This document shows, in pieces, positions 1 to 64,000 of a stretch of DNA of 64,000 nt. Origin of the DNA: Gammaproteobacteria bacterium UBA6940 (GTDB lineage Bacteria; Pseudomonadota; Gammaproteobacteria; Pseudomonadales; UBA6940); assembly GCA_002450655.1 (NCBI GenBank), contig DJZY01000076.1, positions 49,594 through 113,593 of the forward strand, written 5' to 3'. Position 1 is the first letter of the stretch. Every line of letters begins with the position of its first letter. The notes under the pieces were generated by a model. The model was not told the DNA's origin and searched no databases. It saw only the letters and a program-made list of their open reading frames with translations. Made by a program: the position numbers and the translations under genes.

Positions 1-398
1 TGTCGATAGACCTTGCCAAAATCTTGCACTACAGCAGATTCTGCAAAAGGCAAATTTAAAATATTGTGACCACTATCAAAGTATGTCGTTGCTTTAGAAT
101 TAATTTTTAATCGAACGGTACCATTAAAACGAGCGTCTGGGTATTGGTTTGCAATACCTTGCGATGTATTAGAAAGAGCAGAAACAGCCGTAGTTGCATA
201 AGGTGTTGAGCCTATGTTGCTCATATGTCGATGAGCTGTTGCTGTTCGAATATCTTGCTGAGTGCCAGAAAAAGAGAGACTTCTTGTATGTCTAGTAGGC
301 ACAGGCATCATTGGGTTTTTAAGAATTGAGGGTGGAAGCGGTGAGGCTTCTTGTTTTTGACTTGCGTTGTTTTTAAATAATGAGAGAAATGACGGCAT
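1..398 (-). CDS. hypothetical protein, N-terminal part only (gene runs off the window start)
   Basis: Minus-strand frame is open from ATG (complement of 396-398) to the window edge, 132 codons with no stop. A GAAGGAAG SD-like run lies about 7 nt upstream. Ser/Thr-rich, no recognisable domain. Not in the ORF track because it has no stop. Confidence 0.5.
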   Translation of the reverse strand, partial: MPSFLSLFKNNASQKQEASPLPPSILKNPMMPVPTRHTRSLSFSGTQQDIRTATAHRHMSNIGSTPYATTAVSALSNTSQGIANQYPDARFNGTVRLKINSKATTYFDSGHNILNLPFAESAVVQDFGKVYR

Positions 399-692
399 AA
401 CAAACTTCCTTCAACTATTTTTTATTTCGAGGGCTTGATGCTACTCCTTTTTTAACACCTTAATTATCAGGTTAATCTCAACTTTTTGACGCTGAGTCTC
501 ATTTAAATGCTCTTTAATTTATTTTATCTTTAGTCTTAATTATTGCTGATAAAGTTAATCGAAATATAAAGTATGTAATTGAATAAATTGACTGGCATAT
601 TCTTTTTTAATTGTGCAAAGTGTCAATTGTAGATGAATGCACTTAGTTTTCTCTGGGTGAAAAATAATCATTTTAAGTGAGGTTTTTTGATA

Positions 693-1598
693 ATGAAGTA
701 TTTGTTAGCAAATATACTTAAAAATATTAATCGCCTTGTGAAGCAAAATTATTCTGATACGGGTAATTTTCAAACGAAAATACCAAGACTTGTCGTTATT
801 CAAGGGGATGTGCCTGATACAATTGCAACAGGTTTATATGAGCCAATGATATATCTTGTTGTGCAAGGGCATAAGACACTGACTATTGGTGATAAAGTCT
901 ATCAGTACTTTCCGTCTGATTATTTTGTGATGTCTGTTGATGTGCCTGTGACAAGTCAAAACTTTCCAGCTGCATCAGGTGCGCCATTTACAGCTTTGGC
1001 GCTCACTGTGGATTCATCTATCGTAAGTGATATTGTTGAGCAAACTATTTGTCATCAAAGTGACCTTCAACAAGCATTTGGCGGTGGAGTATCAGATGCA
1101 CGTTTACTCGGTGCTTGGAGTCGTCTTATTTCACTTTATGATAAACCTGATGATATTGGTTTTTTATCGACAATTTATGAGAAAGAATTACTTTATTATG
1201 TTTTAAAAGGAACTCATGGGACTGCGTTAAGGGATATTGCAGTGCATGGTACAGCTTTAAAGCGAATACATCTTGCTATAGGTTGGATCAAAGGTCATTT
1301 TCGTGAAGATATTGGTATTGCTCAACTGTCGGATATTGCCGGTATGAGTCATGCTACATTTTATCGTCAATTTAAAAAGATTATAGATCTCACACCTATG
1401 CAGTACTTAAAGCAATTAAGGTTGCTTGAAGCTAGGCGCATTTTAATGAATACCAATTTAGCAGTGGGGCAGGTTTGTTTTGATGTTGGCTATCAAAGCC
1501 AGGCGCAATTTAGTCGAGACTATAAACAGTTTTTCAAACGGAGCCCATTAAATGATATTAAAACAATGAGAGCCCAACTCAAAAACTCGTTAGAATAA
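693..1598 (+). CDS. AraC/XylS-family transcriptional regulator
   Basis: C-terminal double HTH (IAQLSDIAGMSHATFYRQFKK...QVCFDVGYQSQAQFSRDYKQFFKRSP) with an N-terminal AraC-type ligand domain. The ORF track starts at TTG 687. ATG 693 is preferred, with AAGTGAGG upstream. Confidence 0.85.
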   Translation: MKYLLANILKNINRLVKQNYSDTGNFQTKIPRLVVIQGDVPDTIATGLYEPMIYLVVQGHKTLTIGDKVYQYFPSDYFVMSVDVPVTSQNFPAASGAPFTALALTVDSSIVSDIVEQTICHQSDLQQAFGGGVSDARLLGAWSRLISLYDKPDDIGFLSTIYEKELLYYVLKGTHGTALRDIAVHGTALKRIHLAIGWIKGHFREDIGIAQLSDIAGMSHATFYRQFKKIIDLTPMQYLKQLRLLEARRILMNTNLAVGQVCFDVGYQSQAQFSRDYKQFFKRSPLNDIKTMRAQLKNSLE

Positions 1599-1714
1599 AG
1601 CTATAATAGGGGCATTGCTTAGGTTGTGGGTGTGTGTCCCGTTACACTTTTCTAACATAAGCCTTGTAATTTCATTGTACTAAGGCCTTTGGTATTGGGT
1701 AATCTGCTGATCTT

Positions 1715-2716
1715 ATGTTTATACATCATCATACCTTTACGACCGATATTTCTTTATTTTTTGATCATGGTCATCAATTACCAGCGCCATCCACGCGCTT
1801 CTATGCTGGTCGCATGCGCCAAGATATGCGGTCAGTGAGTCTGTCTTCGCAAAATGCTTTTGGCGCTATTATCCCGTTAACGACAGGGGCAATTAAGCGA
1901 CGCTTCAATCAAGATACTGGCCAGCAAAAAGAGCCACAGGTGAATTCCAAGTTAGCAATTACTAAAAATACAGCGTTAACTGAAAAAATGCTGGCAAAGC
2001 TCTCTCAAGAAAATGCGACTTTTACTCATCCATCTGTGTTTTTACAATTGAATATGGATAAAGTGAAACTCGTGCTTTTGCTTGCAGGTCAGATATTGCA
2101 GCATGAAAAGCAAGCGTTATGGCAGTTATTGTCTCAGAGTGAAAAGTCGAATAAAAAATATGAGCTACTTGAAATGCTCAGCCACTACTGCCAACTTTCA
2201 CCAGATCAGTATCTAAAACTGGAAAAGTATGCTGCTCGCTATTTATCCTTGGCTCAGATAGAAGCCTATAGAAAAACACTTCTCAAGGATAAGTCGTTTA
2301 CTCGTGACTGGATTTTTGATAAGGAACAGCTTTCACCTCATATTTTGATTCAGCCTCAGTCTCAGCAGTTTAATTGCATTGCTGAATCGCTCAATATTCA
2401 TGATGAATGGTTATGGGATGAGATTGCAAAGCCCATGCGAGAGCATTTTAGTTTGGCTGAAATTGAACAATTTTATGGCCAATATGGTTATAAAGTAGTG
2501 CAAGACGGGCTTCTTTTGTCCTTACCTAATTCTATTTTTATTTTCGGACATCAGCATTCATCAGGGATGCGTTTGAAACATGCAGGTAGAACAGATGATT
2601 TAGGGTTTTATATCTCCAAACTAGGCACTGCAGGTTCGGTCTTATGGGCAAGTCCAGAATCTGATGAGTGTCCTGAATATGGCAGACCTCTAGTGCAGCT
2701 TGTGAAACATAAGTAA
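1715..2716 (+). CDS. hypothetical protein (orphan, no recognisable domain)
   Basis: 333-codon ORF with no conserved motif that I recognise. Flanked by AT-rich spacers. Confidence 0.55.
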   Translation: MFIHHHTFTTDISLFFDHGHQLPAPSTRFYAGRMRQDMRSVSLSSQNAFGAIIPLTTGAIKRRFNQDTGQQKEPQVNSKLAITKNTALTEKMLAKLSQENATFTHPSVFLQLNMDKVKLVLLLAGQILQHEKQALWQLLSQSEKSNKKYELLEMLSHYCQLSPDQYLKLEKYAARYLSLAQIEAYRKTLLKDKSFTRDWIFDKEQLSPHILIQPQSQQFNCIAESLNIHDEWLWDEIAKPMREHFSLAEIEQFYGQYGYKVVQDGLLLSLPNSIFIFGHQHSSGMRLKHAGRTDDLGFYISKLGTAGSVLWASPESDECPEYGRPLVQLVKHK

Positions 2717-2911
2717 CAAAGATCTCTTCTCTAGAGACGACGGCAATGCTGCCGAATTTCTAAACGCTTTGAAACAATTCACCTGTTATAACCCCAATCC
2801 TTAGCTAAACTTAATTTTTAAGGGGTACTTAAAGGGTGTAGAGCTTGAACTCACACTCATCCTGTCACTCTTATGATAATCAAGGACAGCAAAAGGAAGA
2901 TTGAGGTTTAC

Positions 2912-4714
2912 ATGAAAAACGGTGACGCAACAGCCCGCAAACAGGACCATGATAATCACGAAAATGACAACATAGTGCAGCATTTAAGAGGGCATCTCAC
3001 TGAATCGCTTTCCCGTGTCTATAAACACTATTCTCATTCACAGCTTGAACAGATTGCTGATCAGCTGCTTGAGGCAATGCCACCAAAGGTTGCCAAAAGC
3101 CCTAAAGCACACGAAAACCTCTGGACAGAAAAAGAAGTGGTATTGATCACATATGGCGACTCTATTGTGAACCATCGTGAACCACCACTTGAAGTCTTGC
3201 GACAGTTTTTAAAGAACCATTTGAGCGATGTGCTCACAACAGTTCATATATTACCATTCTACCCATTTACTTCAGATGATGGGTTTAGTGTTGTGGATTA
3301 TTGCCAGGTGAATCCACAACTTGGCGAGTGGGAGCATGTTGAAAAGCTTGCAGAAGATTTTCATATTATGTTCGATGCTGTTGTGAACCATATTTCTTCA
3401 GCCAGTCGCTGGTTCCAAACCTATCTTACAAGCCAAAAAGACGATAACTTATTTTTTACTGAAGCAAGTCCTCATGAAGATACATCAATGGTGACTCGTC
3501 CACGAACAAGTCCGCTGCTGCGTCGCGTTGATACAGTGAGAGGGGAGCGCTATGTATGGTGTACTTTCAGTCACGATCAGGTTGACCTTAACTTTGGCAA
3601 CCCAAACCTGTTTATTGAAGTAGTCAAAGTCTTTCAATACTACCTCGACCATGGTGCAAGCTGGTTCAGACTTGATGCAATTGCATTTATCTGGAAAGAG
3701 CTTGGCACGACCTGTATTAATCTACCTGAAGCTCATGAGCTGATTAAAATTATGAGGCTCTTATTGGAGCACGCCCATCCAGAAGCAGTGGTTGTGACGG
3801 AAACTAATGTGCCAATTCACGAGAACCTTGCGTATTTTGGTAATGCTAATGAAGCTCATGTGATTTACAACTTCTCGCTACCACCTCTCTTGGTTCATAG
3901 TTTATTGTCCCAAGATGCAAGCTATTTGAAAAAATGGTTGTTATCTCTGCCAAACCTGCAAGATGGTACTGCTTATCTGAACTTTATTGCATCACATGAT
4001 GGTATTGGGTTACGTCCAGCAGAAGGTTTGCTCCCTGATGAAGAAATCGACCAGATGAAGCAGCACGTCAAAGCATCTGGCGGTTATCTCACAGATCGTA
4101 TGCTGCCGACAGGTGATGTCAAAACCTATGAGATGAATATCAGTCTATTCGATGCGCTCAGTGGTACTTTTGAAGCAGGTAAGGATGAGTTTCATATTGC
4201 TCGGTTTGTATCAGCTTATGCGATTGCATTTGGCTTGGCTGGTATTCCAGCTGTGTATATACATTCGTTCCTTGCAACACCAAATGACCATGAGCGTTAT
4301 GAGCGCACAGGTGTAAATAGAGCAGTGAACCGTCATGTGTGGAATGCGGATGAACTGGATGCACTACTTGATGATCAAGACTCAAATCAGTATCAAGTAC
4401 TGCAGCAGTTGAAAAAGCTTTTGAGGATTCGTTGCAATCAGCCTGCGTTTCACCCAAATGCAGCCCAGCACATCATGCATTTATCATCAAACTTGCTTGG
4501 ATTCCATCGTCATGATCCTGTATCAGGACAGAAAATCTTTGCGATTTACAATATGTCTCGCCACAAGCAAGATTTATCAGTTTATGACCTTAATCTCAGT
4601 AGCTTAGGCCGCTGGACTAACTTGGTAAACGGCGAATGCTATTTTGATCCAAGTGAGCATATTGCATTGGCCCCTTATGAGTTTGTTTGGCTGACTGATC
4701 TGTATTTCGATTAA
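2912..4714 (+). CDS. GH13 sucrose-phosphorylase-family sugar phosphorylase (GH13_18-like)
   Basis: Family motifs HILPFYPFTSDDGFSVVDY, FDAVVNHIS, WFRLDAIAFIWKE, VVTETN and IASHDGIGLRP. ATG 2912 has GAGG 5 nt upstream. The ORF track starts at 2873. Confidence 0.85.
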   Translation: MKNGDATARKQDHDNHENDNIVQHLRGHLTESLSRVYKHYSHSQLEQIADQLLEAMPPKVAKSPKAHENLWTEKEVVLITYGDSIVNHREPPLEVLRQFLKNHLSDVLTTVHILPFYPFTSDDGFSVVDYCQVNPQLGEWEHVEKLAEDFHIMFDAVVNHISSASRWFQTYLTSQKDDNLFFTEASPHEDTSMVTRPRTSPLLRRVDTVRGERYVWCTFSHDQVDLNFGNPNLFIEVVKVFQYYLDHGASWFRLDAIAFIWKELGTTCINLPEAHELIKIMRLLLEHAHPEAVVVTETNVPIHENLAYFGNANEAHVIYNFSLPPLLVHSLLSQDASYLKKWLLSLPNLQDGTAYLNFIASHDGIGLRPAEGLLPDEEIDQMKQHVKASGGYLTDRMLPTGDVKTYEMNISLFDALSGTFEAGKDEFHIARFVSAYAIAFGLAGIPAVYIHSFLATPNDHERYERTGVNRAVNRHVWNADELDALLDDQDSNQYQVLQQLKKLLRIRCNQPAFHPNAAQHIMHLSSNLLGFHRHDPVSGQKIFAIYNMSRHKQDLSVYDLNLSSLGRWTNLVNGECYFDPSEHIALAPYEFVWLTDLYFD

Positions 4715-4750
4715 GGCAGTGATTGAGCCACAGGTGCAAAAAGTGCTAGT

Positions 4751-4800
4751 CTAGTGCTCCATCCGGTTATCTATTTCTTAATAACAGGATGGAGCACTAG
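4751..4800. repeat. 20-bp inverted repeat (1 mismatch) with 10-nt loop, between the sugar phosphorylase gene and recQ
   Basis: CTAGTGCTCCATCCGGTTAT ... ATAACAGGATGGAGCACTAG, of which 14 bp are perfect. No T-tract follows, so it is not a canonical intrinsic terminator. Confidence 0.6.
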
Positions 4801-4864
4801 TGCTGATCATATGTACATATAAGTGCTGTAATGGATTGAGAACTTCCCACAAGAGAGCACACCT

Positions 4865-7123
4865 GTGACCATCGACGACTATACAGCTGAACACTGGCCT
4901 CAAGATGATTTGCTTGAAACTTCATCTCAACGCCCAAGCCAACCGATGGCACCGTTAACCCTTCAAGATGCTGAAAAGAAGCTGCAGCAGATTTTTGGTT
5001 ATAGCTCTTTTAGAAAGCCGCAAGACCAAGTTATCCAAACCATTCTTAATCAAAAAAATGCATTTGTTTTAATGCCTACAGGTGGTGGTAAGTCGCTCTG
5101 TTATCAGATTCCCGCGTTGCTCTTCCCTGGGCTGACAATTGTTGTATCGCCGTTAATCGCGTTAATGCAAGATCAGATACTCTCACTTCAAGCGAACGGT
5201 GTTGCAGCAGCAGGTATTCATTCGGGGATGTCTCAGTCTGAAAAACGTGAAGTCTTTAAAGCGCTTTATCAATCCAGTCTCGATATACTTTATGTTTCTC
5301 CTGAGCGTTTAGCGCTGCAATCCATGAGGGACTTTTTACAGCAGATTAATATTTCCCTTATTGCCTTTGATGAAGCTCACTGTGTTTCTCAGTGGGGGCA
5401 TGACTTTAGACCAGACTACCAAATGCTGGCGCAGTTTGTTGATCAGTTTCCTCATGTTCCCCGTATTGCACTGACTGCAACTGCAAATGAAGTGACTCGT
5501 GAAGATATTATCCAAGCCTTGAGACTTGAATCAGCAGAGTTGTTTGTTGGTAATTTTGATCGACCAAATATTCAATACGCCATAGAAGAAAATCAAGGAG
5601 ATCAAAAATCTCGCTTAATGGAATTTATTCGAGACTCCCTCGGTGATGGTAGCGGTATTGTGTACTGCACAACTAAAAAGAAGGTTGATCAGACATGCGA
5701 ATGGTTAAATCAAAAAGGGATTAATGCCATTGCTTATCATGCAGGCATGAGTAAAAAAGAGCGAGAAACCTCACTTAATACATTCTTACAAGACGATAAA
5801 ATTGTGGCTGTAGCGACAATTGCATTTGGTATGGGGATCGATAAAGCTGATGTGCGTTTTGTTGCTCACCTCAACCTCCCAAAAAGCTTAGAAGCCTATT
5901 ACCAAGAAACAGGTCGAGCAGGGCGAGATGGCTTACCAAGTAAAGTATGGATGTCATATTCCTTAGCTGACATGATTCAGCTACGACGCTGGGTTCGCGA
6001 ATCTGATGCCCCTATGGAAATTCAGCAAATCGAAAGTCAAAAGCTCAGCGCCATTCTTGCTTTCGCAGAATCGAGCCAATGCCGTCGACAGCTGCTTTTA
6101 CAGTATTTTGGACAAGTCTTGCCAGAGCCTTGCGGCCATTGTGATAACTGTTTAAACCCGCCTGCAATGATGGATATGACTGTGCCAAGTCAAAAAGCAC
6201 TTTCAACTGTGCACCATACAGGCCAACGTTTTGGTATGACACATAATATTCATGTATTGCGAGGCGCAGACACTGAACGTGTAAGGCAGTTTAGGCACCA
6301 AAAGCTGAGTACCTATGGTTTAGGTAGTGATTTATCTGAAGCAGAGTGGAAGCGTGTATTTCAGCAATTAATTTTGTGTGGCGCGTTGGAAATGGATGCT
6401 AAAAATTACAATAGCCTTAAGCTGCGTGAACCATGCCGTGCTATTTTACGTGGTGAAAACAAAGTTCATCTACGAGTGCTCACGAAAACATCTCTCAAGC
6501 AAACTGATATGGCAAGTGGTCCTCGTCTCAATGCAATGCAAGCTGCACTCTTGAAGCTGCTTAAAAATTTACGACGAGCCATTGCGAAGGATGAAAATAT
6601 TCCATTTGCGAACTTATTCTCTGATGCGACACTTATTGATTTAACCATGCAAATGCCACAAAACTTGGAGGCATTAGAGCAAGTACAAGGTTTTGGTCAA
6701 GAAAAAGTGCAACGCTTTGGTCGTGTCATTCTAGACTTTTTACAGCAAGCACAATCTATGTCTCAAGCTGATTTGGAGGAAGGTTTTTCTGCTTCAATGT
6801 GGTACAGCCTTTATGAATTCCAAAGAACTGATTCCATTGAAAAGCTTCTTAAAAAGAGAGCATTAACTCGTAGCACTTTAGAATCACATTTAATTCAAGC
6901 AGCAGAAAAAGGCTGGATTGAATTTCAATTATTGCCATTTAATTTAACTGAAGAGCAAATCAGTGAAATCCGTGAGCATATTCCGCATGATCCAGATCGC
7001 TCAGAAAGTTTATCAAAGCTTTCTGCTATTCTTGGACAAAAATATTCTTTTGGTGAAATTCGATATGTTCAAAGTCTCGTGTGGTATCAACAAAAGCAAA
7101 CGATAGAAGAGCCGGTTGTTTAA
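4865..7123 (+). CDS. recQ: ATP-dependent DNA helicase RecQ, long form with extra C-terminal HTH-like region
   Basis: MPTGGGKSLCYQIPAL (Walker A), DEAHCVSQWGHDFRPDY, Zn-binding CGHCDNC and an HRDC-like segment. At 752 aa it is about 110 aa longer than E. coli RecQ beyond the HRDC. GTG start. Confidence 0.95.
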   Translation: MTIDDYTAEHWPQDDLLETSSQRPSQPMAPLTLQDAEKKLQQIFGYSSFRKPQDQVIQTILNQKNAFVLMPTGGGKSLCYQIPALLFPGLTIVVSPLIALMQDQILSLQANGVAAAGIHSGMSQSEKREVFKALYQSSLDILYVSPERLALQSMRDFLQQINISLIAFDEAHCVSQWGHDFRPDYQMLAQFVDQFPHVPRIALTATANEVTREDIIQALRLESAELFVGNFDRPNIQYAIEENQGDQKSRLMEFIRDSLGDGSGIVYCTTKKKVDQTCEWLNQKGINAIAYHAGMSKKERETSLNTFLQDDKIVAVATIAFGMGIDKADVRFVAHLNLPKSLEAYYQETGRAGRDGLPSKVWMSYSLADMIQLRRWVRESDAPMEIQQIESQKLSAILAFAESSQCRRQLLLQYFGQVLPEPCGHCDNCLNPPAMMDMTVPSQKALSTVHHTGQRFGMTHNIHVLRGADTERVRQFRHQKLSTYGLGSDLSEAEWKRVFQQLILCGALEMDAKNYNSLKLREPCRAILRGENKVHLRVLTKTSLKQTDMASGPRLNAMQAALLKLLKNLRRAIAKDENIPFANLFSDATLIDLTMQMPQNLEALEQVQGFGQEKVQRFGRVILDFLQQAQSMSQADLEEGFSASMWYSLYEFQRTDSIEKLLKKRALTRSTLESHLIQAAEKGWIEFQLLPFNLTEEQISEIREHIPHDPDRSESLSKLSAILGQKYSFGEIRYVQSLVWYQQKQTIEEPVV

Positions 7124-7127
7124 GCGA

Positions 7128-7144
7128 TTTTAGGGACGTTGCCT
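7128..7144 (+). promoter_or_regulatory. copy 1 of recurrent 17-nt intergenic motif (TTTTAGGGACGTTGCCT)
   Basis: Lies 127 nt upstream of the SCO-family gene start, in the same orientation. See the motif finding. Confidence 0.5.
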
Positions 7145-7271
7145 AAATATAACTCGTATTACTTTTAAACTTGCAATTAAAAACACTGTATTTACAGTCT
7201 GAAACTAGCTTTTAATAATCAAGTGGTTATAAAATACAAAACGATTAAAACCATGAAAGGAAAGCGATACC

Positions 7272-7889
7272 ATGACAAAAAAAGGATCACTGGCTCTATT
7301 GGTTGCTGCAGCAGGTATAGCCTTAGCAGGACTTGTTTCGATCAGTATGGCCAGCTTTAAAAAAGATGATATTGAATTACCAGTTTATGATCATTTAGGC
7401 GGTGACTTCTCTTTACAAAGCACGAATGAAAACTTTAATTCTATGAGTGCGGCTGAAGGTAAAGTTGTTTTATTAAGTTTTGGTTTTACATCCTGTCCTG
7501 ATATCTGTCCAATGATGCTTGAAAAATATCGTCGTGCCTATAGAGCATTAGACCGTCTAACAATTAATGGCGAAAAGGCATCTGATCAAGTTGTTATGTA
7601 TTTTGTGTCTGTTGATCCTGAGCGAGATACTTTAGATAAAATGGTTTCATATTTTAAATCATTCGACACTCGTATCATTGGTTTAAGAGGTACAGATCAA
7701 GAAATAGATGCAGTTCAAGCGTCTGTTGCTGTGGCTTCCCAAAACATTCCAAACTCAAACCAAATCTCTCATTCCGATCGCATCATGCTCTTTGATACTC
7801 AGGGTCGATTAAGAGCAATGCCGACTCTAAGAGAGCCTTTAAGAGATCTTGTGTCTCAAGTTGAAGTACTTTTGAAGCAAGAAGGCTAA
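7272..7889 (+). CDS. SCO1/SenC-family thioredoxin-like copper chaperone
   Basis: Signal/anchor segment, CxxxC motif (FTSCPDICP), VSVDPERDT, and a distal His (ISHSDRIMLFD). Confidence 0.85.
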   Translation: MTKKGSLALLVAAAGIALAGLVSISMASFKKDDIELPVYDHLGGDFSLQSTNENFNSMSAAEGKVVLLSFGFTSCPDICPMMLEKYRRAYRALDRLTINGEKASDQVVMYFVSVDPERDTLDKMVSYFKSFDTRIIGLRGTDQEIDAVQASVAVASQNIPNSNQISHSDRIMLFDTQGRLRAMPTLREPLRDLVSQVEVLLKQEG

Positions 7890-7979
7890 ATTACGAGCAT
7901 CTTTGACCTCCTAAGCCACTAAGCCTCAGCTATTCTTAACAAAAGTACGTTAGGAATGAAGCGTCTTAGGGGCTAGGAT

Positions 7980-9854
7980 ATGCGTTTAGGTATTATCTCC
8001 AGTTTTAATATCAGTGCAAGTCTGATCTTGTTGGTGATCCAGGCTTATGCATTGGAGTGGAGTGACCTTCAAAGTATGTCCTTGGAAGATCTAAGCCAGC
8101 TCGAAGTTTCAGCAGCTGATAAAATACCTACGCCCCTCAATCAAACAGCAGCCTCTATTTATGTCATTGATGCACAAGAAATACGTCGCTCAGGTGCATC
8201 CACTCTTTATGAAGTCCTACAACTTGCACCAAATCTTCATATAGGCCGTCAAGATGCAAACCAATCCATTGTGAGTGCTCGAGGGTTTTTTGAAGACCTG
8301 AGTAATAAGTTACAAGTGCTTATTGATGGACGAATTCTATATACCCCGTTGTATTCAACTGTGAACTGGGATGCACAGGATTTACTCGTCAATGATATTA
8401 AACAAATTGAAATTATTAGTGGCCCTGCTGATGTAAGCTGGGGGGCGAATGCAATGAATGGTGTTATTAATATTGTCACGAAAGCCGCTGACAAAACGGC
8501 ATCATTAGTTGATATAAGTGCTGGCACTATGCAAAGTCATGCTGCAGTGAGAGTCTCTCGGCAAACGTCACCTGACAGTGCTTTTCGAGTTTACGGTAAA
8601 TCAGTGACAAGCGAGGGCTCAGAATTAGATAATGAAATGCCTGCAGGTGATGATTGGAAGAGGCATCAAGCAGGATTTCGTTATGATAAACAAACATTAA
8701 CAGATAGCTTTCAGTTGCAGGGTGGTGCTTACCAAGCAGACATAAATTCTGATCAAGTGCCGTTAAATATGGATGGTGCTCATGTATTAGGTTCATTTAC
8801 AGAAAAGCAGCAGCTTGGTCAGTTGCATCTGCTTGGTTACATTGATTATTTTAATCGAGATTATGAAAATTATTTTGAAGAAAGTGTAACGTCGACTTAT
8901 ATTGAAGCACGATATCTTTTGAATAAATATGGTCGCCATGCATTGCTCTTAGGGGCAGACTATCGTTATGCAAAGGATAATACAGAGAATTTGCAATCTT
9001 ATGGGTATATACCTGAAGATGAATCTCTGAGATGGTTTTCTACATATATTCAAGATCATATTTCTCTGACAGAGACACTTGATCTGAAACTAGGTATAAG
9101 ATTAGAAGATAATTCTTATACTGGTTTAGAAACCATGCCAACCCTGCGAATGATTTGGAATTATCAGCGAAATCAGTCTTATTGGTTTGCCTTATCTCGC
9201 AATGTACGCTCTCCTTCAAGATCAGATCGCGATTTGGTTCTCCCGAATAACCCGCCATATTATGTTATTGCAGACAACGATTTTCAGTCTGAAACAGCGC
9301 AAACACTACAGCTGGGATGGAAAGCACTTATTCAAGATAATACCTATTTAAATTTTACTGTATTCTACACCTCTTATAAAAAACTTCATGCCGCAATACT
9401 TGAAGATACGCAGTACACACTGGTCAATGGTTTGGATGCAAATACTCATGGTGTTGAATTTTGGGGTAGTATGCAGTTACTCGATCAATGGAAAGTAAAA
9501 GCCGGTGCTACTTTTGTTGATGAAGATTTTGAGTACAGAGAAAATGCCGGTCCATTTTTGAATATGAATGAAAATGCACCAGTTACTCAATTTAGTGTAC
9601 AGTCGCAATATGATTTAACACCAAGTCTAGAGTTAGATTTTTATTACCGCTATGTTGGTCAACTTGCATATTCTGATGTACCTAGTAGCGATTTTCTCGA
9701 TGTGAGATTGGCATGGTGGCCGGTATCAGACATAGAACTCTCTATAAAAGGCACAAATTTATTAAGTTCTCACCAAATTGAATATAGAGCTGTAGGGCAG
9801 AATGATCATTACTTTGAAAGAAACTTTAAGTTAGGAATTCGATGGTATCCGTAG
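7980..9854 (+). CDS. TonB-dependent outer-membrane receptor (short, 624 aa)
   Basis: Signal peptide, plug-domain motifs (IYVIDAQEIRRSGASTLYEVLQLAPNL, VLIDGR) and a beta-barrel-like C-terminus ending in an aromatic-rich strand. Confidence 0.85.
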   Translation: MRLGIISSFNISASLILLVIQAYALEWSDLQSMSLEDLSQLEVSAADKIPTPLNQTAASIYVIDAQEIRRSGASTLYEVLQLAPNLHIGRQDANQSIVSARGFFEDLSNKLQVLIDGRILYTPLYSTVNWDAQDLLVNDIKQIEIISGPADVSWGANAMNGVINIVTKAADKTASLVDISAGTMQSHAAVRVSRQTSPDSAFRVYGKSVTSEGSELDNEMPAGDDWKRHQAGFRYDKQTLTDSFQLQGGAYQADINSDQVPLNMDGAHVLGSFTEKQQLGQLHLLGYIDYFNRDYENYFEESVTSTYIEARYLLNKYGRHALLLGADYRYAKDNTENLQSYGYIPEDESLRWFSTYIQDHISLTETLDLKLGIRLEDNSYTGLETMPTLRMIWNYQRNQSYWFALSRNVRSPSRSDRDLVLPNNPPYYVIADNDFQSETAQTLQLGWKALIQDNTYLNFTVFYTSYKKLHAAILEDTQYTLVNGLDANTHGVEFWGSMQLLDQWKVKAGATFVDEDFEYRENAGPFLNMNENAPVTQFSVQSQYDLTPSLELDFYYRYVGQLAYSDVPSSDFLDVRLAWWPVSDIELSIKGTNLLSSHQIEYRAVGQNDHYFERNFKLGIRWYP

Positions 9855-10480
9855 ATCGATGGCAACAATATAAACTTCATTATCGCTTATTACCAGTGAT
9901 AGCATGCATGTTATTGTTGTTTTTTTACCCGCGAGCAGTGATTGCTGAGGCTTCTTATAGTCGAGAAGTGCTTAGTAGTGCTGCTATGATTAAATCTGCA
10001 TTTTTAATGAAGTTTTGTTTGTATGTTCAATGGCCTTCCGAAAAATTTATTAAACATGATGCATCGTTAGTCATTGGTGTTGCTGGTAACTATAATGATT
10101 TTAAGAATTTAAAATATTTATCTTTTAATAAAAAATTGAGTAATAGAGGTGTGGTTGTAGTACAGGCTACACCTGGTGATAATCTCGATTTAATTCATGT
10201 GCTTTATATACCAGATCATAGCGAATATATGCTATCTCAATTTCAAGAGAAAAGTAACTTAAATGGTGTTTTAGTAGTGACAGATACTCATGAAACATTT
10301 GCCAAAGAGCATGGTATGATTAACTTTGTTGAAGTTGAAGGTAAAATAAAGTTTGATATTAATCAGGCTATGTTAAAGAGTGCAGGGCTAGGAGTGGGGG
10401 CTGAACTGCTAAGTGTGAGTCGAAAAATAATTCTGTCATCGAGAGATAAGCAAAGTATTTTGGACACTTCAGATGAATAA
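9842..10480 (+). CDS. YfiR-like periplasmic protein (DUF4154 family)
   Basis: Signal peptide, then family-typical AFLMKFCLYVQWP, VIGVAG, VLVVTDT and MINFVEVEGKIKFDIN. Its start overlaps the receptor stop by 13 nt. Confidence 0.75.
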   Translation: MVSVDRWQQYKLHYRLLPVIACMLLLFFYPRAVIAEASYSREVLSSAAMIKSAFLMKFCLYVQWPSEKFIKHDASLVIGVAGNYNDFKNLKYLSFNKKLSNRGVVVVQATPGDNLDLIHVLYIPDHSEYMLSQFQEKSNLNGVLVVTDTHETFAKEHGMINFVEVEGKIKFDINQAMLKSAGLGVGAELLSVSRKIILSSRDKQSILDTSDE

Positions 10481-11978
10481 GCATAGTATTCAGTATCAGC
10501 TTAACTCAACAGTAATGACAACTGTTACATTTGCTTTATTGCTATCATCTCTTTGTATGCTTATTTATAGTGTCAATGTCTATTATGATAATAAAGCTGA
10601 AAGTTTAATGTCTCGTTCGCATTTGGTGGCACGAGCTCTTGTGCCCTCTATGCAGTTTGACGATTATCAGTTGGCAGAAAACTATCTTGCTACATTAAAA
10701 GCCGAAGATGATGTGCTGAATGCTTTTATCTTTGATGAAAACTTAAAAGTGTATGCTGTCCTTAATGAAAAAATAGATACAGATTTTAATCCAAATTTAT
10801 TTATAAACACAGGTGTTGTAGTTGATAAAAGTACAATGATTTATATGACACCTGTTATGGATAATGGTGAAGCTACGGGGTACCTTCTTATAAAAGTTGG
10901 GTTTCATTTAACGAGAGCTCTTCGGACCCATCTTTTTATCTATTTTATTGTTTTTATTACATCTTTAATTGCAGCCTATTGGTTTTCACTTAAAGTACAA
11001 AAAAAAATAGTTCAGCCTCTCAACGGCGTTACACAGTTAATGCGTCGAATTGCGATTACAAATGATCTATCTCAGCGCTTTAACTCAGAGGTTAAAGGTG
11101 AAATAGGCTCTCTTGTAAAAGCAATTAATCAACTTTTACAAGAGTTAGAAGAAAAAAGACATGAGCTTGTTGTTGTTAACAAATCGCTTGAATTAGAAGT
11201 AAATGAGCGACGTGAAGCAGAAGTGGCCCTCAAAGCCTCCCAAAAACAGTACCTCGATCTCAATACTCAGTTAGAAGAACGGGTTAAAAACAGAACAAAA
11301 CAGCTTGAAAGTGCGAACCAAGAACTTGAGGCATTTAGCTATTCAGTCTCTCATGATTTAAGAGCACCCCTTAGAGCAATGGACGGTTTTAGCCAAGCGT
11401 TGTTAGAAGATTATGCCGATAGACTTGATGACGAAGGCCAAGATTACCTAAACCGTGTACGAGCTGCAGCTCAGCGAATGGGGGGGCTGATTGATGATAT
11501 GTTAATGCTTTCAAGAGTAAGCAGAACTGATATGAAATTAGAAATGACTAATTTAACCCTCATGGCAACTGATATACTAAAAGAGTTAGAAGAGCAAGAT
11601 CACGAGCGACAAGTAACTTATCATCTACAGCCAAATTTAATGGCTTATTGTGATCAACATTTAATGAAAATAGCTTTAACTAATTTACTGAGTAATGCTT
11701 GGAAATACTCATCATCAAATGAACACGCATTTATAGAGTTTGGTCAAAACTTAGAGCAAACTTTTTTTATAAAAGACAATGGTGTTGGCTTTGATATGAA
11801 GTATGGTCACAAGCTATTTACGGCATTTCAAAGATTACATACAGCACAAGAATTTCCCGGCTCTGGCATAGGCCTTGCAACTGTAAAACGGGTTATGTCA
11901 CGCCATGATGGACAGGTGTGGGCAGAATCGGAAATAGAGAAAGGCTCTATTTTCTATTTTAGCCTTCCGCAAGCATAA
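10473..11978 (+). CDS. sensor histidine kinase (two TM segments, periplasmic loop, HAMP, coiled coil, HisKA, HATPase)
   Basis: H-box FSYSVSHDLRAPLR, N-box LLSNAWKYS, G-boxes DNGVGFD and GSGIGLATV. The ATG overlaps the DUF4154 stop (ATGAATAA). Confidence 0.9.
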   Translation: MNKHSIQYQLNSTVMTTVTFALLLSSLCMLIYSVNVYYDNKAESLMSRSHLVARALVPSMQFDDYQLAENYLATLKAEDDVLNAFIFDENLKVYAVLNEKIDTDFNPNLFINTGVVVDKSTMIYMTPVMDNGEATGYLLIKVGFHLTRALRTHLFIYFIVFITSLIAAYWFSLKVQKKIVQPLNGVTQLMRRIAITNDLSQRFNSEVKGEIGSLVKAINQLLQELEEKRHELVVVNKSLELEVNERREAEVALKASQKQYLDLNTQLEERVKNRTKQLESANQELEAFSYSVSHDLRAPLRAMDGFSQALLEDYADRLDDEGQDYLNRVRAAAQRMGGLIDDMLMLSRVSRTDMKLEMTNLTLMATDILKELEEQDHERQVTYHLQPNLMAYCDQHLMKIALTNLLSNAWKYSSSNEHAFIEFGQNLEQTFFIKDNGVGFDMKYGHKLFTAFQRLHTAQEFPGSGIGLATVKRVMSRHDGQVWAESEIEKGSIFYFSLPQA

Positions 11979-11994
11979 ATTTGAGGAGGCCAGG

Positions 11995-12423
11995 ATGAAT
12001 TCCAGACCTATATTGATTGTTGAAGACAATCCTGATGATCAAAAGCTTGCATTAAGAGCATTTAAAAAGTGTAACCTTAGCAATACAATTATTTTCGCAA
12101 ATGATGGAGTAGAAGCTGGCGAGTACCTTTTTGGCGATGAAAGTAACAAGAAGAAAATAGTGCCGGCAGTCGTGTTACTTGATCTCAACATGCCTCGTAA
12201 AAATGGGCTTGAGTTATTGAAGGATATCCGTGAAAATGATTCAACTCGCTTTTTGCCAGTTGTTGTGATAACCACATCTAAAGAAGAGCAAGATCTCATT
12301 AACAGCTATAGTTTAGGTGTTAATAGTTATGTTAGGAAGCCTGTAGACTTCAATGAATTTCTTGAGGCAGTAAAAAGTCTCGGTTTATATTGGCTGCTTT
12401 TAAATGAGTGTCCGAGCTCTTAA
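11995..12423 (+). CDS. stand-alone CheY-like response regulator receiver
   Basis: ILIVEDNPDD, VLLDLNMP (phospho-Asp), TTS and VRKP. It has no output domain. GAGGAGG SD lies upstream. Confidence 0.9.
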   Translation: MNSRPILIVEDNPDDQKLALRAFKKCNLSNTIIFANDGVEAGEYLFGDESNKKKIVPAVVLLDLNMPRKNGLELLKDIRENDSTRFLPVVVITTSKEEQDLINSYSLGVNSYVRKPVDFNEFLEAVKSLGLYWLLLNECPSS

Positions 12424-12448
12424 GGTTAATGAGCTCTCTATACCTTAA

Positions 12449-14185
12449 ATGGTTGATTGCATGACAAATCCACAAAAGTCACCACTTAATGCACTGATAA
12501 TTGAGGACAACAGCGATGATGTTCTTCTTCTTGTGCATGCTTTAAAAAAAGGTGATTTTGATGTGTCATACACCTTGGTCGAAACGCCCCAAGATCTTGA
12601 AAATATTGCAGAGCAAACCTTTGATATTGTCTATTGTGATTATGCTTTACCAAAGATGGATGGTCTAACAGCTTTAAGTATTGTTCGTAAATATGATGCA
12701 GATGTTCCATTTATTTTTGTATCAGGGACAATTGGTGAAGACTTAGCTGTAAAAGCCATGCGCCAAGGGGCTCAAGACTACATAATGAAGGACAACTTAA
12801 GAAGATTAGTCCCTGCAACTCGGCGTGAAATTAATGATTCTCAAATTCGCCGTCGAAAGCGTGAAGCAGAAGAACATATTCACTTTCTAGCCAAATATGA
12901 TGATCTAACAAGGTTACCTAACCGAGTTCATTTTGTTGAGCTGCTCCAGGATGTGCTTGATCAGTCTGGTAGTCAAATGGTGCCAGTCTTACATATTGAT
13001 TTAGACCGTTTTAGAAATATCAATGATTGTATTGGTTACGATGCAGGTAATAGCGTTCTGAAAAAAATTGCAGATCGATTAAGCCTTTATGTTGGTGATC
13101 GAGGTAAGGTATCTCGCCTAGCGAGTGACGAGTTTGCTGTATTTTTTAATAAAGTAGAATCTCATGCACAAATAGTTGATATTGCAAGAAGTATTCTATG
13201 TTTAGTGAATATTCCTCTTTGTGTTTATAACCTTGATTTATTCTTTTCATCAAGTATTGGTATGGCTGTGTACCCTGAACACAGCGATGATGCTGCCACT
13301 TTATTAAGTTATGCCGATGTTGCTACTTATCGCTTAAAAGATGAGGGCGGCAATAATATGAAATTCTATGATTCTGAAATGTCTTTTAGGCAAGCAAACC
13401 GGCTTGTTCTTGAAAGAAACATGCGTGCAGCATTATCAAATCAAGAATTTTATTTGAGCTATCAGCCACAATTAGATTTAAACACACAAGAAATTGTCGG
13501 TGTTGAAACCCTCATTCGTTGGAATCACCCTCAAAAAGGGATTATTAGTCCGGATGATTTTATTCCTCTTGCTGAAGAAACAGGCTTTGTTTTAGCCTTG
13601 GGTGAATGGGTTATTGATGCTGCATTCAGGCAAGCAAAGCTATGGGAAAATAGCTTTGAAAGACCATTAAAAATGGCGGTGAATGTATCTGGTCGACAGT
13701 TTTTAAATTCAGATTTACCAAGGCTAATTCAGTCACATTTATACAAACATCAAGTGAATCCAAAACATATCTGTATTGAAATTACCGAATCCATTTTTAT
13801 GAGTAATTTCAAACACTCATGTGCTATTGTCGCCAAATTAAAGGCAATGGGGCTTAGTGTTGCACTTGATGACTTTGGTACAGGGTATTCAAGCCTTGCC
13901 TATCTGAAAATGCTCGAAGTGGATTATTTAAAGATAGATCAGTCTTTTATCAGACAGCTGCCGGAAAGCATGCAAGATGGGGCAATTGTTGATGCGATTA
14001 TCACTTTAGCTTCAAATTTGAATTTACAAGTGATAGCTGAAGGTGTTGAAACCAAGGCACAACTTGATTTTTTAACGGCCAGAGAAAGCCAGCTTGTTCA
14101 AGGCTTTTTTGTGAGTCAGCCTCTGACTTCTACTGAGTTCGAGAACTATATGAACTCATCTCATCACTCGAACTCAATGGGCTAA
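12449..14185 (+). CDS. response regulator REC-GGDEF(degenerate)-EAL, probable c-di-GMP phosphodiesterase
   Basis: REC (CDYALPKMDG). The GGDEF fold carries ASDEF in place of GGDEF. The EAL domain is intact (ETLIRW, DDFGTGYSSLAYLK, KIDQSFI, EGVET). Confidence 0.9.
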   Translation: MVDCMTNPQKSPLNALIIEDNSDDVLLLVHALKKGDFDVSYTLVETPQDLENIAEQTFDIVYCDYALPKMDGLTALSIVRKYDADVPFIFVSGTIGEDLAVKAMRQGAQDYIMKDNLRRLVPATRREINDSQIRRRKREAEEHIHFLAKYDDLTRLPNRVHFVELLQDVLDQSGSQMVPVLHIDLDRFRNINDCIGYDAGNSVLKKIADRLSLYVGDRGKVSRLASDEFAVFFNKVESHAQIVDIARSILCLVNIPLCVYNLDLFFSSSIGMAVYPEHSDDAATLLSYADVATYRLKDEGGNNMKFYDSEMSFRQANRLVLERNMRAALSNQEFYLSYQPQLDLNTQEIVGVETLIRWNHPQKGIISPDDFIPLAEETGFVLALGEWVIDAAFRQAKLWENSFERPLKMAVNVSGRQFLNSDLPRLIQSHLYKHQVNPKHICIEITESIFMSNFKHSCAIVAKLKAMGLSVALDDFGTGYSSLAYLKMLEVDYLKIDQSFIRQLPESMQDGAIVDAIITLASNLNLQVIAEGVETKAQLDFLTARESQLVQGFFVSQPLTSTEFENYMNSSHHSNSMG

Positions 14186-14449
14186 ACCATTGATAAATTC
14201 GATTTATTAAAATCGATATTCCCCGTATAAATGTTCTTTTCACTTGATATTAGAGTGCGTTTCCTTCAAAATTGAGCCAATTTTTCAAGGCATAAAAGCT
14301 ATTTTACAGCTTCGAAAGCCTTATAAGCCCAATAGTCCTGACTTAATACCAATAACATCAGCCGTATGTTACTTAAATAATGGCTTATCTGTACTTTTGT
14401 TATTTACGAAGGCTAATTAGTTGATTTTAAGGTAAATGAGACAATCAAT

Positions 14450-15115
14450 ATGCAAGAAGTACCAACTCTAAGACAGCAAGATATCATCATGAAGGATGTA
14501 CTTGGCTTCCTTAAAGTGCGCACACCACAAGCTTGGCTCGATCAAGCTGTGAATCACTTGGATATCTTATTGATTGATCATGCACATTGCGAGAAAAAAG
14601 CAGCCTCAACAGCCCTACACCTTATGTTTCGCTATGTCGATCAACCAGAGCTTCTTGAAAAAATGTCACAACTCGCTCGTGAAGAGTTGCTGCATTTTGA
14701 ACAAGTGCTTGGTTTTATGAAAGAGAAGGGTGTTCAATACGATCACATGACGGCATCTCATTATGCACAGAGACTAAGGCAACATGTTCGTAAAGAAGAG
14801 CCAGGTCGTCTTATTGATGTTCTGATTATTGGTGCAATTATCGAAGCTCGCTCCTGTGAGCGTTTTGCATCACTTGCTGATCGTTTTGAGCAAGATGATG
14901 TGCATCCAGACCTTGTTAAGTATTATCGATTCCTTCTGAAATCTGAAAGCAGACACTTTTTGGATTACCTTCAATTAGCACGTGATATTTCAGGCCAAGA
15001 TATTGAAGAGCGAATCGAGTTTTTCTTGAACGAAGAAGTAGTATCAATTCATACAGATGATTCTGAGTTCCGTTTCCACAGTGGTGCATTACCAAATCAG
15101 GTAAGTGCTGCGTAA
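14450..15115 (+). CDS. miaE: tRNA-(ms2io6A37)-hydroxylase MiaE (di-iron)
   Basis: LIDHAHCEKKAAS, EELLHFEQV, IIEARSCERF and SESRHF (paired ExxH ligands). The start could be an internal Met. Confidence 0.8.
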   Translation: MQEVPTLRQQDIIMKDVLGFLKVRTPQAWLDQAVNHLDILLIDHAHCEKKAASTALHLMFRYVDQPELLEKMSQLAREELLHFEQVLGFMKEKGVQYDHMTASHYAQRLRQHVRKEEPGRLIDVLIIGAIIEARSCERFASLADRFEQDDVHPDLVKYYRFLLKSESRHFLDYLQLARDISGQDIEERIEFFLNEEVVSIHTDDSEFRFHSGALPNQVSAA

Positions 15116-15126
15116 GAGGTATCTTC

Positions 15127-15768
15127 ATGAGCCGTTTAAAAATCAAAGAGCGTTTTTACTCACTGCAGGGCGAGACATCCCTGACTGGGTTGCCTACATA
15201 CTTTATTCGACTGACAGGATGTCCATTGCGTTGTACTTATTGTGATAGTGAGTATGCGTTTACTGGTGGTGAGTGGGAACAAGTGGAAGACTTGATCAAA
15301 GATGCAAAAGAGCAGAGTTCAGGTCTTGTTTGTGTGACAGGTGGCGAGCCATTAGCACAGCCTGCCTGTCTAGAATTGCTTGAAGGCCTTTGTAATGCTG
15401 GTCTTACTGTCAGCCTTGAAACTTCAGGTGCATACCCTGTTGCAGGTGTTGACCCGCGTGTTATTAAAATTATCGATTTTAAAACACCAGGCTCTGGTGA
15501 AATGCATCGTAATAAATGGGAAAACCTTGATTTTCTTCAACCACATGACGAAGTGAAGTTTGTACTTAAAGACAGAGCGGATTATGACTGGGCTCGCTTA
15601 CAGCTTGAGTCTATTCAGCCTATATGCTCAACACCAATTTTATTCTCGCCAGTCTATGGTGAGCTTGATCCACGAGACCTTGCTGATTGGATCGTGAAAG
15701 ACAAACTGAATGTTCGCATGCAAATTCAATTGCACAAAATTCTTTGGGGTGATATTCCAGGCGTCTAA
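15127..15768 (+). CDS. queE: 7-carboxy-7-deazaguanine synthase QueE (radical SAM)
   Basis: YSLQGE, CPLRCTYCDS cluster motif, VCVTGGEPL. Confidence 0.9.
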   Translation: MSRLKIKERFYSLQGETSLTGLPTYFIRLTGCPLRCTYCDSEYAFTGGEWEQVEDLIKDAKEQSSGLVCVTGGEPLAQPACLELLEGLCNAGLTVSLETSGAYPVAGVDPRVIKIIDFKTPGSGEMHRNKWENLDFLQPHDEVKFVLKDRADYDWARLQLESIQPICSTPILFSPVYGELDPRDLADWIVKDKLNVRMQIQLHKILWGDIPGV

Positions 15769-15805
15769 CTTGAGCCTGGTTGCGCTCGTTTAAGGGAGTA
15801 ATCAA

Positions 15806-16486
15806 ATGACAACGAAAAAAGCCGTAATTCTTGTATCAGGTGGCTTGGATTCCACAACATGTTTAGCTCTAGCAAAAGAAGAGGGCTATGAGCTTTTTGC
15901 TTTATCTGTGCATTACGGGCAAAAACATGCAGCAGAGCTTAATGCAGCAAAGCGTGTTTGCGAAGAGTTTGGTGTAAAAGAACATAAGCTTGTTTCAGTT
16001 GATATTGGATCAATTGGTAGTTCTTCATTAACAGACCCTCGAATGCAAGTGCCTGAAAAACCAGTTGAAGGCATTCCATCAACTTATGTCCCTGCTCGTA
16101 ATACAATGCTTTTAAGCTTTGCATTAGGTTGGGCGGAAGTACTCAACGCTGAAGCAATTTACGTTGGTGTTAATGCGGTTGATTACTCTGGTTATCCTGA
16201 TTGCCGTCCAGAATACATTGATGCTTTCCAAAAAATGGCAAACCTTGCAACAAAAGCCGGTATCCATGGTACTGGCCCTCAAATTAAAACACCTTTAATC
16301 AGCCTGACTAAGGCGGAAATTCTGCAAGCGGGTATGAAGCTTGGTGTTGATTATTCAAAGACTGTCACATGTTATCAAGCAACTGATGAAGGTTTAGCCT
16401 GTGGTTTATGCGATGCGTGTCGCTTACGCAACCAAGGTTTTAGGGATGCTGGCTTGCCTGATGTAACACGTTATCGTGAACTCTAA
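15806..16486 (+). CDS. queC: 7-cyano-7-deazaguanine synthase QueC
   Basis: [17 protein letters not shown]-loop and C-terminal Zn cysteines (CYQ...[10 protein letters not shown]). Confidence 0.95.
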
Positions 16487-16534
16487 TTCGGCATAGCAAG
16501 ATAAAGAGTTGGAATAAGAGTTTATTCTAAATAT

Positions 16535-16562
16535 AAAAACGGTCCTCAAAAGGACCGTTTTT
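16535..16562. terminator. bidirectional intrinsic terminator between queC and the convergent pentapeptide gene
   Basis: AAAAACGGTCCT-caaa-AGGACCGTTTTT: 12-bp stem, 4-nt loop, with A and T tracts on both sides. Confidence 0.8.
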
Positions 16563-16573
16563 ATATTTAATTG

Positions 16574-16903
16574 TTACTTATTTAGCGCTACATCTTCTGG
16601 CAGAGAAGTGAGTGCAGAAGCACTATCTAAGTTTAAATCACCAGATACTTTTAAGCCTTGTGGTAGATGCTTAAAGCTCACATTTGTAAAATCTGCTCCT
16701 GAAAGGTCAGCTTGGGATAATCTATTGCTATCGCTTGTCAGTTTAATTCCCTTAAAGTTTGCACCAGAAAAATCAACTTTTGGTGCCTCAATATGATCTA
16801 CTGATTCAATTTTACCTATGTTGCCTTGAGACTGCTGTGAAGCAAAATCAACGCCTGAAGAAAAAGCTTGAGATGAATTACTTGTTTGAACTTGCTGAAC
16901 CAT
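16574..16903 (-). CDS. small pentapeptide-repeat protein
   Basis: Repeats of the A(D/N)LxX type: VDFSGANFKGIKLT, ADLSGADFTNVSFK. 109 aa. Confidence 0.65.
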   Translation of the reverse strand: MVQQVQTSNSSQAFSSGVDFASQQSQGNIGKIESVDHIEAPKVDFSGANFKGIKLTSDSNRLSQADLSGADFTNVSFKHLPQGLKVSGDLNLDSASALTSLPEDVALNK

Positions 16904-17015
16904 TATTGATAAGCCTCTTAGGGTTTTAAGTTATAAATATATTTTCATAGCATTTTAGCATTTGGTTTTAGATGAAAACGAAGCGAACTTACAAAAAATA
17001 AAAGGACAATAAAAA

Positions 17016-17561
17016 ATGGCAACAGCTGTTAAACATACTAGAGCATTACTGCCAGTAGAATTACAAGAAGCACAAAAAGTTTTTGGTTCAACAATTGATT
17101 TCTCAAAAGTACAGGTTGCCAATAAACCGTACAGTCTGTTGCAGGGTAGTGGGCATGTCTCTACTGTAAAAGGCATTATGTATTGGCCAAACTCATCCAA
17201 TAAAACCAGCCTTGTTGAAACACCACATGATGCACATGTGTTTATTCATTAAATGGTGCATGTTTTACAATACCAAAGAGGGGTTAATGTAAGACGAGAA
17301 GGATGCATTGCCTTAGCAGCGTTAGCAGCGACTGGTGGTAAAAGAGGCAATCCTCATGAAGTCAAAGTAGGCAAAGCTTGGTGTCGGTATAACGTAGAAG
17401 AGCAGGCAGAACTAGTCGCTGATGCCTACTGTCAAAGATACTCACTTGTTTTAAAAGAACCAATTGAGCCGTTATTTCCAGATGTGGTACATGCGCCAAC
17501 AGCAGGCAACCAAGAAAACCTTAAGCTGCCTCTGAAGCGATGGATTGCAGGTGCTATTTAA
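17016..17561 (+). pseudogene. vgr-related / HExxH zinc-peptidase-like gene interrupted by an in-frame TAA at the catalytic Glu codon
   Basis: Two track ORFs (17016-17252 and 17253-17561) abut in the same frame. The junction reads FIH-TAA-MVHVLQ, that is H(E>stop)xxH. The family-like N-terminus is ELQEAQKVFGSTIDFSKVQV, and NVEEQAELVADAY lies downstream. Confidence 0.7.
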
Positions 17562-17569
17562 AGCTGCGT

Positions 17570-18148
17570 TTATTTTTCGCCTTTTTTCATTTGCATGGTA
17601 ATGCGGCCAACTCGTTGGCCAAGCTGTGCTGCTGTTTCTAAATCACCAAATGGAGGGGTTTCAATCGGATCGCGGTTATCAGATTGTGCCATAGCACCAA
17701 CAAACGAACCTAAACGGTTAATTTTTTCAGGGTGTCCAGCTTCCGTTTCTGGCGACTGATTCAGCTCAGATTGACCAACCCAGATCATGCCGTGTTGCAT
17801 TGCAAATACGACAAGCTGCATAAGTGTGTTTAATTTATCACCACTCATTGAATGAGAATTGGTAAAACCTGCTGCAATTTTATCTTTCCAGTTCTGGTGC
17901 ATCCATACTTTTGAAGATGCATCCATCATGGCTTTAAAAGGCGCGGCGACTGATCCCATGTAGGTTGGGGTGCCAAATATAATGGCATCCATTTCATTTA
18001 ACTGTGTTGGGTCTTTGGCAATTTTCTCTGCGAGCATAAGCTTCGCTGTAACACCGTCAACTTTTTTTAAGCCACGCATCACATGTTGCGCTAGCTTCTC
18101 TGTATGGCCTGAACCACTGTAATAGACCACTGCGATTAAAACTGACAT
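17570..18148 (-). CDS. flavodoxin-fold NAD(P)H:quinone oxidoreductase (WrbA-like)
   Basis: VVYYSGSGHTEKLA, IIFGTPTYMG, and a GFTNSHSMSGDKLNT loop. Confidence 0.8.
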   Translation of the reverse strand: MSVLIAVVYYSGSGHTEKLAQHVMRGLKKVDGVTAKLMLAEKIAKDPTQLNEMDAIIFGTPTYMGSVAAPFKAMMDASSKVWMHQNWKDKIAAGFTNSHSMSGDKLNTLMQLVVFAMQHGMIWVGQSELNQSPETEAGHPEKINRLGSFVGAMAQSDNRDPIETPPFGDLETAAQLGQRVGRITMQMKKGEK

Positions 18149-18221
18149 GGATAATCCTTCTATATTGATCTGGAATTGCTACTTAAGCTTGCTATAAGGC
18201 AAAATAACTTTAATTTATAAT

Positions 18222-18238
18222 AGGCGACGTCCCTAAAG
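18222..18238 (-). promoter_or_regulatory. copy 2 of recurrent 17-nt motif (minus strand: CTTTAGGGACGTCGCCT)
   Basis: Lies 73 nt upstream of the WrbA-like gene start, in the same orientation as that gene. Confidence 0.5.
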
Positions 18239-18260
18239 TTGCTTTGGGTCTTGCCTATTA
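18234..18260 (+). promoter_or_regulatory. possible sigma28 (FliA)-type promoter
   Basis: TAAAGTTG-N11-GCCTATTA compared with the consensus TAAAGTTT-N11-GCCGATAA. It ends 37 nt upstream of ORF 18297. Confidence 0.3.
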
Positions 18261-18296
18261 CACTATGAAGTACATCTTAAGAATTAAGGTTGAATC

Positions 18297-18683
18297 ATGT
18301 CAAAAATCACCCTCGAAATAAGCAAAAATAGCATTCAACTTTACTTGAAAAAAGGGCAATTGCATGAACACTCTACATCTGATATCTCTCAGATTATGAT
18401 GATTTATGTTGGTCATGATATATATGCGAATGATTCTATTTGTTACTTATTTGTATTTGAGCATGAATTTTGGGTGCTACCCGAGACGTTAAATGGTCTT
18501 TATGATACTCAAAAGATATTACTGGCTGAGTATAATTTGAATTATCTTGAAGCATCTTTAGATTATTTACCTTGGAATTGGCGTGCCTACAGATATTGTT
18601 TTGGTATGGAGGCTCGAACTGCTGTTAGGCATGTACAAGAATTAGATAAAATTGAGGAAAAGCTTCATTTTTTGACAAAATAA
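18297..18683 (+). CDS. hypothetical protein
   Basis: 128-codon ORF with no recognisable motif, 40 nt upstream of the next gene. Confidence 0.5.
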   Translation: MSKITLEISKNSIQLYLKKGQLHEHSTSDISQIMMIYVGHDIYANDSICYLFVFEHEFWVLPETLNGLYDTQKILLAEYNLNYLEASLDYLPWNWRAYRYCFGMEARTAVRHVQELDKIEEKLHFLTK

Positions 18684-18723
18684 CTTATTCATTTGAAGAA
18701 AGTAACGTTTACGGAAGAACATC

Positions 18724-19947
18724 ATGCTATCAAGAGTCTGGGCAAGTCTAATCCTCATTTCAGCAACCATTGTCATGGCTGGCACGTTATTTCCTGGGTT
18801 GTTTCCTGCTGATACCAATATACTGCAAAATTGGGTTGAAGCTCTGTTTGAAATGAGTGACTTAAGTATTGATATAGCCCTAGGGCTTGTTGGTGCGCTG
18901 TGTTTTTGGATGGGCATATTTCAAATTGCGCAGGCGTCAGGGCTGATCAATGTGCTTGGTCGAATGCTAGAGCCACTTCTCATTAAGTTAATGCCATCAG
19001 TACCAAAAGGGCATCCATCCATTGGTGCCATGACCATGAATATCGCTGCAAATGTGTTTGGCTTAGATAATGCAGCAACACCAATGGGCTTAAAAGCCAT
19101 GGAAGATTTGCAGACACTAAATCCAGATAAAAAACAAATCTCCGATGCTCAGCTTCTCTTTGTGGTTTTAAACACCACTAGCGTTACCTTATTACCTGTC
19201 ACCATTATTATGTACAGAATTGAAATGGGCGCAGCCCAGGCTTCAGATGTACTCTTACCGATTATTCTTGCCACAAGCTGCTCATCAATAGCAGGTGTTG
19301 CCATTGTTGCTTGGAAGCAAAAACTTAAAATATGGTCATGGCACATTTTAATTGGTTTATTTGCTTATGTTGCACTATTAACAACGCTGTTTTATTTTTC
19401 TTCACAATCGCCAGATATGTTGGGCAAAGTAGGCCCAATGATTTTGCTTTTAACAGTGTCTGGCATATTACTTCATGGTTTGAAACATAAAGTAGATGTC
19501 TACGAAGAGTTTATTACAGGCGCTAAAGAAGGCTTTGGTTTAGCAGTGAAGATCATGCCATACCTTGTGGCAATGCTTGTCGCTGTAGGCTTGGTGAGAG
19601 CCAGTGGTGCTTTAGACTTTTTACTCAACGGGCTCAGCTGGTGCTTAGCCAAACTGCATATTGGCGATGACTTTGTTGGTGCATTACCAACAGCCTTTAT
19701 GAAACCATTCAGCGGCAGTGGTGCAAGAGCATTAATGTTAGAAACCATGCAGCATTATGGGGTTGATAGCATTCAAGGGCGTATTGCTGCAGTTATGCAA
19801 GGCAGTACAGAAACGACTTTCTACGTGCTTTCTGTCTATTTGGGGGCGGTCGGACTGCAGCGAAGCCGTTATTTGATTTCGGCTTGTTTAACTGCTGATG
19901 TAGTGGGATGCACTGCTGCGATTATATTTACAAAAATGTTGTTTTAG
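18724..19947 (+). CDS. nucleoside-recognition (Gate) domain membrane protein, fused SpmA/SpmB-like
   Basis: Polytopic. Carries the family-typical GHPSIGAMTMNIAANVFGLDNAATPMGLKAMEDLQTLNP. Confidence 0.75.
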   Translation: MLSRVWASLILISATIVMAGTLFPGLFPADTNILQNWVEALFEMSDLSIDIALGLVGALCFWMGIFQIAQASGLINVLGRMLEPLLIKLMPSVPKGHPSIGAMTMNIAANVFGLDNAATPMGLKAMEDLQTLNPDKKQISDAQLLFVVLNTTSVTLLPVTIIMYRIEMGAAQASDVLLPIILATSCSSIAGVAIVAWKQKLKIWSWHILIGLFAYVALLTTLFYFSSQSPDMLGKVGPMILLLTVSGILLHGLKHKVDVYEEFITGAKEGFGLAVKIMPYLVAMLVAVGLVRASGALDFLLNGLSWCLAKLHIGDDFVGALPTAFMKPFSGSGARALMLETMQHYGVDSIQGRIAAVMQGSTETTFYVLSVYLGAVGLQRSRYLISACLTADVVGCTAAIIFTKMLF

Positions 19948-19995
19948 ATTTTTACATAAAGCTGCGGCTTTTGGTAGAAAGCCGCAATTAAAAAC

Positions 19996-20514
19996 TTACT
20001 TAGAAGCAGCTTCACCTGCTACAAAATCATACTTGCTTAATGGCACACCATTATGGCGAAGAATATTATAGCTAGTGGTCATATGGAACATCAGGTTTGG
20101 AATGACAAAGCCTTGTACATAGTCAACAGCTTTAAATTCTAAGCTTCTGTTAGGTGTTTTAACATGGATCTGACGATCTTCTTGACCGTTGATATCGCTT
20201 GCCTGTACTGAGCTGACAAAATCCAAAGTTTTATCAATACGGGCTACAAGCTCTTCATAGGTTTTTTCATTATCTTCCCAGCTTGGTACATCCTGTCCGC
20301 TCAAACGTGCAGCACAACCTTTTGCCATATCACACATAATTTGGATTTGCTTGGAAAGAGGGTACATATCTGGTGCAAGTCTTGAGTTTACAAGTACAGT
20401 AAAATCGATGCCGCGCTCATCAGCGTTTTGCTTTGACTTTGTCATAATCCATTTAGAATTACTCAGCATTTTTTGGATGAATGGAATAGAAGCATCGTAG
20501 AGTTCAATAGCCAT
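19996..20514 (-). CDS. DUF1993-family protein
   Basis: 172 aa. The N-terminus LYDASIPFIQKML and overall length are typical of the family. Confidence 0.65.
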   Translation of the reverse strand: MAIELYDASIPFIQKMLSNSKWIMTKSKQNADERGIDFTVLVNSRLAPDMYPLSKQIQIMCDMAKGCAARLSGQDVPSWEDNEKTYEELVARIDKTLDFVSSVQASDINGQEDRQIHVKTPNRSLEFKAVDYVQGFVIPNLMFHMTTSYNILRHNGVPLSKYDFVAGEAASK

Positions 20515-20793
20515 AGTTATGTCCTTGGCGAGTTATGTTGAATGTTTCAAGTAGCAATTTCAGATTAGATGCTTTTATAGATAAATAAAGCGTGAATAGA
20601 TATGATGTTATCTGTTGGTTTGTTTGAAAAATGATCAATTTTTATTTGTTTTTAATGTAACTATGCCGTTTTGTTACCTTACAATCTGATGTTCTTGTGA
20701 TGGCTTGATTTGGTGCATACAATGATGCCTTGCTAAGCATGGATGGCTTTTTAATTTTTTCTGTTTTTTTCGAATAATGAGAGGAGTGCAGCC

Positions 20794-21525
20794 ATGCCAA
20801 TTACAGCAGCTCAAAACTTATCAACCCAAGGCGCTCAGTGTCATGTGTGTTTAACTGGTTTTGAAGGGGATGAAAACGTCCTTCATCATGACATTAAGCA
20901 AACTGATAAAGACTATCTCTCAAAGCTTCATCCTGTTCATCTAGAGTGCATGAGTCAATGGAATAAAACGGCGACACATGATTTTAACTGTCATAGTTGT
21001 AAGCAGCCACTTGAAGGGTATGTCTCACATCTTATTGCCGATAAAATTCAAACAGCAGCTGCACCTCAGGCAAAACTTGGGAGCACGACTCAAGAGCAAG
21101 CCAGTGAGTTAGGTATTAAAGCGACGACAATTGAATTTAATATCGGTGATGCTAATGACACGATAGAGTTGCTGCATCAGGCAGGCACTTGTAAGGCTTC
21201 TGATGCAATTCCAGGCTTATCTCGTGTTCAAGGCGAAATAAATCAGATTAACGAGCTTTTGCAAAAAAATAATGCGTTTGAGTCGGCAATTAAGCAGGAT
21301 TTAATTGCCAGTTCAGCTCAAGCCCCTGAGTCTGCTAAGGTGTTATTAAATTCATTATCTGAAAACTTAAATGTGACACCAATGCCTTTGATTAAGTCAG
21401 TTCGACAAGATATTCCTGCAAATGGCACAAGTAATAACTTTAATCAGCTTGAAAATATTTTACCTGTATTAAAGTTTCAAGTAATGCAGCGTAATAATTT
21501 AATTAATGGCCTGCTTGGTGGTTAA
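20794..21525 (+). CDS. RING-H2-like zinc-finger protein (candidate E3 ligase-type effector)
   Basis: C16-x2-C19 ... H46-x2-H49-x2-C52-x3-W ... C66-x2-C69. This is 7 of 8 RING-H2 ligands in canonical spacing, and VHLECMSQW resembles FHxxCIxxW. The rest of the protein is low-complexity. Confidence 0.55.
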   Translation: MPITAAQNLSTQGAQCHVCLTGFEGDENVLHHDIKQTDKDYLSKLHPVHLECMSQWNKTATHDFNCHSCKQPLEGYVSHLIADKIQTAAAPQAKLGSTTQEQASELGIKATTIEFNIGDANDTIELLHQAGTCKASDAIPGLSRVQGEINQINELLQKNNAFESAIKQDLIASSAQAPESAKVLLNSLSENLNVTPMPLIKSVRQDIPANGTSNNFNQLENILPVLKFQVMQRNNLINGLLGG

Positions 21526-21535
21526 TTTTTAAAAA

Positions 21536-21781
21536 CTATTTTCCATTCTTTTTTATAACCAATGGTTCTGGGATTAAATTTTTATGAATCATTGGTTCCT
21601 TGCATCGAAGTTGATAAAGCCTTGCATGGCTCATTTCTGGAACTGGCGGGGCTTTCATATCAGAATACTGCGGATTACGCGCTAACTCATTTCGTTCTGC
21701 TTTAAGTTGAGTTATATATTCCTTGCACATGTTGCAGTGATATGAAAGAACCGTGTTTTGATTAGGGCTAATCTGAGGCAT
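21536..21781 (-). CDS. small hypothetical protein
   Basis: 81-codon ORF 39 nt downstream of the 276-aa ORF on the same strand. Contains CNMC. Confidence 0.4.
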   Translation of the reverse strand: MPQISPNQNTVLSYHCNMCKEYITQLKAERNELARNPQYSDMKAPPVPEMSHARLYQLRCKEPMIHKNLIPEPLVIKKNGK

Positions 21782-21820
21782 ATAATATCTTATTTGCCAA
21801 AAAGAATTGTATGGGTATAG

Positions 21821-22615
21821 CTACTCATTTACTTTATTTGCTTCAAGAGGGTGAAGTTGAAATACTCTGCGAGTTGGCGGTGCTAGAGCATCTTCCATGG
21901 CAAGTTCCCAATCTTCACCATTTAAACCTTCTACAATTTGGCTCGTATTGAGCTTAGGGTTTTCATTAAAGAAATAGTATGCGTAGCGCTTAAGTAATGT
22001 GGCTATTTCATTTTCCGCTAAACTATGGAAATAGCATTGAATATCGTGCAGGCCAAGCTGTGCTAGACCAAGGGTATCCATAAGGATATTACCTTCGTCA
22101 TCATTAAACAGGCGTATGTTTAAAAATCCTGCAAGCTGGTCATCTTCATTCTTAAAAATCTCCGGCTCGATTATTTCTTCGGTCACATGGTTAACGATAA
22201 CAATAGCATTTGAATGATTGACCAGTGCTTTCATTGTTTGGGCAAGCATATTGAGGCGGGGGATTGCTTCAAGGTGGCTTGACATAAAGTCATTCACACT
22301 CAGTGTCCATTTTGCAGCATTGATTTCAGCTGCCAAAGCTTCACCTCTGACGCTTTCGGTTAGAAAGTCGTGGTAAATGGCTTTATCTTTGCCTTGGATT
22401 GGGCGAGCTTTCATCAGCTGCATATGACCAATATTTTGATCGCTCGGTTCAAGTGCAGGATCAATGCATTCAAATTGCAGTTGGTCTAAATCACCTTGAG
22501 CTTGGTGTTCTAGCGTAAGACCAGCAAACTCCAGTTCATTCAAAATATCATCAAGATTGATCTGAGGCTTTTCACTAAAGAGCAGTTCAAGAGAATAGAG
22601 TTGTGTTGCTTTCAT
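21821..22615 (-). CDS. hypothetical acidic protein (possibly DUF4261-like)
   Basis: The long ORF in the track runs to 22651. Met at 22615 (MKATQLY) is preferred. MDTLGLAQLGLHDIQ is reminiscent of DUF4261, recalled from memory only. Confidence 0.55.
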   Translation of the reverse strand: MKATQLYSLELLFSEKPQINLDDILNELEFAGLTLEHQAQGDLDQLQFECIDPALEPSDQNIGHMQLMKARPIQGKDKAIYHDFLTESVRGEALAAEINAAKWTLSVNDFMSSHLEAIPRLNMLAQTMKALVNHSNAIVIVNHVTEEIIEPEIFKNEDDQLAGFLNIRLFNDDEGNILMDTLGLAQLGLHDIQCYFHSLAENEIATLLKRYAYYFFNENPKLNTSQIVEGLNGEDWELAMEDALAPPTRRVFQLHPLEANKVNE

Positions 22616-22812
22616 AGGGATTACCGTGATGTAAGTGAAGTAAGAATGCAATCATTTCGAATCAGTGTACGAGATAACATGCTTGAATATCAATTCAAAG
22701 CGTCTTCGCTGCATCTAATATCAAAAATATTGGTCTGCTTTTAGCCTTACATGACTTATTCTTTGGTATCATTGAGCCTCTTAGAGGGCGTTCAAACGAT
22801 TTTAGCAACATC

Positions 22813-23538
22813 ATGTCTTACGACGAGGTAGGCACTTGCATGACATCGAAGACTCATAGACTTGATCGCTTTATCAGCCAGAAAAGCCAGTTTTCAATGT
22901 CTGACACTCGGCTTTTGATTGCTCAAAAGCGAATCAAGCTTAACGGTGAGCTAGCCTCATCCATACAGCAGAAAGTGGACTATTTTACTCACGTTGAGCT
23001 TGATGGGGTTTCGCTTCAGAAGAACCAGCCTCTTTACATTATGCTGAATAAACCTAAAGGCTATGTGAGCGCTACATCCGATCCAAATCATGAAACTGTG
23101 TTGGATCTGATTGATCATCCTCGTAAGCATGAGCTTCATATCGCCGGCCGCTTAGATTTTAACACCACGGGGTTAATGCTTTTAACGAATGATGGTACTT
23201 GGTCGAGGCGTATTTGTTTGCCTGAATCAAAGCTCGTTAAAACCTATGAAGTGAAGGTTGATAAACCATTAACCCAAGAGTATGTACAGCAGTTTAATAA
23301 AGGGATTTACTTTCACTACGAAAAAATAACAACCCAGCCAGCTCATTTGGAAATCTGCACTGAATTTACTGCAAAGCTTTCAATTGTAGAGGGGAAGTAT
23401 CATCAAGTGAAACGCATGTTTGGCTTTTTTGATAATGAAGTTCTCGAACTCCATCGAAGTGCTGTTGGGCATATTACATTACACAATTTGCCAGAAGGTC
23501 ATTACCGACTTTTAACAGAGCAAGAATTTACGCTTTAA
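22813..23538 (+). CDS. rsuA: 16S rRNA pseudouridine synthase, RsuA family
   Basis: S4-like N-terminus (HRLDRFIS...IKLNG) and catalytic GRLDFNTTGLMLLTNDG. The start may be Met at 22840. Confidence 0.8.
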   Translation: MSYDEVGTCMTSKTHRLDRFISQKSQFSMSDTRLLIAQKRIKLNGELASSIQQKVDYFTHVELDGVSLQKNQPLYIMLNKPKGYVSATSDPNHETVLDLIDHPRKHELHIAGRLDFNTTGLMLLTNDGTWSRRICLPESKLVKTYEVKVDKPLTQEYVQQFNKGIYFHYEKITTQPAHLEICTEFTAKLSIVEGKYHQVKRMFGFFDNEVLELHRSAVGHITLHNLPEGHYRLLTEQEFTL

Positions 23539-23547
23539 GGAATCATT

Positions 23548-24942
23548 ATGTCTCAAGGGCAACAGGCTCAAAAATTTGCAACACTTGGATTACGACAAGA
23601 GCTGGTCGATAACTTAAAAACACTTGAATATACAAGTATGACCCCAATTCAGGCGAAGGCATTGCCTCATATTATTCAAGGAAAGGATGTGATCGGGCAG
23701 GGTAAAACAGGTTCTGGTAAAACAGCTGCTTTTGGCCTTGGGTTACTTGAAAAGTTAAATGTAAAACGATTCCGAGTGCAAAGCTTAGTGCTTTGTCCGA
23801 CTCGTGAGCTTGCTGACCAAGTTGCTAAAGAAATCCGTAGGCTTGCTCGTGGCATCCATAACATAAAAGTCTTAACCCTTTGTGGTGGTATGCCTTTTGG
23901 CCCTCAAATCGGTTCGCTAGAGCATGGCGCTCATATTATTGTGGGTACACCTGGTCGTGTCGAAGAGCATATCCGTAAACGTAATTTAGACTTATCTAAC
24001 TTAAATATGCTAGTGCTTGATGAAGCTGATCGAATGCTTGAAATGGGCTTTGCTGATGCTTTGGATGCAATTATTGGCGCAGCACCTCGTCAACGTCAAA
24101 CTCTCTTATTTAGTGCTACTTTTCCAAATCAGATCAGTGATATGGCTGCATCTATTATGCAAAACCCTGTCAAGGTTGAAGTTGAGTCCACTCATGAAAC
24201 GACAACAATTGAGCAGGTGTTTTACAAGGTTGAAGGCGATGATGCCCGTATGGCTGCGGTAGAGCTTCTATTGCTCAAACACGCACCTGAAAGTGCTGTT
24301 ATCTTTTGCAGTACGAAAAAGTATACACAAGATTTGGCAGACTATTTATATAATCTTGGGTTTTCCGCAGTGGCTTTACATGGTGATCTTGAACAAAAAG
24401 ATCGTGATGTAACCCTAGTACGTTTTGCAAATAAGAGTGCTCAAGTGCTTGTTGCCACTGATGTTGCTGCTCGTGGATTGGATATTGAATCCCTTGATAT
24501 GGTGATTAACTTCCATCTTTCTCGAGAATCTGATGTGCACGTTCATCGTATCGGCCGAACAGGGCGTGCTGGCGCACAAGGTAAAGCTTTTTCTCTTTAC
24601 TCTGCAAAAGAAAAGTACAAGCTTTCAGAAATTGAAAAGCAGCTTGGTCAAGAGCTTGTGTTTGGAGACTTACCTCAAGAAGATGAAGTAATGCCTCATC
24701 CATTAGTACCTGAGATGGTAACGCTGCAAATTAGTGGTGGTAAAAAGCAAAAAGTAAGAGCAGGGGATATTCTTGGTTGCCTTACTGGCGATAAGCATAT
24801 CTCTGGTGATCAGGTGGGTAAAATCAGCTTATTTGATAACACATCTTTTGTTGCTGTTAAAAGAGTTGTAGCAACAACTGCACTCAAGAAAATACAAAAT
24901 GGTAAACTAAAAGGCCGTAATTTTAGAGTGAGAAAGGTTTAG
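23548..24942 (+). CDS. dbpA: ATP-dependent RNA helicase DbpA (DEAD-box plus C-terminal RNA-binding domain)
   Basis: Q motif, GKTGSGKTAAF, VLDEADRML, SAT, HRIGRTGRAG and a DbpA-type C-terminal domain (ISGGKKQKVRAGDILG). Confidence 0.9.
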   Translation: MSQGQQAQKFATLGLRQELVDNLKTLEYTSMTPIQAKALPHIIQGKDVIGQGKTGSGKTAAFGLGLLEKLNVKRFRVQSLVLCPTRELADQVAKEIRRLARGIHNIKVLTLCGGMPFGPQIGSLEHGAHIIVGTPGRVEEHIRKRNLDLSNLNMLVLDEADRMLEMGFADALDAIIGAAPRQRQTLLFSATFPNQISDMAASIMQNPVKVEVESTHETTTIEQVFYKVEGDDARMAAVELLLLKHAPESAVIFCSTKKYTQDLADYLYNLGFSAVALHGDLEQKDRDVTLVRFANKSAQVLVATDVAARGLDIESLDMVINFHLSRESDVHVHRIGRTGRAGAQGKAFSLYSAKEKYKLSEIEKQLGQELVFGDLPQEDEVMPHPLVPEMVTLQISGGKKQKVRAGDILGCLTGDKHISGDQVGKISLFDNTSFVAVKRVVATTALKKIQNGKLKGRNFRVRKV

Positions 24943-24967
24943 ATTTCTTACCCCAATATGGGAAATT

Positions 24968-24991
24968 GCCTAGCCAATGGCGCTAGGCTTT
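24968..24991 (+). terminator. probable intrinsic terminator after dbpA
   Basis: GCCTAGC-caatggc-GCTAGGC followed by TTTGATTATTT. Confidence 0.55.
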
Positions 24992-25140
24992 GATTATTTA
25001 TCATACAATTTTATATTAATACTGCTGCAATAAATTGACCAGACCTTATGTGTAGGGCATATTCTATCCCTAAATAATATAACTTAAGGTTTAGGTTTAT
25101 ATCCTAATAAAAATAATTTGATTTGCAGTATTTATAAATC

Positions 25141-25893
25141 ATGACAACTAATAGTGCCAACTTATCTACTAGCCCAGACTTTTGGAAAATAGCGCATCCA
25201 GTTTTTTCCGAGAATGAAAACTGTACCCATTTAAAGCGAGTCACAGCTCTTCCAGCAGCTCATACGCCTTGTTCTCGATATAATACTCATAGACGAGTAC
25301 AGAGCAGTCCTGAAGAACTTATGCGTCATACAAGTGATTTTAAAGCGCAGTTCTTTAGTGCATTGCCAAGTGGTAAAGGTGTTGCTCAAAAACGCTTTAC
25401 CTTACTACTAGCACCTCCATTAATAGATACTCGTGGCGAATCTGATGATGAGAGTGTCTTTAGTTCGACTGAATCATTACCTGTAAATAGTGAGAATCAA
25501 TCAAGAGTATCTCTTATGTCGGGGCCTAGCTTTGTTAATGTGTCCCCTTGGCAATCAAGTAGCACTCTCGATCTTTTGGATGCTGAAAGTCTAGATAGAG
25601 ATCTGAGTACAGATAAGATAAAAGCAATTCCCGATTTGAAAACGGAACCAACTAAAGGCTATTTAGAGAGTATTAGTGAAATAGCCACATCTTTTCTACG
25701 TACGCTGAAATCGATAGTTCAAGATCGCTTTCCTGAGTTTTCCCTTTTTAGCCAAGTGTCTGAGAAGGCTGTAGATACTCCGAGTCTTCAAACTCAGCAA
25801 AATCATGAAATGCAAACAACAAGACCGAGAACACCACAATTTTTTTTAGCATCAATTAAACCTCTAGATTTATCTGATTTTTATAATTTTTAA
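25141..25893 (+). CDS. hypothetical Ser/Thr-rich protein (orphan, effector-like)
   Basis: 250 codons, low-complexity and Ser-rich, with no domain motif. Very AT-rich flanks. Confidence 0.5.
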   Translation: MTTNSANLSTSPDFWKIAHPVFSENENCTHLKRVTALPAAHTPCSRYNTHRRVQSSPEELMRHTSDFKAQFFSALPSGKGVAQKRFTLLLAPPLIDTRGESDDESVFSSTESLPVNSENQSRVSLMSGPSFVNVSPWQSSSTLDLLDAESLDRDLSTDKIKAIPDLKTEPTKGYLESISEIATSFLRTLKSIVQDRFPEFSLFSQVSEKAVDTPSLQTQQNHEMQTTRPRTPQFFLASIKPLDLSDFYNF

Positions 25894-25977
25894 CTAAAAA
25901 GGATAAATAAGCTTAATTAATTCTTAAAAATTAAAAGTGTTATAAAGTTTCATTCTATCATGCTGCTATTCTTATAA

Positions 25978-26136
25978 ATACCCATAGCGATTGTGTTTTA
26001 GGTGTAAAAAGCGCCTCATGAAGTTGCTTAGCAAGGCGCGACAACGCAGCATAGCCATTCTATGTAAGGCGTCGCAACACCGCTAAGCAACTTCATGTGG
26101 TGAGAGAGATACCAAAAATTCAAACGCTATGGGTAT
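25978..26136. repeat. 159-bp compound palindrome (nested inverted repeats) just upstream of the flotillin operon
   Basis: Outer 12-bp IR: ATACCCATAGCG (25978-25989) with CGCTATGGGTAT (26125-26136). Inner 16-bp IR: CATGAAGTTGCTTAGC (26017-26032) with GCTAAGCAACTTCATG (26082-26097). The two stems are separated by symmetric 27-nt unpaired segments. Confidence 0.7.
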
Positions 26137-26168
26137 AAGTAGTAGGGCAAGGAGATGCATCAGCATTA

Positions 26169-26849
26169 ATGCCCAGCAGCAATGATATGGATGTACAGAT
26201 GCTTGCAATTCTTCTCAGTTCTAAAATGGACCCTTTTTACAGTATTATTGGGTCCTTTCCAACCGCGATTTGGACTTTTTTTCTAGGTATATTTCTCTTT
26301 TATTGGGTTGTTGCTGTTTTAGGCTTTGTTTCCATTGATCTTATTGATATGGATGTTGAGCCAGGGCAGTCAACCCAGGGCATGAATGCTTTAGTCGGCC
26401 TGTTTCTTCGTTTTGGTCTTATTGGTGTGCCACTTACTATTAGCTTAACTATTGTAAGTACCATTGGCTGGTTCCTTTCTTTTTTCTCCATTTATTTCAT
26501 GCCTGAAAGTATTCAAGGCACATTTCTCATTTGGCCAGTAGGGCTCGTTGTTCTTTTTATTACAGGATTTATTGCTTTGTGGGCAACTGGTTATATTGTA
26601 AAACCTTTAGTTCGTTTTTTTCAAAATACGCGAGCAAATTCAAGGCATACATTTGTAGGTACACAAGCTCGTGTACGCACATCTAGAGTTGATGCATTCT
26701 TTGGTGAGGCCGAAATTGTCGATGGTGGCGCAGGGCTTCTCGTACAAATACGTTGCTTCGATGAAAACACATTAACAATTGGTGATGCTGTGGTTATTTT
26801 GGAATATGACCAAGAAAAGCATTTTTATAGAGTTTCTGCATTAGATTAA
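26169..26849 (+). CDS. YqiJ/NfeD-like inner-membrane protein (DUF1449-like, C-terminal OB/NfeD fold)
   Basis: Four or five TM helices followed by a soluble tail, GTQARVRTSRVDAFFGEAEIVDGGAGLLVQIRCFDENTLTIGDAVVILEY. Sits directly upstream of a flotillin gene, as in E. coli yqiJK. Confidence 0.7.
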   Translation: MPSSNDMDVQMLAILLSSKMDPFYSIIGSFPTAIWTFFLGIFLFYWVVAVLGFVSIDLIDMDVEPGQSTQGMNALVGLFLRFGLIGVPLTISLTIVSTIGWFLSFFSIYFMPESIQGTFLIWPVGLVVLFITGFIALWATGYIVKPLVRFFQNTRANSRHTFVGTQARVRTSRVDAFFGEAEIVDGGAGLLVQIRCFDENTLTIGDAVVILEYDQEKHFYRVSALD

Positions 26850-26873
26850 TTTGTTATTGGAAAAGGATAAATC

Positions 26874-28778
26874 ATGGCTGATTTAACGGTATTATCTGGC
26901 GTCGGTATTGCGCTTCTCTCTGTCTTTTTACTTTTAGTAGGTGTGGCTGCTTTATATAAAGCTTTTTATTATAAGGTGGAACAGGGTACGGCTTTAATTG
27001 TGAATGATATGAGTGCGACGCCAAAAGTACACTTTACTGGTGCTATGGTTTATCCGATCGTTTATAAAAAAGAATTAATGCGAATTTCTTTGATTACCAT
27101 TGAGGTGGATAGAAGAGGGAAAGATGGGCTGATTTGTGCTGATAATATGCGGGCAGATATTACTGTTGCATTTTATCTTCGTGTGAATGAAACCGTTGAA
27201 GATGTTTTGAAAGTAGCCAAATCAATAGGTGCTGATCGTGCATCAGATAAAATGGCTGTTAATGAATTATTTAATGCAAAGTTTTCAGAGTCACTAAAAA
27301 CAGTTGGTAAGCAAATTGATTTTGTAAAACTGTTTGAAAATCGTCAAAGTTTTCGTGAAAAAATTATTGAAGTGATCGGTAACGACTTAAATGGCTATGT
27401 TCTTGAAGACGTGGCAATCGATTACCTTGAGCAAACACCTAAGCATGCATTAGACCCAAATAATATTCTTGATGCAGAGGGTATTCGTAAGATTACTGAA
27501 TTAACAGCAGCACAAAATGTTGAAACCAATATTTTAGAGCGTAATGAAGAGCTTGCGATTAAGAAAAAGAATGTAGAAACACGTGAAGCCATGCTGGCTT
27601 TAGAGCGTCAAGAGGCTGATGCTGAGGCACGACAAGAACGTGAAGTGGCGAGTATTCGTGCTCGAGAAGAGGCTGAAACTAAGAAAGTGCAGGAAGAGGA
27701 ACGCCAAAAAGCAGAATCAGCAACTATCGATGCTGATCAAGCCCTTGCGGTAATGCGTGAAAATCAAAAACGTGAAATTGAAGTTGCAGAGCAAAATCGT
27801 CAACGTGCCGTTGTTATTGAGATTGAGCGTGTTCAGCGAGCGAAAGACTTAGAAATTGTTTCCCGTGAGCGTGAAGTTGATATCCAGCGTATTGAAGCAG
27901 AAAAAGCCGTTGAGGTTGAAAAGAAAGAAATTGCTAATGTTATTCGTGAGCGCGTTGCAGTTGATAAGACAGTTGCAATTGAAGAAGAGCGTATCAAAGA
28001 AGTACGTGAAGTCTCTGGCGCTGATCGTGCGAAGCAAGTGCAAGTTCTTGCTGCCGAAGCCATTGCTGAAGAACAAAAAGTAAAATTTGTGAAAGAGGCT
28101 GAAGCGCAAGAAATTGCAGCGAAGCATAGAGCATTTGAAATGACAACAATTGCTCAAGCGCAATTCGAGGCAGATGAGAAGAAAGCAGAAGCCTTGAAAG
28201 TGATGGCTTTAGGTCGTAAGGAAGAAGCGGCAGCGGTTGGCTTGGCTGAGGCACAAGTACAATCAGCTAAAGCAGACTCCCTCGAAAAAGAAGGACGCGC
28301 TGAAGCTTCAGTTATTCAAGCCAAAGGTGAAGCACAAGCGCATGCAGATCGAGACACTGGTATGGCTGGAGCGGAAGTCACAGCGGCACACTTTAAAGCG
28401 GAAGCTGAGGGCTTAATTGAAAAATTCAATGCAATGAACACCATGAGTGTTGATGCGCGCTCTCATGAAGAGTATCGAATGGGGCTTGAGATTGCACTTA
28501 AAGAAGCATTGGCAACGATTGATGCAGGTACTCTAATTGCTAAAGAAAATGCTGAGGTGCTCGCAAAAGCCTTAAGTACTGCCAAAATTGATATCGTTGG
28601 TGGCGAAGATCACTTCTTTAATAACTTTGCTAAATCATTATCCATTGGTAAGGCTGTAGATGGGCTAGCTGATAAGAGTAGTACTATTACAAACCTGTTG
28701 AGTCATTTTTTAGAGTCATATTCGAAGAATAAAACTCTTGCAGATAATTCCAAGGATCAACAAGCAGCAGGTGAATAA
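26874..28778 (+). CDS. flotillin-family SPFH/band-7 protein (YqiK-like)
   Basis: N-terminal TM hairpin, SPFH core (ISLITIEVDRRGKDGLICADNMRADITVAFYLRV) and a long E/A/K/R-rich coiled coil. AAAGGA lies 8 nt upstream. Confidence 0.9.
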   Translation: MADLTVLSGVGIALLSVFLLLVGVAALYKAFYYKVEQGTALIVNDMSATPKVHFTGAMVYPIVYKKELMRISLITIEVDRRGKDGLICADNMRADITVAFYLRVNETVEDVLKVAKSIGADRASDKMAVNELFNAKFSESLKTVGKQIDFVKLFENRQSFREKIIEVIGNDLNGYVLEDVAIDYLEQTPKHALDPNNILDAEGIRKITELTAAQNVETNILERNEELAIKKKNVETREAMLALERQEADAEARQEREVASIRAREEAETKKVQEEERQKAESATIDADQALAVMRENQKREIEVAEQNRQRAVVIEIERVQRAKDLEIVSREREVDIQRIEAEKAVEVEKKEIANVIRERVAVDKTVAIEEERIKEVREVSGADRAKQVQVLAAEAIAEEQKVKFVKEAEAQEIAAKHRAFEMTTIAQAQFEADEKKAEALKVMALGRKEEAAAVGLAEAQVQSAKADSLEKEGRAEASVIQAKGEAQAHADRDTGMAGAEVTAAHFKAEAEGLIEKFNAMNTMSVDARSHEEYRMGLEIALKEALATIDAGTLIAKENAEVLAKALSTAKIDIVGGEDHFFNNFAKSLSIGKAVDGLADKSSTITNLLSHFLESYSKNKTLADNSKDQQAAGE

Positions 28779-28780
28779 GC

Positions 28781-31700
28781 GTGACTGAAATCAAAGATTC
28801 TGGTGGTTCTTTTGATGTAATCCGACAACGTTTGGCGCAGCAGTGTGAGCAGCTGCGCCAAGAAACTGATCGAGTTAATCAACAACGTTTAGCACACTTT
28901 GGTCAATCAGAAATGAAAATTTTTGGTCGTACTCGGGTGCAAACTGAAAATAACTGCATGTCTCGTGATATTGTCCAGCTTGGAGATATGCTGTTATTTG
29001 GTTATAACGTTTTTATAGGGTTAAAATCAGAAACTTTGGTTGGCGATGTTTTTTCTCTTTATAAGAATAATAAAAAAGAGAGTACGTTTGAGTTAGAACC
29101 TATTGCTATAGAAGAAAGTTTTTTAAAAGACTCGCGCTTTCAGCAGGATTTTTCAGAGCTTTATAAATATTATAAAAACACAAAGCTCATCCAGTTAATT
29201 GTTCAACATCAAAAACTTTTAATGGCTTTTCAAATTGGTGAAAGGCGCGAAGATATTCGTGTTTTTCGTTGGCATGTTTCCCCTCAAGGCTTTGTGCAAG
29301 ATTATATTGATAATCGTGGTGAAAGAGACTTGCAGCCACCGCCAGCCCATGATTTTCAATGGACTTTGCTTGGACGTGAGAATCAAGTGCTTGGTCGCTT
29401 TCCACATATCAATATTGAAGATGAAATCTTTGTAGAAACAACCGGTGGTGATTTAACAATAAAAATTGAAAATAACACTTTATCAGGAGAGGGTGTTTAT
29501 GCTGAACCAGTTGAGGATGCAACTCAATCTTTAGATGATGCCTCATTTGCCTATGCCAAATCTGGTCGCCTTATTCTTCTTAAAATACGCCCTTATCGTG
29601 AAGAGACTTGGCGCTATCTTGTTTACAACCGTGATCTAAAAACAGTGGTTCGTTTAGACGCTATAGGTGAATCCTGTGTTGCCTTGCCAGAAGATCATGG
29701 CATTATTTTTCCTGGTGGATATTATTTAAATTCTGGTGAGTGGCGAACTTTTAATGAAACGAATGACGGTTTCTTTTTTCAGCGTAAAATAGTATCCCCA
29801 AATGGCGAAGATATTCTGTACATTTTTTATCATAATGATGATGGTCAAGTAGGGTTATTAACCTATAACCTGATTGAGAAAAAAATTAAAAACCCAATTT
29901 ATGCTCATGGCTATGCGTTGGCAGCAAATGGTGATCTACTTCTCTTTTCAAGTGAAGGTGAAGCTGCTCGCCAGCATCCAATGCAGTTATGGCAAACCCC
30001 TTTTTATGATGCAGCCTCTCAGATAACAGAAGAGAGCGATAGTCTGTTAGATAGAATTGGTAACTCTGAAATGGTGCGCTGGATCTCAGAGCTTTTAAGT
30101 GTTTGCCGTGTTCTTGAAATGAAGACAATCAATGAATCTCTTTTTGTGCAGGTGCAAGATCAGTTAAGACGTCTTTTTGATCAGTATCTATGGTTAACCG
30201 AAGAAGAGTTTCGTGAAACTTCGGCCCTTCTCAATACTTTGCAAAGTACAATTCAAACCCTGCTTGATGAATATGAAAAACAAAAGGCAATAATGGCCGA
30301 GTCAGCCAAATTGCTTAATAGACTGCTAGAAGATGTTGAACCGCTTAAATCCAAAGCAGCATCAGCACCAAATGAAAATGCAGAATACAATGCCACTCTT
30401 TTATCAGAGATTCGTCACATGCGAGGTCGCTGTATTGGCTTACAAGAACGCCGTTATGTTGATAAAGATGTTTTAAATGAGTCAGAGACTGTCTTGAATG
30501 AGCTTGAAACTAATGTTGCTCAAATTACTGTAGAAGTGCTCGCAAAACCTGATGCTTTTAAGATCTACACTGCAAAACTGCCAGAGTTAAAGCTGAACGT
30601 TGAAACAGTGACAAATGTGCTTGATCTTGAGCCTATTCAAACTCAAATTGAAGAGACTGCAAATGGGTTAGGGCTTTTATCTGATTTGGTTGCAAGCCTT
30701 GAAACCAAAGATGTTCAACTGAAAACAAATATTATTGCTCAGCTTTCAAAAATCTACGCAGAAATTAATCAGCTCCGTTCTTTTGCCGAAAAACAAAAAA
30801 AGAATCTACGCTCCAGTGAAACTAAAGGTGAGTTTGCTGCACAGCTGAATCTTTTTACGCAAAGTATTGATTACGCATTAAGCCAATCAGATACCATAGC
30901 TTCAACAGATGCAGCTTTTTCAAGATTGATGCTTCAGCTTGAGAATATGGAGTCTCAATTTGGAGATCAAGAAGAATTTCTTGTGGAACTCATGACTCAG
31001 CGTGAAGCTGTTCTGAGTGTATTTGAAGATCATAAGCAACAGCTTTCGCAAGCTTTACAGCAAAAAGCACTAAGGCTAACAGATGCTGCTAAACGTTTAC
31101 TTAAAACCATAGAAAATAAAGCAGCAGCCTGTAAATCAATTGATGATTTGAACACTATTTTTGCATCAGATCAGCTTGTCATAAAAGTCAAAGAGATGAT
31201 TGCACAACTGTTTGAGCTTGAAGCCAGTGTGCAAGCAGAAGATGTGTCTTCAAGCTTAAAAGGTGTTCAAGATAAAACTATTCGGCAGTTAAGAGATAAA
31301 AGTGATCTTTATTCTGAAGGTGGCAATCAAATTCAGCTGGGACGACATGCCTTCTCAGTGAATAGCCAAGAGTTGAATGCGATTATTGTGAATCGCAATG
31401 AAGAGCTGTATCTGCATTTAACCGGTACAGACTTCTATGAAAAAGTTGATGATCCTGTTTTTAATTCATTAAAACCTTTTTGGACGCAATCTCTTATTTC
31501 TGAAACGAAAGATGTGTATCGAGCAGAATATCTTGCATGGATGTTTGCTCTCGAGCATCAAGGCATGGAATACAGCGATGATATTGAGGTGTTAACTGAG
31601 AAGGTCGCTCAGTTTGCTTCTAGCCGCTACTCAGAAGGGTATATTAAAGGCATTCATGACACAGATGCTGCACGTATTTTTAAAGCAATGAGAGAAAGTG

Positions 31701-34024
31701 AGCAGCATGCCGATGGTCAAGATTTTCATAGCCTTGCTCGTGCTTATGGGGCTCTTTTTCTTGTGTATGCCAAAGACCATGAGCAAGTATTTGATATCTG
31801 GCTGCAAAAGGCAGCAAACGCGTATTCTGTAAGAGAGCACTTTTCATCGAAAAAGTTACAGCTTTCTTTGGCTGCTGATGTAGCTCCTCTGGTAGAGTGT
31901 TTTTTTGAAGTGCAAGGCTTTGCTACTGACTACCAAGGTGCTGATCTTGTCTCTATCTCTGCAGACTATGTCGCATTTGAACTTGTTCGGTGCAAAGGGC
32001 AATTATCAGAAATTAGCCTTGTTGTGAGTCATGAAGTGCCTGTACTGTTCGAGCAATTTAAAAAAGAGCTCCAAGCAGATGTATGGCTACAGCTCGACGC
32101 TATGTTTAAATCAATGCGTCATCAAGTTTCAATGGCATGGCATGATTGTTGGACTATCTGTTCTCAGTGGATAGAAGTATGGAGTAATGCTACTTCACGA
32201 CAAATAAAGCCTGCATTGGTTGATGAGCTTTTAATGTATATTTTGCTGAATACTGATATCTCATTTAGAACATCTTCTTTTGATATGACCCTTGTATTGG
32301 AGAATTTAGCTGGTGAGCATGAGCTGGCATCTGATACTTACAGTGTTCATTTGGCAGATTTTAAATTAAAGCTTATTGATCACGTGCAACGAGTTGTTCC
32401 AGGTTATAAAACATTTCAAGCGCAACGACATGAGTATTTAAAACAAGCTGAGCAACGCTTACGCCTCAGCCAGTTTAAACCCAAACCTTTAACAAGCTTC
32501 GTTAGAAATAGACTTATTAATGAAGTCTACCTGCCTATCATTGGCGATAACTTGGCAAAACAAATGGGTGCGTCAGGCGCTGGGAAGAGAACAGACCTAA
32601 TGGGTTTACTCATGATGATATCTCCACCTGGTTATGGTAAAACCACCTTAATGGAGTATGTGGCAGATCGACTCGGTCTGATCTTTATGAAAATTAATTG
32701 TCCATCCTTAGGGCATAGTGTTACATCTCTCGATCCATCTCAAACAGCAGATTCTACTGCTAAACAAGAGCTGGTGAAATTAAATTTAGCCCTGGAGATG
32801 GGCTCAAATGTGATGCTTTATTTGGATGATATACAGCATACGAATCCTGAGTTTTTACAGAAGTTCATTTCACTTTGTGATGGTACTCGTCGAGTTGAAG
32901 GTGTATGGAAGGGTGAAACCAAAACTTATGATATGCGCAGTAAAAAATTCTGTGTGGTTATGGCTGGTAACCCATACACAGAATCTGGCGAAGTGTTTAA
33001 AATTCCTGACATGTTAGCGAACCGTGCGGATATTTATAATCTTGGCGATATCCTTGGTGGTAAAGATGAGCAGTTTGCTTTGAGTTATATCGAAAATGCA
33101 ATGACTTCAAATGCTGTATTAGCTCGTCTTGCAACAGGTGAGCAAGATGATATTCATGCATTAATTAAAATGGCACAGGGGAAACTTGAGGTTACAAGTC
33201 CGCTGAAGCAAGACATAGGTTTAGCGGAACAGCAAGAAATGATTTCTGTTCTGCAAAAAATGTTGATGATTCAGCAGGTCGTATTAAAGATTAACCAAGC
33301 CTATATAGCCTCAGCTGCTCAAAATGATCAGTATCGTGTACAGCCTTCGTTTAAGTTGCAAGGCAGCTATCGTAATATGAATAAAATGACTGAAAAAGTC
33401 ACATCTGTTTTAACTGAGCAAGAAATGAATCAACTTATCGATGATCATTACATTGGCGAAGCACAGCTATTAACAACAGGTGCTGAAGATAACCTTTTAC
33501 AGTTTAAAGCCATGCGCAATACACTTACAGAGAAAGAGCAGCAACGTTGGCAGCAAATCTGCGAGGATTATTTACGCAATAAGGCAATGGGTGGGGCGGA
33601 TTCTGACGTAGGGCAAAAGATTGTCGTACAACTTATGGATCTTGTGAAAAGCATGCAGCAGGTTTCAAACCTCAGTAAAGATCACTCAACAGCACAGCAT
33701 CGCCAACAGGCATCTTATATGAAGGCAAGTCATGCAGGACAGATGCTGCTGGTTGAACATATAAAAGAAATTAAAGATGTCATACATCTACTTGGTACGC
33801 AAATTAGTGAGTCAAAACCAGAGCTGCCTACGCCTCATATTGAACTTATTAATCAACCAATTCCTGAAATTAAGGCTTTGCTTGGTGCTTTGGCGGGGAC
33901 AATAGAGCATTCACTTTCGCCCTTAGTACGGAGTCTCGATAAGAAAATGGAGTTAGACTTAGATCACAACCGTAAGCTTATTGAGATATCTCAACAGTTG
34001 AAAGATTTATCTCAAGGTACGTAA
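28781..34024 (+). CDS. giant (1747 aa) protein with a single C-terminal AAA+ P-loop module; function unknown
   Basis: GTG start 2 nt after the flotillin stop, with AGGTGA upstream. Walker A SPPGYGKTTL (32621-32650). Walker B VMLYLDD (to 32830). Sensor/Arg-finger-like NPYTESGEVFKIPDMLANRADIYNL. About 1250 aa upstream carry no motif I recognise. Confidence 0.85.
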   Translation: MTEIKDSGGSFDVIRQRLAQQCEQLRQETDRVNQQRLAHFGQSEMKIFGRTRVQTENNCMSRDIVQLGDMLLFGYNVFIGLKSETLVGDVFSLYKNNKKESTFELEPIAIEESFLKDSRFQQDFSELYKYYKNTKLIQLIVQHQKLLMAFQIGERREDIRVFRWHVSPQGFVQDYIDNRGERDLQPPPAHDFQWTLLGRENQVLGRFPHINIEDEIFVETTGGDLTIKIENNTLSGEGVYAEPVEDATQSLDDASFAYAKSGRLILLKIRPYREETWRYLVYNRDLKTVVRLDAIGESCVALPEDHGIIFPGGYYLNSGEWRTFNETNDGFFFQRKIVSPNGEDILYIFYHNDDGQVGLLTYNLIEKKIKNPIYAHGYALAANGDLLLFSSEGEAARQHPMQLWQTPFYDAASQITEESDSLLDRIGNSEMVRWISELLSVCRVLEMKTINESLFVQVQDQLRRLFDQYLWLTEEEFRETSALLNTLQSTIQTLLDEYEKQKAIMAESAKLLNRLLEDVEPLKSKAASAPNENAEYNATLLSEIRHMRGRCIGLQERRYVDKDVLNESETVLNELETNVAQITVEVLAKPDAFKIYTAKLPELKLNVETVTNVLDLEPIQTQIEETANGLGLLSDLVASLETKDVQLKTNIIAQLSKIYAEINQLRSFAEKQKKNLRSSETKGEFAAQLNLFTQSIDYALSQSDTIASTDAAFSRLMLQLENMESQFGDQEEFLVELMTQREAVLSVFEDHKQQLSQALQQKALRLTDAAKRLLKTIENKAAACKSIDDLNTIFASDQLVIKVKEMIAQLFELEASVQAEDVSSSLKGVQDKTIRQLRDKSDLYSEGGNQIQLGRHAFSVNSQELNAIIVNRNEELYLHLTGTDFYEKVDDPVFNSLKPFWTQSLISETKDVYRAEYLAWMFALEHQGMEYSDDIEVLTEKVAQFASSRYSEGYIKGIHDTDAARIFKAMRESEQHADGQDFHSLARAYGALFLVYAKDHEQVFDIWLQKAANAYSVREHFSSKKLQLSLAADVAPLVECFFEVQGFATDYQGADLVSISADYVAFELVRCKGQLSEISLVVSHEVPVLFEQFKKELQADVWLQLDAMFKSMRHQVSMAWHDCWTICSQWIEVWSNATSRQIKPALVDELLMYILLNTDISFRTSSFDMTLVLENLAGEHELASDTYSVHLADFKLKLIDHVQRVVPGYKTFQAQRHEYLKQAEQRLRLSQFKPKPLTSFVRNRLINEVYLPIIGDNLAKQMGASGAGKRTDLMGLLMMISPPGYGKTTLMEYVADRLGLIFMKINCPSLGHSVTSLDPSQTADSTAKQELVKLNLALEMGSNVMLYLDDIQHTNPEFLQKFISLCDGTRRVEGVWKGETKTYDMRSKKFCVVMAGNPYTESGEVFKIPDMLANRADIYNLGDILGGKDEQFALSYIENAMTSNAVLARLATGEQDDIHALIKMAQGKLEVTSPLKQDIGLAEQQEMISVLQKMLMIQQVVLKINQAYIASAAQNDQYRVQPSFKLQGSYRNMNKMTEKVTSVLTEQEMNQLIDDHYIGEAQLLTTGAEDNLLQFKAMRNTLTEKEQQRWQQICEDYLRNKAMGGADSDVGQKIVVQLMDLVKSMQQVSNLSKDHSTAQHRQQASYMKASHAGQMLLVEHIKEIKDVIHLLGTQISESKPELPTPHIELINQPIPEIKALLGALAGTIEHSLSPLVRSLDKKMELDLDHNRKLIEISQQLKDLSQGT

Positions 34025-34028
34025 AAAT

Positions 34029-34049
34029 AAAGCATTGTGCATGCTTTTT
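34029..34049 (+). terminator. intrinsic terminator closing the three-gene operon
   Basis: AAAGCAT-tgtgc-ATGCTTT followed by TT, starting 5 nt after the stop codon. Confidence 0.7.
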
Positions 34050-34194
34050 AGAATAATTTCACAGTCTGTTTAAGTGTAATAGGGTAGAGTGGACAAATGA
34101 ATTACACGGAACTTCCTTCCCAAATCACTCATATTTGAATTTTTTGAATGTTAAATTCTATCAAATAAATACATTGCTACAGACTTAAGGTTTT

Positions 34195-34665
34195 ATGAAC
34201 TACTCAATTGCGCCAGAAACTCAATCCGATGCAGCAGTGCTGCACAATCTTTTAAATCTTAATCAAAATGCTTTAATCTTCTATCGCGCAGGCCAAAAAA
34301 TGGCACCTCGAAAAGAAGTTAAAGATATCTATCACAGACTGGAAGAAATTCACACCAAGTGTGTGGAGTCTATTAAAAATCAAATCAGCTCTCTTGGTGA
34401 AAAAGTCAAAGCTTTCAATCACGATACCTTTGATGGCCAGTCAGTTAATATGTTAAATGCATTACACGCTATTATAGCTTCAGGCCCAGGGCAAACATTG
34501 GAACAGAAGCTTATTCAATCTGAATCAAGGTGTTTACAGCTTATTAAGAAAGCCCTTAATGCTGGTGGTTTAACTGACACAACTTCGGGCTTGTTAAAAA
34601 AGCAAGGCCATGCCATAAAAGGTGCTCATGAAGAATTATCCAAGCTAGAAGCAAAGGCCATGTAG
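34195..34665 (+). CDS. hypothetical helical protein (possibly PA2169/DUF2383-like four-helix bundle)
   Basis: 156 aa, with a helical heptad-like composition. The family assignment rests only on length and pattern recalled from memory. Confidence 0.5.
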   Translation: MNYSIAPETQSDAAVLHNLLNLNQNALIFYRAGQKMAPRKEVKDIYHRLEEIHTKCVESIKNQISSLGEKVKAFNHDTFDGQSVNMLNALHAIIASGPGQTLEQKLIQSESRCLQLIKKALNAGGLTDTTSGLLKKQGHAIKGAHEELSKLEAKAM

Positions 34666-34678
34666 TATGGCCTTTTTT
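34654..34678. terminator. intrinsic terminator shared by convergent genes
   Basis: AAGGCCAT-gtagt-ATGGCCTT followed by TTTT. It overlaps the stop codon of ORF 34195-34665. Confidence 0.7.
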
Positions 34679-34689
34679 GTATATGCTTT

Positions 34690-35415
34690 TTAGTGTTTTA
34701 CAAAAGAATCTAAGAGTGTTGGAAGAACGGTTTGGAGGGTTTGTAGCAGGGTTGTATCTGTTGTCGGTACATATTTTTTGCTGTGGGGGGCTGCAAAAGC
34801 AAGAAAGCCGTAATCGCAGCGTCCTCTTAAAGGAATAAGTGCTGCAGACATTTCTGGGGTATAGTTTCCAAAAATATCTTGCATGAATGCTTCACGTTGA
34901 GGCCCCAAAATAATATTCTCTTTCATTACTATTTTATTCTTACATAGGTTGGCCATTTCTTCGGAGAGAATTTTGAAGTTTGGTCTGTATTGTTTCGTTT
35001 GATCAATAAGTTTTTGTGCTGCATTTGGGTAAAGGCATAGCCTAAAGTTTTTTAGTTTCGCCTTTAAGCATTGATGCTCTAGTCTAAGCATAAACATTTC
35101 AAAAGATTTAGACCCAATAATTGCTGTGATAAATTTAAGCCCCTTATCATACTCGTCTCTTTTTAAACGCTCTGCTGCTTGCGTAGAGATTACCTGACTT
35201 TCAAGCTCTTTATTTATTTCTCGAAGCTTTTTCACTTGTCTTTCAACAAGTGATGCTGGGCTACTTGTGAATGGCAGCATAATTTCTGCAAGTAGGTGAG
35301 GGTGGTCGAGCAAAATATGGGGGTGGCTACTAATGTAGTCAATGGCTTGCTGAGCAGTAATTTTTATATTTGTGGCTTCAAGCGGTTGGCTTTTTTTGTT
35401 TGACGATAAAACCAT
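34690..35415 (-). CDS. DUF484-family protein (YigA-like, GAF-like fold)
   Basis: N-terminal IDYISSHPHILLDHPHLLAEIMLP...SLVERQVKKLRE, and position immediately downstream of dapF as in enterobacteria. Confidence 0.8.
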   Translation of the reverse strand: MVLSSNKKSQPLEATNIKITAQQAIDYISSHPHILLDHPHLLAEIMLPFTSSPASLVERQVKKLREINKELESQVISTQAAERLKRDEYDKGLKFITAIIGSKSFEMFMLRLEHQCLKAKLKNFRLCLYPNAAQKLIDQTKQYRPNFKILSEEMANLCKNKIVMKENIILGPQREAFMQDIFGNYTPEMSAALIPLRGRCDYGFLAFAAPHSKKYVPTTDTTLLQTLQTVLPTLLDSFVKH

Positions 35416-35576
35416 AGAACCTCCCTGGAACAGATTTTTCGTGTGTATAAGTCCTTTTATGTTTTGGTTTAGATAAACCTATCAACCTGCAGGTTTTGTG
35501 ATTACCTACAGGTTGTTGTTATTTGATCATACCGTCTTTGTTGGGCGAAATATAATCATTTTATGTAATCGATGTT

Positions 35577-36539
35577 TTAAAAATTGTGACTTTTATCGAT
35601 CTGATCATGGCGAACTAAAAGTCTACCAGTGAAGACGCGAACTGCTGGGCCAGTCATTTGAAGCTGTTTTTTATCCCAAATAATGGAGAGTGAGCCGCCT
35701 TTAAGGTGGACATCTACTTGTGTTGACGATACCTTTCCTGCTTCAACTGCCGCTATTGCTGCTGCTGTTGCACCACTGCCACAAGCTTGAGTTTCGCCTG
35801 CGCCTCTTTCAAATACACGTAGTCGAATGCTTGAATCTGTCTCTGGTTGAGCAAAGCCAACATTGACACCTTCTGGGAAGCAAGGGTGCTGCTGAAGTGT
35901 TGTCGCAATTTCTCCATCAACATCATTAATATTATCAACAAATATAACTGCGTGTGGGTTGCCTACAGAAATTGGGTAAAAAGTGATCTCTTGGCCTTTG
36001 AAATTAAACATCCACGGCTTTAAAACGTTTTCTGATGTTGTTGGCTTGCCAATAGCTGTTGGATCGAATGGAATGCCTGCTGGTCTAAATTCAGGTGTAT
36101 CCATATCTACCTGTGCCTGGCCTGATTCCAAAATACGAACCTGCATTGTGTTGGTTTTTGTTGCAATGACATTCTCTGCACTTAAACTCAGCTTTTGATC
36201 AACAATAAAGCGGGCAATTGCACGAGCACCATTACCACATTGACCTGCTTCAGAACCATCACTATTAAAAATTGAATATTGGAAGTCAGCCCCTTGCGTT
36301 TCTGGTGCGCTGAGCAGAAGAAGTTGATCAAATCCAATACCTGTATGTCTGTCTGACCAAGAACGAATAAGTTCTGGTGTCAGGTTTACCTTTTGAGTCA
36401 TGGATTCAATAACCATAAAGTCATTGCCAAGACCATGCATCTTCGTAAAGTTCACAAGATTATATTTTCGTCTTCTATGATGTGTATGAGATTCTGATGC
36501 TGACTCTTGCTGCATATGGCTATCTTCTATCTGTTTCAA
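35577..36539 (-). CDS. dapF: diaminopimelate epimerase DapF
   Basis: FTKMHGLGNDFMVIE and catalytic Cys motifs QCGNGARA and ACGSGATAAA. The ORF has about 30 extra N-terminal codons, so the true start may be an internal Met. Confidence 0.95.
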   Translation of the reverse strand: MKQIEDSHMQQESASESHTHHRRRKYNLVNFTKMHGLGNDFMVIESMTQKVNLTPELIRSWSDRHTGIGFDQLLLLSAPETQGADFQYSIFNSDGSEAGQCGNGARAIARFIVDQKLSLSAENVIATKTNTMQVRILESGQAQVDMDTPEFRPAGIPFDPTAIGKPTTSENVLKPWMFNFKGQEITFYPISVGNPHAVIFVDNINDVDGEIATTLQQHPCFPEGVNVGFAQPETDSSIRLRVFERGAGETQACGSGATAAAIAAVEAGKVSSTQVDVHLKGGSLSIIWDKKQLQMTGPAVRVFTGRLLVRHDQIDKSHNF

Positions 36540-36579
36540 GGTCTTTTCCTTTAAGTTCTTTTAACTATAAATTCTTGAG

Positions 36580-36843
36580 TTAGTCACTCTTTGGATGGCT
36601 AATCACTGGTACTGGATTAGCTTCATTTTCATAATATTTTGTTTTCACTTCTTCGCTATCCGCGCTTGGGGATACTACGTCATTCGACTTAATTTGCTCT
36701 TTTTTCTTCTTTATAGCCATTTCTTGGGGGCTTTCACCTGGCATATAAAGATCAGCCTTATTACCACAAGCAGTTAGGGTGAGGCTTGTAAGAAGTAAGG
36801 TGCTCAGGGCACAAGCTTTAAATAAAACTCTGCTTATGGTCAT
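36580..36843 (-). CDS. lptM: small lipoprotein LptM (YifL family)
   Basis: Lipobox LTACG followed by the family signature CGNKADLYMP. Position upstream of dapF is conserved. Confidence 0.75.
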   Translation of the reverse strand: MTISRVLFKACALSTLLLTSLTLTACGNKADLYMPGESPQEMAIKKKKEQIKSNDVVSPSADSEEVKTKYYENEANPVPVISHPKSD

Positions 36844-36930
36844 ATGCTATCACTCTAGGTTGTATATATAGGTGTTGTGATTATACATGGCTCTATTAAT
36901 TACGTCAGTATTAGCCGGGAGAAGGTACCT

Positions 36931-36947
36931 CTTTAGAGGCGTTGCCT
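36931..36947 (+). promoter_or_regulatory. copy 3 of recurrent 17-nt motif (CTTTAGAGGCGTTGCCT)
   Basis: Lies 127 nt upstream of the DUF4124-like gene start, in the same orientation. Confidence 0.5.
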
Positions 36948-37074
36948 CGCCTGTTTTAGCTGTTAAGTGCTTGTGTACATGTAGAAAATTGTAAAAGTCG
37001 TTTCAAGTGGCTTTTTGATGTTGCTGGTTGGGCTATGCTTATAAGAGTCATAGAATCAAACCGAGGAGTAGGTT

Positions 37075-37716
37075 TTGAACATATCCAAGTTTTATTCGAA
37101 AGTAGGAAGTGTTGCTCTTATTTGTATAGGATTAGGCTTTAGTCATTTTGCACTTGCAGGGCCTCCTTCATCTGAGCGTCAAGCCATGTATTACAGATAC
37201 ACTATGCCTGATGGTAGGACTGAGGTAGGCAGACAAGTGCCTGCATCTGCAGTTGATTTAGGTTATGAAGTGCTTGATAAACGCATGAGGTTGATTCGTA
37301 AAGTGAAACCTGCTCCTACTGCCGAAGAGCTAGCTATGAAGCAGAAGAAAGCGACTCAGCGTGAGTCTGATGAAAAGTTGCTACAAACCTTTGCAACCTC
37401 TCAAGATGCTGAAAGAGCACGTGACCGTAAGATTGCTGCACTTGATGTAATTGTGAATATTTCTAAGGGTAATATTGCCCGTCTAAATCTTGAATATGAA
37501 ACCTTAGCAGCACTTGCTGCAGCAAAGCTCAGAAGAGGGCAAGAAGTACCCGAGCACGTGCAAGTGAATATGAGCAGTATTGAGCGCCAGATTCAAGAAG
37601 CAGAACTGCATATTGAGTCAAAAGAGACAGAAAAGCAGACAATTTACGATAGTTACCAGCCAGATATTGTGCGTCTAAAAGAGCTAGAGGCTGCCACAAG
37701 TCAAGCGGGGCTCTAG
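37075..37716 (+). CDS. secreted DUF4124-like coiled-coil protein
   Basis: Signal peptide (ALICIGLGFSHFALA), then a YYRYTMPDGRTEVGRQVP beta-hairpin motif and a coiled coil. TTG start with GAGGAG upstream. Confidence 0.6.
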   Translation: MNISKFYSKVGSVALICIGLGFSHFALAGPPSSERQAMYYRYTMPDGRTEVGRQVPASAVDLGYEVLDKRMRLIRKVKPAPTAEELAMKQKKATQRESDEKLLQTFATSQDAERARDRKIAALDVIVNISKGNIARLNLEYETLAALAAAKLRRGQEVPEHVQVNMSSIERQIQEAELHIESKETEKQTIYDSYQPDIVRLKELEAATSQAGL

Positions 37717-37737
37717 GCCAATTTTTCAGTGTATTTT

Positions 37738-37758
37738 TGAGGGCGCTAAGCCCTTTTT
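37738..37758 (+). terminator. weak intrinsic terminator after the DUF4124-like gene
   Basis: GAGGGC-gctaa-GCCCTT with a T6 tract. The stem is short. Confidence 0.4.
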
Positions 37759-37873
37759 TATTGCTTTAAAATCAGGGCTCTAAGCCTCTTTTATTCCTGC
37801 TTGACGTTTTTTTCAATAAGCAGCCTAGTTCAATATTTATTGTATAAAAATTGTAGATCGCAAATATTAAAAT

Positions 37874-37910
37874 AAATGGCGAATTTTAAGTTCAAAAACG
37901 CCATTTTTTT
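37874..37910 (+). terminator. orphan terminator-like hairpin inside a 549-bp intergenic region
   Basis: AAATGGCG-17 nt-CGCCATTT followed by T7. No annotated ORF ends here. Confidence 0.5.
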
Positions 37911-38265
37911 AGTATTATTGAGCTTTTTTTATACATTTTGACTTCCAATAACGCATTAAGTGCTCATTATCATTGGTATTATGCTGATTTCCATCTATAG
38001 CCATTTTTTGACGTTTGTTTTATAATCTCTTAACGCGAAAAACTGTGCACTTTTTTGGTGCTAGTGTATTTAATTTTCACAAACACTTGCGTTATTCCAG
38101 TTCATTTTGGATTATATGGAGGCTCGTTGGGGCATCACTATATTCAGAAAGGTCTAAGCGTTGATTTAGTGTCGGAGTGCACATTTCATCGAACTCTTTT
38201 GTAGAGCGCTTTTCTGGCATTGTATAGCAGCCGTCCAACAATAATTTCAATTTCATAACGAGGCT

Positions 38266-39210
38266 ATGTTTATGCCAAGACCTACTTACTTTGGGGCGAT
38301 TGAAGCCGGCGGAACCAAGTTTAATTGTGCGTTTGGATTAAACCATGAAGCTATTTTAGAGCAGAAAAGGATTGCTACGGTTCATCCTGATGATACATTA
38401 CGCGAAGTAGAAGCTTTCTTTGATTACTGCGTTGAGAAGTATGGTCCAATGCAATCCATGGGTATTGCTTGTTTTGGTCCTGTAGATCTTACTAAGTCTT
38501 CAGAAACCTATGGCTATGTTATTAATACACCTAAGCCTAACTGGTCTTTCACACCGATTGTGCCACGTTTAGAAAAGCGTTACGGTTGCCCAATTGGTTT
38601 TGATCTTGATGTTAACGGTTCTGCCCTGGGTGAAATGCGCTTTGGTGCTGGTCGTGGTCTTGAGAACGTTGCTTATGTCACTATCGGCACAGGTATTGGT
38701 GTTGGCGTTATTGCTAACGGTAAGTCTTTGAATGGTTTACTTCACCCAGAATTTGGCCATATTTCTCTTCATAAGCTTGAAGGCGAGCCAGATGGTGTTT
38801 GTAAATTCCATAAGAACTGTGCAGAAGGCCTTGCTTGTGGTCCAGCAATTGAAAAGCGTTGGGGCGCGCCTGCAGAAACATTTCCAATCGATCATCAAAT
38901 GTGGAAGAGCCAAGCGTATTACACAGCTGCACTGTGTAATGCAATTACGCTTGCATACTCGCCACAGCGTATCATTCTTGGCGGTGGTGTGATGACTCAA
39001 CCACATCTGTTAGCTGCAATCCGTAAGGAATTCGAAGTTCAGCTAAACGGTTATGTACCTGCTATTTCACGCAGTGGTTGTGTTGAAAGCTATATAGTAA
39101 CGCCAGAGCTTGATAATATGTCTGGTATTGCTGGTGCTTTTGTTATTGCAAAAGAGTCGGCGACTAATGCCGTATCTCAAAGTCGCGAGAATGATTTAGC
39201 TGCTGTTTAA
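38266..39210 (+). CDS. ROK-family fructokinase
   Basis: GAIEAGGTKFNCAFG ATP-binding N-terminus, TIGTGIGVG and the ROK zinc motif HPEFGHISL...CKFHKNCAEGLACG. Confidence 0.8.
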   Translation: MFMPRPTYFGAIEAGGTKFNCAFGLNHEAILEQKRIATVHPDDTLREVEAFFDYCVEKYGPMQSMGIACFGPVDLTKSSETYGYVINTPKPNWSFTPIVPRLEKRYGCPIGFDLDVNGSALGEMRFGAGRGLENVAYVTIGTGIGVGVIANGKSLNGLLHPEFGHISLHKLEGEPDGVCKFHKNCAEGLACGPAIEKRWGAPAETFPIDHQMWKSQAYYTAALCNAITLAYSPQRIILGGGVMTQPHLLAAIRKEFEVQLNGYVPAISRSGCVESYIVTPELDNMSGIAGAFVIAKESATNAVSQSRENDLAAV

Positions 39211-39253
39211 GGTAGCTTATAGCGACAGCAACGAGAGTTGCATTTATCAGATG

Positions 39254-39285
39254 AAGAGCGCATTCTAAATTAATGCGCTCTTTTT
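39254..39285 (+). terminator. intrinsic terminator after the fructokinase gene
   Basis: AAGAGCGCATT-ctaaatt-AATGCGCTCTT followed by TTT. Confidence 0.75.
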
Positions 39286-39357
39286 AGTTGAGCTCAAAAA
39301 AAGCTGAGCCCCTCGGGCGCGTTATCTAAAACTCAACACTGACAAGGACTCTGTCTG

Positions 39358-40290
39358 ATGCAACTACCACAAACACTTCTCATCGATATTCCTCAGGACT
39401 TAAAAGATCTTTCTGATGAACAGCATAAAGTATTAGCGGAATGTCTTCGTGCTACTTTAGAGCTTGGTGTTCGCTTCAATAGTAAAGTCATTTTATTTTC
39501 CCATGTCTATGCACTTGGAGCAGCTTTAGATACTTGGCTTCAAGGGAGTCTATTGCATAATGCTCGAGAAGACTTAGTTGAACAACAGCAAGTGCTTCTC
39601 AATAAACTTGTATCAGGGCTTGATGCAAAGGGGCTTACTCTGGAAACGAAAGTTGTTTGGGGGAAGCATTTAGATGACGCTCTTGTAAGTGCTTATGGTG
39701 ATAATCTACCAGACTTAGTCATCCAGCCAAGTCAGCATCATTTATTTGCTGCTTCGATTATTCGTCAGCCGAATGAATGGCGTATGATTCGCATGCCAAA
39801 AGTACCAGTCATTTTACAACAAAAGGCAAATGCATTAAGAGGGCGAGTCTTGCTTACTGTTGATGTTGGAGAGCTGGAAGAAACACAAGAATCGAACTTA
39901 GCTGCTATTCGTAAGGCAAAAAAGTGGTGTGAAATGACGGATTCTGAGCTTCATATTATCAATGCATTTCCAAGTGTTGCTGATTTAATGGCTTTTGCTC
40001 CAGCTGAATGGACTGTTCCTCAAATTCAATCAACACTGAAAGAGCAGCATTCAGAAAGATTAAAAAAACTTGCAATGGATGCAGGCTTACTCCCAGATCG
40101 TGCTCATGTTGCCGAAGGGCAAGTTGCCCAGGTGGTTGACCACTTTGCCGAAGAGCTTGATGCTAATTTGGTCATGATTTCAAGTCATTGCCGTAAAGGT
40201 ATGCAGGGCTTTTTTATTGGGAATACAGCAGAAATTGTCCTTGAACAAACCAAATGTAATTTATTGGTTCTCAAGCCACTTGAAGAGTAG
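39358..40290 (+). CDS. tandem-domain universal stress protein (UspE-like)
   Basis: Two Usp-like halves. The C-terminus LVMISSHCRKGMQGFFIGNTAEIVLEQTKCNLLVLKP is typical of the family. Confidence 0.75.
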   Translation: MQLPQTLLIDIPQDLKDLSDEQHKVLAECLRATLELGVRFNSKVILFSHVYALGAALDTWLQGSLLHNAREDLVEQQQVLLNKLVSGLDAKGLTLETKVVWGKHLDDALVSAYGDNLPDLVIQPSQHHLFAASIIRQPNEWRMIRMPKVPVILQQKANALRGRVLLTVDVGELEETQESNLAAIRKAKKWCEMTDSELHIINAFPSVADLMAFAPAEWTVPQIQSTLKEQHSERLKKLAMDAGLLPDRAHVAEGQVAQVVDHFAEELDANLVMISSHCRKGMQGFFIGNTAEIVLEQTKCNLLVLKPLEE

Positions 40291-40863
40291 GTCTTTATCT
40301 TCATTAATCATTTGAATATCTTCTACTGCACCACCTTTATCAGGGTGGTGTACCTTAGCAAGTCGTCGATAGGCTTTTTTAATAGCCATTGCTGTGGTTG
40401 GTGGTGAAATCTCAAAACGATCAAATGCAGCTTGCAGACGATAGGGTTGATGAAACCCTGCCTGTGCAAAAGACATGAGTTGTTGAATTTGCTGTTCTGA
40501 AGTCTCGAATAAAGGCCGCCAGTCCATATAATACTCAACGAGCGGATCTATCTGCTCAATACCCTTGCTTTGTTCTGTTATGGGCAGGGCTGGCATTTCT
40601 GGCTTGAATTCAATATTGAGTGTATGAATATCGAGCCATCCTTTCTTTGTCATAAGAAGGTGTTGGTGAAAGTAATATAATTGGTGAAATACAAAAAAGT
40701 GAGTTCGAAATAATCCTAGTGTGGATGAGAGGGCGCTTTCTGGTAACCAGTTTTGTTCTTGCCAAGCCCTAATAATTTGAAACTCTTTAAGCACCTGCTT
40801 TTCATTAATCAGCTTTTCTTCCAGCCATTGATGAAGTTGTTGAGGGCGTAGGTGAATAAACAT
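40261..40863 (-). CDS. DnaJ-related protein (C-terminal J domain)
   Basis: AIKKAYRRLAKVHHPDKGG (HPD motif) at the C-terminus. The 3' end overlaps the convergent Usp gene by 30 nt. Confidence 0.7.
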   Translation of the reverse strand: MFIHLRPQQLHQWLEEKLINEKQVLKEFQIIRAWQEQNWLPESALSSTLGLFRTHFFVFHQLYYFHQHLLMTKKGWLDIHTLNIEFKPEMPALPITEQSKGIEQIDPLVEYYMDWRPLFETSEQQIQQLMSFAQAGFHQPYRLQAAFDRFEISPPTTAMAIKKAYRRLAKVHHPDKGGAVEDIQMINEDKDLLFKWLENQ

Positions 40864-40910
40864 GGCTTTCCTCGTGTGATGATGAAGAAAGCCGTATTTT
40901 TATAAGATTC

Positions 40911-42593
40911 TTATAGCTTCTCAGTAGGAATAAGAATGGAATCGAAGGCTTCTTCAAGCTCTTGTGGATAGTCAGTTGTAAAGTGTAGACCACGGCTTTC
41001 TTTTCTCAGTTTAGCGCATTCAACAATAAGCTGAGCAACAGTGACTAAATTACGAAGCTCAAGGAGGTCGTTTGATACTTTATAGTGGCTGTAATACTCT
41101 TGAATTTCCTGTTGAAGAAGTTGGATTCGTCTTGCAGCGCGAGCAAGGCGTTTATCTGTTCTTACAATGCCAACATAGTCCCACATTAATCGACGAAGTT
41201 CATGCCAGTTATGAGTGATAACAACGTTTTCATCAGAGTCGTCAACTTGTGATTCATCCCATGCAGGTAGTTTGAAGTTTTTTGCTTTGAGTGCTGGTAG
41301 TGTTTCAGCTTCGTATTGAGATGCGATATCTTTCGCTGCAGAAAACGCGAGAGCGAAACACTCTAGTAGGGAGTTACTTGCCATACGGTTTGCACCGTGC
41401 AAGCCTGTTGATGCTGTTTCACCAATGGCGTAAAGACCTGGTAGGTCTGTAGAGCCTGCTAAGTCCGTTACGACGCCACCACAGGTATAGTGAGCTGCTG
41501 GAACTACAGGAATAGGTTCTTTTGTTATATCAAGATCAACCTCAAGGCACTTCTTATAGATCATTGGAAAGTGACTTTTAATAAAGTCTTCGCCACGATG
41601 AGTGATGTCAAGGTACAGACAGTCAACACCCAATCGCTTCATTTCATGGTCAATTGCACGAGCAACTACATCACGAGGTGCAAGTTCAAGTTGAGGGTGG
41701 AAGCGGTGCATAAAGCGTTCGCCATTTGGTAAAAGCAAGTGACCACCTTCGCCACGAACGGCTTCAGATATTAAGAATGAGCGCATTTTTGGATGGAAGA
41801 GGCTTGTTGGATGAAACTGCATGAATTCCATATTGGCAACACGACACTTAGCTCGCCATGCCATTGCTATACCGTCGCCTGTTGCAACTTCAGGGTTGCT
41901 TGTGTAGAGGTAGGTTTTACTTGCGCCGCCAGTAGCCAACACGACAGCATTTGCTTTGACTGTTTCTACATGGTTTTCAGCTTGATTATAAACATAAGCA
42001 CCACAGCAATGATCATCCTTTTGACCTGTAATAGGTTTTGCACGAATAAGATCAACAGCAGTGCGGTGGGATAGTAGTTTGATGTTCTTACGTGTTTGAA
42101 CTGTTTTGGCAAGCACTTGCCAAATTGCTACACCTGTTGCGTCCGCCGCATGAATAATTCGTCTATGGCTATGGCCACCTTCTTGAGTAAGATGGAGGCT
42201 GGATAGGTCATTACTTACTGAGGTGCCAGGTGTTGCTGTATTACGTGTAAACGGGACCCCTAATTCATCAAGCCATTGAATAATGCCGGGGCCAGATTCA
42301 ACAATCGCCTGGACTACGTCTTCTTTACAAAGACCGCCACCACAAATCAGGGTGTCTTGTACATGGGCATCTAGTGAGTCAGTATCATCTATTACAGCAG
42401 CGATGCCGCCTTGAGCATAAAATGTGCTTGCTTCTGTGATATCTGCTTTACTCAGAATAACAACAGAAAGGTGTTCAGGAAGTTTGAGAGCGCAGCTAAG
42501 GCCTGCAGCTCCACTGCCAATAATGAGAACATCGCACTGGTGGCTACTTTGATCGAGATTGCTATTTGTGTTTAGTTGTGTTATTCCAGTCAT
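40911..42593 (-). CDS. nadB: L-aspartate oxidase NadB
   Basis: [16 protein letters not shown] motif plus AQGGIAA, HPTSL and RGEGG motifs. Divergent from rpoE, as in E. coli. Confidence 0.95.
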
Positions 42594-42652
42594 GTCATAT
42601 CCATTGCAAGTCAGTGAAGGTGAACTTATTCACCTATCTTCGGTGTCTTTTT

Positions 42653-42680
42653 GGAACTTTATACCAGGATTGCATTCTAA
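42653..42680 (+). promoter_or_regulatory. sigmaE-dependent (autoregulatory) promoter of rpoE
   Basis: GGAACTT (42653-42659), a 16-nt spacer, then TCTAA (42676-42680). This matches the sigmaE consensus GGAACTT-N16-TCNAA. Confidence 0.7.
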
Positions 42681-42912
42681 CCCAGAACAAGGCGATTCGC
42701 TTACACAAGTTTTGGTGTTTAATCATTGATTGCTATCGATAGAAATGAATATCACACAAAACCAGTTGTATGCGAGTTAAATGATGCAATAAATGCTGGG
42801 AATATTTCAGCAGTTGTTGTTGGCGTTTCGGAACCGTTGCTTAAATTGCTTATTTAAGCATCATCCTATTCACTTGATATTGTAAATCAAGTGATAAACT
42901 CTGGGGTGGAGT

Positions 42913-43629
42913 ATGAATTCAACTGATTCTCAAAATACTAAACGAAGTAAGGCGAAGTCGACGGGGGAAGATAGCTCGTTCAACAGCCAAGCTCAGAATG
43001 TGATACCTCTAAGGAGTAAAGCCTCCGTGCCTCAAAAAGATATTGATATGGCTCTTGTTACTAGGGCTCAGTCTGGCGATTACCAAGCATTTGATATGCT
43101 TGTCAAAAAATACCAGCACAGGCTATTGGCATTGGCGCAGCGTTTTGTTGGTGATGCCGATGAAGCAATGGATGTCGTACAAGACAGTTTTATCAAAGTA
43201 TATAAAGCATTAGGTCGTTTCCGTGGTGAAAGTGCCTTCTATACTTGGATTTACAGAATTACGGTTAATACCGCAAAGAATTTTCTGGCAAGCCGCCAGC
43301 GTCGTCCTCAGGGGGTTGATGTTGATCTTGAAGAGCTTGAATCTTCTGCTCATGCAGGGCAGGCCCTCCATGAGGTGTCCACACCTGAATCTGAAGCGTA
43401 CCGTGATGAGCTTGAAGCAGTTGTTATGAATGCTATTGATGGGCTATCTCACGATTTACGTACTGCTTTAGTGCTTCGTGAATTTGAAGGGCTAAGCTAT
43501 GAAGATATAGCTGTTATCATGGAGTGTCCAATTGGTACAGTAAGGTCACGTATTTTTAGAGCTCGTGACGCAGTCGATGAAAAAATTAAACTCGCTTCTG
43601 GTCAAAAAGAAGAGTCATTGCAAGTCTAA
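42913..43629 (+). CDS. rpoE: ECF sigma factor RpoE (sigma-24) with about 45-aa N-terminal extension
   Basis: LVTRAQSGDYQAFDMLVKKYQHRL, DVVQDSFIKVYKAL, FYTWIYRITVNTAKN, and region 4 VLREFEGLSYEDIA...GTVRSRIFRAR. Confidence 0.9.
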   Translation: MNSTDSQNTKRSKAKSTGEDSSFNSQAQNVIPLRSKASVPQKDIDMALVTRAQSGDYQAFDMLVKKYQHRLLALAQRFVGDADEAMDVVQDSFIKVYKALGRFRGESAFYTWIYRITVNTAKNFLASRQRRPQGVDVDLEELESSAHAGQALHEVSTPESEAYRDELEAVVMNAIDGLSHDLRTALVLREFEGLSYEDIAVIMECPIGTVRSRIFRARDAVDEKIKLASGQKEESLQV

Positions 43630-43868
43630 AAAGAAGCTGGAGTAGCTAGAGTAAGCTAATGCTGAGCAGTTCTAGTAGCTGTAGACCTGTTCAGATCAAA
43701 ATTCAAACTTTTTTATCGTGAAATTGTCGATGATTCGCAACTAATTAATCGATAAGCAGTCTAAATTTACAATAGGGTATGAGGAGCAGGGTTATCAATC
43801 AGTACGACAGTTTCTGCTGAAGATAAGTCTGGTAGTCGAGTATGAATTCGAACATTTAAGGGCAAGAT

Positions 43869-44654
43869 ATGACGGGCAATCAATTTAATGTAAGTCAAGA
43901 AGACTTACAACTCTTATCAGCAATGTTGGATGGTGAAATTAGTGATCAAGAGCTTGATCACCTTTTAGATCGTATGGCTCATGAGCCAGCTCTTGGTCAA
44001 GCTTGGTCACGCTTATCTCAAATTCAAGCCGCAACTCATCATCAAGCTCAAGCAGGTCTTGATATTGATTTGAGTCAAGGTATTGCAGCTAAACTTGCAA
44101 AAGAAGAGATTGAGCAAACGCCAACACCTGTTATTCCATTTCCGGAGAAGTTTGCACAGCAAGAACAGAAATCGAATTCTAATGTGCACCAGTTTGATTT
44201 AAGCGCTAAGTTAAAAGCTCAGCTTTCACCTGATGCAGAAAAGAAGCAGGCGAGCGTTGCTCACGCTGTTTCACAAGTGATTGAAAAATCGAGCCCTGCT
44301 AAAGTGAGTAAGCTCAAAGGTAAGAGCTTTGGCAAGCAGTTGCTTGCTCATATTGCCGTAGCAGCATCTGTTGCAAGCATTACAGTATGGGTTCAAAGTG
44401 ATTTTATGAATACTGAGCAGCAGCTTGTGCAGCAAGAAACTCAAGTAGAAGCAAATCCAGCGACTGGAGTGCTGCCGGCTTCTATCGTAGCTAACGGTGT
44501 TCAAGATGAGCCAAAGGCGACTTTTGAGACTGTTGGTAACAAACCATCTCAGCTTCGAGTTGACTGGTCTGTAGGCGACTCAAATTTTGATATTATTGGT
44601 ACACAGCAACTAACACGTAACCATAATATTATGAAGGCATCAGCAGAGCAATAA
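43869..44654 (+). CDS. rseA: anti-sigmaE factor, RseA/MucA-like
   Basis: N-terminal RseA_N pattern LSAMLDGEISDQELDHLL...AWSRLSQIQ, plus a central TM segment (LLAHIAVAASVASITVWV). Confidence 0.7.
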   Translation: MTGNQFNVSQEDLQLLSAMLDGEISDQELDHLLDRMAHEPALGQAWSRLSQIQAATHHQAQAGLDIDLSQGIAAKLAKEEIEQTPTPVIPFPEKFAQQEQKSNSNVHQFDLSAKLKAQLSPDAEKKQASVAHAVSQVIEKSSPAKVSKLKGKSFGKQLLAHIAVAASVASITVWVQSDFMNTEQQLVQQETQVEANPATGVLPASIVANGVQDEPKATFETVGNKPSQLRVDWSVGDSNFDIIGTQQLTRNHNIMKASAEQ

Positions 44655-44685
44655 TTCTGCTGAAAGCCCTTAATCTGATTGCCCG

Positions 44686-44722
44686 AAAGGTTTCGTTGAA
44701 GTAGATTCGACGAAACCTTTTT
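44686..44722 (+). terminator. strong intrinsic terminator after rseA
   Basis: 13-bp stem (AAAGGTTTCGTTG / CGACGAAACCTTT, with one G-U pair), 9-nt loop and a T-tract. Confidence 0.8.
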
Positions 44723-44775
44723 CTGTTTATAAGCCTCTCTTTCTTTATTTTTTGGGCAAGCCCTGGATTTTTTCA

Positions 44776-44784
44776 TGGTATACT
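44776..44784 (+). promoter_or_regulatory. possible extended -10 promoter for lepA
   Basis: TGgTATACT about 80 nt upstream of the lepA GTG. No good -35 element. Confidence 0.35.
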
Positions 44785-44863
44785 CTCACACCAAAAGAGG
44801 TCGAAGGATATCCAGAGAGGCGTTCTTTCTGATCAGTATTCATTAGCATATAAGAGATATTGT

Positions 44864-46666
44864 GTGACTGAAATTCAACATATTCGAAATTTTTCCATTA
44901 TTGCCCACATTGACCATGGTAAATCCACGCTGTCCGACCGTTTAATTCAAATTTGCGGTGGCTTAACTGAGCGTGAGCTTAAAGAGCAAGTGCTTGACTC
45001 GATGGAGATTGAGCGCGAAAGAGGCATCACAATCAAAGCTCAGAGTGTAACTCTTGATTATAAAGCTCAAGATGGCAATACCTATCAGCTTAACTTCATT
45101 GATACTCCTGGCCACGTTGACTTTTCTTATGAAGTATCGCGATCCCTTGCTGCTTGTGAAGGCGCACTTCTCGTTGTTGATGCTGCTCAAGGTGTTGAGG
45201 CTCAGTCTGTTGCAAACTGCTACACAGCTATCGATCAAGGTCTTGAAGTTGTTCCTGTTCTTAATAAGATTGATTTGCCATCAGCAGACCCAGATAAAGT
45301 AATCAATGAAATTGGTGACATTATTGGTATTGATGCTAAAGATGCCACAAAGGTAAGTGCTAAAACTGGTGTAGGTGTAGATGAGCTATTAGAAGTGCTT
45401 GTTAAGTCTATTCCTGCACCTGAAGGAAATCGTGATGGTGCGCTACAAGCATTAATCATTGACTCTTGGTTTGATAACTACCAAGGCGTTGTGTCTCTCA
45501 TTCGTGTTATACATGGCGAGATTCGCAAGGGCGATAAGGTCATAATGAAGTCTACAGGTCAAGTGCATTCTATTGACCAGGTTGGTATCTTTACGCCAAA
45601 ACAAAATGCAACTGGTGTATTGAAGGCTGGTGAAGTTGGTTACATCATTGCTGGTATCAAAGATATTTATGGTGCTCCTGTTGGTGATACTGTCGTTCAT
45701 GCTAAAGGTGGCGCTGACGTTGCAGCTTTGCCAGGCTTTAAAAAAGTACAACCGCAGGTTTATGCCGGTCTATTCCCAGTCTCTTCCGATGACTATGAAG
45801 ACTTCCGTGAAGCGCTCGCTAAATTAACATTAAATGATGCATCATTGTTCTATGAGCCAGAGTCATCTGATGCACTTGGTTTTGGTTTCCGTTGTGGCTT
45901 CCTTGGTCTTCTTCATATGGAGATTATTCAAGAACGTCTTGAGCGTGAATATGATCTTGATCTTATTACGACAGCCCCAACTGTAATCTATGAAGTAGAG
46001 CAGACAGATGGTTCTATCATTTATGTTGATAACCCTTCATCTCTACCGCCAACAAATAAAGTAAACGAATACCGAGAGCCAATTGCTGATGTCAATATTC
46101 TTGTACCACAAGATTATCTTGGCAATGTTATTCAGCTTTGTGTTGAGCGTCGTGGTGTTCAGAAAAACATGCAATTCACAGGCTCTCAAGTATCTTTAAG
46201 CTACGACATCCCAATGAACGAAGTTGTGATGGACTTTTTCGATCGTTTGAAGTCTTGCAGTCGTGGTTATGCATCCCTTGATTATCAATTCCTACGCTTT
46301 GAAGCCAGTAAAATGAGCCTTGTTGAAGTGCTTATAAATGGTGAAAAAGTTGACGCGTTAGCAATGATTTGCCATGTTGATCATGCTGTACAACGTGGTC
46401 GTAGTGTACTTGAAAAAATGAAAGATTTGATTCCACGTCAAATGTTTGAAGTTGCGCTACAAGCTGCAATTGGTTCAAAAATTATTGCCCGAGAAACTGT
46501 AAAGGCGCTTCGTAAAAACGTAACTGCTAAGTGCTATGGCGGCGATGCTTCTCGTAAGCGTAAGCTTCTAGAGAAACAAAAAGCTGGTAAAAAACGAATG
46601 AAGCAAGTAGGACGCGTGGAAATTCCACAAGAAGCTTTCCTTGCAGTTTTGAAAGCTGACAAATAA
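44864..46666 (+). CDS. lepA: elongation factor 4 (LepA)
   Basis: [29 protein letters not shown] and NKIDLP, with LepA C-terminal domain conservation. GTG start. Confidence 0.97.
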
Positions 46667-46674
46667 TAAAGCAT

Positions 46675-46692
46675 TGCCCCTCATGAGGGGCA
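46675..46692. repeat. perfect 18-nt palindrome between lepA and lepB
   Basis: TGCCCCTCATGAGGGGCA. A GC-rich hairpin with no T-tract. Confidence 0.6.
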
Positions 46693-46708
46693 GGGCTAAA
46701 GGAAAGTT

Positions 46709-47542
46709 ATGAATATCGATATAGAGTTTTGGTTATTATTACTAGTATTGATCACTGGTATTTGTTGGGTTATTGATCGTCAGAAATTTGAGCCTGTCCG
46801 AAAAAAAGATTTAGAAGCTGCGAAAGCGCAAAAGCCTAATTTATCTAAAGATGAAGAAGAGCAGCTCCTTAATTCAGGTGGCGCAATTCAAGTTTTAAGG
46901 TCATTATTCCCAGTATTTTTACTTGTAGTTGTTATTCGTAGCTTTCTCTTTGAACCTTTTACTATCCCTTCAAGCTCTATGGAGCCAACGTTATACCCAG
47001 GTGACTTTGTTTTTGTGAACAAGTTTCATTATGGTATTCGTTTACCTGGCGTTAAAACAAAAGTCATTGATATTAATGACCCTAAAAAGGGTGATGTGAT
47101 TGTTTTTAGGTATCCAATAGACCAAAAAACAAACTACATTAAGCGTGTTGTTGGTGTACCTGGTGATCATGTTCGTTATGATGGTAATAAAAATCTCTAC
47201 ATCAATGACAAGCTTGTAGACGTTCAAGAATGGAGCCTCAATGCTGCTACTCGCACAAAAGAGGGCATAGAGCAATTACCAACTGGTGAGAAGACGACTC
47301 ACGCACACCAGATTCGAGTTGATCTAAGTCGACCTGCAACAACTGCCGGATTCCAGGCGCCTTTAGATGTTGTTGTGCCTGAGAATCAATACCTTGTTTT
47401 CGGCGATAATCGTGACCATAGTTCCGATAGCCGTTACTGGGGATTTGTTGACGATAAACTTATTGTTGGTAAAGCTCAGGGCATCTGGATGCATCTTAAT
47501 GGCTGGGTGCCAAGTTTTTCCCGTAACGGTTGGATTCAGTAG
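46709..47542 (+). CDS. lepB: signal peptidase I (LepB)
   Basis: IPSSSMEPTL (catalytic Ser), YIKRVVGVPGD (Lys box), GDNRDHSSDSRYWGFV. Confidence 0.95.
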   Translation: MNIDIEFWLLLLVLITGICWVIDRQKFEPVRKKDLEAAKAQKPNLSKDEEEQLLNSGGAIQVLRSLFPVFLLVVVIRSFLFEPFTIPSSSMEPTLYPGDFVFVNKFHYGIRLPGVKTKVIDINDPKKGDVIVFRYPIDQKTNYIKRVVGVPGDHVRYDGNKNLYINDKLVDVQEWSLNAATRTKEGIEQLPTGEKTTHAHQIRVDLSRPATTAGFQAPLDVVVPENQYLVFGDNRDHSSDSRYWGFVDDKLIVGKAQGIWMHLNGWVPSFSRNGWIQ

Positions 47543-47583
47543 ACTATAATTCCTTTAATCAATTTGGATTGAAGGAGTTAGTA

Positions 47584-47979
47584 ATGCAGAAATGGATTTC
47601 GATTGGCTTACGCCGTAAAATGAAAGGGATGTCTAATTGGGAAGCTTTTTCATTCCTAATTTTAGTTGGTGGTTACTTTTTTATTGGTATGAATCTTTAC
47701 GAGCCTCTTTGGGATCGTTGGAAGATTTATGGTATTTTAGAGACCACCATGGCCGAGGAAGATACGCTTAAACAAGAAAAAAGTGTAATTGCAAGCCGTA
47801 TTCTTAAACGGATGAGTGTGAACAACATTTATGGTGTCACACAGAAAGATTTTAAAATTCAAAGAACAGATAAAACTATACGTCTTACTTTTAATAAATC
47901 TCTTCCTGCGTCTATGCCTTTTGATATCGACGTCAATGTTAAGGTCAACAAAGTCATTGAGGCTAAGAGAGTTTTTTAA
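47584..47979 (+). CDS. DUF4845-like small membrane-anchored protein
   Basis: AAGGAG lies 7 nt before ATG 47584, whereas the ORF track starts at 47530 inside lepB. It has an N-terminal TM segment, and the position between lepB and rnc is conserved. Confidence 0.65.
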   Translation: MQKWISIGLRRKMKGMSNWEAFSFLILVGGYFFIGMNLYEPLWDRWKIYGILETTMAEEDTLKQEKSVIASRILKRMSVNNIYGVTQKDFKIQRTDKTIRLTFNKSLPASMPFDIDVNVKVNKVIEAKRVF

Positions 47980-48071
47980 CTTTTTGAAAAGTAGGGGGTT
48001 TAGTTGCTGGGTGCTGAAGTTGTCTGTGAGAGCTTCCCTCAGCCTCTGTTAACACAGGGTATGACTCGCTA

Positions 48072-48761
48072 ATGACTAAAAGACAGCGCCAAGCACTTCA
48101 AGCTCTAGAACGTCGCTTAAATTATCAGTTCAAAAACTTTGACTTATTACAAGAGGCAATGAGCCACTCGTCACTTGAGGGCGCTAAAAACAACGAACGC
48201 TTAGAGTTTCTTGGTGATGGTGTTCTCAACCTTGTTGTTGCAGAATATCTTATTGCGCACTTTCCTCATGTTCAGGAAGGGAAGCTCAGTCGTATGCGTG
48301 CACAACTTGTTTGTAAAGAGGCTTTAGCAAAAGTAGCAGCTGCTTATAGTATAAGTGATGCACTGATTCTTGGTCCCAGTGAGGCTCGTGGTGGAAGCCA
48401 GCAAAGAAAGTCTATTATGGCTGATGCTGTGGAAGCTATTATTGGAGCTGTTTTCCAAGAATCAGGCTATGAAGTTGCTAAAGAAGCCATTTTACGCTGG
48501 TTTGGTTCTTTGTTAGCAGATCTCTCTTTAGATTTAGCTGCTAAGGACCCTAAAACTCGTTTACAAGAGTACTGTCAAAGACATAAATATGCTTTACCAT
48601 CTTATTGTTTAATAGAAGAGCAACAAAAAGATGGGGACACCTACTTCTCTGTGAAGGCGGAAGTAGAGGAGTTAAACCTAGAATCCTTTGGTGACGGAAG
48701 TAGCCGTAAAAAAGCTGAACAAAAAGCAGCTCAATCATTACTCGACCAAATTTGTGATTAA
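48072..48761 (+). CDS. rnc: ribonuclease III
   Basis: Signature NERLEFLGDGVL, DAVEAIIGA, and a C-terminal dsRBD (DPKTRLQEYCQ...KKAEQKAAQ). Confidence 0.95.
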   Translation: MTKRQRQALQALERRLNYQFKNFDLLQEAMSHSSLEGAKNNERLEFLGDGVLNLVVAEYLIAHFPHVQEGKLSRMRAQLVCKEALAKVAAAYSISDALILGPSEARGGSQQRKSIMADAVEAIIGAVFQESGYEVAKEAILRWFGSLLADLSLDLAAKDPKTRLQEYCQRHKYALPSYCLIEEQQKDGDTYFSVKAEVEELNLESFGDGSSRKKAEQKAAQSLLDQICD

Positions 48762-48998
48762 AACTCATCCTTTTAAGGGTATTTATGGTACCCTTTGCCC
48801 AACTTAATTCTTATTTCGAAACCCAACATACAAGAATGTCAGTCTAAGACTTTGTTTATACACAGTTATTTCTGTGAAACTGTTGATCCAGGTTGTAAAA
48901 GTCCAACTGACTTAATAAGGTACGATAGTGCTCACTTTCATCTTTTTTATGCATGGAAATGAGGCTTAATCAACATTTATAAAGGTAAATAAAAGACT

Positions 48999-50057
48999 AT
49001 GACAGAAATCAACCGTGATGAAGACCAGCAAGCCCCAGCAGATTTAACAGAAGATTTGCAAGCAGCTTTTACGAAGGGGAGAGCTCTTGATCTGGCAAGC
49101 TTTGGTATCACAGATGAAGGTCTTGTAGAGTCCCAAGAACCAGTTATTGAATTTGATGACAATGCCTACTTTGGTCATGTGACTATCATTGGTCGCCCAA
49201 ATGTTGGTAAGTCAACGCTTTTGAATCATATCCTTGGTGAAAAAATTAGTATTACATCACGTAAGCCTCAGACAACACGTCACCAAGTGCTTGGTATATT
49301 TAGTGAAAATGAAGGTCAGATGGTATTTGTTGATACACCTGGTATCCATAAAAAAGCAAATAAAGCACTTAATAAATACATGAACCGTGCTGCAACTCAA
49401 GGCATGAAAGATGTTGATGTGCTTGTTTGGATGGTATCTGCAGGTCAGTTAACAGAAGAAGATGAGTATATTGGTGAGCTTGTTGCAAAAGTTAAAGCTG
49501 AAAGTGATACGCCTCTTATTATTCTGGTAAACAAGATTGATAAAAATGGCAGTCATGAAGTGTTGTTACCATATCTGTCAAACTTGCAGGCTAAGTACAA
49601 CCCTGACCATTTGATCCCTGTGTCTGCACTGCAAAGCCGTAATCTTGATACGCTTCTTAATGTTTTGAGATCAATGCTGCCGAAGGGTAAACCATTCTTT
49701 GATAAAGAACAGCTTACAGATAGAACGCTTCGTTTCTTAGCAGCAGAGCGAATTCGTGAAAAGTTAACTCGTCAGCTTGGCGACGAACTTCCTCATGAAT
49801 TAACTGTTGAGATTGAAGCTTTTAAAGAAGATGACGATCTTGCTCATATCCATGGTCTAATCCTTGTGGAAAGATCGAGCCAAAAGTCTATAGTCATTGG
49901 TAAGCGCGGCGCTCGACTAAAGCGTGTTGGCTCTGATGCTCGAGTTGAGCTAGAGCGCCTTCTTGGCAAAAAAGTGATGCTTGAGCTGTGGGTTCGAGTG
50001 AAGTCTGGCTGGTCTGATGACGAGCGAGCACTGCAATCTTTAGGTTATGTTGATTAA
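48999..50057 (+). CDS. era: GTPase Era with about 50-aa acidic N-terminal extension
   Basis: GRPNVGKSTLLN, DTPG, NKID and a KH domain (VIGKRGARLKRVG). No alternative in-frame start lies closer to the G1 motif. Confidence 0.95.
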   Translation: MTEINRDEDQQAPADLTEDLQAAFTKGRALDLASFGITDEGLVESQEPVIEFDDNAYFGHVTIIGRPNVGKSTLLNHILGEKISITSRKPQTTRHQVLGIFSENEGQMVFVDTPGIHKKANKALNKYMNRAATQGMKDVDVLVWMVSAGQLTEEDEYIGELVAKVKAESDTPLIILVNKIDKNGSHEVLLPYLSNLQAKYNPDHLIPVSALQSRNLDTLLNVLRSMLPKGKPFFDKEQLTDRTLRFLAAERIREKLTRQLGDELPHELTVEIEAFKEDDDLAHIHGLILVERSSQKSIVIGKRGARLKRVGSDARVELERLLGKKVMLELWVRVKSGWSDDERALQSLGYVD

Positions 50058-50059
50058 AT

Positions 50060-50809
50060 TTGAATGATATAGACGATTTTGCACAAGCCTATGTGTTACA
50101 TAGGCGACCTTTTAGAGAAACAAGTGCGCTTGTAGCTCTGTGGGTTGAAAATCTAGGGCTTGTGCGAGCCGTCATTAAAGGCGTTGCTGGCCAAAGCAAG
50201 TCTGCTATTTTAAGAAATGCATGGCTACAGCCGTTCCAGCTTATACGGGTTCAGATTCGAGGGACTCGTGATCTAAAGACCATCTATAAATTTGAACCTG
50301 TGCCAACAGGTGTTGTCATCAAAGGCGAACCACTATTTGCCTGCACCTATATTAACGAGCTTCTTCTATTTACATTAAACAAGCACGAGCCAGAACTTCA
50401 TTTTTTTTCTTATTATCAAGAATTTCTTAAACGAATAACTGATATTTTCCGACCGGATACTGAAATTGAACCAGCGCTTCGCCAAAAGCAAATGATCATT
50501 GAGTTACGATGCTTCGAACAATATTTACTAGAAGCTATTGGTTACTCTTTTGATTGGGGGAGTGCTAGAGATGAAAATATTGAAGTTAATATGGCCTATG
50601 GTTTCGAGCCAGGTGAGGGTTTTTTTCCTCAAGCTAGCGGTCTTTACCAAGGTGCTTTACTCATAGCCATAGCCCAAGGGCAGTGGCAAACGAAGGGGGC
50701 TCTCGGGGCTGCTAGGGCTGCCTTGAGGCAACAACTTGAGTGGGTGCTGGGACGATCATTACATGCTCCATCCTCTCAGGGTAAGTTGATGAGGCCAGAA
50801 AATGGTTGA
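50060..50809 (+). CDS. recO: DNA repair protein RecO
   Basis: AYVLHRRPFRETSALVALW... OB-fold N-terminus, and position after era. TTG start. The 3' end overlaps the convergent protease ORF. Confidence 0.85.
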   Translation: MNDIDDFAQAYVLHRRPFRETSALVALWVENLGLVRAVIKGVAGQSKSAILRNAWLQPFQLIRVQIRGTRDLKTIYKFEPVPTGVVIKGEPLFACTYINELLLFTLNKHEPELHFFSYYQEFLKRITDIFRPDTEIEPALRQKQMIIELRCFEQYLLEAIGYSFDWGSARDENIEVNMAYGFEPGEGFFPQASGLYQGALLIAIAQGQWQTKGALGAARAALRQQLEWVLGRSLHAPSSQGKLMRPENG

Positions 50810-52007
50810 GCTCCATAATGCTTGCATTCAGAAGCTGTTGTTGATCTGAGTTGTCATGTCTTTGAGTTAATCTATATAACGGCTTTTTACTTCTAAAGTC
50901 GAAGAGGGTTACCGTAAATAAGTTAACAAGACTTTGGTCTGATTCTGGGTGGGCGGTATAGTCAATAGCAATCACGAGTGCATCTTCTTGGTTTTGTGGT
51001 GGTCCACTGATAAGTAAGCTTGCTTGAGCAGCCTGGTTAAATTTTCTATGAGTAGCAACTGAGTGAGTTTGCTTTTGAGGCTCTAGGATTCTTTTAACTT
51101 CTAATGGTGATATTAAGTCGAGCTGAGATGCAAAGAGCAAAAATTCAGCTATTGAGTCGCGGTTAACTGCAAAATTCACGTTTTGAGGAATTGCTCCACC
51201 TGTATAATCAGAGGCTTGTTGAACATCCAGGGTAGATTGGGCGATTCCTAGAAGCTCACCATATTGGTTGAGAATAGGGCCGCCTGAATTGCCCGGTTGA
51301 ATTGGGGCTGAGATTTGGAATTGAGTAGGTTCATCTGCAAATCCAACAGAGGCACTTACAATACCTTGAGTAAGACGAGGTGAAGTACCTAATAAAGCGC
51401 TTAAAGGATAGCCAAGAGCAAAAACATCTTCTCCAAGCTCGTAAGATGTATTAGTTGAAAAGGGGATACTCGGCCAAGGGCCTATCTTCTCTGTTTTGAG
51501 TAGAGCAAGGTCCATAAATGGGTCTCTTAAAACGACATTGAATGGCACTTTCTCACCATTGTATTGGACATCAAGTTTTTCTCGATGGCCAATTACATGA
51601 TCGCAGGTAAGAAGGTAGCCGCTCGAAGTGATAAAAAAACCAGTACCTTGAGGTGCAAAGAAAGTATTGCTTTCAAATTGTTCAGTAAGAATGCCTTGCT
51701 GATTAAGTGCATCAGCCATTTGTTGTGACACGTTTAAAGTGTCTGCATAGTTGGTCACTATGTAGGCTTTTTTATATTGCTGTTCAAGATTATTTACATT
51801 CTGGTTTTTAAAAACTCTGAAGCTAGACGAGCTTGAATTATGGTCGCTCACACTTGAATTCAGATGTGCGCACCCGCTGAAAAATAAGCACGTCGAGATG
51901 GCAAAAATCTGTAATCTTTTGATTTTTGAACTAAAAGTAATCTCGCGAGTCAATTTATAGTCATTATTTTGGATACTGCTTGTCAATTGACAAATTCCTT
52001 GTGCCAC
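50712..52007 (-). CDS. trypsin-like serine peptidase, probable lipoprotein (Trypsin_2/S1-type, no PDZ)
   Basis: Lipobox LFFSGC. Catalytic triad contexts LLTCDHVI, DLALLK and GNSGGPILN. Confidence 0.8.
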   Translation of the reverse strand: MAQGICQLTSSIQNNDYKLTREITFSSKIKRLQIFAISTCLFFSGCAHLNSSVSDHNSSSSSFRVFKNQNVNNLEQQYKKAYIVTNYADTLNVSQQMADALNQQGILTEQFESNTFFAPQGTGFFITSSGYLLTCDHVIGHREKLDVQYNGEKVPFNVVLRDPFMDLALLKTEKIGPWPSIPFSTNTSYELGEDVFALGYPLSALLGTSPRLTQGIVSASVGFADEPTQFQISAPIQPGNSGGPILNQYGELLGIAQSTLDVQQASDYTGGAIPQNVNFAVNRDSIAEFLLFASQLDLISPLEVKRILEPQKQTHSVATHRKFNQAAQASLLISGPPQNQEDALVIAIDYTAHPESDQSLVNLFTVTLFDFRSKKPLYRLTQRHDNSDQQQLLNASIMELNHFLASSTYPERMEHVMIVPAPTQVVASRQP

Positions 52008-52131
52008 AACCCGTATTATATCAATAGGATGAAACCATCACTGCATCTAACTTTTAGCGTTTAAAGCGACTTTACGTAAACATGGTTTTCTGATATCAAG
52101 GGCATAATAAAAAGACATACTTAAATTAAAG

Positions 52132-53949
52132 ATGGCATTAAGATACTATTCGGTCAAAGGAAAGATACACAGAGACTGGTTTATGTTGCTATTGGAGGCT
52201 GAATTGAACAAAAAAGTTAACCAGCTTGTGGGCCTGTTTGTCCGGTTTGGGCTTTTGGTAACACTGCTTGGCTTATGCAAGAGTATGTATGCAGAGACGA
52301 GCTTTGAACACTCTCTTATTAATATTCCACCCTTTGGCGCTGATGGTTCTCAAGCTCGTATTGCTCAAGGGCAAGACTTAAGTAACCCTGCAGATGCTCC
52401 ATGGATGGCAAGTTTGCATAATGTTTACAACGAAGCATTCTGTGGTGCTGTCCTTATTGATTCACAACATTTACTTACAGCCTCTCATTGTGTTGCTCAT
52501 TTGCTTCCAAATGAATTTTCAATTGTCTTTGGTCAATACCTTTATTCGAGTGAAAGACATCAAGTCGAACGAACCTGGGTTCCTGTAGGGTTTCGTTGGT
52601 CTCACCTAAGTGAAGATATTGCTGTTATTACGCTTAAAGAGCCTGTAAATATTGAACCGCTTGCAATTGCTGATGCGTCTAGTATTGATCATTTAAATAC
52701 TGGTGACCCACTGCAGATTTTAGGTTTTGGGCAAATGGCAGATTCTGGCAATTTAAGCCCAACCTTAAAACAGGGCACTGTCCCATTCGTAAAGACTGAT
52801 ACATGTTCTTATTATTGGCAGGAGGAATACCCTTCTTTAGCTGCCATGATTGGTGTTGAAAGTCTTTGCGCCAGTGGCTTTGGGTTTGAAACAGATACAT
52901 GTTTAGGTGACTCAGGTGGCCCTTTGTTGCTTTACGATCAAACTTGGAAGCTTTTGGGCTTAACCAGCTTTGGTGAGGCAACCTGTGGTGGCGCTGATAA
53001 GCCATCTGTCTATGTGAGACCAACGGCTTTCGCAGGCCCTATTGAAAAAGCCGTTCACGGTGAAGCTTATTCAGCAAACTGGACCCAAACTCTTGTTGGG
53101 GATGATCCAGCCTTAAGTCAGCAAACTCTTATTCTTGAAAATACGTCAGATGATGTGTGGCAGCTTGGTGAGCTCGCATTTGATTCCACAAGCATTTTTC
53201 AGTTTGTCGGTGGGAGCTGCTTTAATTCAATCTTACAACCTGGCTCAACCTGTACTGTTGATTTACAGTTTTCTCCAAAATCTGGAGGTTTTGTTGCTCA
53301 ACGATTTTTGCTCCCACGCCAAGGTCAGTCGCCAATTTGGATAGATCTCCAAGGCTTTGGTTATGAGTTTATTGATGAGGCAGTTTTTGGTGCAGCAGCA
53401 CTTTTCGGCTTTGCTGGCGGTGAGTTTATGCCAAGTGTTTCAGAAAGTAGTGGGTATTTAAATTCTGCACATATCAGCTGGCAAGGTATGCAGCCTCTTG
53501 AAACGAGTGAGTTGTATATCGGAGGTGATAAGGCTCAAGACGTTACTTTATTGCTTGATTATACTCCTGTTGAAGCGAATCAAATGCCATTGATTTATAT
53601 TGAGACGCTGAATCAATACGGTCAAAAAGAGAAGTTTGAAATTGATAATCTTCAAGGGTGGCAACATAAGACTATTTCTCTAGCAAGTGGTGACTACATC
53701 CATGTAAATGTCCAAGCACGAGGTCATGGAGTAGAGGGCAAGATTAAGCTCGATATTGCTGTAGATGAACCTGCGACTACAGATATTCAAAGTGATAGCC
53801 TTGATAATTCGAGTGAAAATAATGTACAAGTGGACTCTCAGCCTAAAGAAGTTCAGCTCGAAGCTGGCGGTGGCCTAGGTCATATAAGTCTTTTATCGCT
53901 GCTTGGTTTAAGTGTGTTGAGACGAGTAACAGCTCGATTTCATACTTAA
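52132..53949 (+). CDS. secreted S1A (chymotrypsin-fold) protease with C-terminal GlyGly-CTERM sorting tag, VesB-like
   Basis: LLTASHCV, DIAVITL and CLGDSGGPLL. A beta-rich extension follows, and the tail is GGGLGHISLLSLLGLSVLRR (53866-53946). The true start is possibly Met at 52183. Confidence 0.8.
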   Translation: MALRYYSVKGKIHRDWFMLLLEAELNKKVNQLVGLFVRFGLLVTLLGLCKSMYAETSFEHSLINIPPFGADGSQARIAQGQDLSNPADAPWMASLHNVYNEAFCGAVLIDSQHLLTASHCVAHLLPNEFSIVFGQYLYSSERHQVERTWVPVGFRWSHLSEDIAVITLKEPVNIEPLAIADASSIDHLNTGDPLQILGFGQMADSGNLSPTLKQGTVPFVKTDTCSYYWQEEYPSLAAMIGVESLCASGFGFETDTCLGDSGGPLLLYDQTWKLLGLTSFGEATCGGADKPSVYVRPTAFAGPIEKAVHGEAYSANWTQTLVGDDPALSQQTLILENTSDDVWQLGELAFDSTSIFQFVGGSCFNSILQPGSTCTVDLQFSPKSGGFVAQRFLLPRQGQSPIWIDLQGFGYEFIDEAVFGAAALFGFAGGEFMPSVSESSGYLNSAHISWQGMQPLETSELYIGGDKAQDVTLLLDYTPVEANQMPLIYIETLNQYGQKEKFEIDNLQGWQHKTISLASGDYIHVNVQARGHGVEGKIKLDIAVDEPATTDIQSDSLDNSSENNVQVDSQPKEVQLEAGGGLGHISLLSLLGLSVLRRVTARFHT

Positions 53950-54006
53950 TGAAAGCTTTTCAAAAGAAATAAACTTTATGGCTACTCAATAACTTTAAAG
54001 AAAAGG

Positions 54007-54960
54007 GTGCACATTATGAGTAATGGTATGAGTCAAGTTAGCATAAACGACTTTCAAACAATTGAATCAATTGTTGGTCGAACGCCTTTAGTTCGATTAC
54101 AGCGTTTAGTTAAGCATTCTGAGCACATTATTCTATGTAAGTTAGAAGGGCAGAACCCTGCTGGATCTGTAAAAGATCGACCAGCTTTATCGATGATTAG
54201 TCATGCAGAAGCTCGTGGTGATATTAAGCCTGGAGATCATTTGATTGAAGCAACGAGTGGTAATACGGGGATTGCCTTAGCAATGGCAGCTGCAATTAAA
54301 GGTTATAAAATGACTTTAATCATGCCTAATAATGCATCGCAAGAACGCAAAGATGCAATGACTGCCTATGGTGCAACTCTTATCGAAGTGACATCTGCCC
54401 AGGGTATGGAAGGTGCTCGTGATTTAGCTTTATCGATGGCAGAAAAAGGCGAAGGTATCGTTTTAAATCAATTTGGTAATACAGACAATCCACTGGCTCA
54501 TTATAAAACAACTGGCCCTGAAATCTGGCGAGATACAAAAGGTGCAGTCACTCATTTCGTAAGTTCAATGGGCACTACGGGCACTATCATGGGTGTAAGT
54601 CGCTACCTTAAAGAACAAAATACTGATGTGCAAATTATTGGGTTGGAGCCATCTGAGGGTGCATCTATTCCTGGTATTCGAAAGTGGCCAGCAGAATATT
54701 TACCAAGTATATTTGATGCTGCACGAGTAGATCAAAAAATTCAAATGGATCAAAAAACAGCTGAAGAAACCATGCGAGCAATGGCTTCTCAAGAGGGCAT
54801 ATTTGCTGGTGTTTCTTCCGGTGGTGCTGTTGCAGGTGCGTTACGTTTATCCGATCAATTAGCGGCAGACAAACCTGGTGAGCCAGCTGTTATTGTGTGC
54901 ATCGTTTGTGATCGTGGTGACAGATACTTATCAACTGGCGTTTACTCCCCTCAAGGTTAA
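54007..54960 (+). CDS. cysM: cysteine synthase B (CysM)
   Basis: Near-collinear with the E. coli CysM motifs: NPAGSVKDRPALSMI, EATSGNTGIALAM, SSMGTTGTI, GIRKWP, CDRGDRYLSTGV. Confidence 0.9.
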   Translation: MHIMSNGMSQVSINDFQTIESIVGRTPLVRLQRLVKHSEHIILCKLEGQNPAGSVKDRPALSMISHAEARGDIKPGDHLIEATSGNTGIALAMAAAIKGYKMTLIMPNNASQERKDAMTAYGATLIEVTSAQGMEGARDLALSMAEKGEGIVLNQFGNTDNPLAHYKTTGPEIWRDTKGAVTHFVSSMGTTGTIMGVSRYLKEQNTDVQIIGLEPSEGASIPGIRKWPAEYLPSIFDAARVDQKIQMDQKTAEETMRAMASQEGIFAGVSSGGAVAGALRLSDQLAADKPGEPAVIVCIVCDRGDRYLSTGVYSPQG

Positions 54961-55026
54961 TCCAGAAAAGTATTTTTTCTTAATTCTGATATACCTTATT
55001 TATATTTACATGACCATATCTTCAGC

Positions 55027-55065
55027 AGATTTGTAAGCCATACAAGAATTTAGCTTACAAATCTG
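55027..55065. repeat. 13-bp perfect inverted repeat with 13-nt spacer upstream of the PP2C gene
   Basis: CAGATTTGTAAGC ... GCTTACAAATCTG. No T-tract. It ends 46 nt upstream of ATG 55111. Confidence 0.7.
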
Positions 55066-55110
55066 TCATATCTAAGCATTAAATAATTTATATGGAATTA
55101 AGGTTAGTGT

Positions 55111-56448
55111 ATGGCTGTTTGTAGTGCTATATCTTCTGTAATTGATACAGCTTCCAAGTATGAAATCCCTTCAATTTGTAATGTACTTGCAAACTTATGC
55201 GGATCAAGTCAAAAAGAGCAGCCAAAGTGTTGTAATGCATTAGGTGATATGAAATCACCACAGATAAAATGCACTGCTGGTCTGCATGTTCTTTCAGAGG
55301 TTGATGCTTCTCGTCGAATGACTAAATCAGTTTTACGAGCTGGCTTTCAAAAAGCATTATTTGAAAAAGGCGCTTTTCTTGCAAACTTTATTAAAGAGCC
55401 TCGGGCTTTAGCAGCAATTTCTCCACCGGAGTTTGAGTCTGGCTTTATCGCAGAAACCAATTCAAATTGGGCTTCGACAATTGGGTATCGAAAAAAAATG
55501 GGCAAAACTATGGATGACGCCCATTTAGGCCGAGCTTTTGATTTTACAGCTGGTGGTGTTGTATATAAAGCAACGTTAACAGGCATTTTTGATGGTTTTG
55601 GTGGCCCTGTCGTTTCTCGAACGATAGAGTCGAAAATAACGCCTCTTTTAATGCGTAACCTTGAACGTTTTAACCAGTCAACTTTATCCGATAAAAACAT
55701 TTATAATGCATTGCGACAAACAATGGCAGATATTGAAACCTATGCTCAATCTAACTCAGATTTAGCAGAAGCCTTCAAAGAAGTGGGTAGTACTCTGAAT
55801 ATAGGCGTGCAAATCGGACAGCAGCTTTATACTGCAAACCTTGGTGATTCTCGCTCTATCTTGGTCAGCATCAAAAATGGAACAGTATCTATCCGTCAAT
55901 TAACAGAGGATCAAAAAGTCAGTGCTGATCTAAAGGCTATTGGTCAGAGCGCATTGAATCGTGACAATGAGAATGAGCTGGTTACCGGTTATTTTGAAAG
56001 ACGGGTAAAAAAAGGTGGTGGAACATATAGAGGGAACAGGGTATTCACGCCTTGGTCAAAGCAAAAAATTATGGTGACTCGAGCCATAGGTGCGCTTAAT
56101 CATAAGGGGGCGTTAGAAAGCCTTGCAAAGGTTGGCAAAGTTCCACTTGATCCAGATGCAACACATATTTTTATGCAAGGATGTGATGGCTTATTTGATG
56201 TTGCAAATTCTGAGGATTATGCGCAGTTACATATTGAGCTGCAAAATAATCCAGATTTCTTGGACTCAGGCATGACAACATCAGAAGCCTTCGTTAAAAA
56301 TGCATACGCTCTCAAATCGAAAGATAATTTAACATCAATGGTGACTTTAATTAAGGTAAGTCATGACGATGTAAAAATTGAAACAGATCAAATAGGGGTA
56401 AAGCAGGCGCAGGATTATATGGATGATTTGTTGAAAGTAAAAGTTTAA
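55111..56448 (+). CDS. PP2C-family Ser/Thr phosphatase-like protein with unknown about 125-aa N-terminal region
   Basis: PP2C motif series: MDDAH, GIFDGFGGP, ANLGDSRSIL, VTRAIGAL, GCDGLFDV, KDNLTSMV. Confidence 0.8.
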   Translation: MAVCSAISSVIDTASKYEIPSICNVLANLCGSSQKEQPKCCNALGDMKSPQIKCTAGLHVLSEVDASRRMTKSVLRAGFQKALFEKGAFLANFIKEPRALAAISPPEFESGFIAETNSNWASTIGYRKKMGKTMDDAHLGRAFDFTAGGVVYKATLTGIFDGFGGPVVSRTIESKITPLLMRNLERFNQSTLSDKNIYNALRQTMADIETYAQSNSDLAEAFKEVGSTLNIGVQIGQQLYTANLGDSRSILVSIKNGTVSIRQLTEDQKVSADLKAIGQSALNRDNENELVTGYFERRVKKGGGTYRGNRVFTPWSKQKIMVTRAIGALNHKGALESLAKVGKVPLDPDATHIFMQGCDGLFDVANSEDYAQLHIELQNNPDFLDSGMTTSEAFVKNAYALKSKDNLTSMVTLIKVSHDDVKIETDQIGVKQAQDYMDDLLKVKV

Positions 56449-56573
56449 AAAGCTGTTATTTCAATGGGTTAAGTTGTTTATAAATTCTCCAATTTTTCTA
56501 ATTAATGTAATTGCGCGTACTTATGAACGGTGCTTGATTGTTAAACTGTATTTTTTAAATCTAAGGCATAAAT

Positions 56574-57164
56574 ATGGTTACTTCCAGCACATTAAACCCA
56601 TCAGGGGTTACCACAAAGAATAGTAGCGCCACTTTTGTGGAACAGTCAGAGCTCGCATCACTTGATACTGTTAATAGCACAGCTTCAGGAAAAGTTAGTG
56701 CCAATTCTAAAGACATGAAAGGGCCAATAGAGCATGGACATCAGTTAGCGATTCCTGAGATTCAGGTTGATGGTGTATCAATCGTTGCACCGCAAAAGAA
56801 AGCTCAAGATGTTCTTGTCGTGAAAAAAAGTCATGACGAAGTAAGTGATGACTCCAGTGAAGAAGCTAAAGCAGATAAGAAATTTCATTACCATGAAGGT
56901 ATGAGCAGACAGCAAGCTGAAGCCTATTTAAACTTACACCCTGAAGAAGTTTTTGTAACTCGTCCTTCATCTCGTGGAGATGTTCAAGCCATGACGTTTA
57001 AAAGTAAAGTTGATGGTAAGTTTAAAAACTATTTGGTGAGTGTCCCAAAAATTTTAGATGGTCAAATGCTTGTGCATTGGTCAGGAAAGCCGACTTTAAT
57101 TGGTGATGGTTCAAGCTCTGTTTCCTTGGAAAGTTTGTTGCGTTTTATTGAGACTGGCAGATAA
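56574..57164 (+). CDS. SH2-domain protein (C-terminal SH2, disordered N-terminus)
   Basis: FHYHEGMSRQQAEAYL...EEVFVTRPSS...QAMTFK...KNYLV matches the SH2 pattern W/F-Y-H-G-x-hS-R-x2-AE-x-LL ... FLVRxS ... hh. Confidence 0.7.
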   Translation: MVTSSTLNPSGVTTKNSSATFVEQSELASLDTVNSTASGKVSANSKDMKGPIEHGHQLAIPEIQVDGVSIVAPQKKAQDVLVVKKSHDEVSDDSSEEAKADKKFHYHEGMSRQQAEAYLNLHPEEVFVTRPSSRGDVQAMTFKSKVDGKFKNYLVSVPKILDGQMLVHWSGKPTLIGDGSSSVSLESLLRFIETGR

Positions 57165-57168
57165 AAAA

Positions 57169-57195
57169 GTAAAAGCCCAATTTTTGGGCTTTTAC
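57169..57195. terminator. hairpin/terminator between convergent SH2 and rubredoxin-reductase genes
   Basis: GTAAAAGCCCAA-ttt-TTGGGCTTTTAC. A and T tracts lie within and around the stem. Confidence 0.6.
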
Positions 57196-57214
57196 ACTTG
57201 TATTGACGCTTTAA

Positions 57215-58432
57215 TTAAAGCTTGACTTGATCAAGGTATCCAAGCGTTTGCGTTGCAAGTGCTTGGCGCTCTTTAGTTGCTGCGCCAGCAAGACAGAAAC
57301 CAACTAATTGCTCACCTCTGTAGTAGAAAGTACGAACTGCTGGCTCTTCATCCGTGATAATTTCTTCTTTCACTGTAAGTTCTGGGTGTTGAGCATCTAG
57401 TGGTGGACATACAACCATTGGGAATGAGCTTGTTTTAACGGCGACAGGCATGCATGGGTATTTTAATTCAGCATCTTTACCAGTTAAAACTTGTGCGAGT
57501 ACGCGGGCGCCTTCCATGATTGGTAAAATATATGGGAGTACAAGGCCTTCAACTTCAACGCAATCCCCAAGTGCATAGATGTTCGCTTCTGATGTTTGAA
57601 GTTGCGTATTGCAAACAATGCCTTTATTTGTTTTGAGACCAATTGAATTCGCAAGTTCAAGGCGAGGGCGCAAGCCAAGAGCACTAATGACAAGATCTGC
57701 TTCAATAACTTCTGATCCAGTTTTAATCTGATAAATTGTTTTATCATCTTGTGCTACTTCAGTAATAGACTCAACAGCAGTCTCAGTCTTAACATCAAAA
57801 CCAAGCGCTTTAAATTCACGCTCTAATGCTTCACTCAGGTTTGCTGAGATAAGGCGTGGTAGAAGCTGATTTTCACGCTCAATAAGCGTAATTTGATGTT
57901 CTGCAAAATGAATGTCATTCGCCAGTTCACAGCCAACAAGACCGCCACCAATAATTGCAATACGGGCTTTATCACCAGCTGCATCTAATTTAGCACGGAA
58001 GTTGTTGTAGTCGTTAATGTGGTTAATTGCTACTGCATTCTCAATGCCAGGAATGGCAGGTGCAAAAGGTTCTGCGCCAACAGCAAGAACAAGCTTGTCG
58101 TATGCAAGGGTTTTAAGTTCAACCTGGCCTGCATCAAGCGTTTGTTCTAGATGAATAATTTGAGTTGTAGTATCAACTTTTGTCACTTGAGCATGTGCAA
58201 TTGTTTGAATTTGCGTTTTTTCTGCAAGAACAGTGCTGTCTTGCATGACAAGTCTTTCAAGAGGTAGCTTTTTAATAAAAGCATTAGAAAGCATAGGCTT
58301 AGAATAAAAGCCACCTTGGTCTGCTGAAACTACAGTGATAGCTTGTTCTGGGTTTGCTTTACGAAGCTCGCGGGCAAGGCTGACGCCAGCCTGTCCACTA
58401 CCAATAATAACAATTGGGTTGTTAGAAGCCAT
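57215..58432 (-). CDS. rubredoxin-NAD(+) reductase (FAD-dependent pyridine nucleotide-disulfide oxidoreductase)
   Basis: IVIIGSGQAG (FAD), IAIIGGGLVGCE (NAD), ALGDC. Lies immediately downstream of rubredoxin. Confidence 0.85.
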   Translation of the reverse strand: MASNNPIVIIGSGQAGVSLARELRKANPEQAITVVSADQGGFYSKPMLSNAFIKKLPLERLVMQDSTVLAEKTQIQTIAHAQVTKVDTTTQIIHLEQTLDAGQVELKTLAYDKLVLAVGAEPFAPAIPGIENAVAINHINDYNNFRAKLDAAGDKARIAIIGGGLVGCELANDIHFAEHQITLIERENQLLPRLISANLSEALEREFKALGFDVKTETAVESITEVAQDDKTIYQIKTGSEVIEADLVISALGLRPRLELANSIGLKTNKGIVCNTQLQTSEANIYALGDCVEVEGLVLPYILPIMEGARVLAQVLTGKDAELKYPCMPVAVKTSSFPMVVCPPLDAQHPELTVKEEIITDEEPAVRTFYYRGEQLVGFCLAGAATKERQALATQTLGYLDQVKL

Positions 58433-58498
58433 GCTGGCATCTCCTTTAGGTACTTATTCAAGTAGGTACTGTATTTAAGAAAGGATTGCTAATAGGTT

Positions 58499-58675
58499 TT
58501 AGAATGCAACCATTTCGAAGTCATCTTTACCGACGCCACAATCTGGGCATAACCAATCAGCAGGTACATCTTCCCATGCAGTACCTGGTTCAATACCATC
58601 TTCTGGCCAGCCTAGAGCTTCATCATAGATAAGACCACAAACAATACACTGCCATTTACGCGTATTTTCAGACAT
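58499..58675 (-). CDS. rubredoxin
   Basis: WQCIVCG...WLCPDCG iron ligands. GGAG lies 8 nt before ATG 58675. The ORF track extends to 58726. Confidence 0.95.
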
Positions 58676-58899
58676 AGATAACTCCGATGTTAAAAAGAAT
58701 TCTTTTGTTATAAAAACCTTACACATTTTAAGGTTGTTTATACTAAATTGAGAGGCATCACACTATCGTGAAAGTATGCCAAGACAAAAATGGTATCTAC
58801 TCTATGGCGGAACGTATCAGACGTCAAGTTCTCCATGAGATGACTTCGCATAATCCATTGAAAAAGAAGCATCAGCTTATGGTGTAAAGGGGTAAATAT

Positions 58900-59511
58900 A
58901 TGAGTGAGTTACTTAATATTGATTTTGCATCTTACGGGGTAAAGGAGCATCTTCAATCCTATCTCAATGAAATTTGGCCGCAAATGCGCCTGTTTGCACA
59001 ACGGCAGTTGCGTCAAGATGCACTTGCTGAAGATCTTGTTCAGGAAGCGTTGCTGTCTGCGATACAAAATGCAGATAAGTTTAAAGGACAAGCAGCAGTT
59101 AAAACGTGGGTCTTTTCCATTCTCAGACGTAAAATAGCAGATCATTTTCGTAAATCACCACGAACACCCACAGATCAAACAGTGAATATGACTGATGAAT
59201 CTGAAGAGTCTTTGGATATTCTTTTTGATGAAAGAGGGCGCTGGCATCCGCACTTTCAACCTGTTGAATGGGGAAATCCTGAAGCCACGAGGGTTCAAGA
59301 TGAATTCTGGGTCACGTTTGATCTGTGTTTAAATGAGTTACCTGAGCAACAATGCACTACTTTTATGATGAGGGAATATATAGGTCTATCAACGGACGAA
59401 ATTGTCAGTGAGCTTAAGATCTCAATTAATGCTGTCAATGTCACTTTGCATAGAGCAAGGATACGGCTTCAGCAATGTTTGAGTATTCGCTGGTTTGGAG
59501 AACAACAATGA
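58900..59511 (+). CDS. ECF-subfamily RNA polymerase sigma factor
   Basis: Region 2: DLVQEALLSAIQNADKFKGQAAVKTWVFSILRRKIADHFR. Region 4: REYIGLSTDEIVSELKISINAVNVTLHRARIRL. Confidence 0.85.
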   Translation: MSELLNIDFASYGVKEHLQSYLNEIWPQMRLFAQRQLRQDALAEDLVQEALLSAIQNADKFKGQAAVKTWVFSILRRKIADHFRKSPRTPTDQTVNMTDESEESLDILFDERGRWHPHFQPVEWGNPEATRVQDEFWVTFDLCLNELPEQQCTTFMMREYIGLSTDEIVSELKISINAVNVTLHRARIRLQQCLSIRWFGEQQ

Positions 59512-59729
59512 AACACTGTGAAGCAATTACATTTTTAATATCAGAGTCGCAAGATCGCTCGCTGACATTAGGAGAGCGCTTCCGTTTGAAAACTCATCTT
59601 ATGATGTGTCGTCACTGTAGAACATATGAGCAAAGCGTGCATCAAATTCGAGACATGATGAAATCATATTCATCTCTTGATGAGGTTTCATCAACAGAAA
59701 CTCAAAGACCAGACCCCCGCAATCATTAG
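59508..59729 (+). CDS. zf-HC2 (ZAS-type) anti-sigma factor, short soluble form
   Basis: Its ATG overlaps the sigma-factor stop (ATGA). Contains the H-x3-C-x2-C motif (THLMMCRHC). The ORF track starts at 59475. Confidence 0.7.
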   Translation: MKHCEAITFLISESQDRSLTLGERFRLKTHLMMCRHCRTYEQSVHQIRDMMKSYSSLDEVSSTETQRPDPRNH

Positions 59730-60937
59730 TCAATGAAGGCTGGCACAATCATTGAGCCTAGAACTATCGGCTGTGTAGCTCCAGTAAAGTTAAATGTATT
59801 GACTGGTTTATTATAGAAGCGTTGTTTGGCAAGCCAAGCAAATGCAGCAGCTTCAAGGAACTCAGGATCAAGATTAAAGTCTTCACTAGACATAACGACG
59901 GCTAGAGTTGCTAACCTTGTCTGGAGAAGCTCCATGAGCAATGGGTTGCGTGTTCCACCACCTGCAATAATAATCTTATTCTGCCCTGAACTTGAGTGTG
60001 TTTGGCTGAGTAATTTTTCAATATGCATTGCCACGCTTTCAACTGTGAAATGATAAAGCGTTGCCTGTACATCTTCATTGCTTAAATTGAGACTTTTAAG
60101 CTGGCTATCCAACCAATCAATATTAAAAATCTCAGGCCCTGTGCTTTTGGGTGTAGGCGCTTCAAAATATGGGTGCTGTAATAACCTTTGCAGCAGGGTT
60201 ATATTGCATTCTCCTGATGCGCCCCAAGCCCCATTTTTGTCAAAACTTTGCTTGAGGTGTCGATAGACCCATTGGTTTAATAATGTATTTGCAGGGCCTG
60301 TATCACAGGCATGTGTTTTAATTTCGCCTGTGATTTTATGCTCCAGAACCGTAATATTAGCAATGCCGCCTAGGTTAAGAACAACTGTATAAACAGACTG
60401 TTTTAAATCAGGTGCACTTGGGAAAAATGCTTCGTGAAAGAGTGGAGCAAGTGGTGCACCTTGGCCTTGGGCAGCCATATCCATACTTCTAAAGTCGTAA
60501 CAAATAGGTGTTTTTAGTGCCATACATAGGTAGTGTGGGTCACCGATTTGCATGGTAAAGGCATGAGCACCTTTTGGGTGGTGTCTAATGGTTTGGCCGT
60601 GATTACCTATCGCTTTTAATTCTTGCTGTCCAATCTTAGCTTGATACTTAGGTTGCTGAGTGAATTGCAGAGCGCAGTCAGCATAGAATTTACCGAGTTT
60701 GACTTGTAGCTCACCAAACTGAATACAGTTAAACGTAGGGGACAAGGCTGTATGCGCAAGCTCAGTACGTAGTGCTTCTGGGTATTCAACATAGTGAGTC
60801 ACAATGTCGTGTATTTGATCGCCATGAAAACAGACTGCCGCAAGGTCAACGCCGTCCAAACTTGTGCCAGACATTATACCCATAAACCATTCCAGGTTTA
60901 GGTTGCTTTTATTTGCTGACAAGTCCGCTTTTTTCAT
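59726..60937 (-). CDS. anmK: anhydro-N-acetylmuramic acid kinase AnmK
   Basis: GIMSGTSLDGVDLA, NLGGIAN, IIAGGGTRNPLLM. Confidence 0.9.
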   Translation of the reverse strand: MKKADLSANKSNLNLEWFMGIMSGTSLDGVDLAAVCFHGDQIHDIVTHYVEYPEALRTELAHTALSPTFNCIQFGELQVKLGKFYADCALQFTQQPKYQAKIGQQELKAIGNHGQTIRHHPKGAHAFTMQIGDPHYLCMALKTPICYDFRSMDMAAQGQGAPLAPLFHEAFFPSAPDLKQSVYTVVLNLGGIANITVLEHKITGEIKTHACDTGPANTLLNQWVYRHLKQSFDKNGAWGASGECNITLLQRLLQHPYFEAPTPKSTGPEIFNIDWLDSQLKSLNLSNEDVQATLYHFTVESVAMHIEKLLSQTHSSSGQNKIIIAGGGTRNPLLMELLQTRLATLAVVMSSEDFNLDPEFLEAAAFAWLAKQRFYNKPVNTFNFTGATQPIVLGSMIVPAFID

Positions 60938-60946
60938 GATGGCTCT

Positions 60947-62542
60947 CTAATTTAACTCTAATGTTTCAGACACTTCTTGTTCATTATTTTGAGGTGCTTT
61001 GGTTTTAAAGGCAAGGTGAACTGTGGCAAACCCTGGGTAGACAACTTGGTTGTTAGCAAGTCCTACAACTTCACCTTTAAAAGGCGAGGTTAGAAGGTAT
61101 TGCTCATTGGTAATAGGGTTTGTAATTGTGCCAAGTAGGTCGCCTGGTTCAATTTTATCGCCAAGTTTAACTTTAGAAAAGAATATGCCGCCATGTTCAG
61201 CGCGTACCCAAAGGGATTCATAGTAGACAGGTTTTGGAGTGCCCCAGAAACTGAGTTTTTTATACATTCCAAGAGAATCCATTAAATTTAAAATACCTTC
61301 AACGCCATGCTCTACAGCTGTTGCATCCAATATCATAGGGCCGCCAAGCTCAAGAGTAACAGCTGGAATGCCATTTTTAACCGCTGCTTTTCGAAGAGTG
61401 CCTTCTGCACCTGATGATTGAAGTACAAGTGTCGAGCCAAAACCTTCAGTCATCTCAACAACACTTGGTACTTTTAAATCTGCACGGAGTTGGGGAATAT
61501 TATCTCGATAAAAAGAGCCTGTATGAACATCAACAAGTGCAGAACAATTGGTGATAACTTGGTGGAAAAAGGAATACGCAATTCTAGATGCTAAGCTACC
61601 ATGCTGTGTTCCAGGGAAGAAGCGGTTTAAATCACGACGGTCTACAAGATAGCGGGAGCTTCTGAGAAAGCCTTGAATATTAACAATTGGTACACCAATA
61701 AGGGTGCCTTTCAATTTTGATGCTTTAACGGAGTGAAGCACCTGGCGAACAATCTCAATGCCATTCAGTTCATCACCATGAACTGCACCAGTGATACAGA
61801 GTGTTGGGCCTGCTTCGGCGCCATTCACAACTAATACAGGTGCTTGGCTTGCAAGACCTTTCAGCGCATGGCCTGGTCGCCAAGCAACTCGTGTTGCTAA
61901 ACCTGGTGGAATTTCAGTCCCTAAGAGTGTAATAGAGCGAGATTTTGGCGCTTCTGGCTCCTCTGGTGTCTCTTGAGCGATTTCTGGTGTTACAGTTTCA
62001 GTATTGTCGCTATCAGTCGTTGCTTCAGTAACTTCATCTGATGATGCTTGCTGCTCTAAAGCTTGCTCTTGTTTTTTTTCTTCAGCGACATCTTTTTTTG
62101 GTGATTCTACACGTTCAGTAACGACTTCTTCTGTCGTTTCTGTTGTTGATGGAATTTCCTCAAGATCACTAGACTCGACGGAGACTTCATCTGTGGGTTG
62201 TGAATCCTGGAGGATTTTCGTGTCTTCCTCTGAACGATCAAGGGTTGGTGCAGGCATTTCGAGCTTTTCTGTCATTGGTTCTGTTGCAGGAAGCTCGGTT
62301 TCAATAATAGGGTTTTCTTTTTGCACTTCTTCTGCAGGTACTTCCTGTACCTTTGGCATTTTTGGTGATGGTAATGCATGAAGTTCAGGTTTAGTTGTGG
62401 TCTTTGGTTGAGCTTCTATTTCATCGCTTAATGCTTCACTTTCGGAGGCAAGTAGTACAGCCGACGGGATACATATTAATCCAGCCACTAAACAACAGCA
62501 GATGTGTTTGAATTTTGAGTTTGAGGCAATAAAACGCCGCAT
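60947..62542 (-). CDS. secreted succinylglutamate-desuccinylase/aspartoacylase (AstE/AspA, M14-like) family protein with long acidic linker
   Basis: Signal peptide, then about 190 aa of E/T/P-rich low complexity, then ITGAVHGDELNGIEIV (Zn site) and the family core. Ends 9 nt upstream of anmK. Confidence 0.75.
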   Translation of the reverse strand: MRRFIASNSKFKHICCCLVAGLICIPSAVLLASESEALSDEIEAQPKTTTKPELHALPSPKMPKVQEVPAEEVQKENPIIETELPATEPMTEKLEMPAPTLDRSEEDTKILQDSQPTDEVSVESSDLEEIPSTTETTEEVVTERVESPKKDVAEEKKQEQALEQQASSDEVTEATTDSDNTETVTPEIAQETPEEPEAPKSRSITLLGTEIPPGLATRVAWRPGHALKGLASQAPVLVVNGAEAGPTLCITGAVHGDELNGIEIVRQVLHSVKASKLKGTLIGVPIVNIQGFLRSSRYLVDRRDLNRFFPGTQHGSLASRIAYSFFHQVITNCSALVDVHTGSFYRDNIPQLRADLKVPSVVEMTEGFGSTLVLQSSGAEGTLRKAAVKNGIPAVTLELGGPMILDATAVEHGVEGILNLMDSLGMYKKLSFWGTPKPVYYESLWVRAEHGGIFFSKVKLGDKIEPGDLLGTITNPITNEQYLLTSPFKGEVVGLANNQVVYPGFATVHLAFKTKAPQNNEQEVSETLELN

Positions 62543-62675
62543 GTATTATATCTCCGATATACTGTGGTGAATGCTTGGGGTTGAGAGTAGGGTTTAGACT
62601 AGTTCAACTTATTAATGATGCAATTATCTGTCATAAATAGACTATTCTCTGAATTAAAGAGTTGCATTATGATTG

Positions 62676-62692
62676 AGGCAACGTCCTTAAAG
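62676..62692 (-). promoter_or_regulatory. copy 4 of recurrent 17-nt motif (minus strand: CTTTAAGGACGTTGCCT)
   Basis: Lies 133 nt upstream of the M14-like gene start, in the same orientation as that gene. Confidence 0.5.
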
Positions 62693-62860
62693 TTTCTAAG
62701 AATGAATAACTCTACTCAAGAGTATTGCTGTGCTTTTATAAATAAAGGAAAAAGATTTGTTCCATAAGAGTATAGTCCTGTAGTAAGAAACCACTAGGTG
62801 AAAAAGAAGGCAAAGAAACTTAATTTCTTTGCATAATATGGGTAGCAGAGCCAGCAACGA

Positions 62861-62877
62861 CTTTAGGGGCGTTGTCT
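62861..62877 (+). promoter_or_regulatory. copy 5 of recurrent 17-nt motif (CTTTAGGGGCGTTGTCT)
   Basis: Faces the sensor gene that begins at about 62899. Divergent from copy 4 in the same spacer. Confidence 0.5.
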
Positions 62878-62898
62878 AGGGTAATAGGGTAAATAGTT

Positions 62899-64000
62899 TT
62901 GCATCAGTTTTCAAAAGCCGATTTGAAATGGAATACGCTTGGCGTCAAAATTATTGTATTAGCATTAATGACAACATTGCTTGCCAGTCTAGTTGTTTCA
63001 GGTATTCAACTTTACCTTAATTGGAACCGAGTTCAAGATGATAAAGTCAATGTGCTTTCTTCTGTCGAGTCTCTCTATCTACCTCTGATATCCAAAGCTT
63101 ACTGGCATTATGATCTTGAGCAGGTTGAATCCTTAATGAGGCTGGTTAACGCCCTGCCTTATGTTGGTCAAGTGCACTTATTAGGGCAGTATGAAGAAAA
63201 TTATACTGCAGGATCTGAGGTGCCTGAGCGATATCAAGAAGAGTACAAGTTTGATGTTAATGGTAATGCGCTTCACTTTTCAAGTTTAAATATAAGACCT
63301 GCAACGGAGTCTGAGACGACTACGGCCAATCTTGCTAATTATATTGGGCAGCTTCAAATTATTCTTGATAAAAGAAAAATGCATGAAACTCTATTTTCAG
63401 AAATGCTTAAAGCAATACCTATTTTATTATTACTACTGTTCGTTTTTTCTCTGACGTGCTTATTTGGAATTGTCTTGGTGGTATCAAGGCCTATCCAATA
63501 TTTAACAGCTATTGTTGAGGAACCTCAAAAATTTCAATTAAATGATCTAATACGAAATCCGCTTGCTAAAAAGTGGTCGGACTCAATTGAAATTGAAAGT
63601 CTCTTTAAGGCCATCAATAAAATGAGATTTTCAATTCATAAGCAGATAACCCAAAAATCACTTTTACAGAAGCAGCTAGGACGATATGTCAAACTTTTAC
63701 ACTTAAGTAATAGTCAGTTAAAGGCTGTCTTTGACTCAATTGGTGATGCTGTTGTTGTAACAGATCATCAATTTATTGTTGAGTACGCCAATCAAAATGC
63801 CATGAACGTGCCTTTGTCGAGTGGTTCATTTAAAAAAGGGGAGTCCTTTTTTCAATTGCTTTATGCTAATACCCATCAAGAAGCCTTAGAAGGTCGATGG
63901 GATAAAAAGCTATTGAATGAAAGTACTGATGTCATTCGTGTTGATCTGACTTTATTTATCGGTCAAGGTGTAGGTGGAGAAACTATCCCTGAGTATTACA
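62899..64000 (+). CDS. membrane sensor protein, N-terminal part (2 TM, periplasmic loop, linker, PAS); continues beyond the window
   Basis: The frame is open from the stop at 62890-62892 to the window end. Candidate starts are TTG 62899 and TTG 62923. TM1 is IIVLALMTTLLASLVV, TM2 is ILLLLLFVFSLTCLFGIVLVV, and LKAVFDSIGDAVVVTD is PAS-like. Absent from the ORF track because it has no stop. Confidence 0.65.
   Translation, partial: MHQFSKADLKWNTLGVKIIVLALMTTLLASLVVSGIQLYLNWNRVQDDKVNVLSSVESLYLPLISKAYWHYDLEQVESLMRLVNALPYVGQVHLLGQYEENYTAGSEVPERYQEEYKFDVNGNALHFSSLNIRPATESETTTANLANYIGQLQIILDKRKMHETLFSEMLKAIPILLLLLFVFSLTCLFGIVLVVSRPIQYLTAIVEEPQKFQLNDLIRNPLAKKWSDSIEIESLFKAINKMRFSIHKQITQKSLLQKQLGRYVKLLHLSNSQLKAVFDSIGDAVVVTDHQFIVEYANQNAMNVPLSSGSFKKGESFFQLLYANTHQEALEGRWDKKLLNESTDVIRVDLTLFIGQGVGGETIPEYY

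Follow-up and report, generated by a model that had tools for sequence, protein, structure and literature searches.

An abbreviated flotillin–YqiJ–AAA+ operon in Gammaproteobacteria bacterium UBA6940, a divergent member of a known envelope-stress system

Three adjacent genes on the forward strand lie near the middle of a 64,000-nucleotide stretch of contig DJZY01000076.1 from Gammaproteobacteria bacterium UBA6940. We refer to this whole stretch as the window. In order, the genes encode a YqiJ-like membrane protein, a flotillin and a very large AAA+ protein (here, the giant). Their features are as follows.

26169..26849, forward strand: first open reading frame (ORF list), BacC/YqiJ-like membrane protein of 226 aa (hhalign against E. 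coli YqiJ, family alignment)
26646-26840, forward strand: predicted beta-rich C-terminal domain of the YqiJ-like protein, about aa 160-224
26874..28778, forward strand: second open reading frame (ORF list), BacD/YqiK-type flotillin of 634 aa (hhalign against E. coli YqiK)
26967-27473, forward strand: SPFH domain of the flotillin, about aa 32-200
28769-28774, forward strand: AGGTGA ribosome-binding site of the giant gene, within the final codons of the flotillin gene (direct reading)
28781..34024, forward strand: third open reading frame (ORF list), BacE-type giant AAA+ protein of 1747 aa with a GTG start (Pfam: DUF3686, DUF7902, AAA_5, AAA)
28853..30187, forward strand: DUF3686 N-terminal domain, aa 25-469 (Pfam, E = 2.2e-187)
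30191..31360, forward strand: coiled-coil region, aa 471-860 (label from Ravi et al., PMC11237479)
30551-30802, forward strand: DUF7902, aa 591-674, within the coiled-coil region (Pfam, E = 1.6e-18)
31361..32470, forward strand: middle, mostly helical domain without recognisable relatives, aa 861-1230
32471..33160, forward strand: AAA+ module, aa 1231-1460 (Pfam AAA_5, 29.1 bits; AAA, 27.3 bits)
32621-32647, forward strand: Walker A, SPPGYGKTT (motif reading)
32813-32830, forward strand: Walker B, MLYLDD (motif reading)
34029-34048, forward strand: possible intrinsic terminator, a weak hairpin and T run (folding)

An earlier note on this DNA had described three same-strand genes separated by 24 nt (YqiJ-like to flotillin) and 2 nt (flotillin to giant), and we have verified these coordinates, the strand and the gaps. 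It also placed the start of the giant just past the flotillin stop, with an AGGTGA of its own, and both can be read in the sequence. The AGGTGA sits 6 nt upstream of the GTG at 28781, the flotillin stop codon (TAA) occupies 28776-28778, and this GTG is the earliest possible start past an in-frame stop. The start is supported by residues that are conserved in orthologues from G8 on. The neighbours of the trio are of a housekeeping type (RluA-like, DbpA, DUF2383, DUF484 and DapF), with the gene for the DUF2383 protein next downstream.

The same note reported a terminator directly after the giant gene and a large palindrome upstream of the trio. A hairpin with a T run is indeed found at 34029-34048. 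However, its 7 bp include only two G-C pairs, it folds with -4.9 kcal/mol (z = -0.6), a stability reached by 54 of 200 shuffled sequences, and it falls below the criteria of our terminator scan, which did not call it. As the terminator of the operon this hairpin is plausible but weak. The palindrome is real, with arms at 25978-26032 and 26082-26136 (-79.9 kcal/mol, z = -12.3), and is the sole large inverted repeat within the 64-kb window. Two copies with about 93% identity occur in unrelated TARA scaffolds, where the surrounding 6.4 and 1.5 kb of DNA hold no trio genes, therefore we regard the palindrome as a dispersed element that is not specific to this operon. A search for a sigma-54 site (TGGCAC-N5-TTGCA, up to 3 mismatches) found none between 25565 and 26416.

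Neither of the two small proteins is matched by Pfam, their divergence being too great for its Band_7, Flot and YqiJ models. Despite these misses, the identities proposed in the earlier note are borne out by alignments of their families. The flotillin family aligns to E. coli YqiK with a probability of 99.9% (hhalign, E = 5.5e-34, 32% identity over 392 columns). Among 20 orthologues of the flotillin, Band_7 is matched in three (best E = 1.2e-7) and Flot in one, and close homologues are labelled 'YqiK' or 'flotillin family protein' in their sources. In this protein an N-terminal TM segment and the SPFH domain are followed by a long coiled coil rich in Ala and Glu, and the C-terminus resembles that of flotillins. 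The YqiJ-like family aligns to E. coli YqiJ with a probability of 92% (hhalign, E = 6.3e-7), and the TM/OB-like pattern is conserved across the family alignment. Three TM segments, an acidic loop and a beta-rich C-terminal domain are predicted for this protein. YqiJ_N is matched in 2 of 20 orthologues, the Deinococcus equivalent matches NfeD (E = 0.0024) and the Hymenobacter orthologue is annotated as DUF1449. On these profile comparisons the first gene would encode a three-TM protein of the YqiJ/YuaF type, an assignment that we hold with moderate, not strong, confidence.

The giant has at least 3488 homologues, the best of which, after an identical protein from a metagenome-assembled genome, shares 48% identity. 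DUF3686 is present in 666 clusters (50% identity) and lies near the N-terminus in nearly all representatives listed, the full-length ones being about 1600-1930 aa. Ravi et al. (PMC11237479) describe this region as beta-propeller repeats. Over the middle domain the AF2 model has block pLDDT values of mostly 80-90, and no PDB fold match can be assigned to this domain, since all 50 matches listed are AAA+ ATPases. In the AAA+ module the AAA_5 and AAA matches each exceed their own Pfam cut-off, and an AGNP sensor-1-like motif and a LANRAD arginine motif accompany the two Walker motifs. All four are invariant in a 10-sequence alignment of giants from four phyla, including Hymenobacter, Streptomyces and Deinococcus proteins, and the AAA+ core is 73-83% identical even across distant phyla. 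The giant of the window is unusually diverged: its coiled coil and middle domain are fast-diverging, whereas the AAA+ core is intact. The largest shortfall in identity is in the coiled-coil region, at 39% against 69% for other orthologue pairs. No obvious TM segment or signal peptide is seen in the translated giant, which fits with a flotillin of the cytoplasm-facing YqiK type.

The earlier note had cast the giant as a third partner of the SPFH/YqiJ pair and proposed a synteny check across genomes, the outcome of which is strongly positive. Of 75 loci for which 1.9 kb or more of upstream DNA was available, 74 have a flotillin orthologue directly upstream of the giant. Where the DNA extends far enough beyond it, the YqiJ-like gene is nearly always present as well, with order and strand preserved. 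The exception is a locus (L028) in which neither gene is found in the 10 kb upstream of the giant. The recurrence of the three-gene order in so many loci shows that it is not due to chance. The trio is also found in Bacteroidota, Actinomycetota and Deinococcota, with the same order on replicons of Hymenobacter, Streptomyces and Deinococcus, and on pQBR103 of P. fluorescens. The pairwise distances of the three proteins are correlated (r = 0.89-0.90, 66 loci), as expected for a unit that is inherited together. Genes for DUF2170 and PspA proteins adjoin the trio in 55 of 81 loci (Pfam-confirmed), a PLD-like gene (PLDc_2, E = 1e-29) lies 3′ of the giant in 24, and the recurrent partners include PspA, a CesT-like chaperone, a rhomboid and polyamine genes. 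The suggestion that the trio is a core envelope system rather than a mobile one stands only in part. The housekeeping flanks in the window agree with it; on the other hand, megaplasmids from four phyla carry the module, and a patchy distribution within Pseudomonas has been reported and ascribed to horizontal transfer.

These loci also bear on the spacing of the genes. The gap between flotillin and giant has a median of 118 nt elsewhere and can reach 2 kb, with small genes inserted. The tight spacing is not conserved and the 2-nt junction is particular to the window. An argument from translational coupling to a stoichiometric complex, as made in the earlier note, is not supported.

Contrary to what had been supposed, two published descriptions show that this system is neither uncharacterised nor undescribed. 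Using comparative genomics, Ravi et al. 2024 (PMC11237479) delineated an operon of CesT/Tir-PspA, band-7/flotillin, YqiJ/YuaF and novel AAA+ genes, and noted abbreviated versions in which only the flotillin and YqiJ/YuaF genes remain, in some cases together with that of the AAA+ ATPase. The window has the same three architectures and does not differ in kind. That study offers neither a mechanism nor statistics for the linkage of ATPase and flotillin, which we provide here. The second description is of the 'biofilm-associated cluster' bacABCDEF of P. aeruginosa (PA3732-PA3727; PA14_16140-16200), which is co-transcribed according to RT-PCR and for which a bacA mutant shows a 6-13 fold increase in BacB-F (Wallart et al. 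2024, PMC10948618). Osmotic shock leads to accumulation of PA3731 (PMC2587700). The window genes are positional orthologues in the same order: in P. paraeruginosa, identities are 35% for the BacC-position protein, 64% for the BacD-position protein (PaFlo3 in PA14) and, over aa 8-1745 and hence the full length, 46% for the bacE-position protein (PA3728). The giant would thus correspond to bacE by the P. paraeruginosa gene order and the 'PA3728 ATPase' label, rather than by sequences from the papers.

The window genes are packed far tighter than the bac operon. Unlike that operon, the window lacks bacA (DUF2170/CesT-like), bacB (PspA-like), bacF (PLD-like) and the sigma-54-like site. Using two tblastn queries each, we found neither DUF2170 nor PspA in the 64 kb, and the BacF/PLD (HKD) hydrolase has no match there either. 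Most other loci have the DUF2170 and PspA pair beside the trio; the window, which lacks it, holds the abbreviated form. In short, this is a flotillin-YqiJ-AAA+ envelope-stress operon reduced to bacC-bacD-bacE, and a divergent new member of an already known system.

Some better-studied systems are useful for comparison. The SPFH-NfeD pairs yqiJ-yqiK of E. coli and yuaF-floT of B. subtilis also place a YqiJ-type protein ahead of a YqiK-type flotillin, and the gap measures 24-26 nt in the window as well as in E. coli. However, nothing like the giant follows yqiK in E. coli K-12. In HflK/C-FtsH, an SPFH cage surrounds an AAA+ machine, so that here too a scaffold is functionally coupled to an ATPase. 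That said, FtsH is a protease anchored in the membrane and HflK/C have their SPFH domains in the periplasm, whereas the giant has no protease domain or obvious TM segment and the expected orientation of a YqiK-type flotillin is towards the cytoplasm. A further likeness is to Vps4, as a gene for PspA, a member of the ESCRT-III superfamily, is linked to the module in most loci and an ATPase could, in a Vps4-like logic, recycle a membrane-bound polymer. The giant has a different build (DUF3686, coiled coil, middle domain and one AAA+ module), and we reject it as a Vps4-type ESCRT ATPase because Pfam finds no MIT domain in it and the window has no PspA.

We think it fairly probable that the trio acts as a module for envelope stress, with a cytoplasmic AAA+ machine that remodels a scaffold of flotillin and the YqiJ-like protein. 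In this proposed mechanism, the YqiJ-like protein would anchor and nucleate an oligomeric scaffold of the YqiK-type flotillin on the cytoplasmic face of the inner membrane. The giant may dock via DUF3686 and the coiled coil, either on this scaffold or, in loci that encode PspA, on polymers of that protein. A ring formed by its single AAA+ module could then use ATP for scaffold assembly, remodelling, disassembly or client extraction under membrane stress, much as Vps4 acts on ESCRT-III or FtsH inside the HflK/C cage. Two findings speak against this mechanism: deletion of paFlo3, the flotillin orthologue of P. aeruginosa, lowered biofilm by only about 20% and changed nothing else that was tested, and in locus L028 the giant occurs with neither partner gene in the 10 kb upstream. 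In the window, moreover, action on PspA would need a gene from outside the 64 kb.

Could the giant instead be a MoxR-like maturation chaperone, loading or inserting a cofactor or client into the membrane at flotillin platforms? AAA_5 is its best Pfam AAA match and the MoxR-type NorQ and CbbQ are its best fold matches. The layout DDIQH...AGNPYTE...LANRAD presumably also counts in favour, given its resemblance to the MoxR-type DEINR...ATQNP...LDRF. However, every fold match has E > 1e-3, with target-normalised TM-scores of 0.31-0.36, and they are interleaved with Clp, Skd3 and MCM, while the Walker A region looks like that of classical AAA proteins, which sequence profiles of the module reach in this region only. 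NorQ and CbbQ are also proteins of about 250-300 aa with VWA partners, whereas the giant carries one such module in 1747 aa, and no VWA-domain protein, the usual MoxR companion, is among the genes examined in the loci. We consider a MoxR-like role rather unlikely.

Slightly less probable still is an anti-phage defence of the abortive-infection type, in which a membrane scaffold senses infection and the giant NTPase, with or without a PLD-family effector, executes the response. Expression of PA3728-PA3732 rises in every P. aeruginosa sample infected with phage (PMC12041424), but the classical Psp-type stress response is likewise induced by phage. The patchy distribution, the megaplasmids and the bacF genes downstream of the giant would suit defence. 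Yet none of the three proteins has a PADLOC match (E <= 0.01), the flanks of the window and most other loci are not defence islands, the recurrent partners point to envelope homeostasis, and the window has no PLD gene. That the giant is a DNA-repair ATPase with an incidental membrane-gene neighbourhood is very improbable: apart from weak RuvB matches over the Walker A region this reading draws on names ('ATPase involved in DNA repair' for DUF3686 in Pfam, 'DNA repair ATPase/protein' in pipelines), while similarity to RuvB, p97 and NVL is confined to the P-loop region (about 35-45 residues for RuvB and p97), Pfam finds no DNA-binding, nuclease or helicase domain in the giant, the term DUF3686 was not found in the literature searched, linkage to the flotillin and YqiJ-type genes is near-obligate across phyla and the giant is co-regulated with PspA-type genes (PMC10948618, PMC12041424). 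The 'DNA repair ATPase' label of the family has no support in our tests.

Returning to the scaffold-remodelling module, a more tentative possibility, which we rather doubt, is that the trio without PspA is a self-sufficient, ATP-driven machine for assembling and disassembling flotillin scaffolds, with PspA/CesT, PLD and rhomboid proteins as add-ons. The divergence of the window giant around an intact AAA+ core might then reflect a docking surface that was re-tuned after loss of the PspA pair. The value of the window itself is limited to one divergent, minimal example and a quantified linkage figure (74/75), but it illustrates that the three genes can persist without that pair.

Bacterial flotillins have been widely studied, and their deletion often has little effect. 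A very large and highly conserved AAA+ ATPase that is almost always found beside one flotillin subfamily offers a concrete experimental handle on these scaffolds. The link to PspA suggests that bacteria possess a counterpart to membrane-remodelling systems driven by ATP. If the trio is indeed self-sufficient, the giant would provide flotillins with their first defined energy-consuming partner, and this could explain the slight phenotype of flotillin-only deletions.

The three genes studied here are a divergent, minimal new example of an already known operon type. They are arranged in the window as follows:

26169-26849, + strand, YqiJ-like gene, 226 aa, ATG start
26874-28778, + strand, flotillin gene, 634 aa, ATG start, stop codon TAA at 28776-28778
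28781-34024, + strand, giant AAA+ gene, 1747 aa, GTG start

The earlier note had described three same-strand ORFs with gaps of 24 nt (YqiJ-like/flotillin) and 2 nt (flotillin/giant), which is exactly what is found in the sequence. The giant's own AGGTGA, also described there, is present at 28769-28774, 6 nt before the GTG. This GTG is the earliest start available downstream of an in-frame stop, and it is credible because conservation among the giant orthologues begins at residue 8.

The same note regarded the trio as an undescribed system. This no longer stands, as the trio is already part of the operon reported by Ravi et al. 2024 (mSystems, PMC11237479; preprint 2020) and of the P. aeruginosa 'biofilm-associated cluster' (bac). 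The former consists of a CesT/Tir-PspA pair and three more proteins; it includes a 3-TM YqiJ/YuaF protein and, at times, a PLD hydrolase (PMC11237479). In P. aeruginosa the counterpart genes are bacA (PA3732, DUF2170), bacB (PA3731, PspA-like), bacC (PA3730) and bacD (PA3729) (Mace et al. 2008, PMC2587700), to which bacE and bacF were added by Wallart et al. 2024 (PMC10948618). RT-PCR over all bac junctions showed co-transcription, and in a bacA mutant all downstream Bac proteins are up 6-13 fold (PMC10948618). BacD is the flotillin PaFlo3, deletion of which led to only ~20% biofilm loss, and PA14_16160 is a 'short NfeD' (PMC13086221). PA3728-PA3732 were induced in every phage-infected sample (PMC12041424), and induction by osmotic shock and biofilm growth is also on record. 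The P. aeruginosa bac papers do not discuss the architecture of BacE. P. paraeruginosa, a sister species, has its genes in the order DUF2170 (206 aa), PspA (231), YqiJ-like (213), flotillin (688), giant (1746) and PLDc_2 (235); from this order, and from the label 'PA3728 ATPase', we infer that the giant is encoded by bacE and the PLD by bacF. We are highly confident that the gene set of the window is this known flotillin/YqiJ/giant operon.

When the 226-aa and 634-aa proteins were scanned against Pfam, NCBIfam and PADLOC, nothing usable was returned, even at permissive thresholds, so these two were identified by scanning their orthologues and by hhalign. Nothing relevant came out of PDB sequence searches, whether the query was a single protein or a family profile. 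An alignment of 20 flotillin orthologues matches E. coli YqiK (hhalign 99.9%, E = 5.5e-34, 32% identity, 392 columns) across the TM segment, the SPFH domain and the coiled coil. Pfam Band_7 is found in 3 of these 20 orthologues (best E = 1.2e-7) and Flot in one, and close homologues are labelled 'YqiK' or 'flotillin family protein' in public sources. For the 226-aa family the match to E. coli YqiJ (hhalign 92%, E = 6.3e-7) covers the last TM segments and the C-terminal beta-rich domain. Two of 20 orthologues match YqiJ_N weakly, the Deinococcus equivalent matches NfeD weakly, and the Hymenobacter orthologue is annotated as DUF1449, the YqiJ family. The hhalign comparisons uphold the gene labels, strongly for the flotillin and moderately for the YqiJ-like gene.

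The Pfam models Band_7, Flot, NfeD and YqiJ, together with those of NCBIfam, overlook this flotillin/YqiJ subfamily almost wholly. An AlphaFold2 model of the flotillin (25 sequences, ~75% identity) had a mean pLDDT of 55, with the SPFH region below 50, and was not used for fold searches. We also considered the C-terminal 'IDIVGG' of the flotillin as a marker of linkage to the ATPase, an idea dropped because the C-terminus of E. coli YqiK has a comparable pattern.

The giant protein has the following parts (amino acid positions):

25-469, DUF3686 (Pfam, E = 2e-187)
591-674, DUF7902 (Pfam), within a long region at 471-860
861-1230, middle helical domain
~1231-1460, one AAA+ module (Pfam AAA_5 and AAA, each above cut-off)

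The region 471-860 is a coiled coil according to the description of Ravi et al. (PMC11237479). DUF3686 is present in 666 clusters at 50% identity. With few exceptions among the listed representatives it lies near the N-terminus, and the full-length proteins are ~1600-1930 aa. A literature search on the term 'DUF3686' found no papers. The label 'DNA repair ATPase' given to the giant is the one-line Pfam description of this domain, and nothing tested supports it.

The AAA+ core of the window giant is 82-83% identical to those of Cellvibrionales and 73% to that of Deinococcus, and the motifs SPPGYGKTT, LDDIQH, AGNPYTE and LANRAD are invariant in giants sampled from four phyla. This pattern of sequence conservation argues for an active ATPase. 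A PDB profile search with the core recovered only ~35 residues round the P-loop (Walker A) of p97, NVL and RuvB. An AlphaFold2 model of residues 860-1747 (mean pLDDT 69.6, middle domain 80-90) is usable in part only, and its fold matches in the PDB are weak, all with E > 1e-3. NorQ and CbbQ, which are MoxR ATPases, lead these matches, and the giant could accordingly be imagined as a MoxR-like maturation chaperone; we think this rather improbable, with Clp, Skd3 and MCM interleaved in the same list. Every listed match is an AAA+ ATPase, so there is no match to credit to the middle domain, and ones this weak assign neither that domain nor the AAA+ clade.

The three genes are near-obligately linked across phyla. 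With one genome per species, relatives of the giant were confirmed at no fewer than 421 loci, of which the best 80 were analysed. Among these 80, 75 have 1.9 kb or more of DNA 5' of the giant, and in 74 of the 75 the next gene on that side is a same-strand flotillin orthologue (47-76% identity). The synteny check proposed in the earlier note is thus clearly positive. The sole exception is a Methyloprofundus MAG (locus L028), where the giant stands alone at 9950-15184: its neighbours are encoded on the other strand, and the 10 kb 5' of it contain neither a flotillin nor a YqiJ gene. The giant may truly be solitary there, or the locus may have been rearranged or misassembled. The YqiJ-like gene is nearly always 5' of the flotillin where the DNA suffices, with two loci (L037 and L076) lacking a match. 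Across 66 loci, the pairwise distances of each protein track those of the other two (r = 0.89-0.90), as they should in a unit that is inherited together. Distant relatives found with tblastn on plasmid records retain the order of the trio:

Hymenobacter plasmid: Tir-type chaperone, PspA, DUF1449 protein, 722-aa protein, giant
Streptomyces plasmid: 144-aa protein, flotillin, giant
Deinococcus plasmid: 198-aa protein, 652-aa protein, giant
P. fluorescens pQBR103: yjfKLMC-like polyamine genes, 217-aa protein, SPFH protein, giant

On pQBR103, a megaplasmid of P. fluorescens SBW25 (L085, 53-11187), the trio is directly 3' of the yjfK/L/M/C-like genes (DUF2491, DUF350, DUF1190 and a glutathionylspermidine synthase family gene). 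At this locus, two of the neighbourhood types that Ravi et al. associate with PspA come together on a plasmid.

The trio of the window is an abbreviated form of the operon. Compared with the P. aeruginosa bac operon it lacks the DUF2170, PspA-like and PLD genes of bacA, bacB and bacF, and nowhere in the 64 kb could a gene for DUF2170, PspA, PLD, a rhomboid or the small TerB/EF-hand-like protein be detected. Across 81 loci the DUF2170-PspA pair occurs in 55, a downstream rhomboid in 37, the small gene in 27 and PLD in 24. About 17 other loci are without the pair, including those of Paraglaciecola/Glaciecola, Thiotrichales and one zetaproteobacterium. In three Marinobacter loci (L077, L079, L080) and in L024 the pair is transcribed in the opposite, divergent direction and does not head the operon, which shows that pair and trio can be separated. 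Many Pseudomonas loci have a gene of ~80 aa, with weak, sub-threshold TerB/EF-hand matches, between flotillin and giant; other lineages have it elsewhere in the locus, and the window does not have it. Its positions are:

~9030-9860, in loci L031, L034, L035, L040, L041, L045, L046, L050, L054 and L066
7629-7877, in locus L081

The spacing within the trio bears on a further proposal, that translational coupling points to a stoichiometric complex. The flotillin-giant gap is 2 nt in the window; in other loci its median is 118 nt, and small genes occupy it in several lineages. Coupling is not a conserved property, and offers no argument for a fixed stoichiometry.

The window giant has diverged well beyond what its flotillin would predict. 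For pairs with flotillin identities of 72-80%, giant identity is 56-74% in 212 other pairs but 46.5-48.7% in the window's 15. The excess falls on the coiled coil (39% versus 69%) and the middle domain (29% versus 50%) and spares the AAA+ core; in the DNA it is concentrated at 30191-32470. Loss of the PspA pair by itself probably does not account for this, because the giant of another locus without the pair (L011) clusters among Cellvibrionales giants.

The flanks of the operon are of housekeeping type: an RluA-family pseudouridine synthase, DbpA and a 250-aa orphan ORF on one side, then DUF2383, DUF484 and DapF. The 250-aa ORF (25141-25893), directly upstream and separated from the operon by a palindrome, matches no Pfam or NCBIfam model, and none of the 81 related loci has an equivalent of it; it may be an orphan, or may not be a gene at all. 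No sigma-54-like site was found upstream of the operon. The terminator suggested 3' of the giant is plausible but weak: there is a 7-bp stem containing two G-C pairs, with a run of T after it, but its energy is modest (-4.9 kcal/mol, z = -0.6) and a consensus terminator scan did not report it.

The large upstream palindrome is real, but it does not belong to the operon. It is imperfect, ~160 nt long (arms 25978-26032 and 26082-26136; -79.9 kcal/mol, z = -12.3), and the sole large inverted repeat in the window. Two copies with 92.7-93% identity occur on two other TARA Oceans scaffolds (L087, 1191-1355; L088, 625-782), which share no further similarity with the window and carry no trio genes in their stored DNA (6.4 and 1.5 kb). 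A role as operon regulator was rejected, since near-identical copies sit in unrelated contigs; the palindrome is a dispersed repeat, of MITE or REP type by appearance. An Rfam search of the upstream region gave a chance-level match only and no family for the palindrome.

As a mechanism, we propose that the YqiJ-like protein would anchor and nucleate a cytoplasm-facing flotillin oligomer, on which the soluble giant would dock via DUF3686 and its coiled coil. The AAA+ ring might then assemble, remodel or recycle the flotillin scaffold, or extract clients; where PspA is present, the ring may act on PspA polymers instead. We see the case for this class of mechanism as evenly balanced, and regard identification and mechanism class, taken together, as fairly probable. 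An anti-phage defence system would fit the phage induction, patchy distribution and plasmid carriage of the operon; however, PADLOC is negative and the genomic context is wrong, which leaves this reading distinctly unlikely. That the giant is a true DNA-repair ATPase, for which its name alone speaks, is scarcely credible. An AAA+ giant acting on a flotillin/YqiJ scaffold is the preferred reading, and any remaining interest of the trio lies in its biochemistry.
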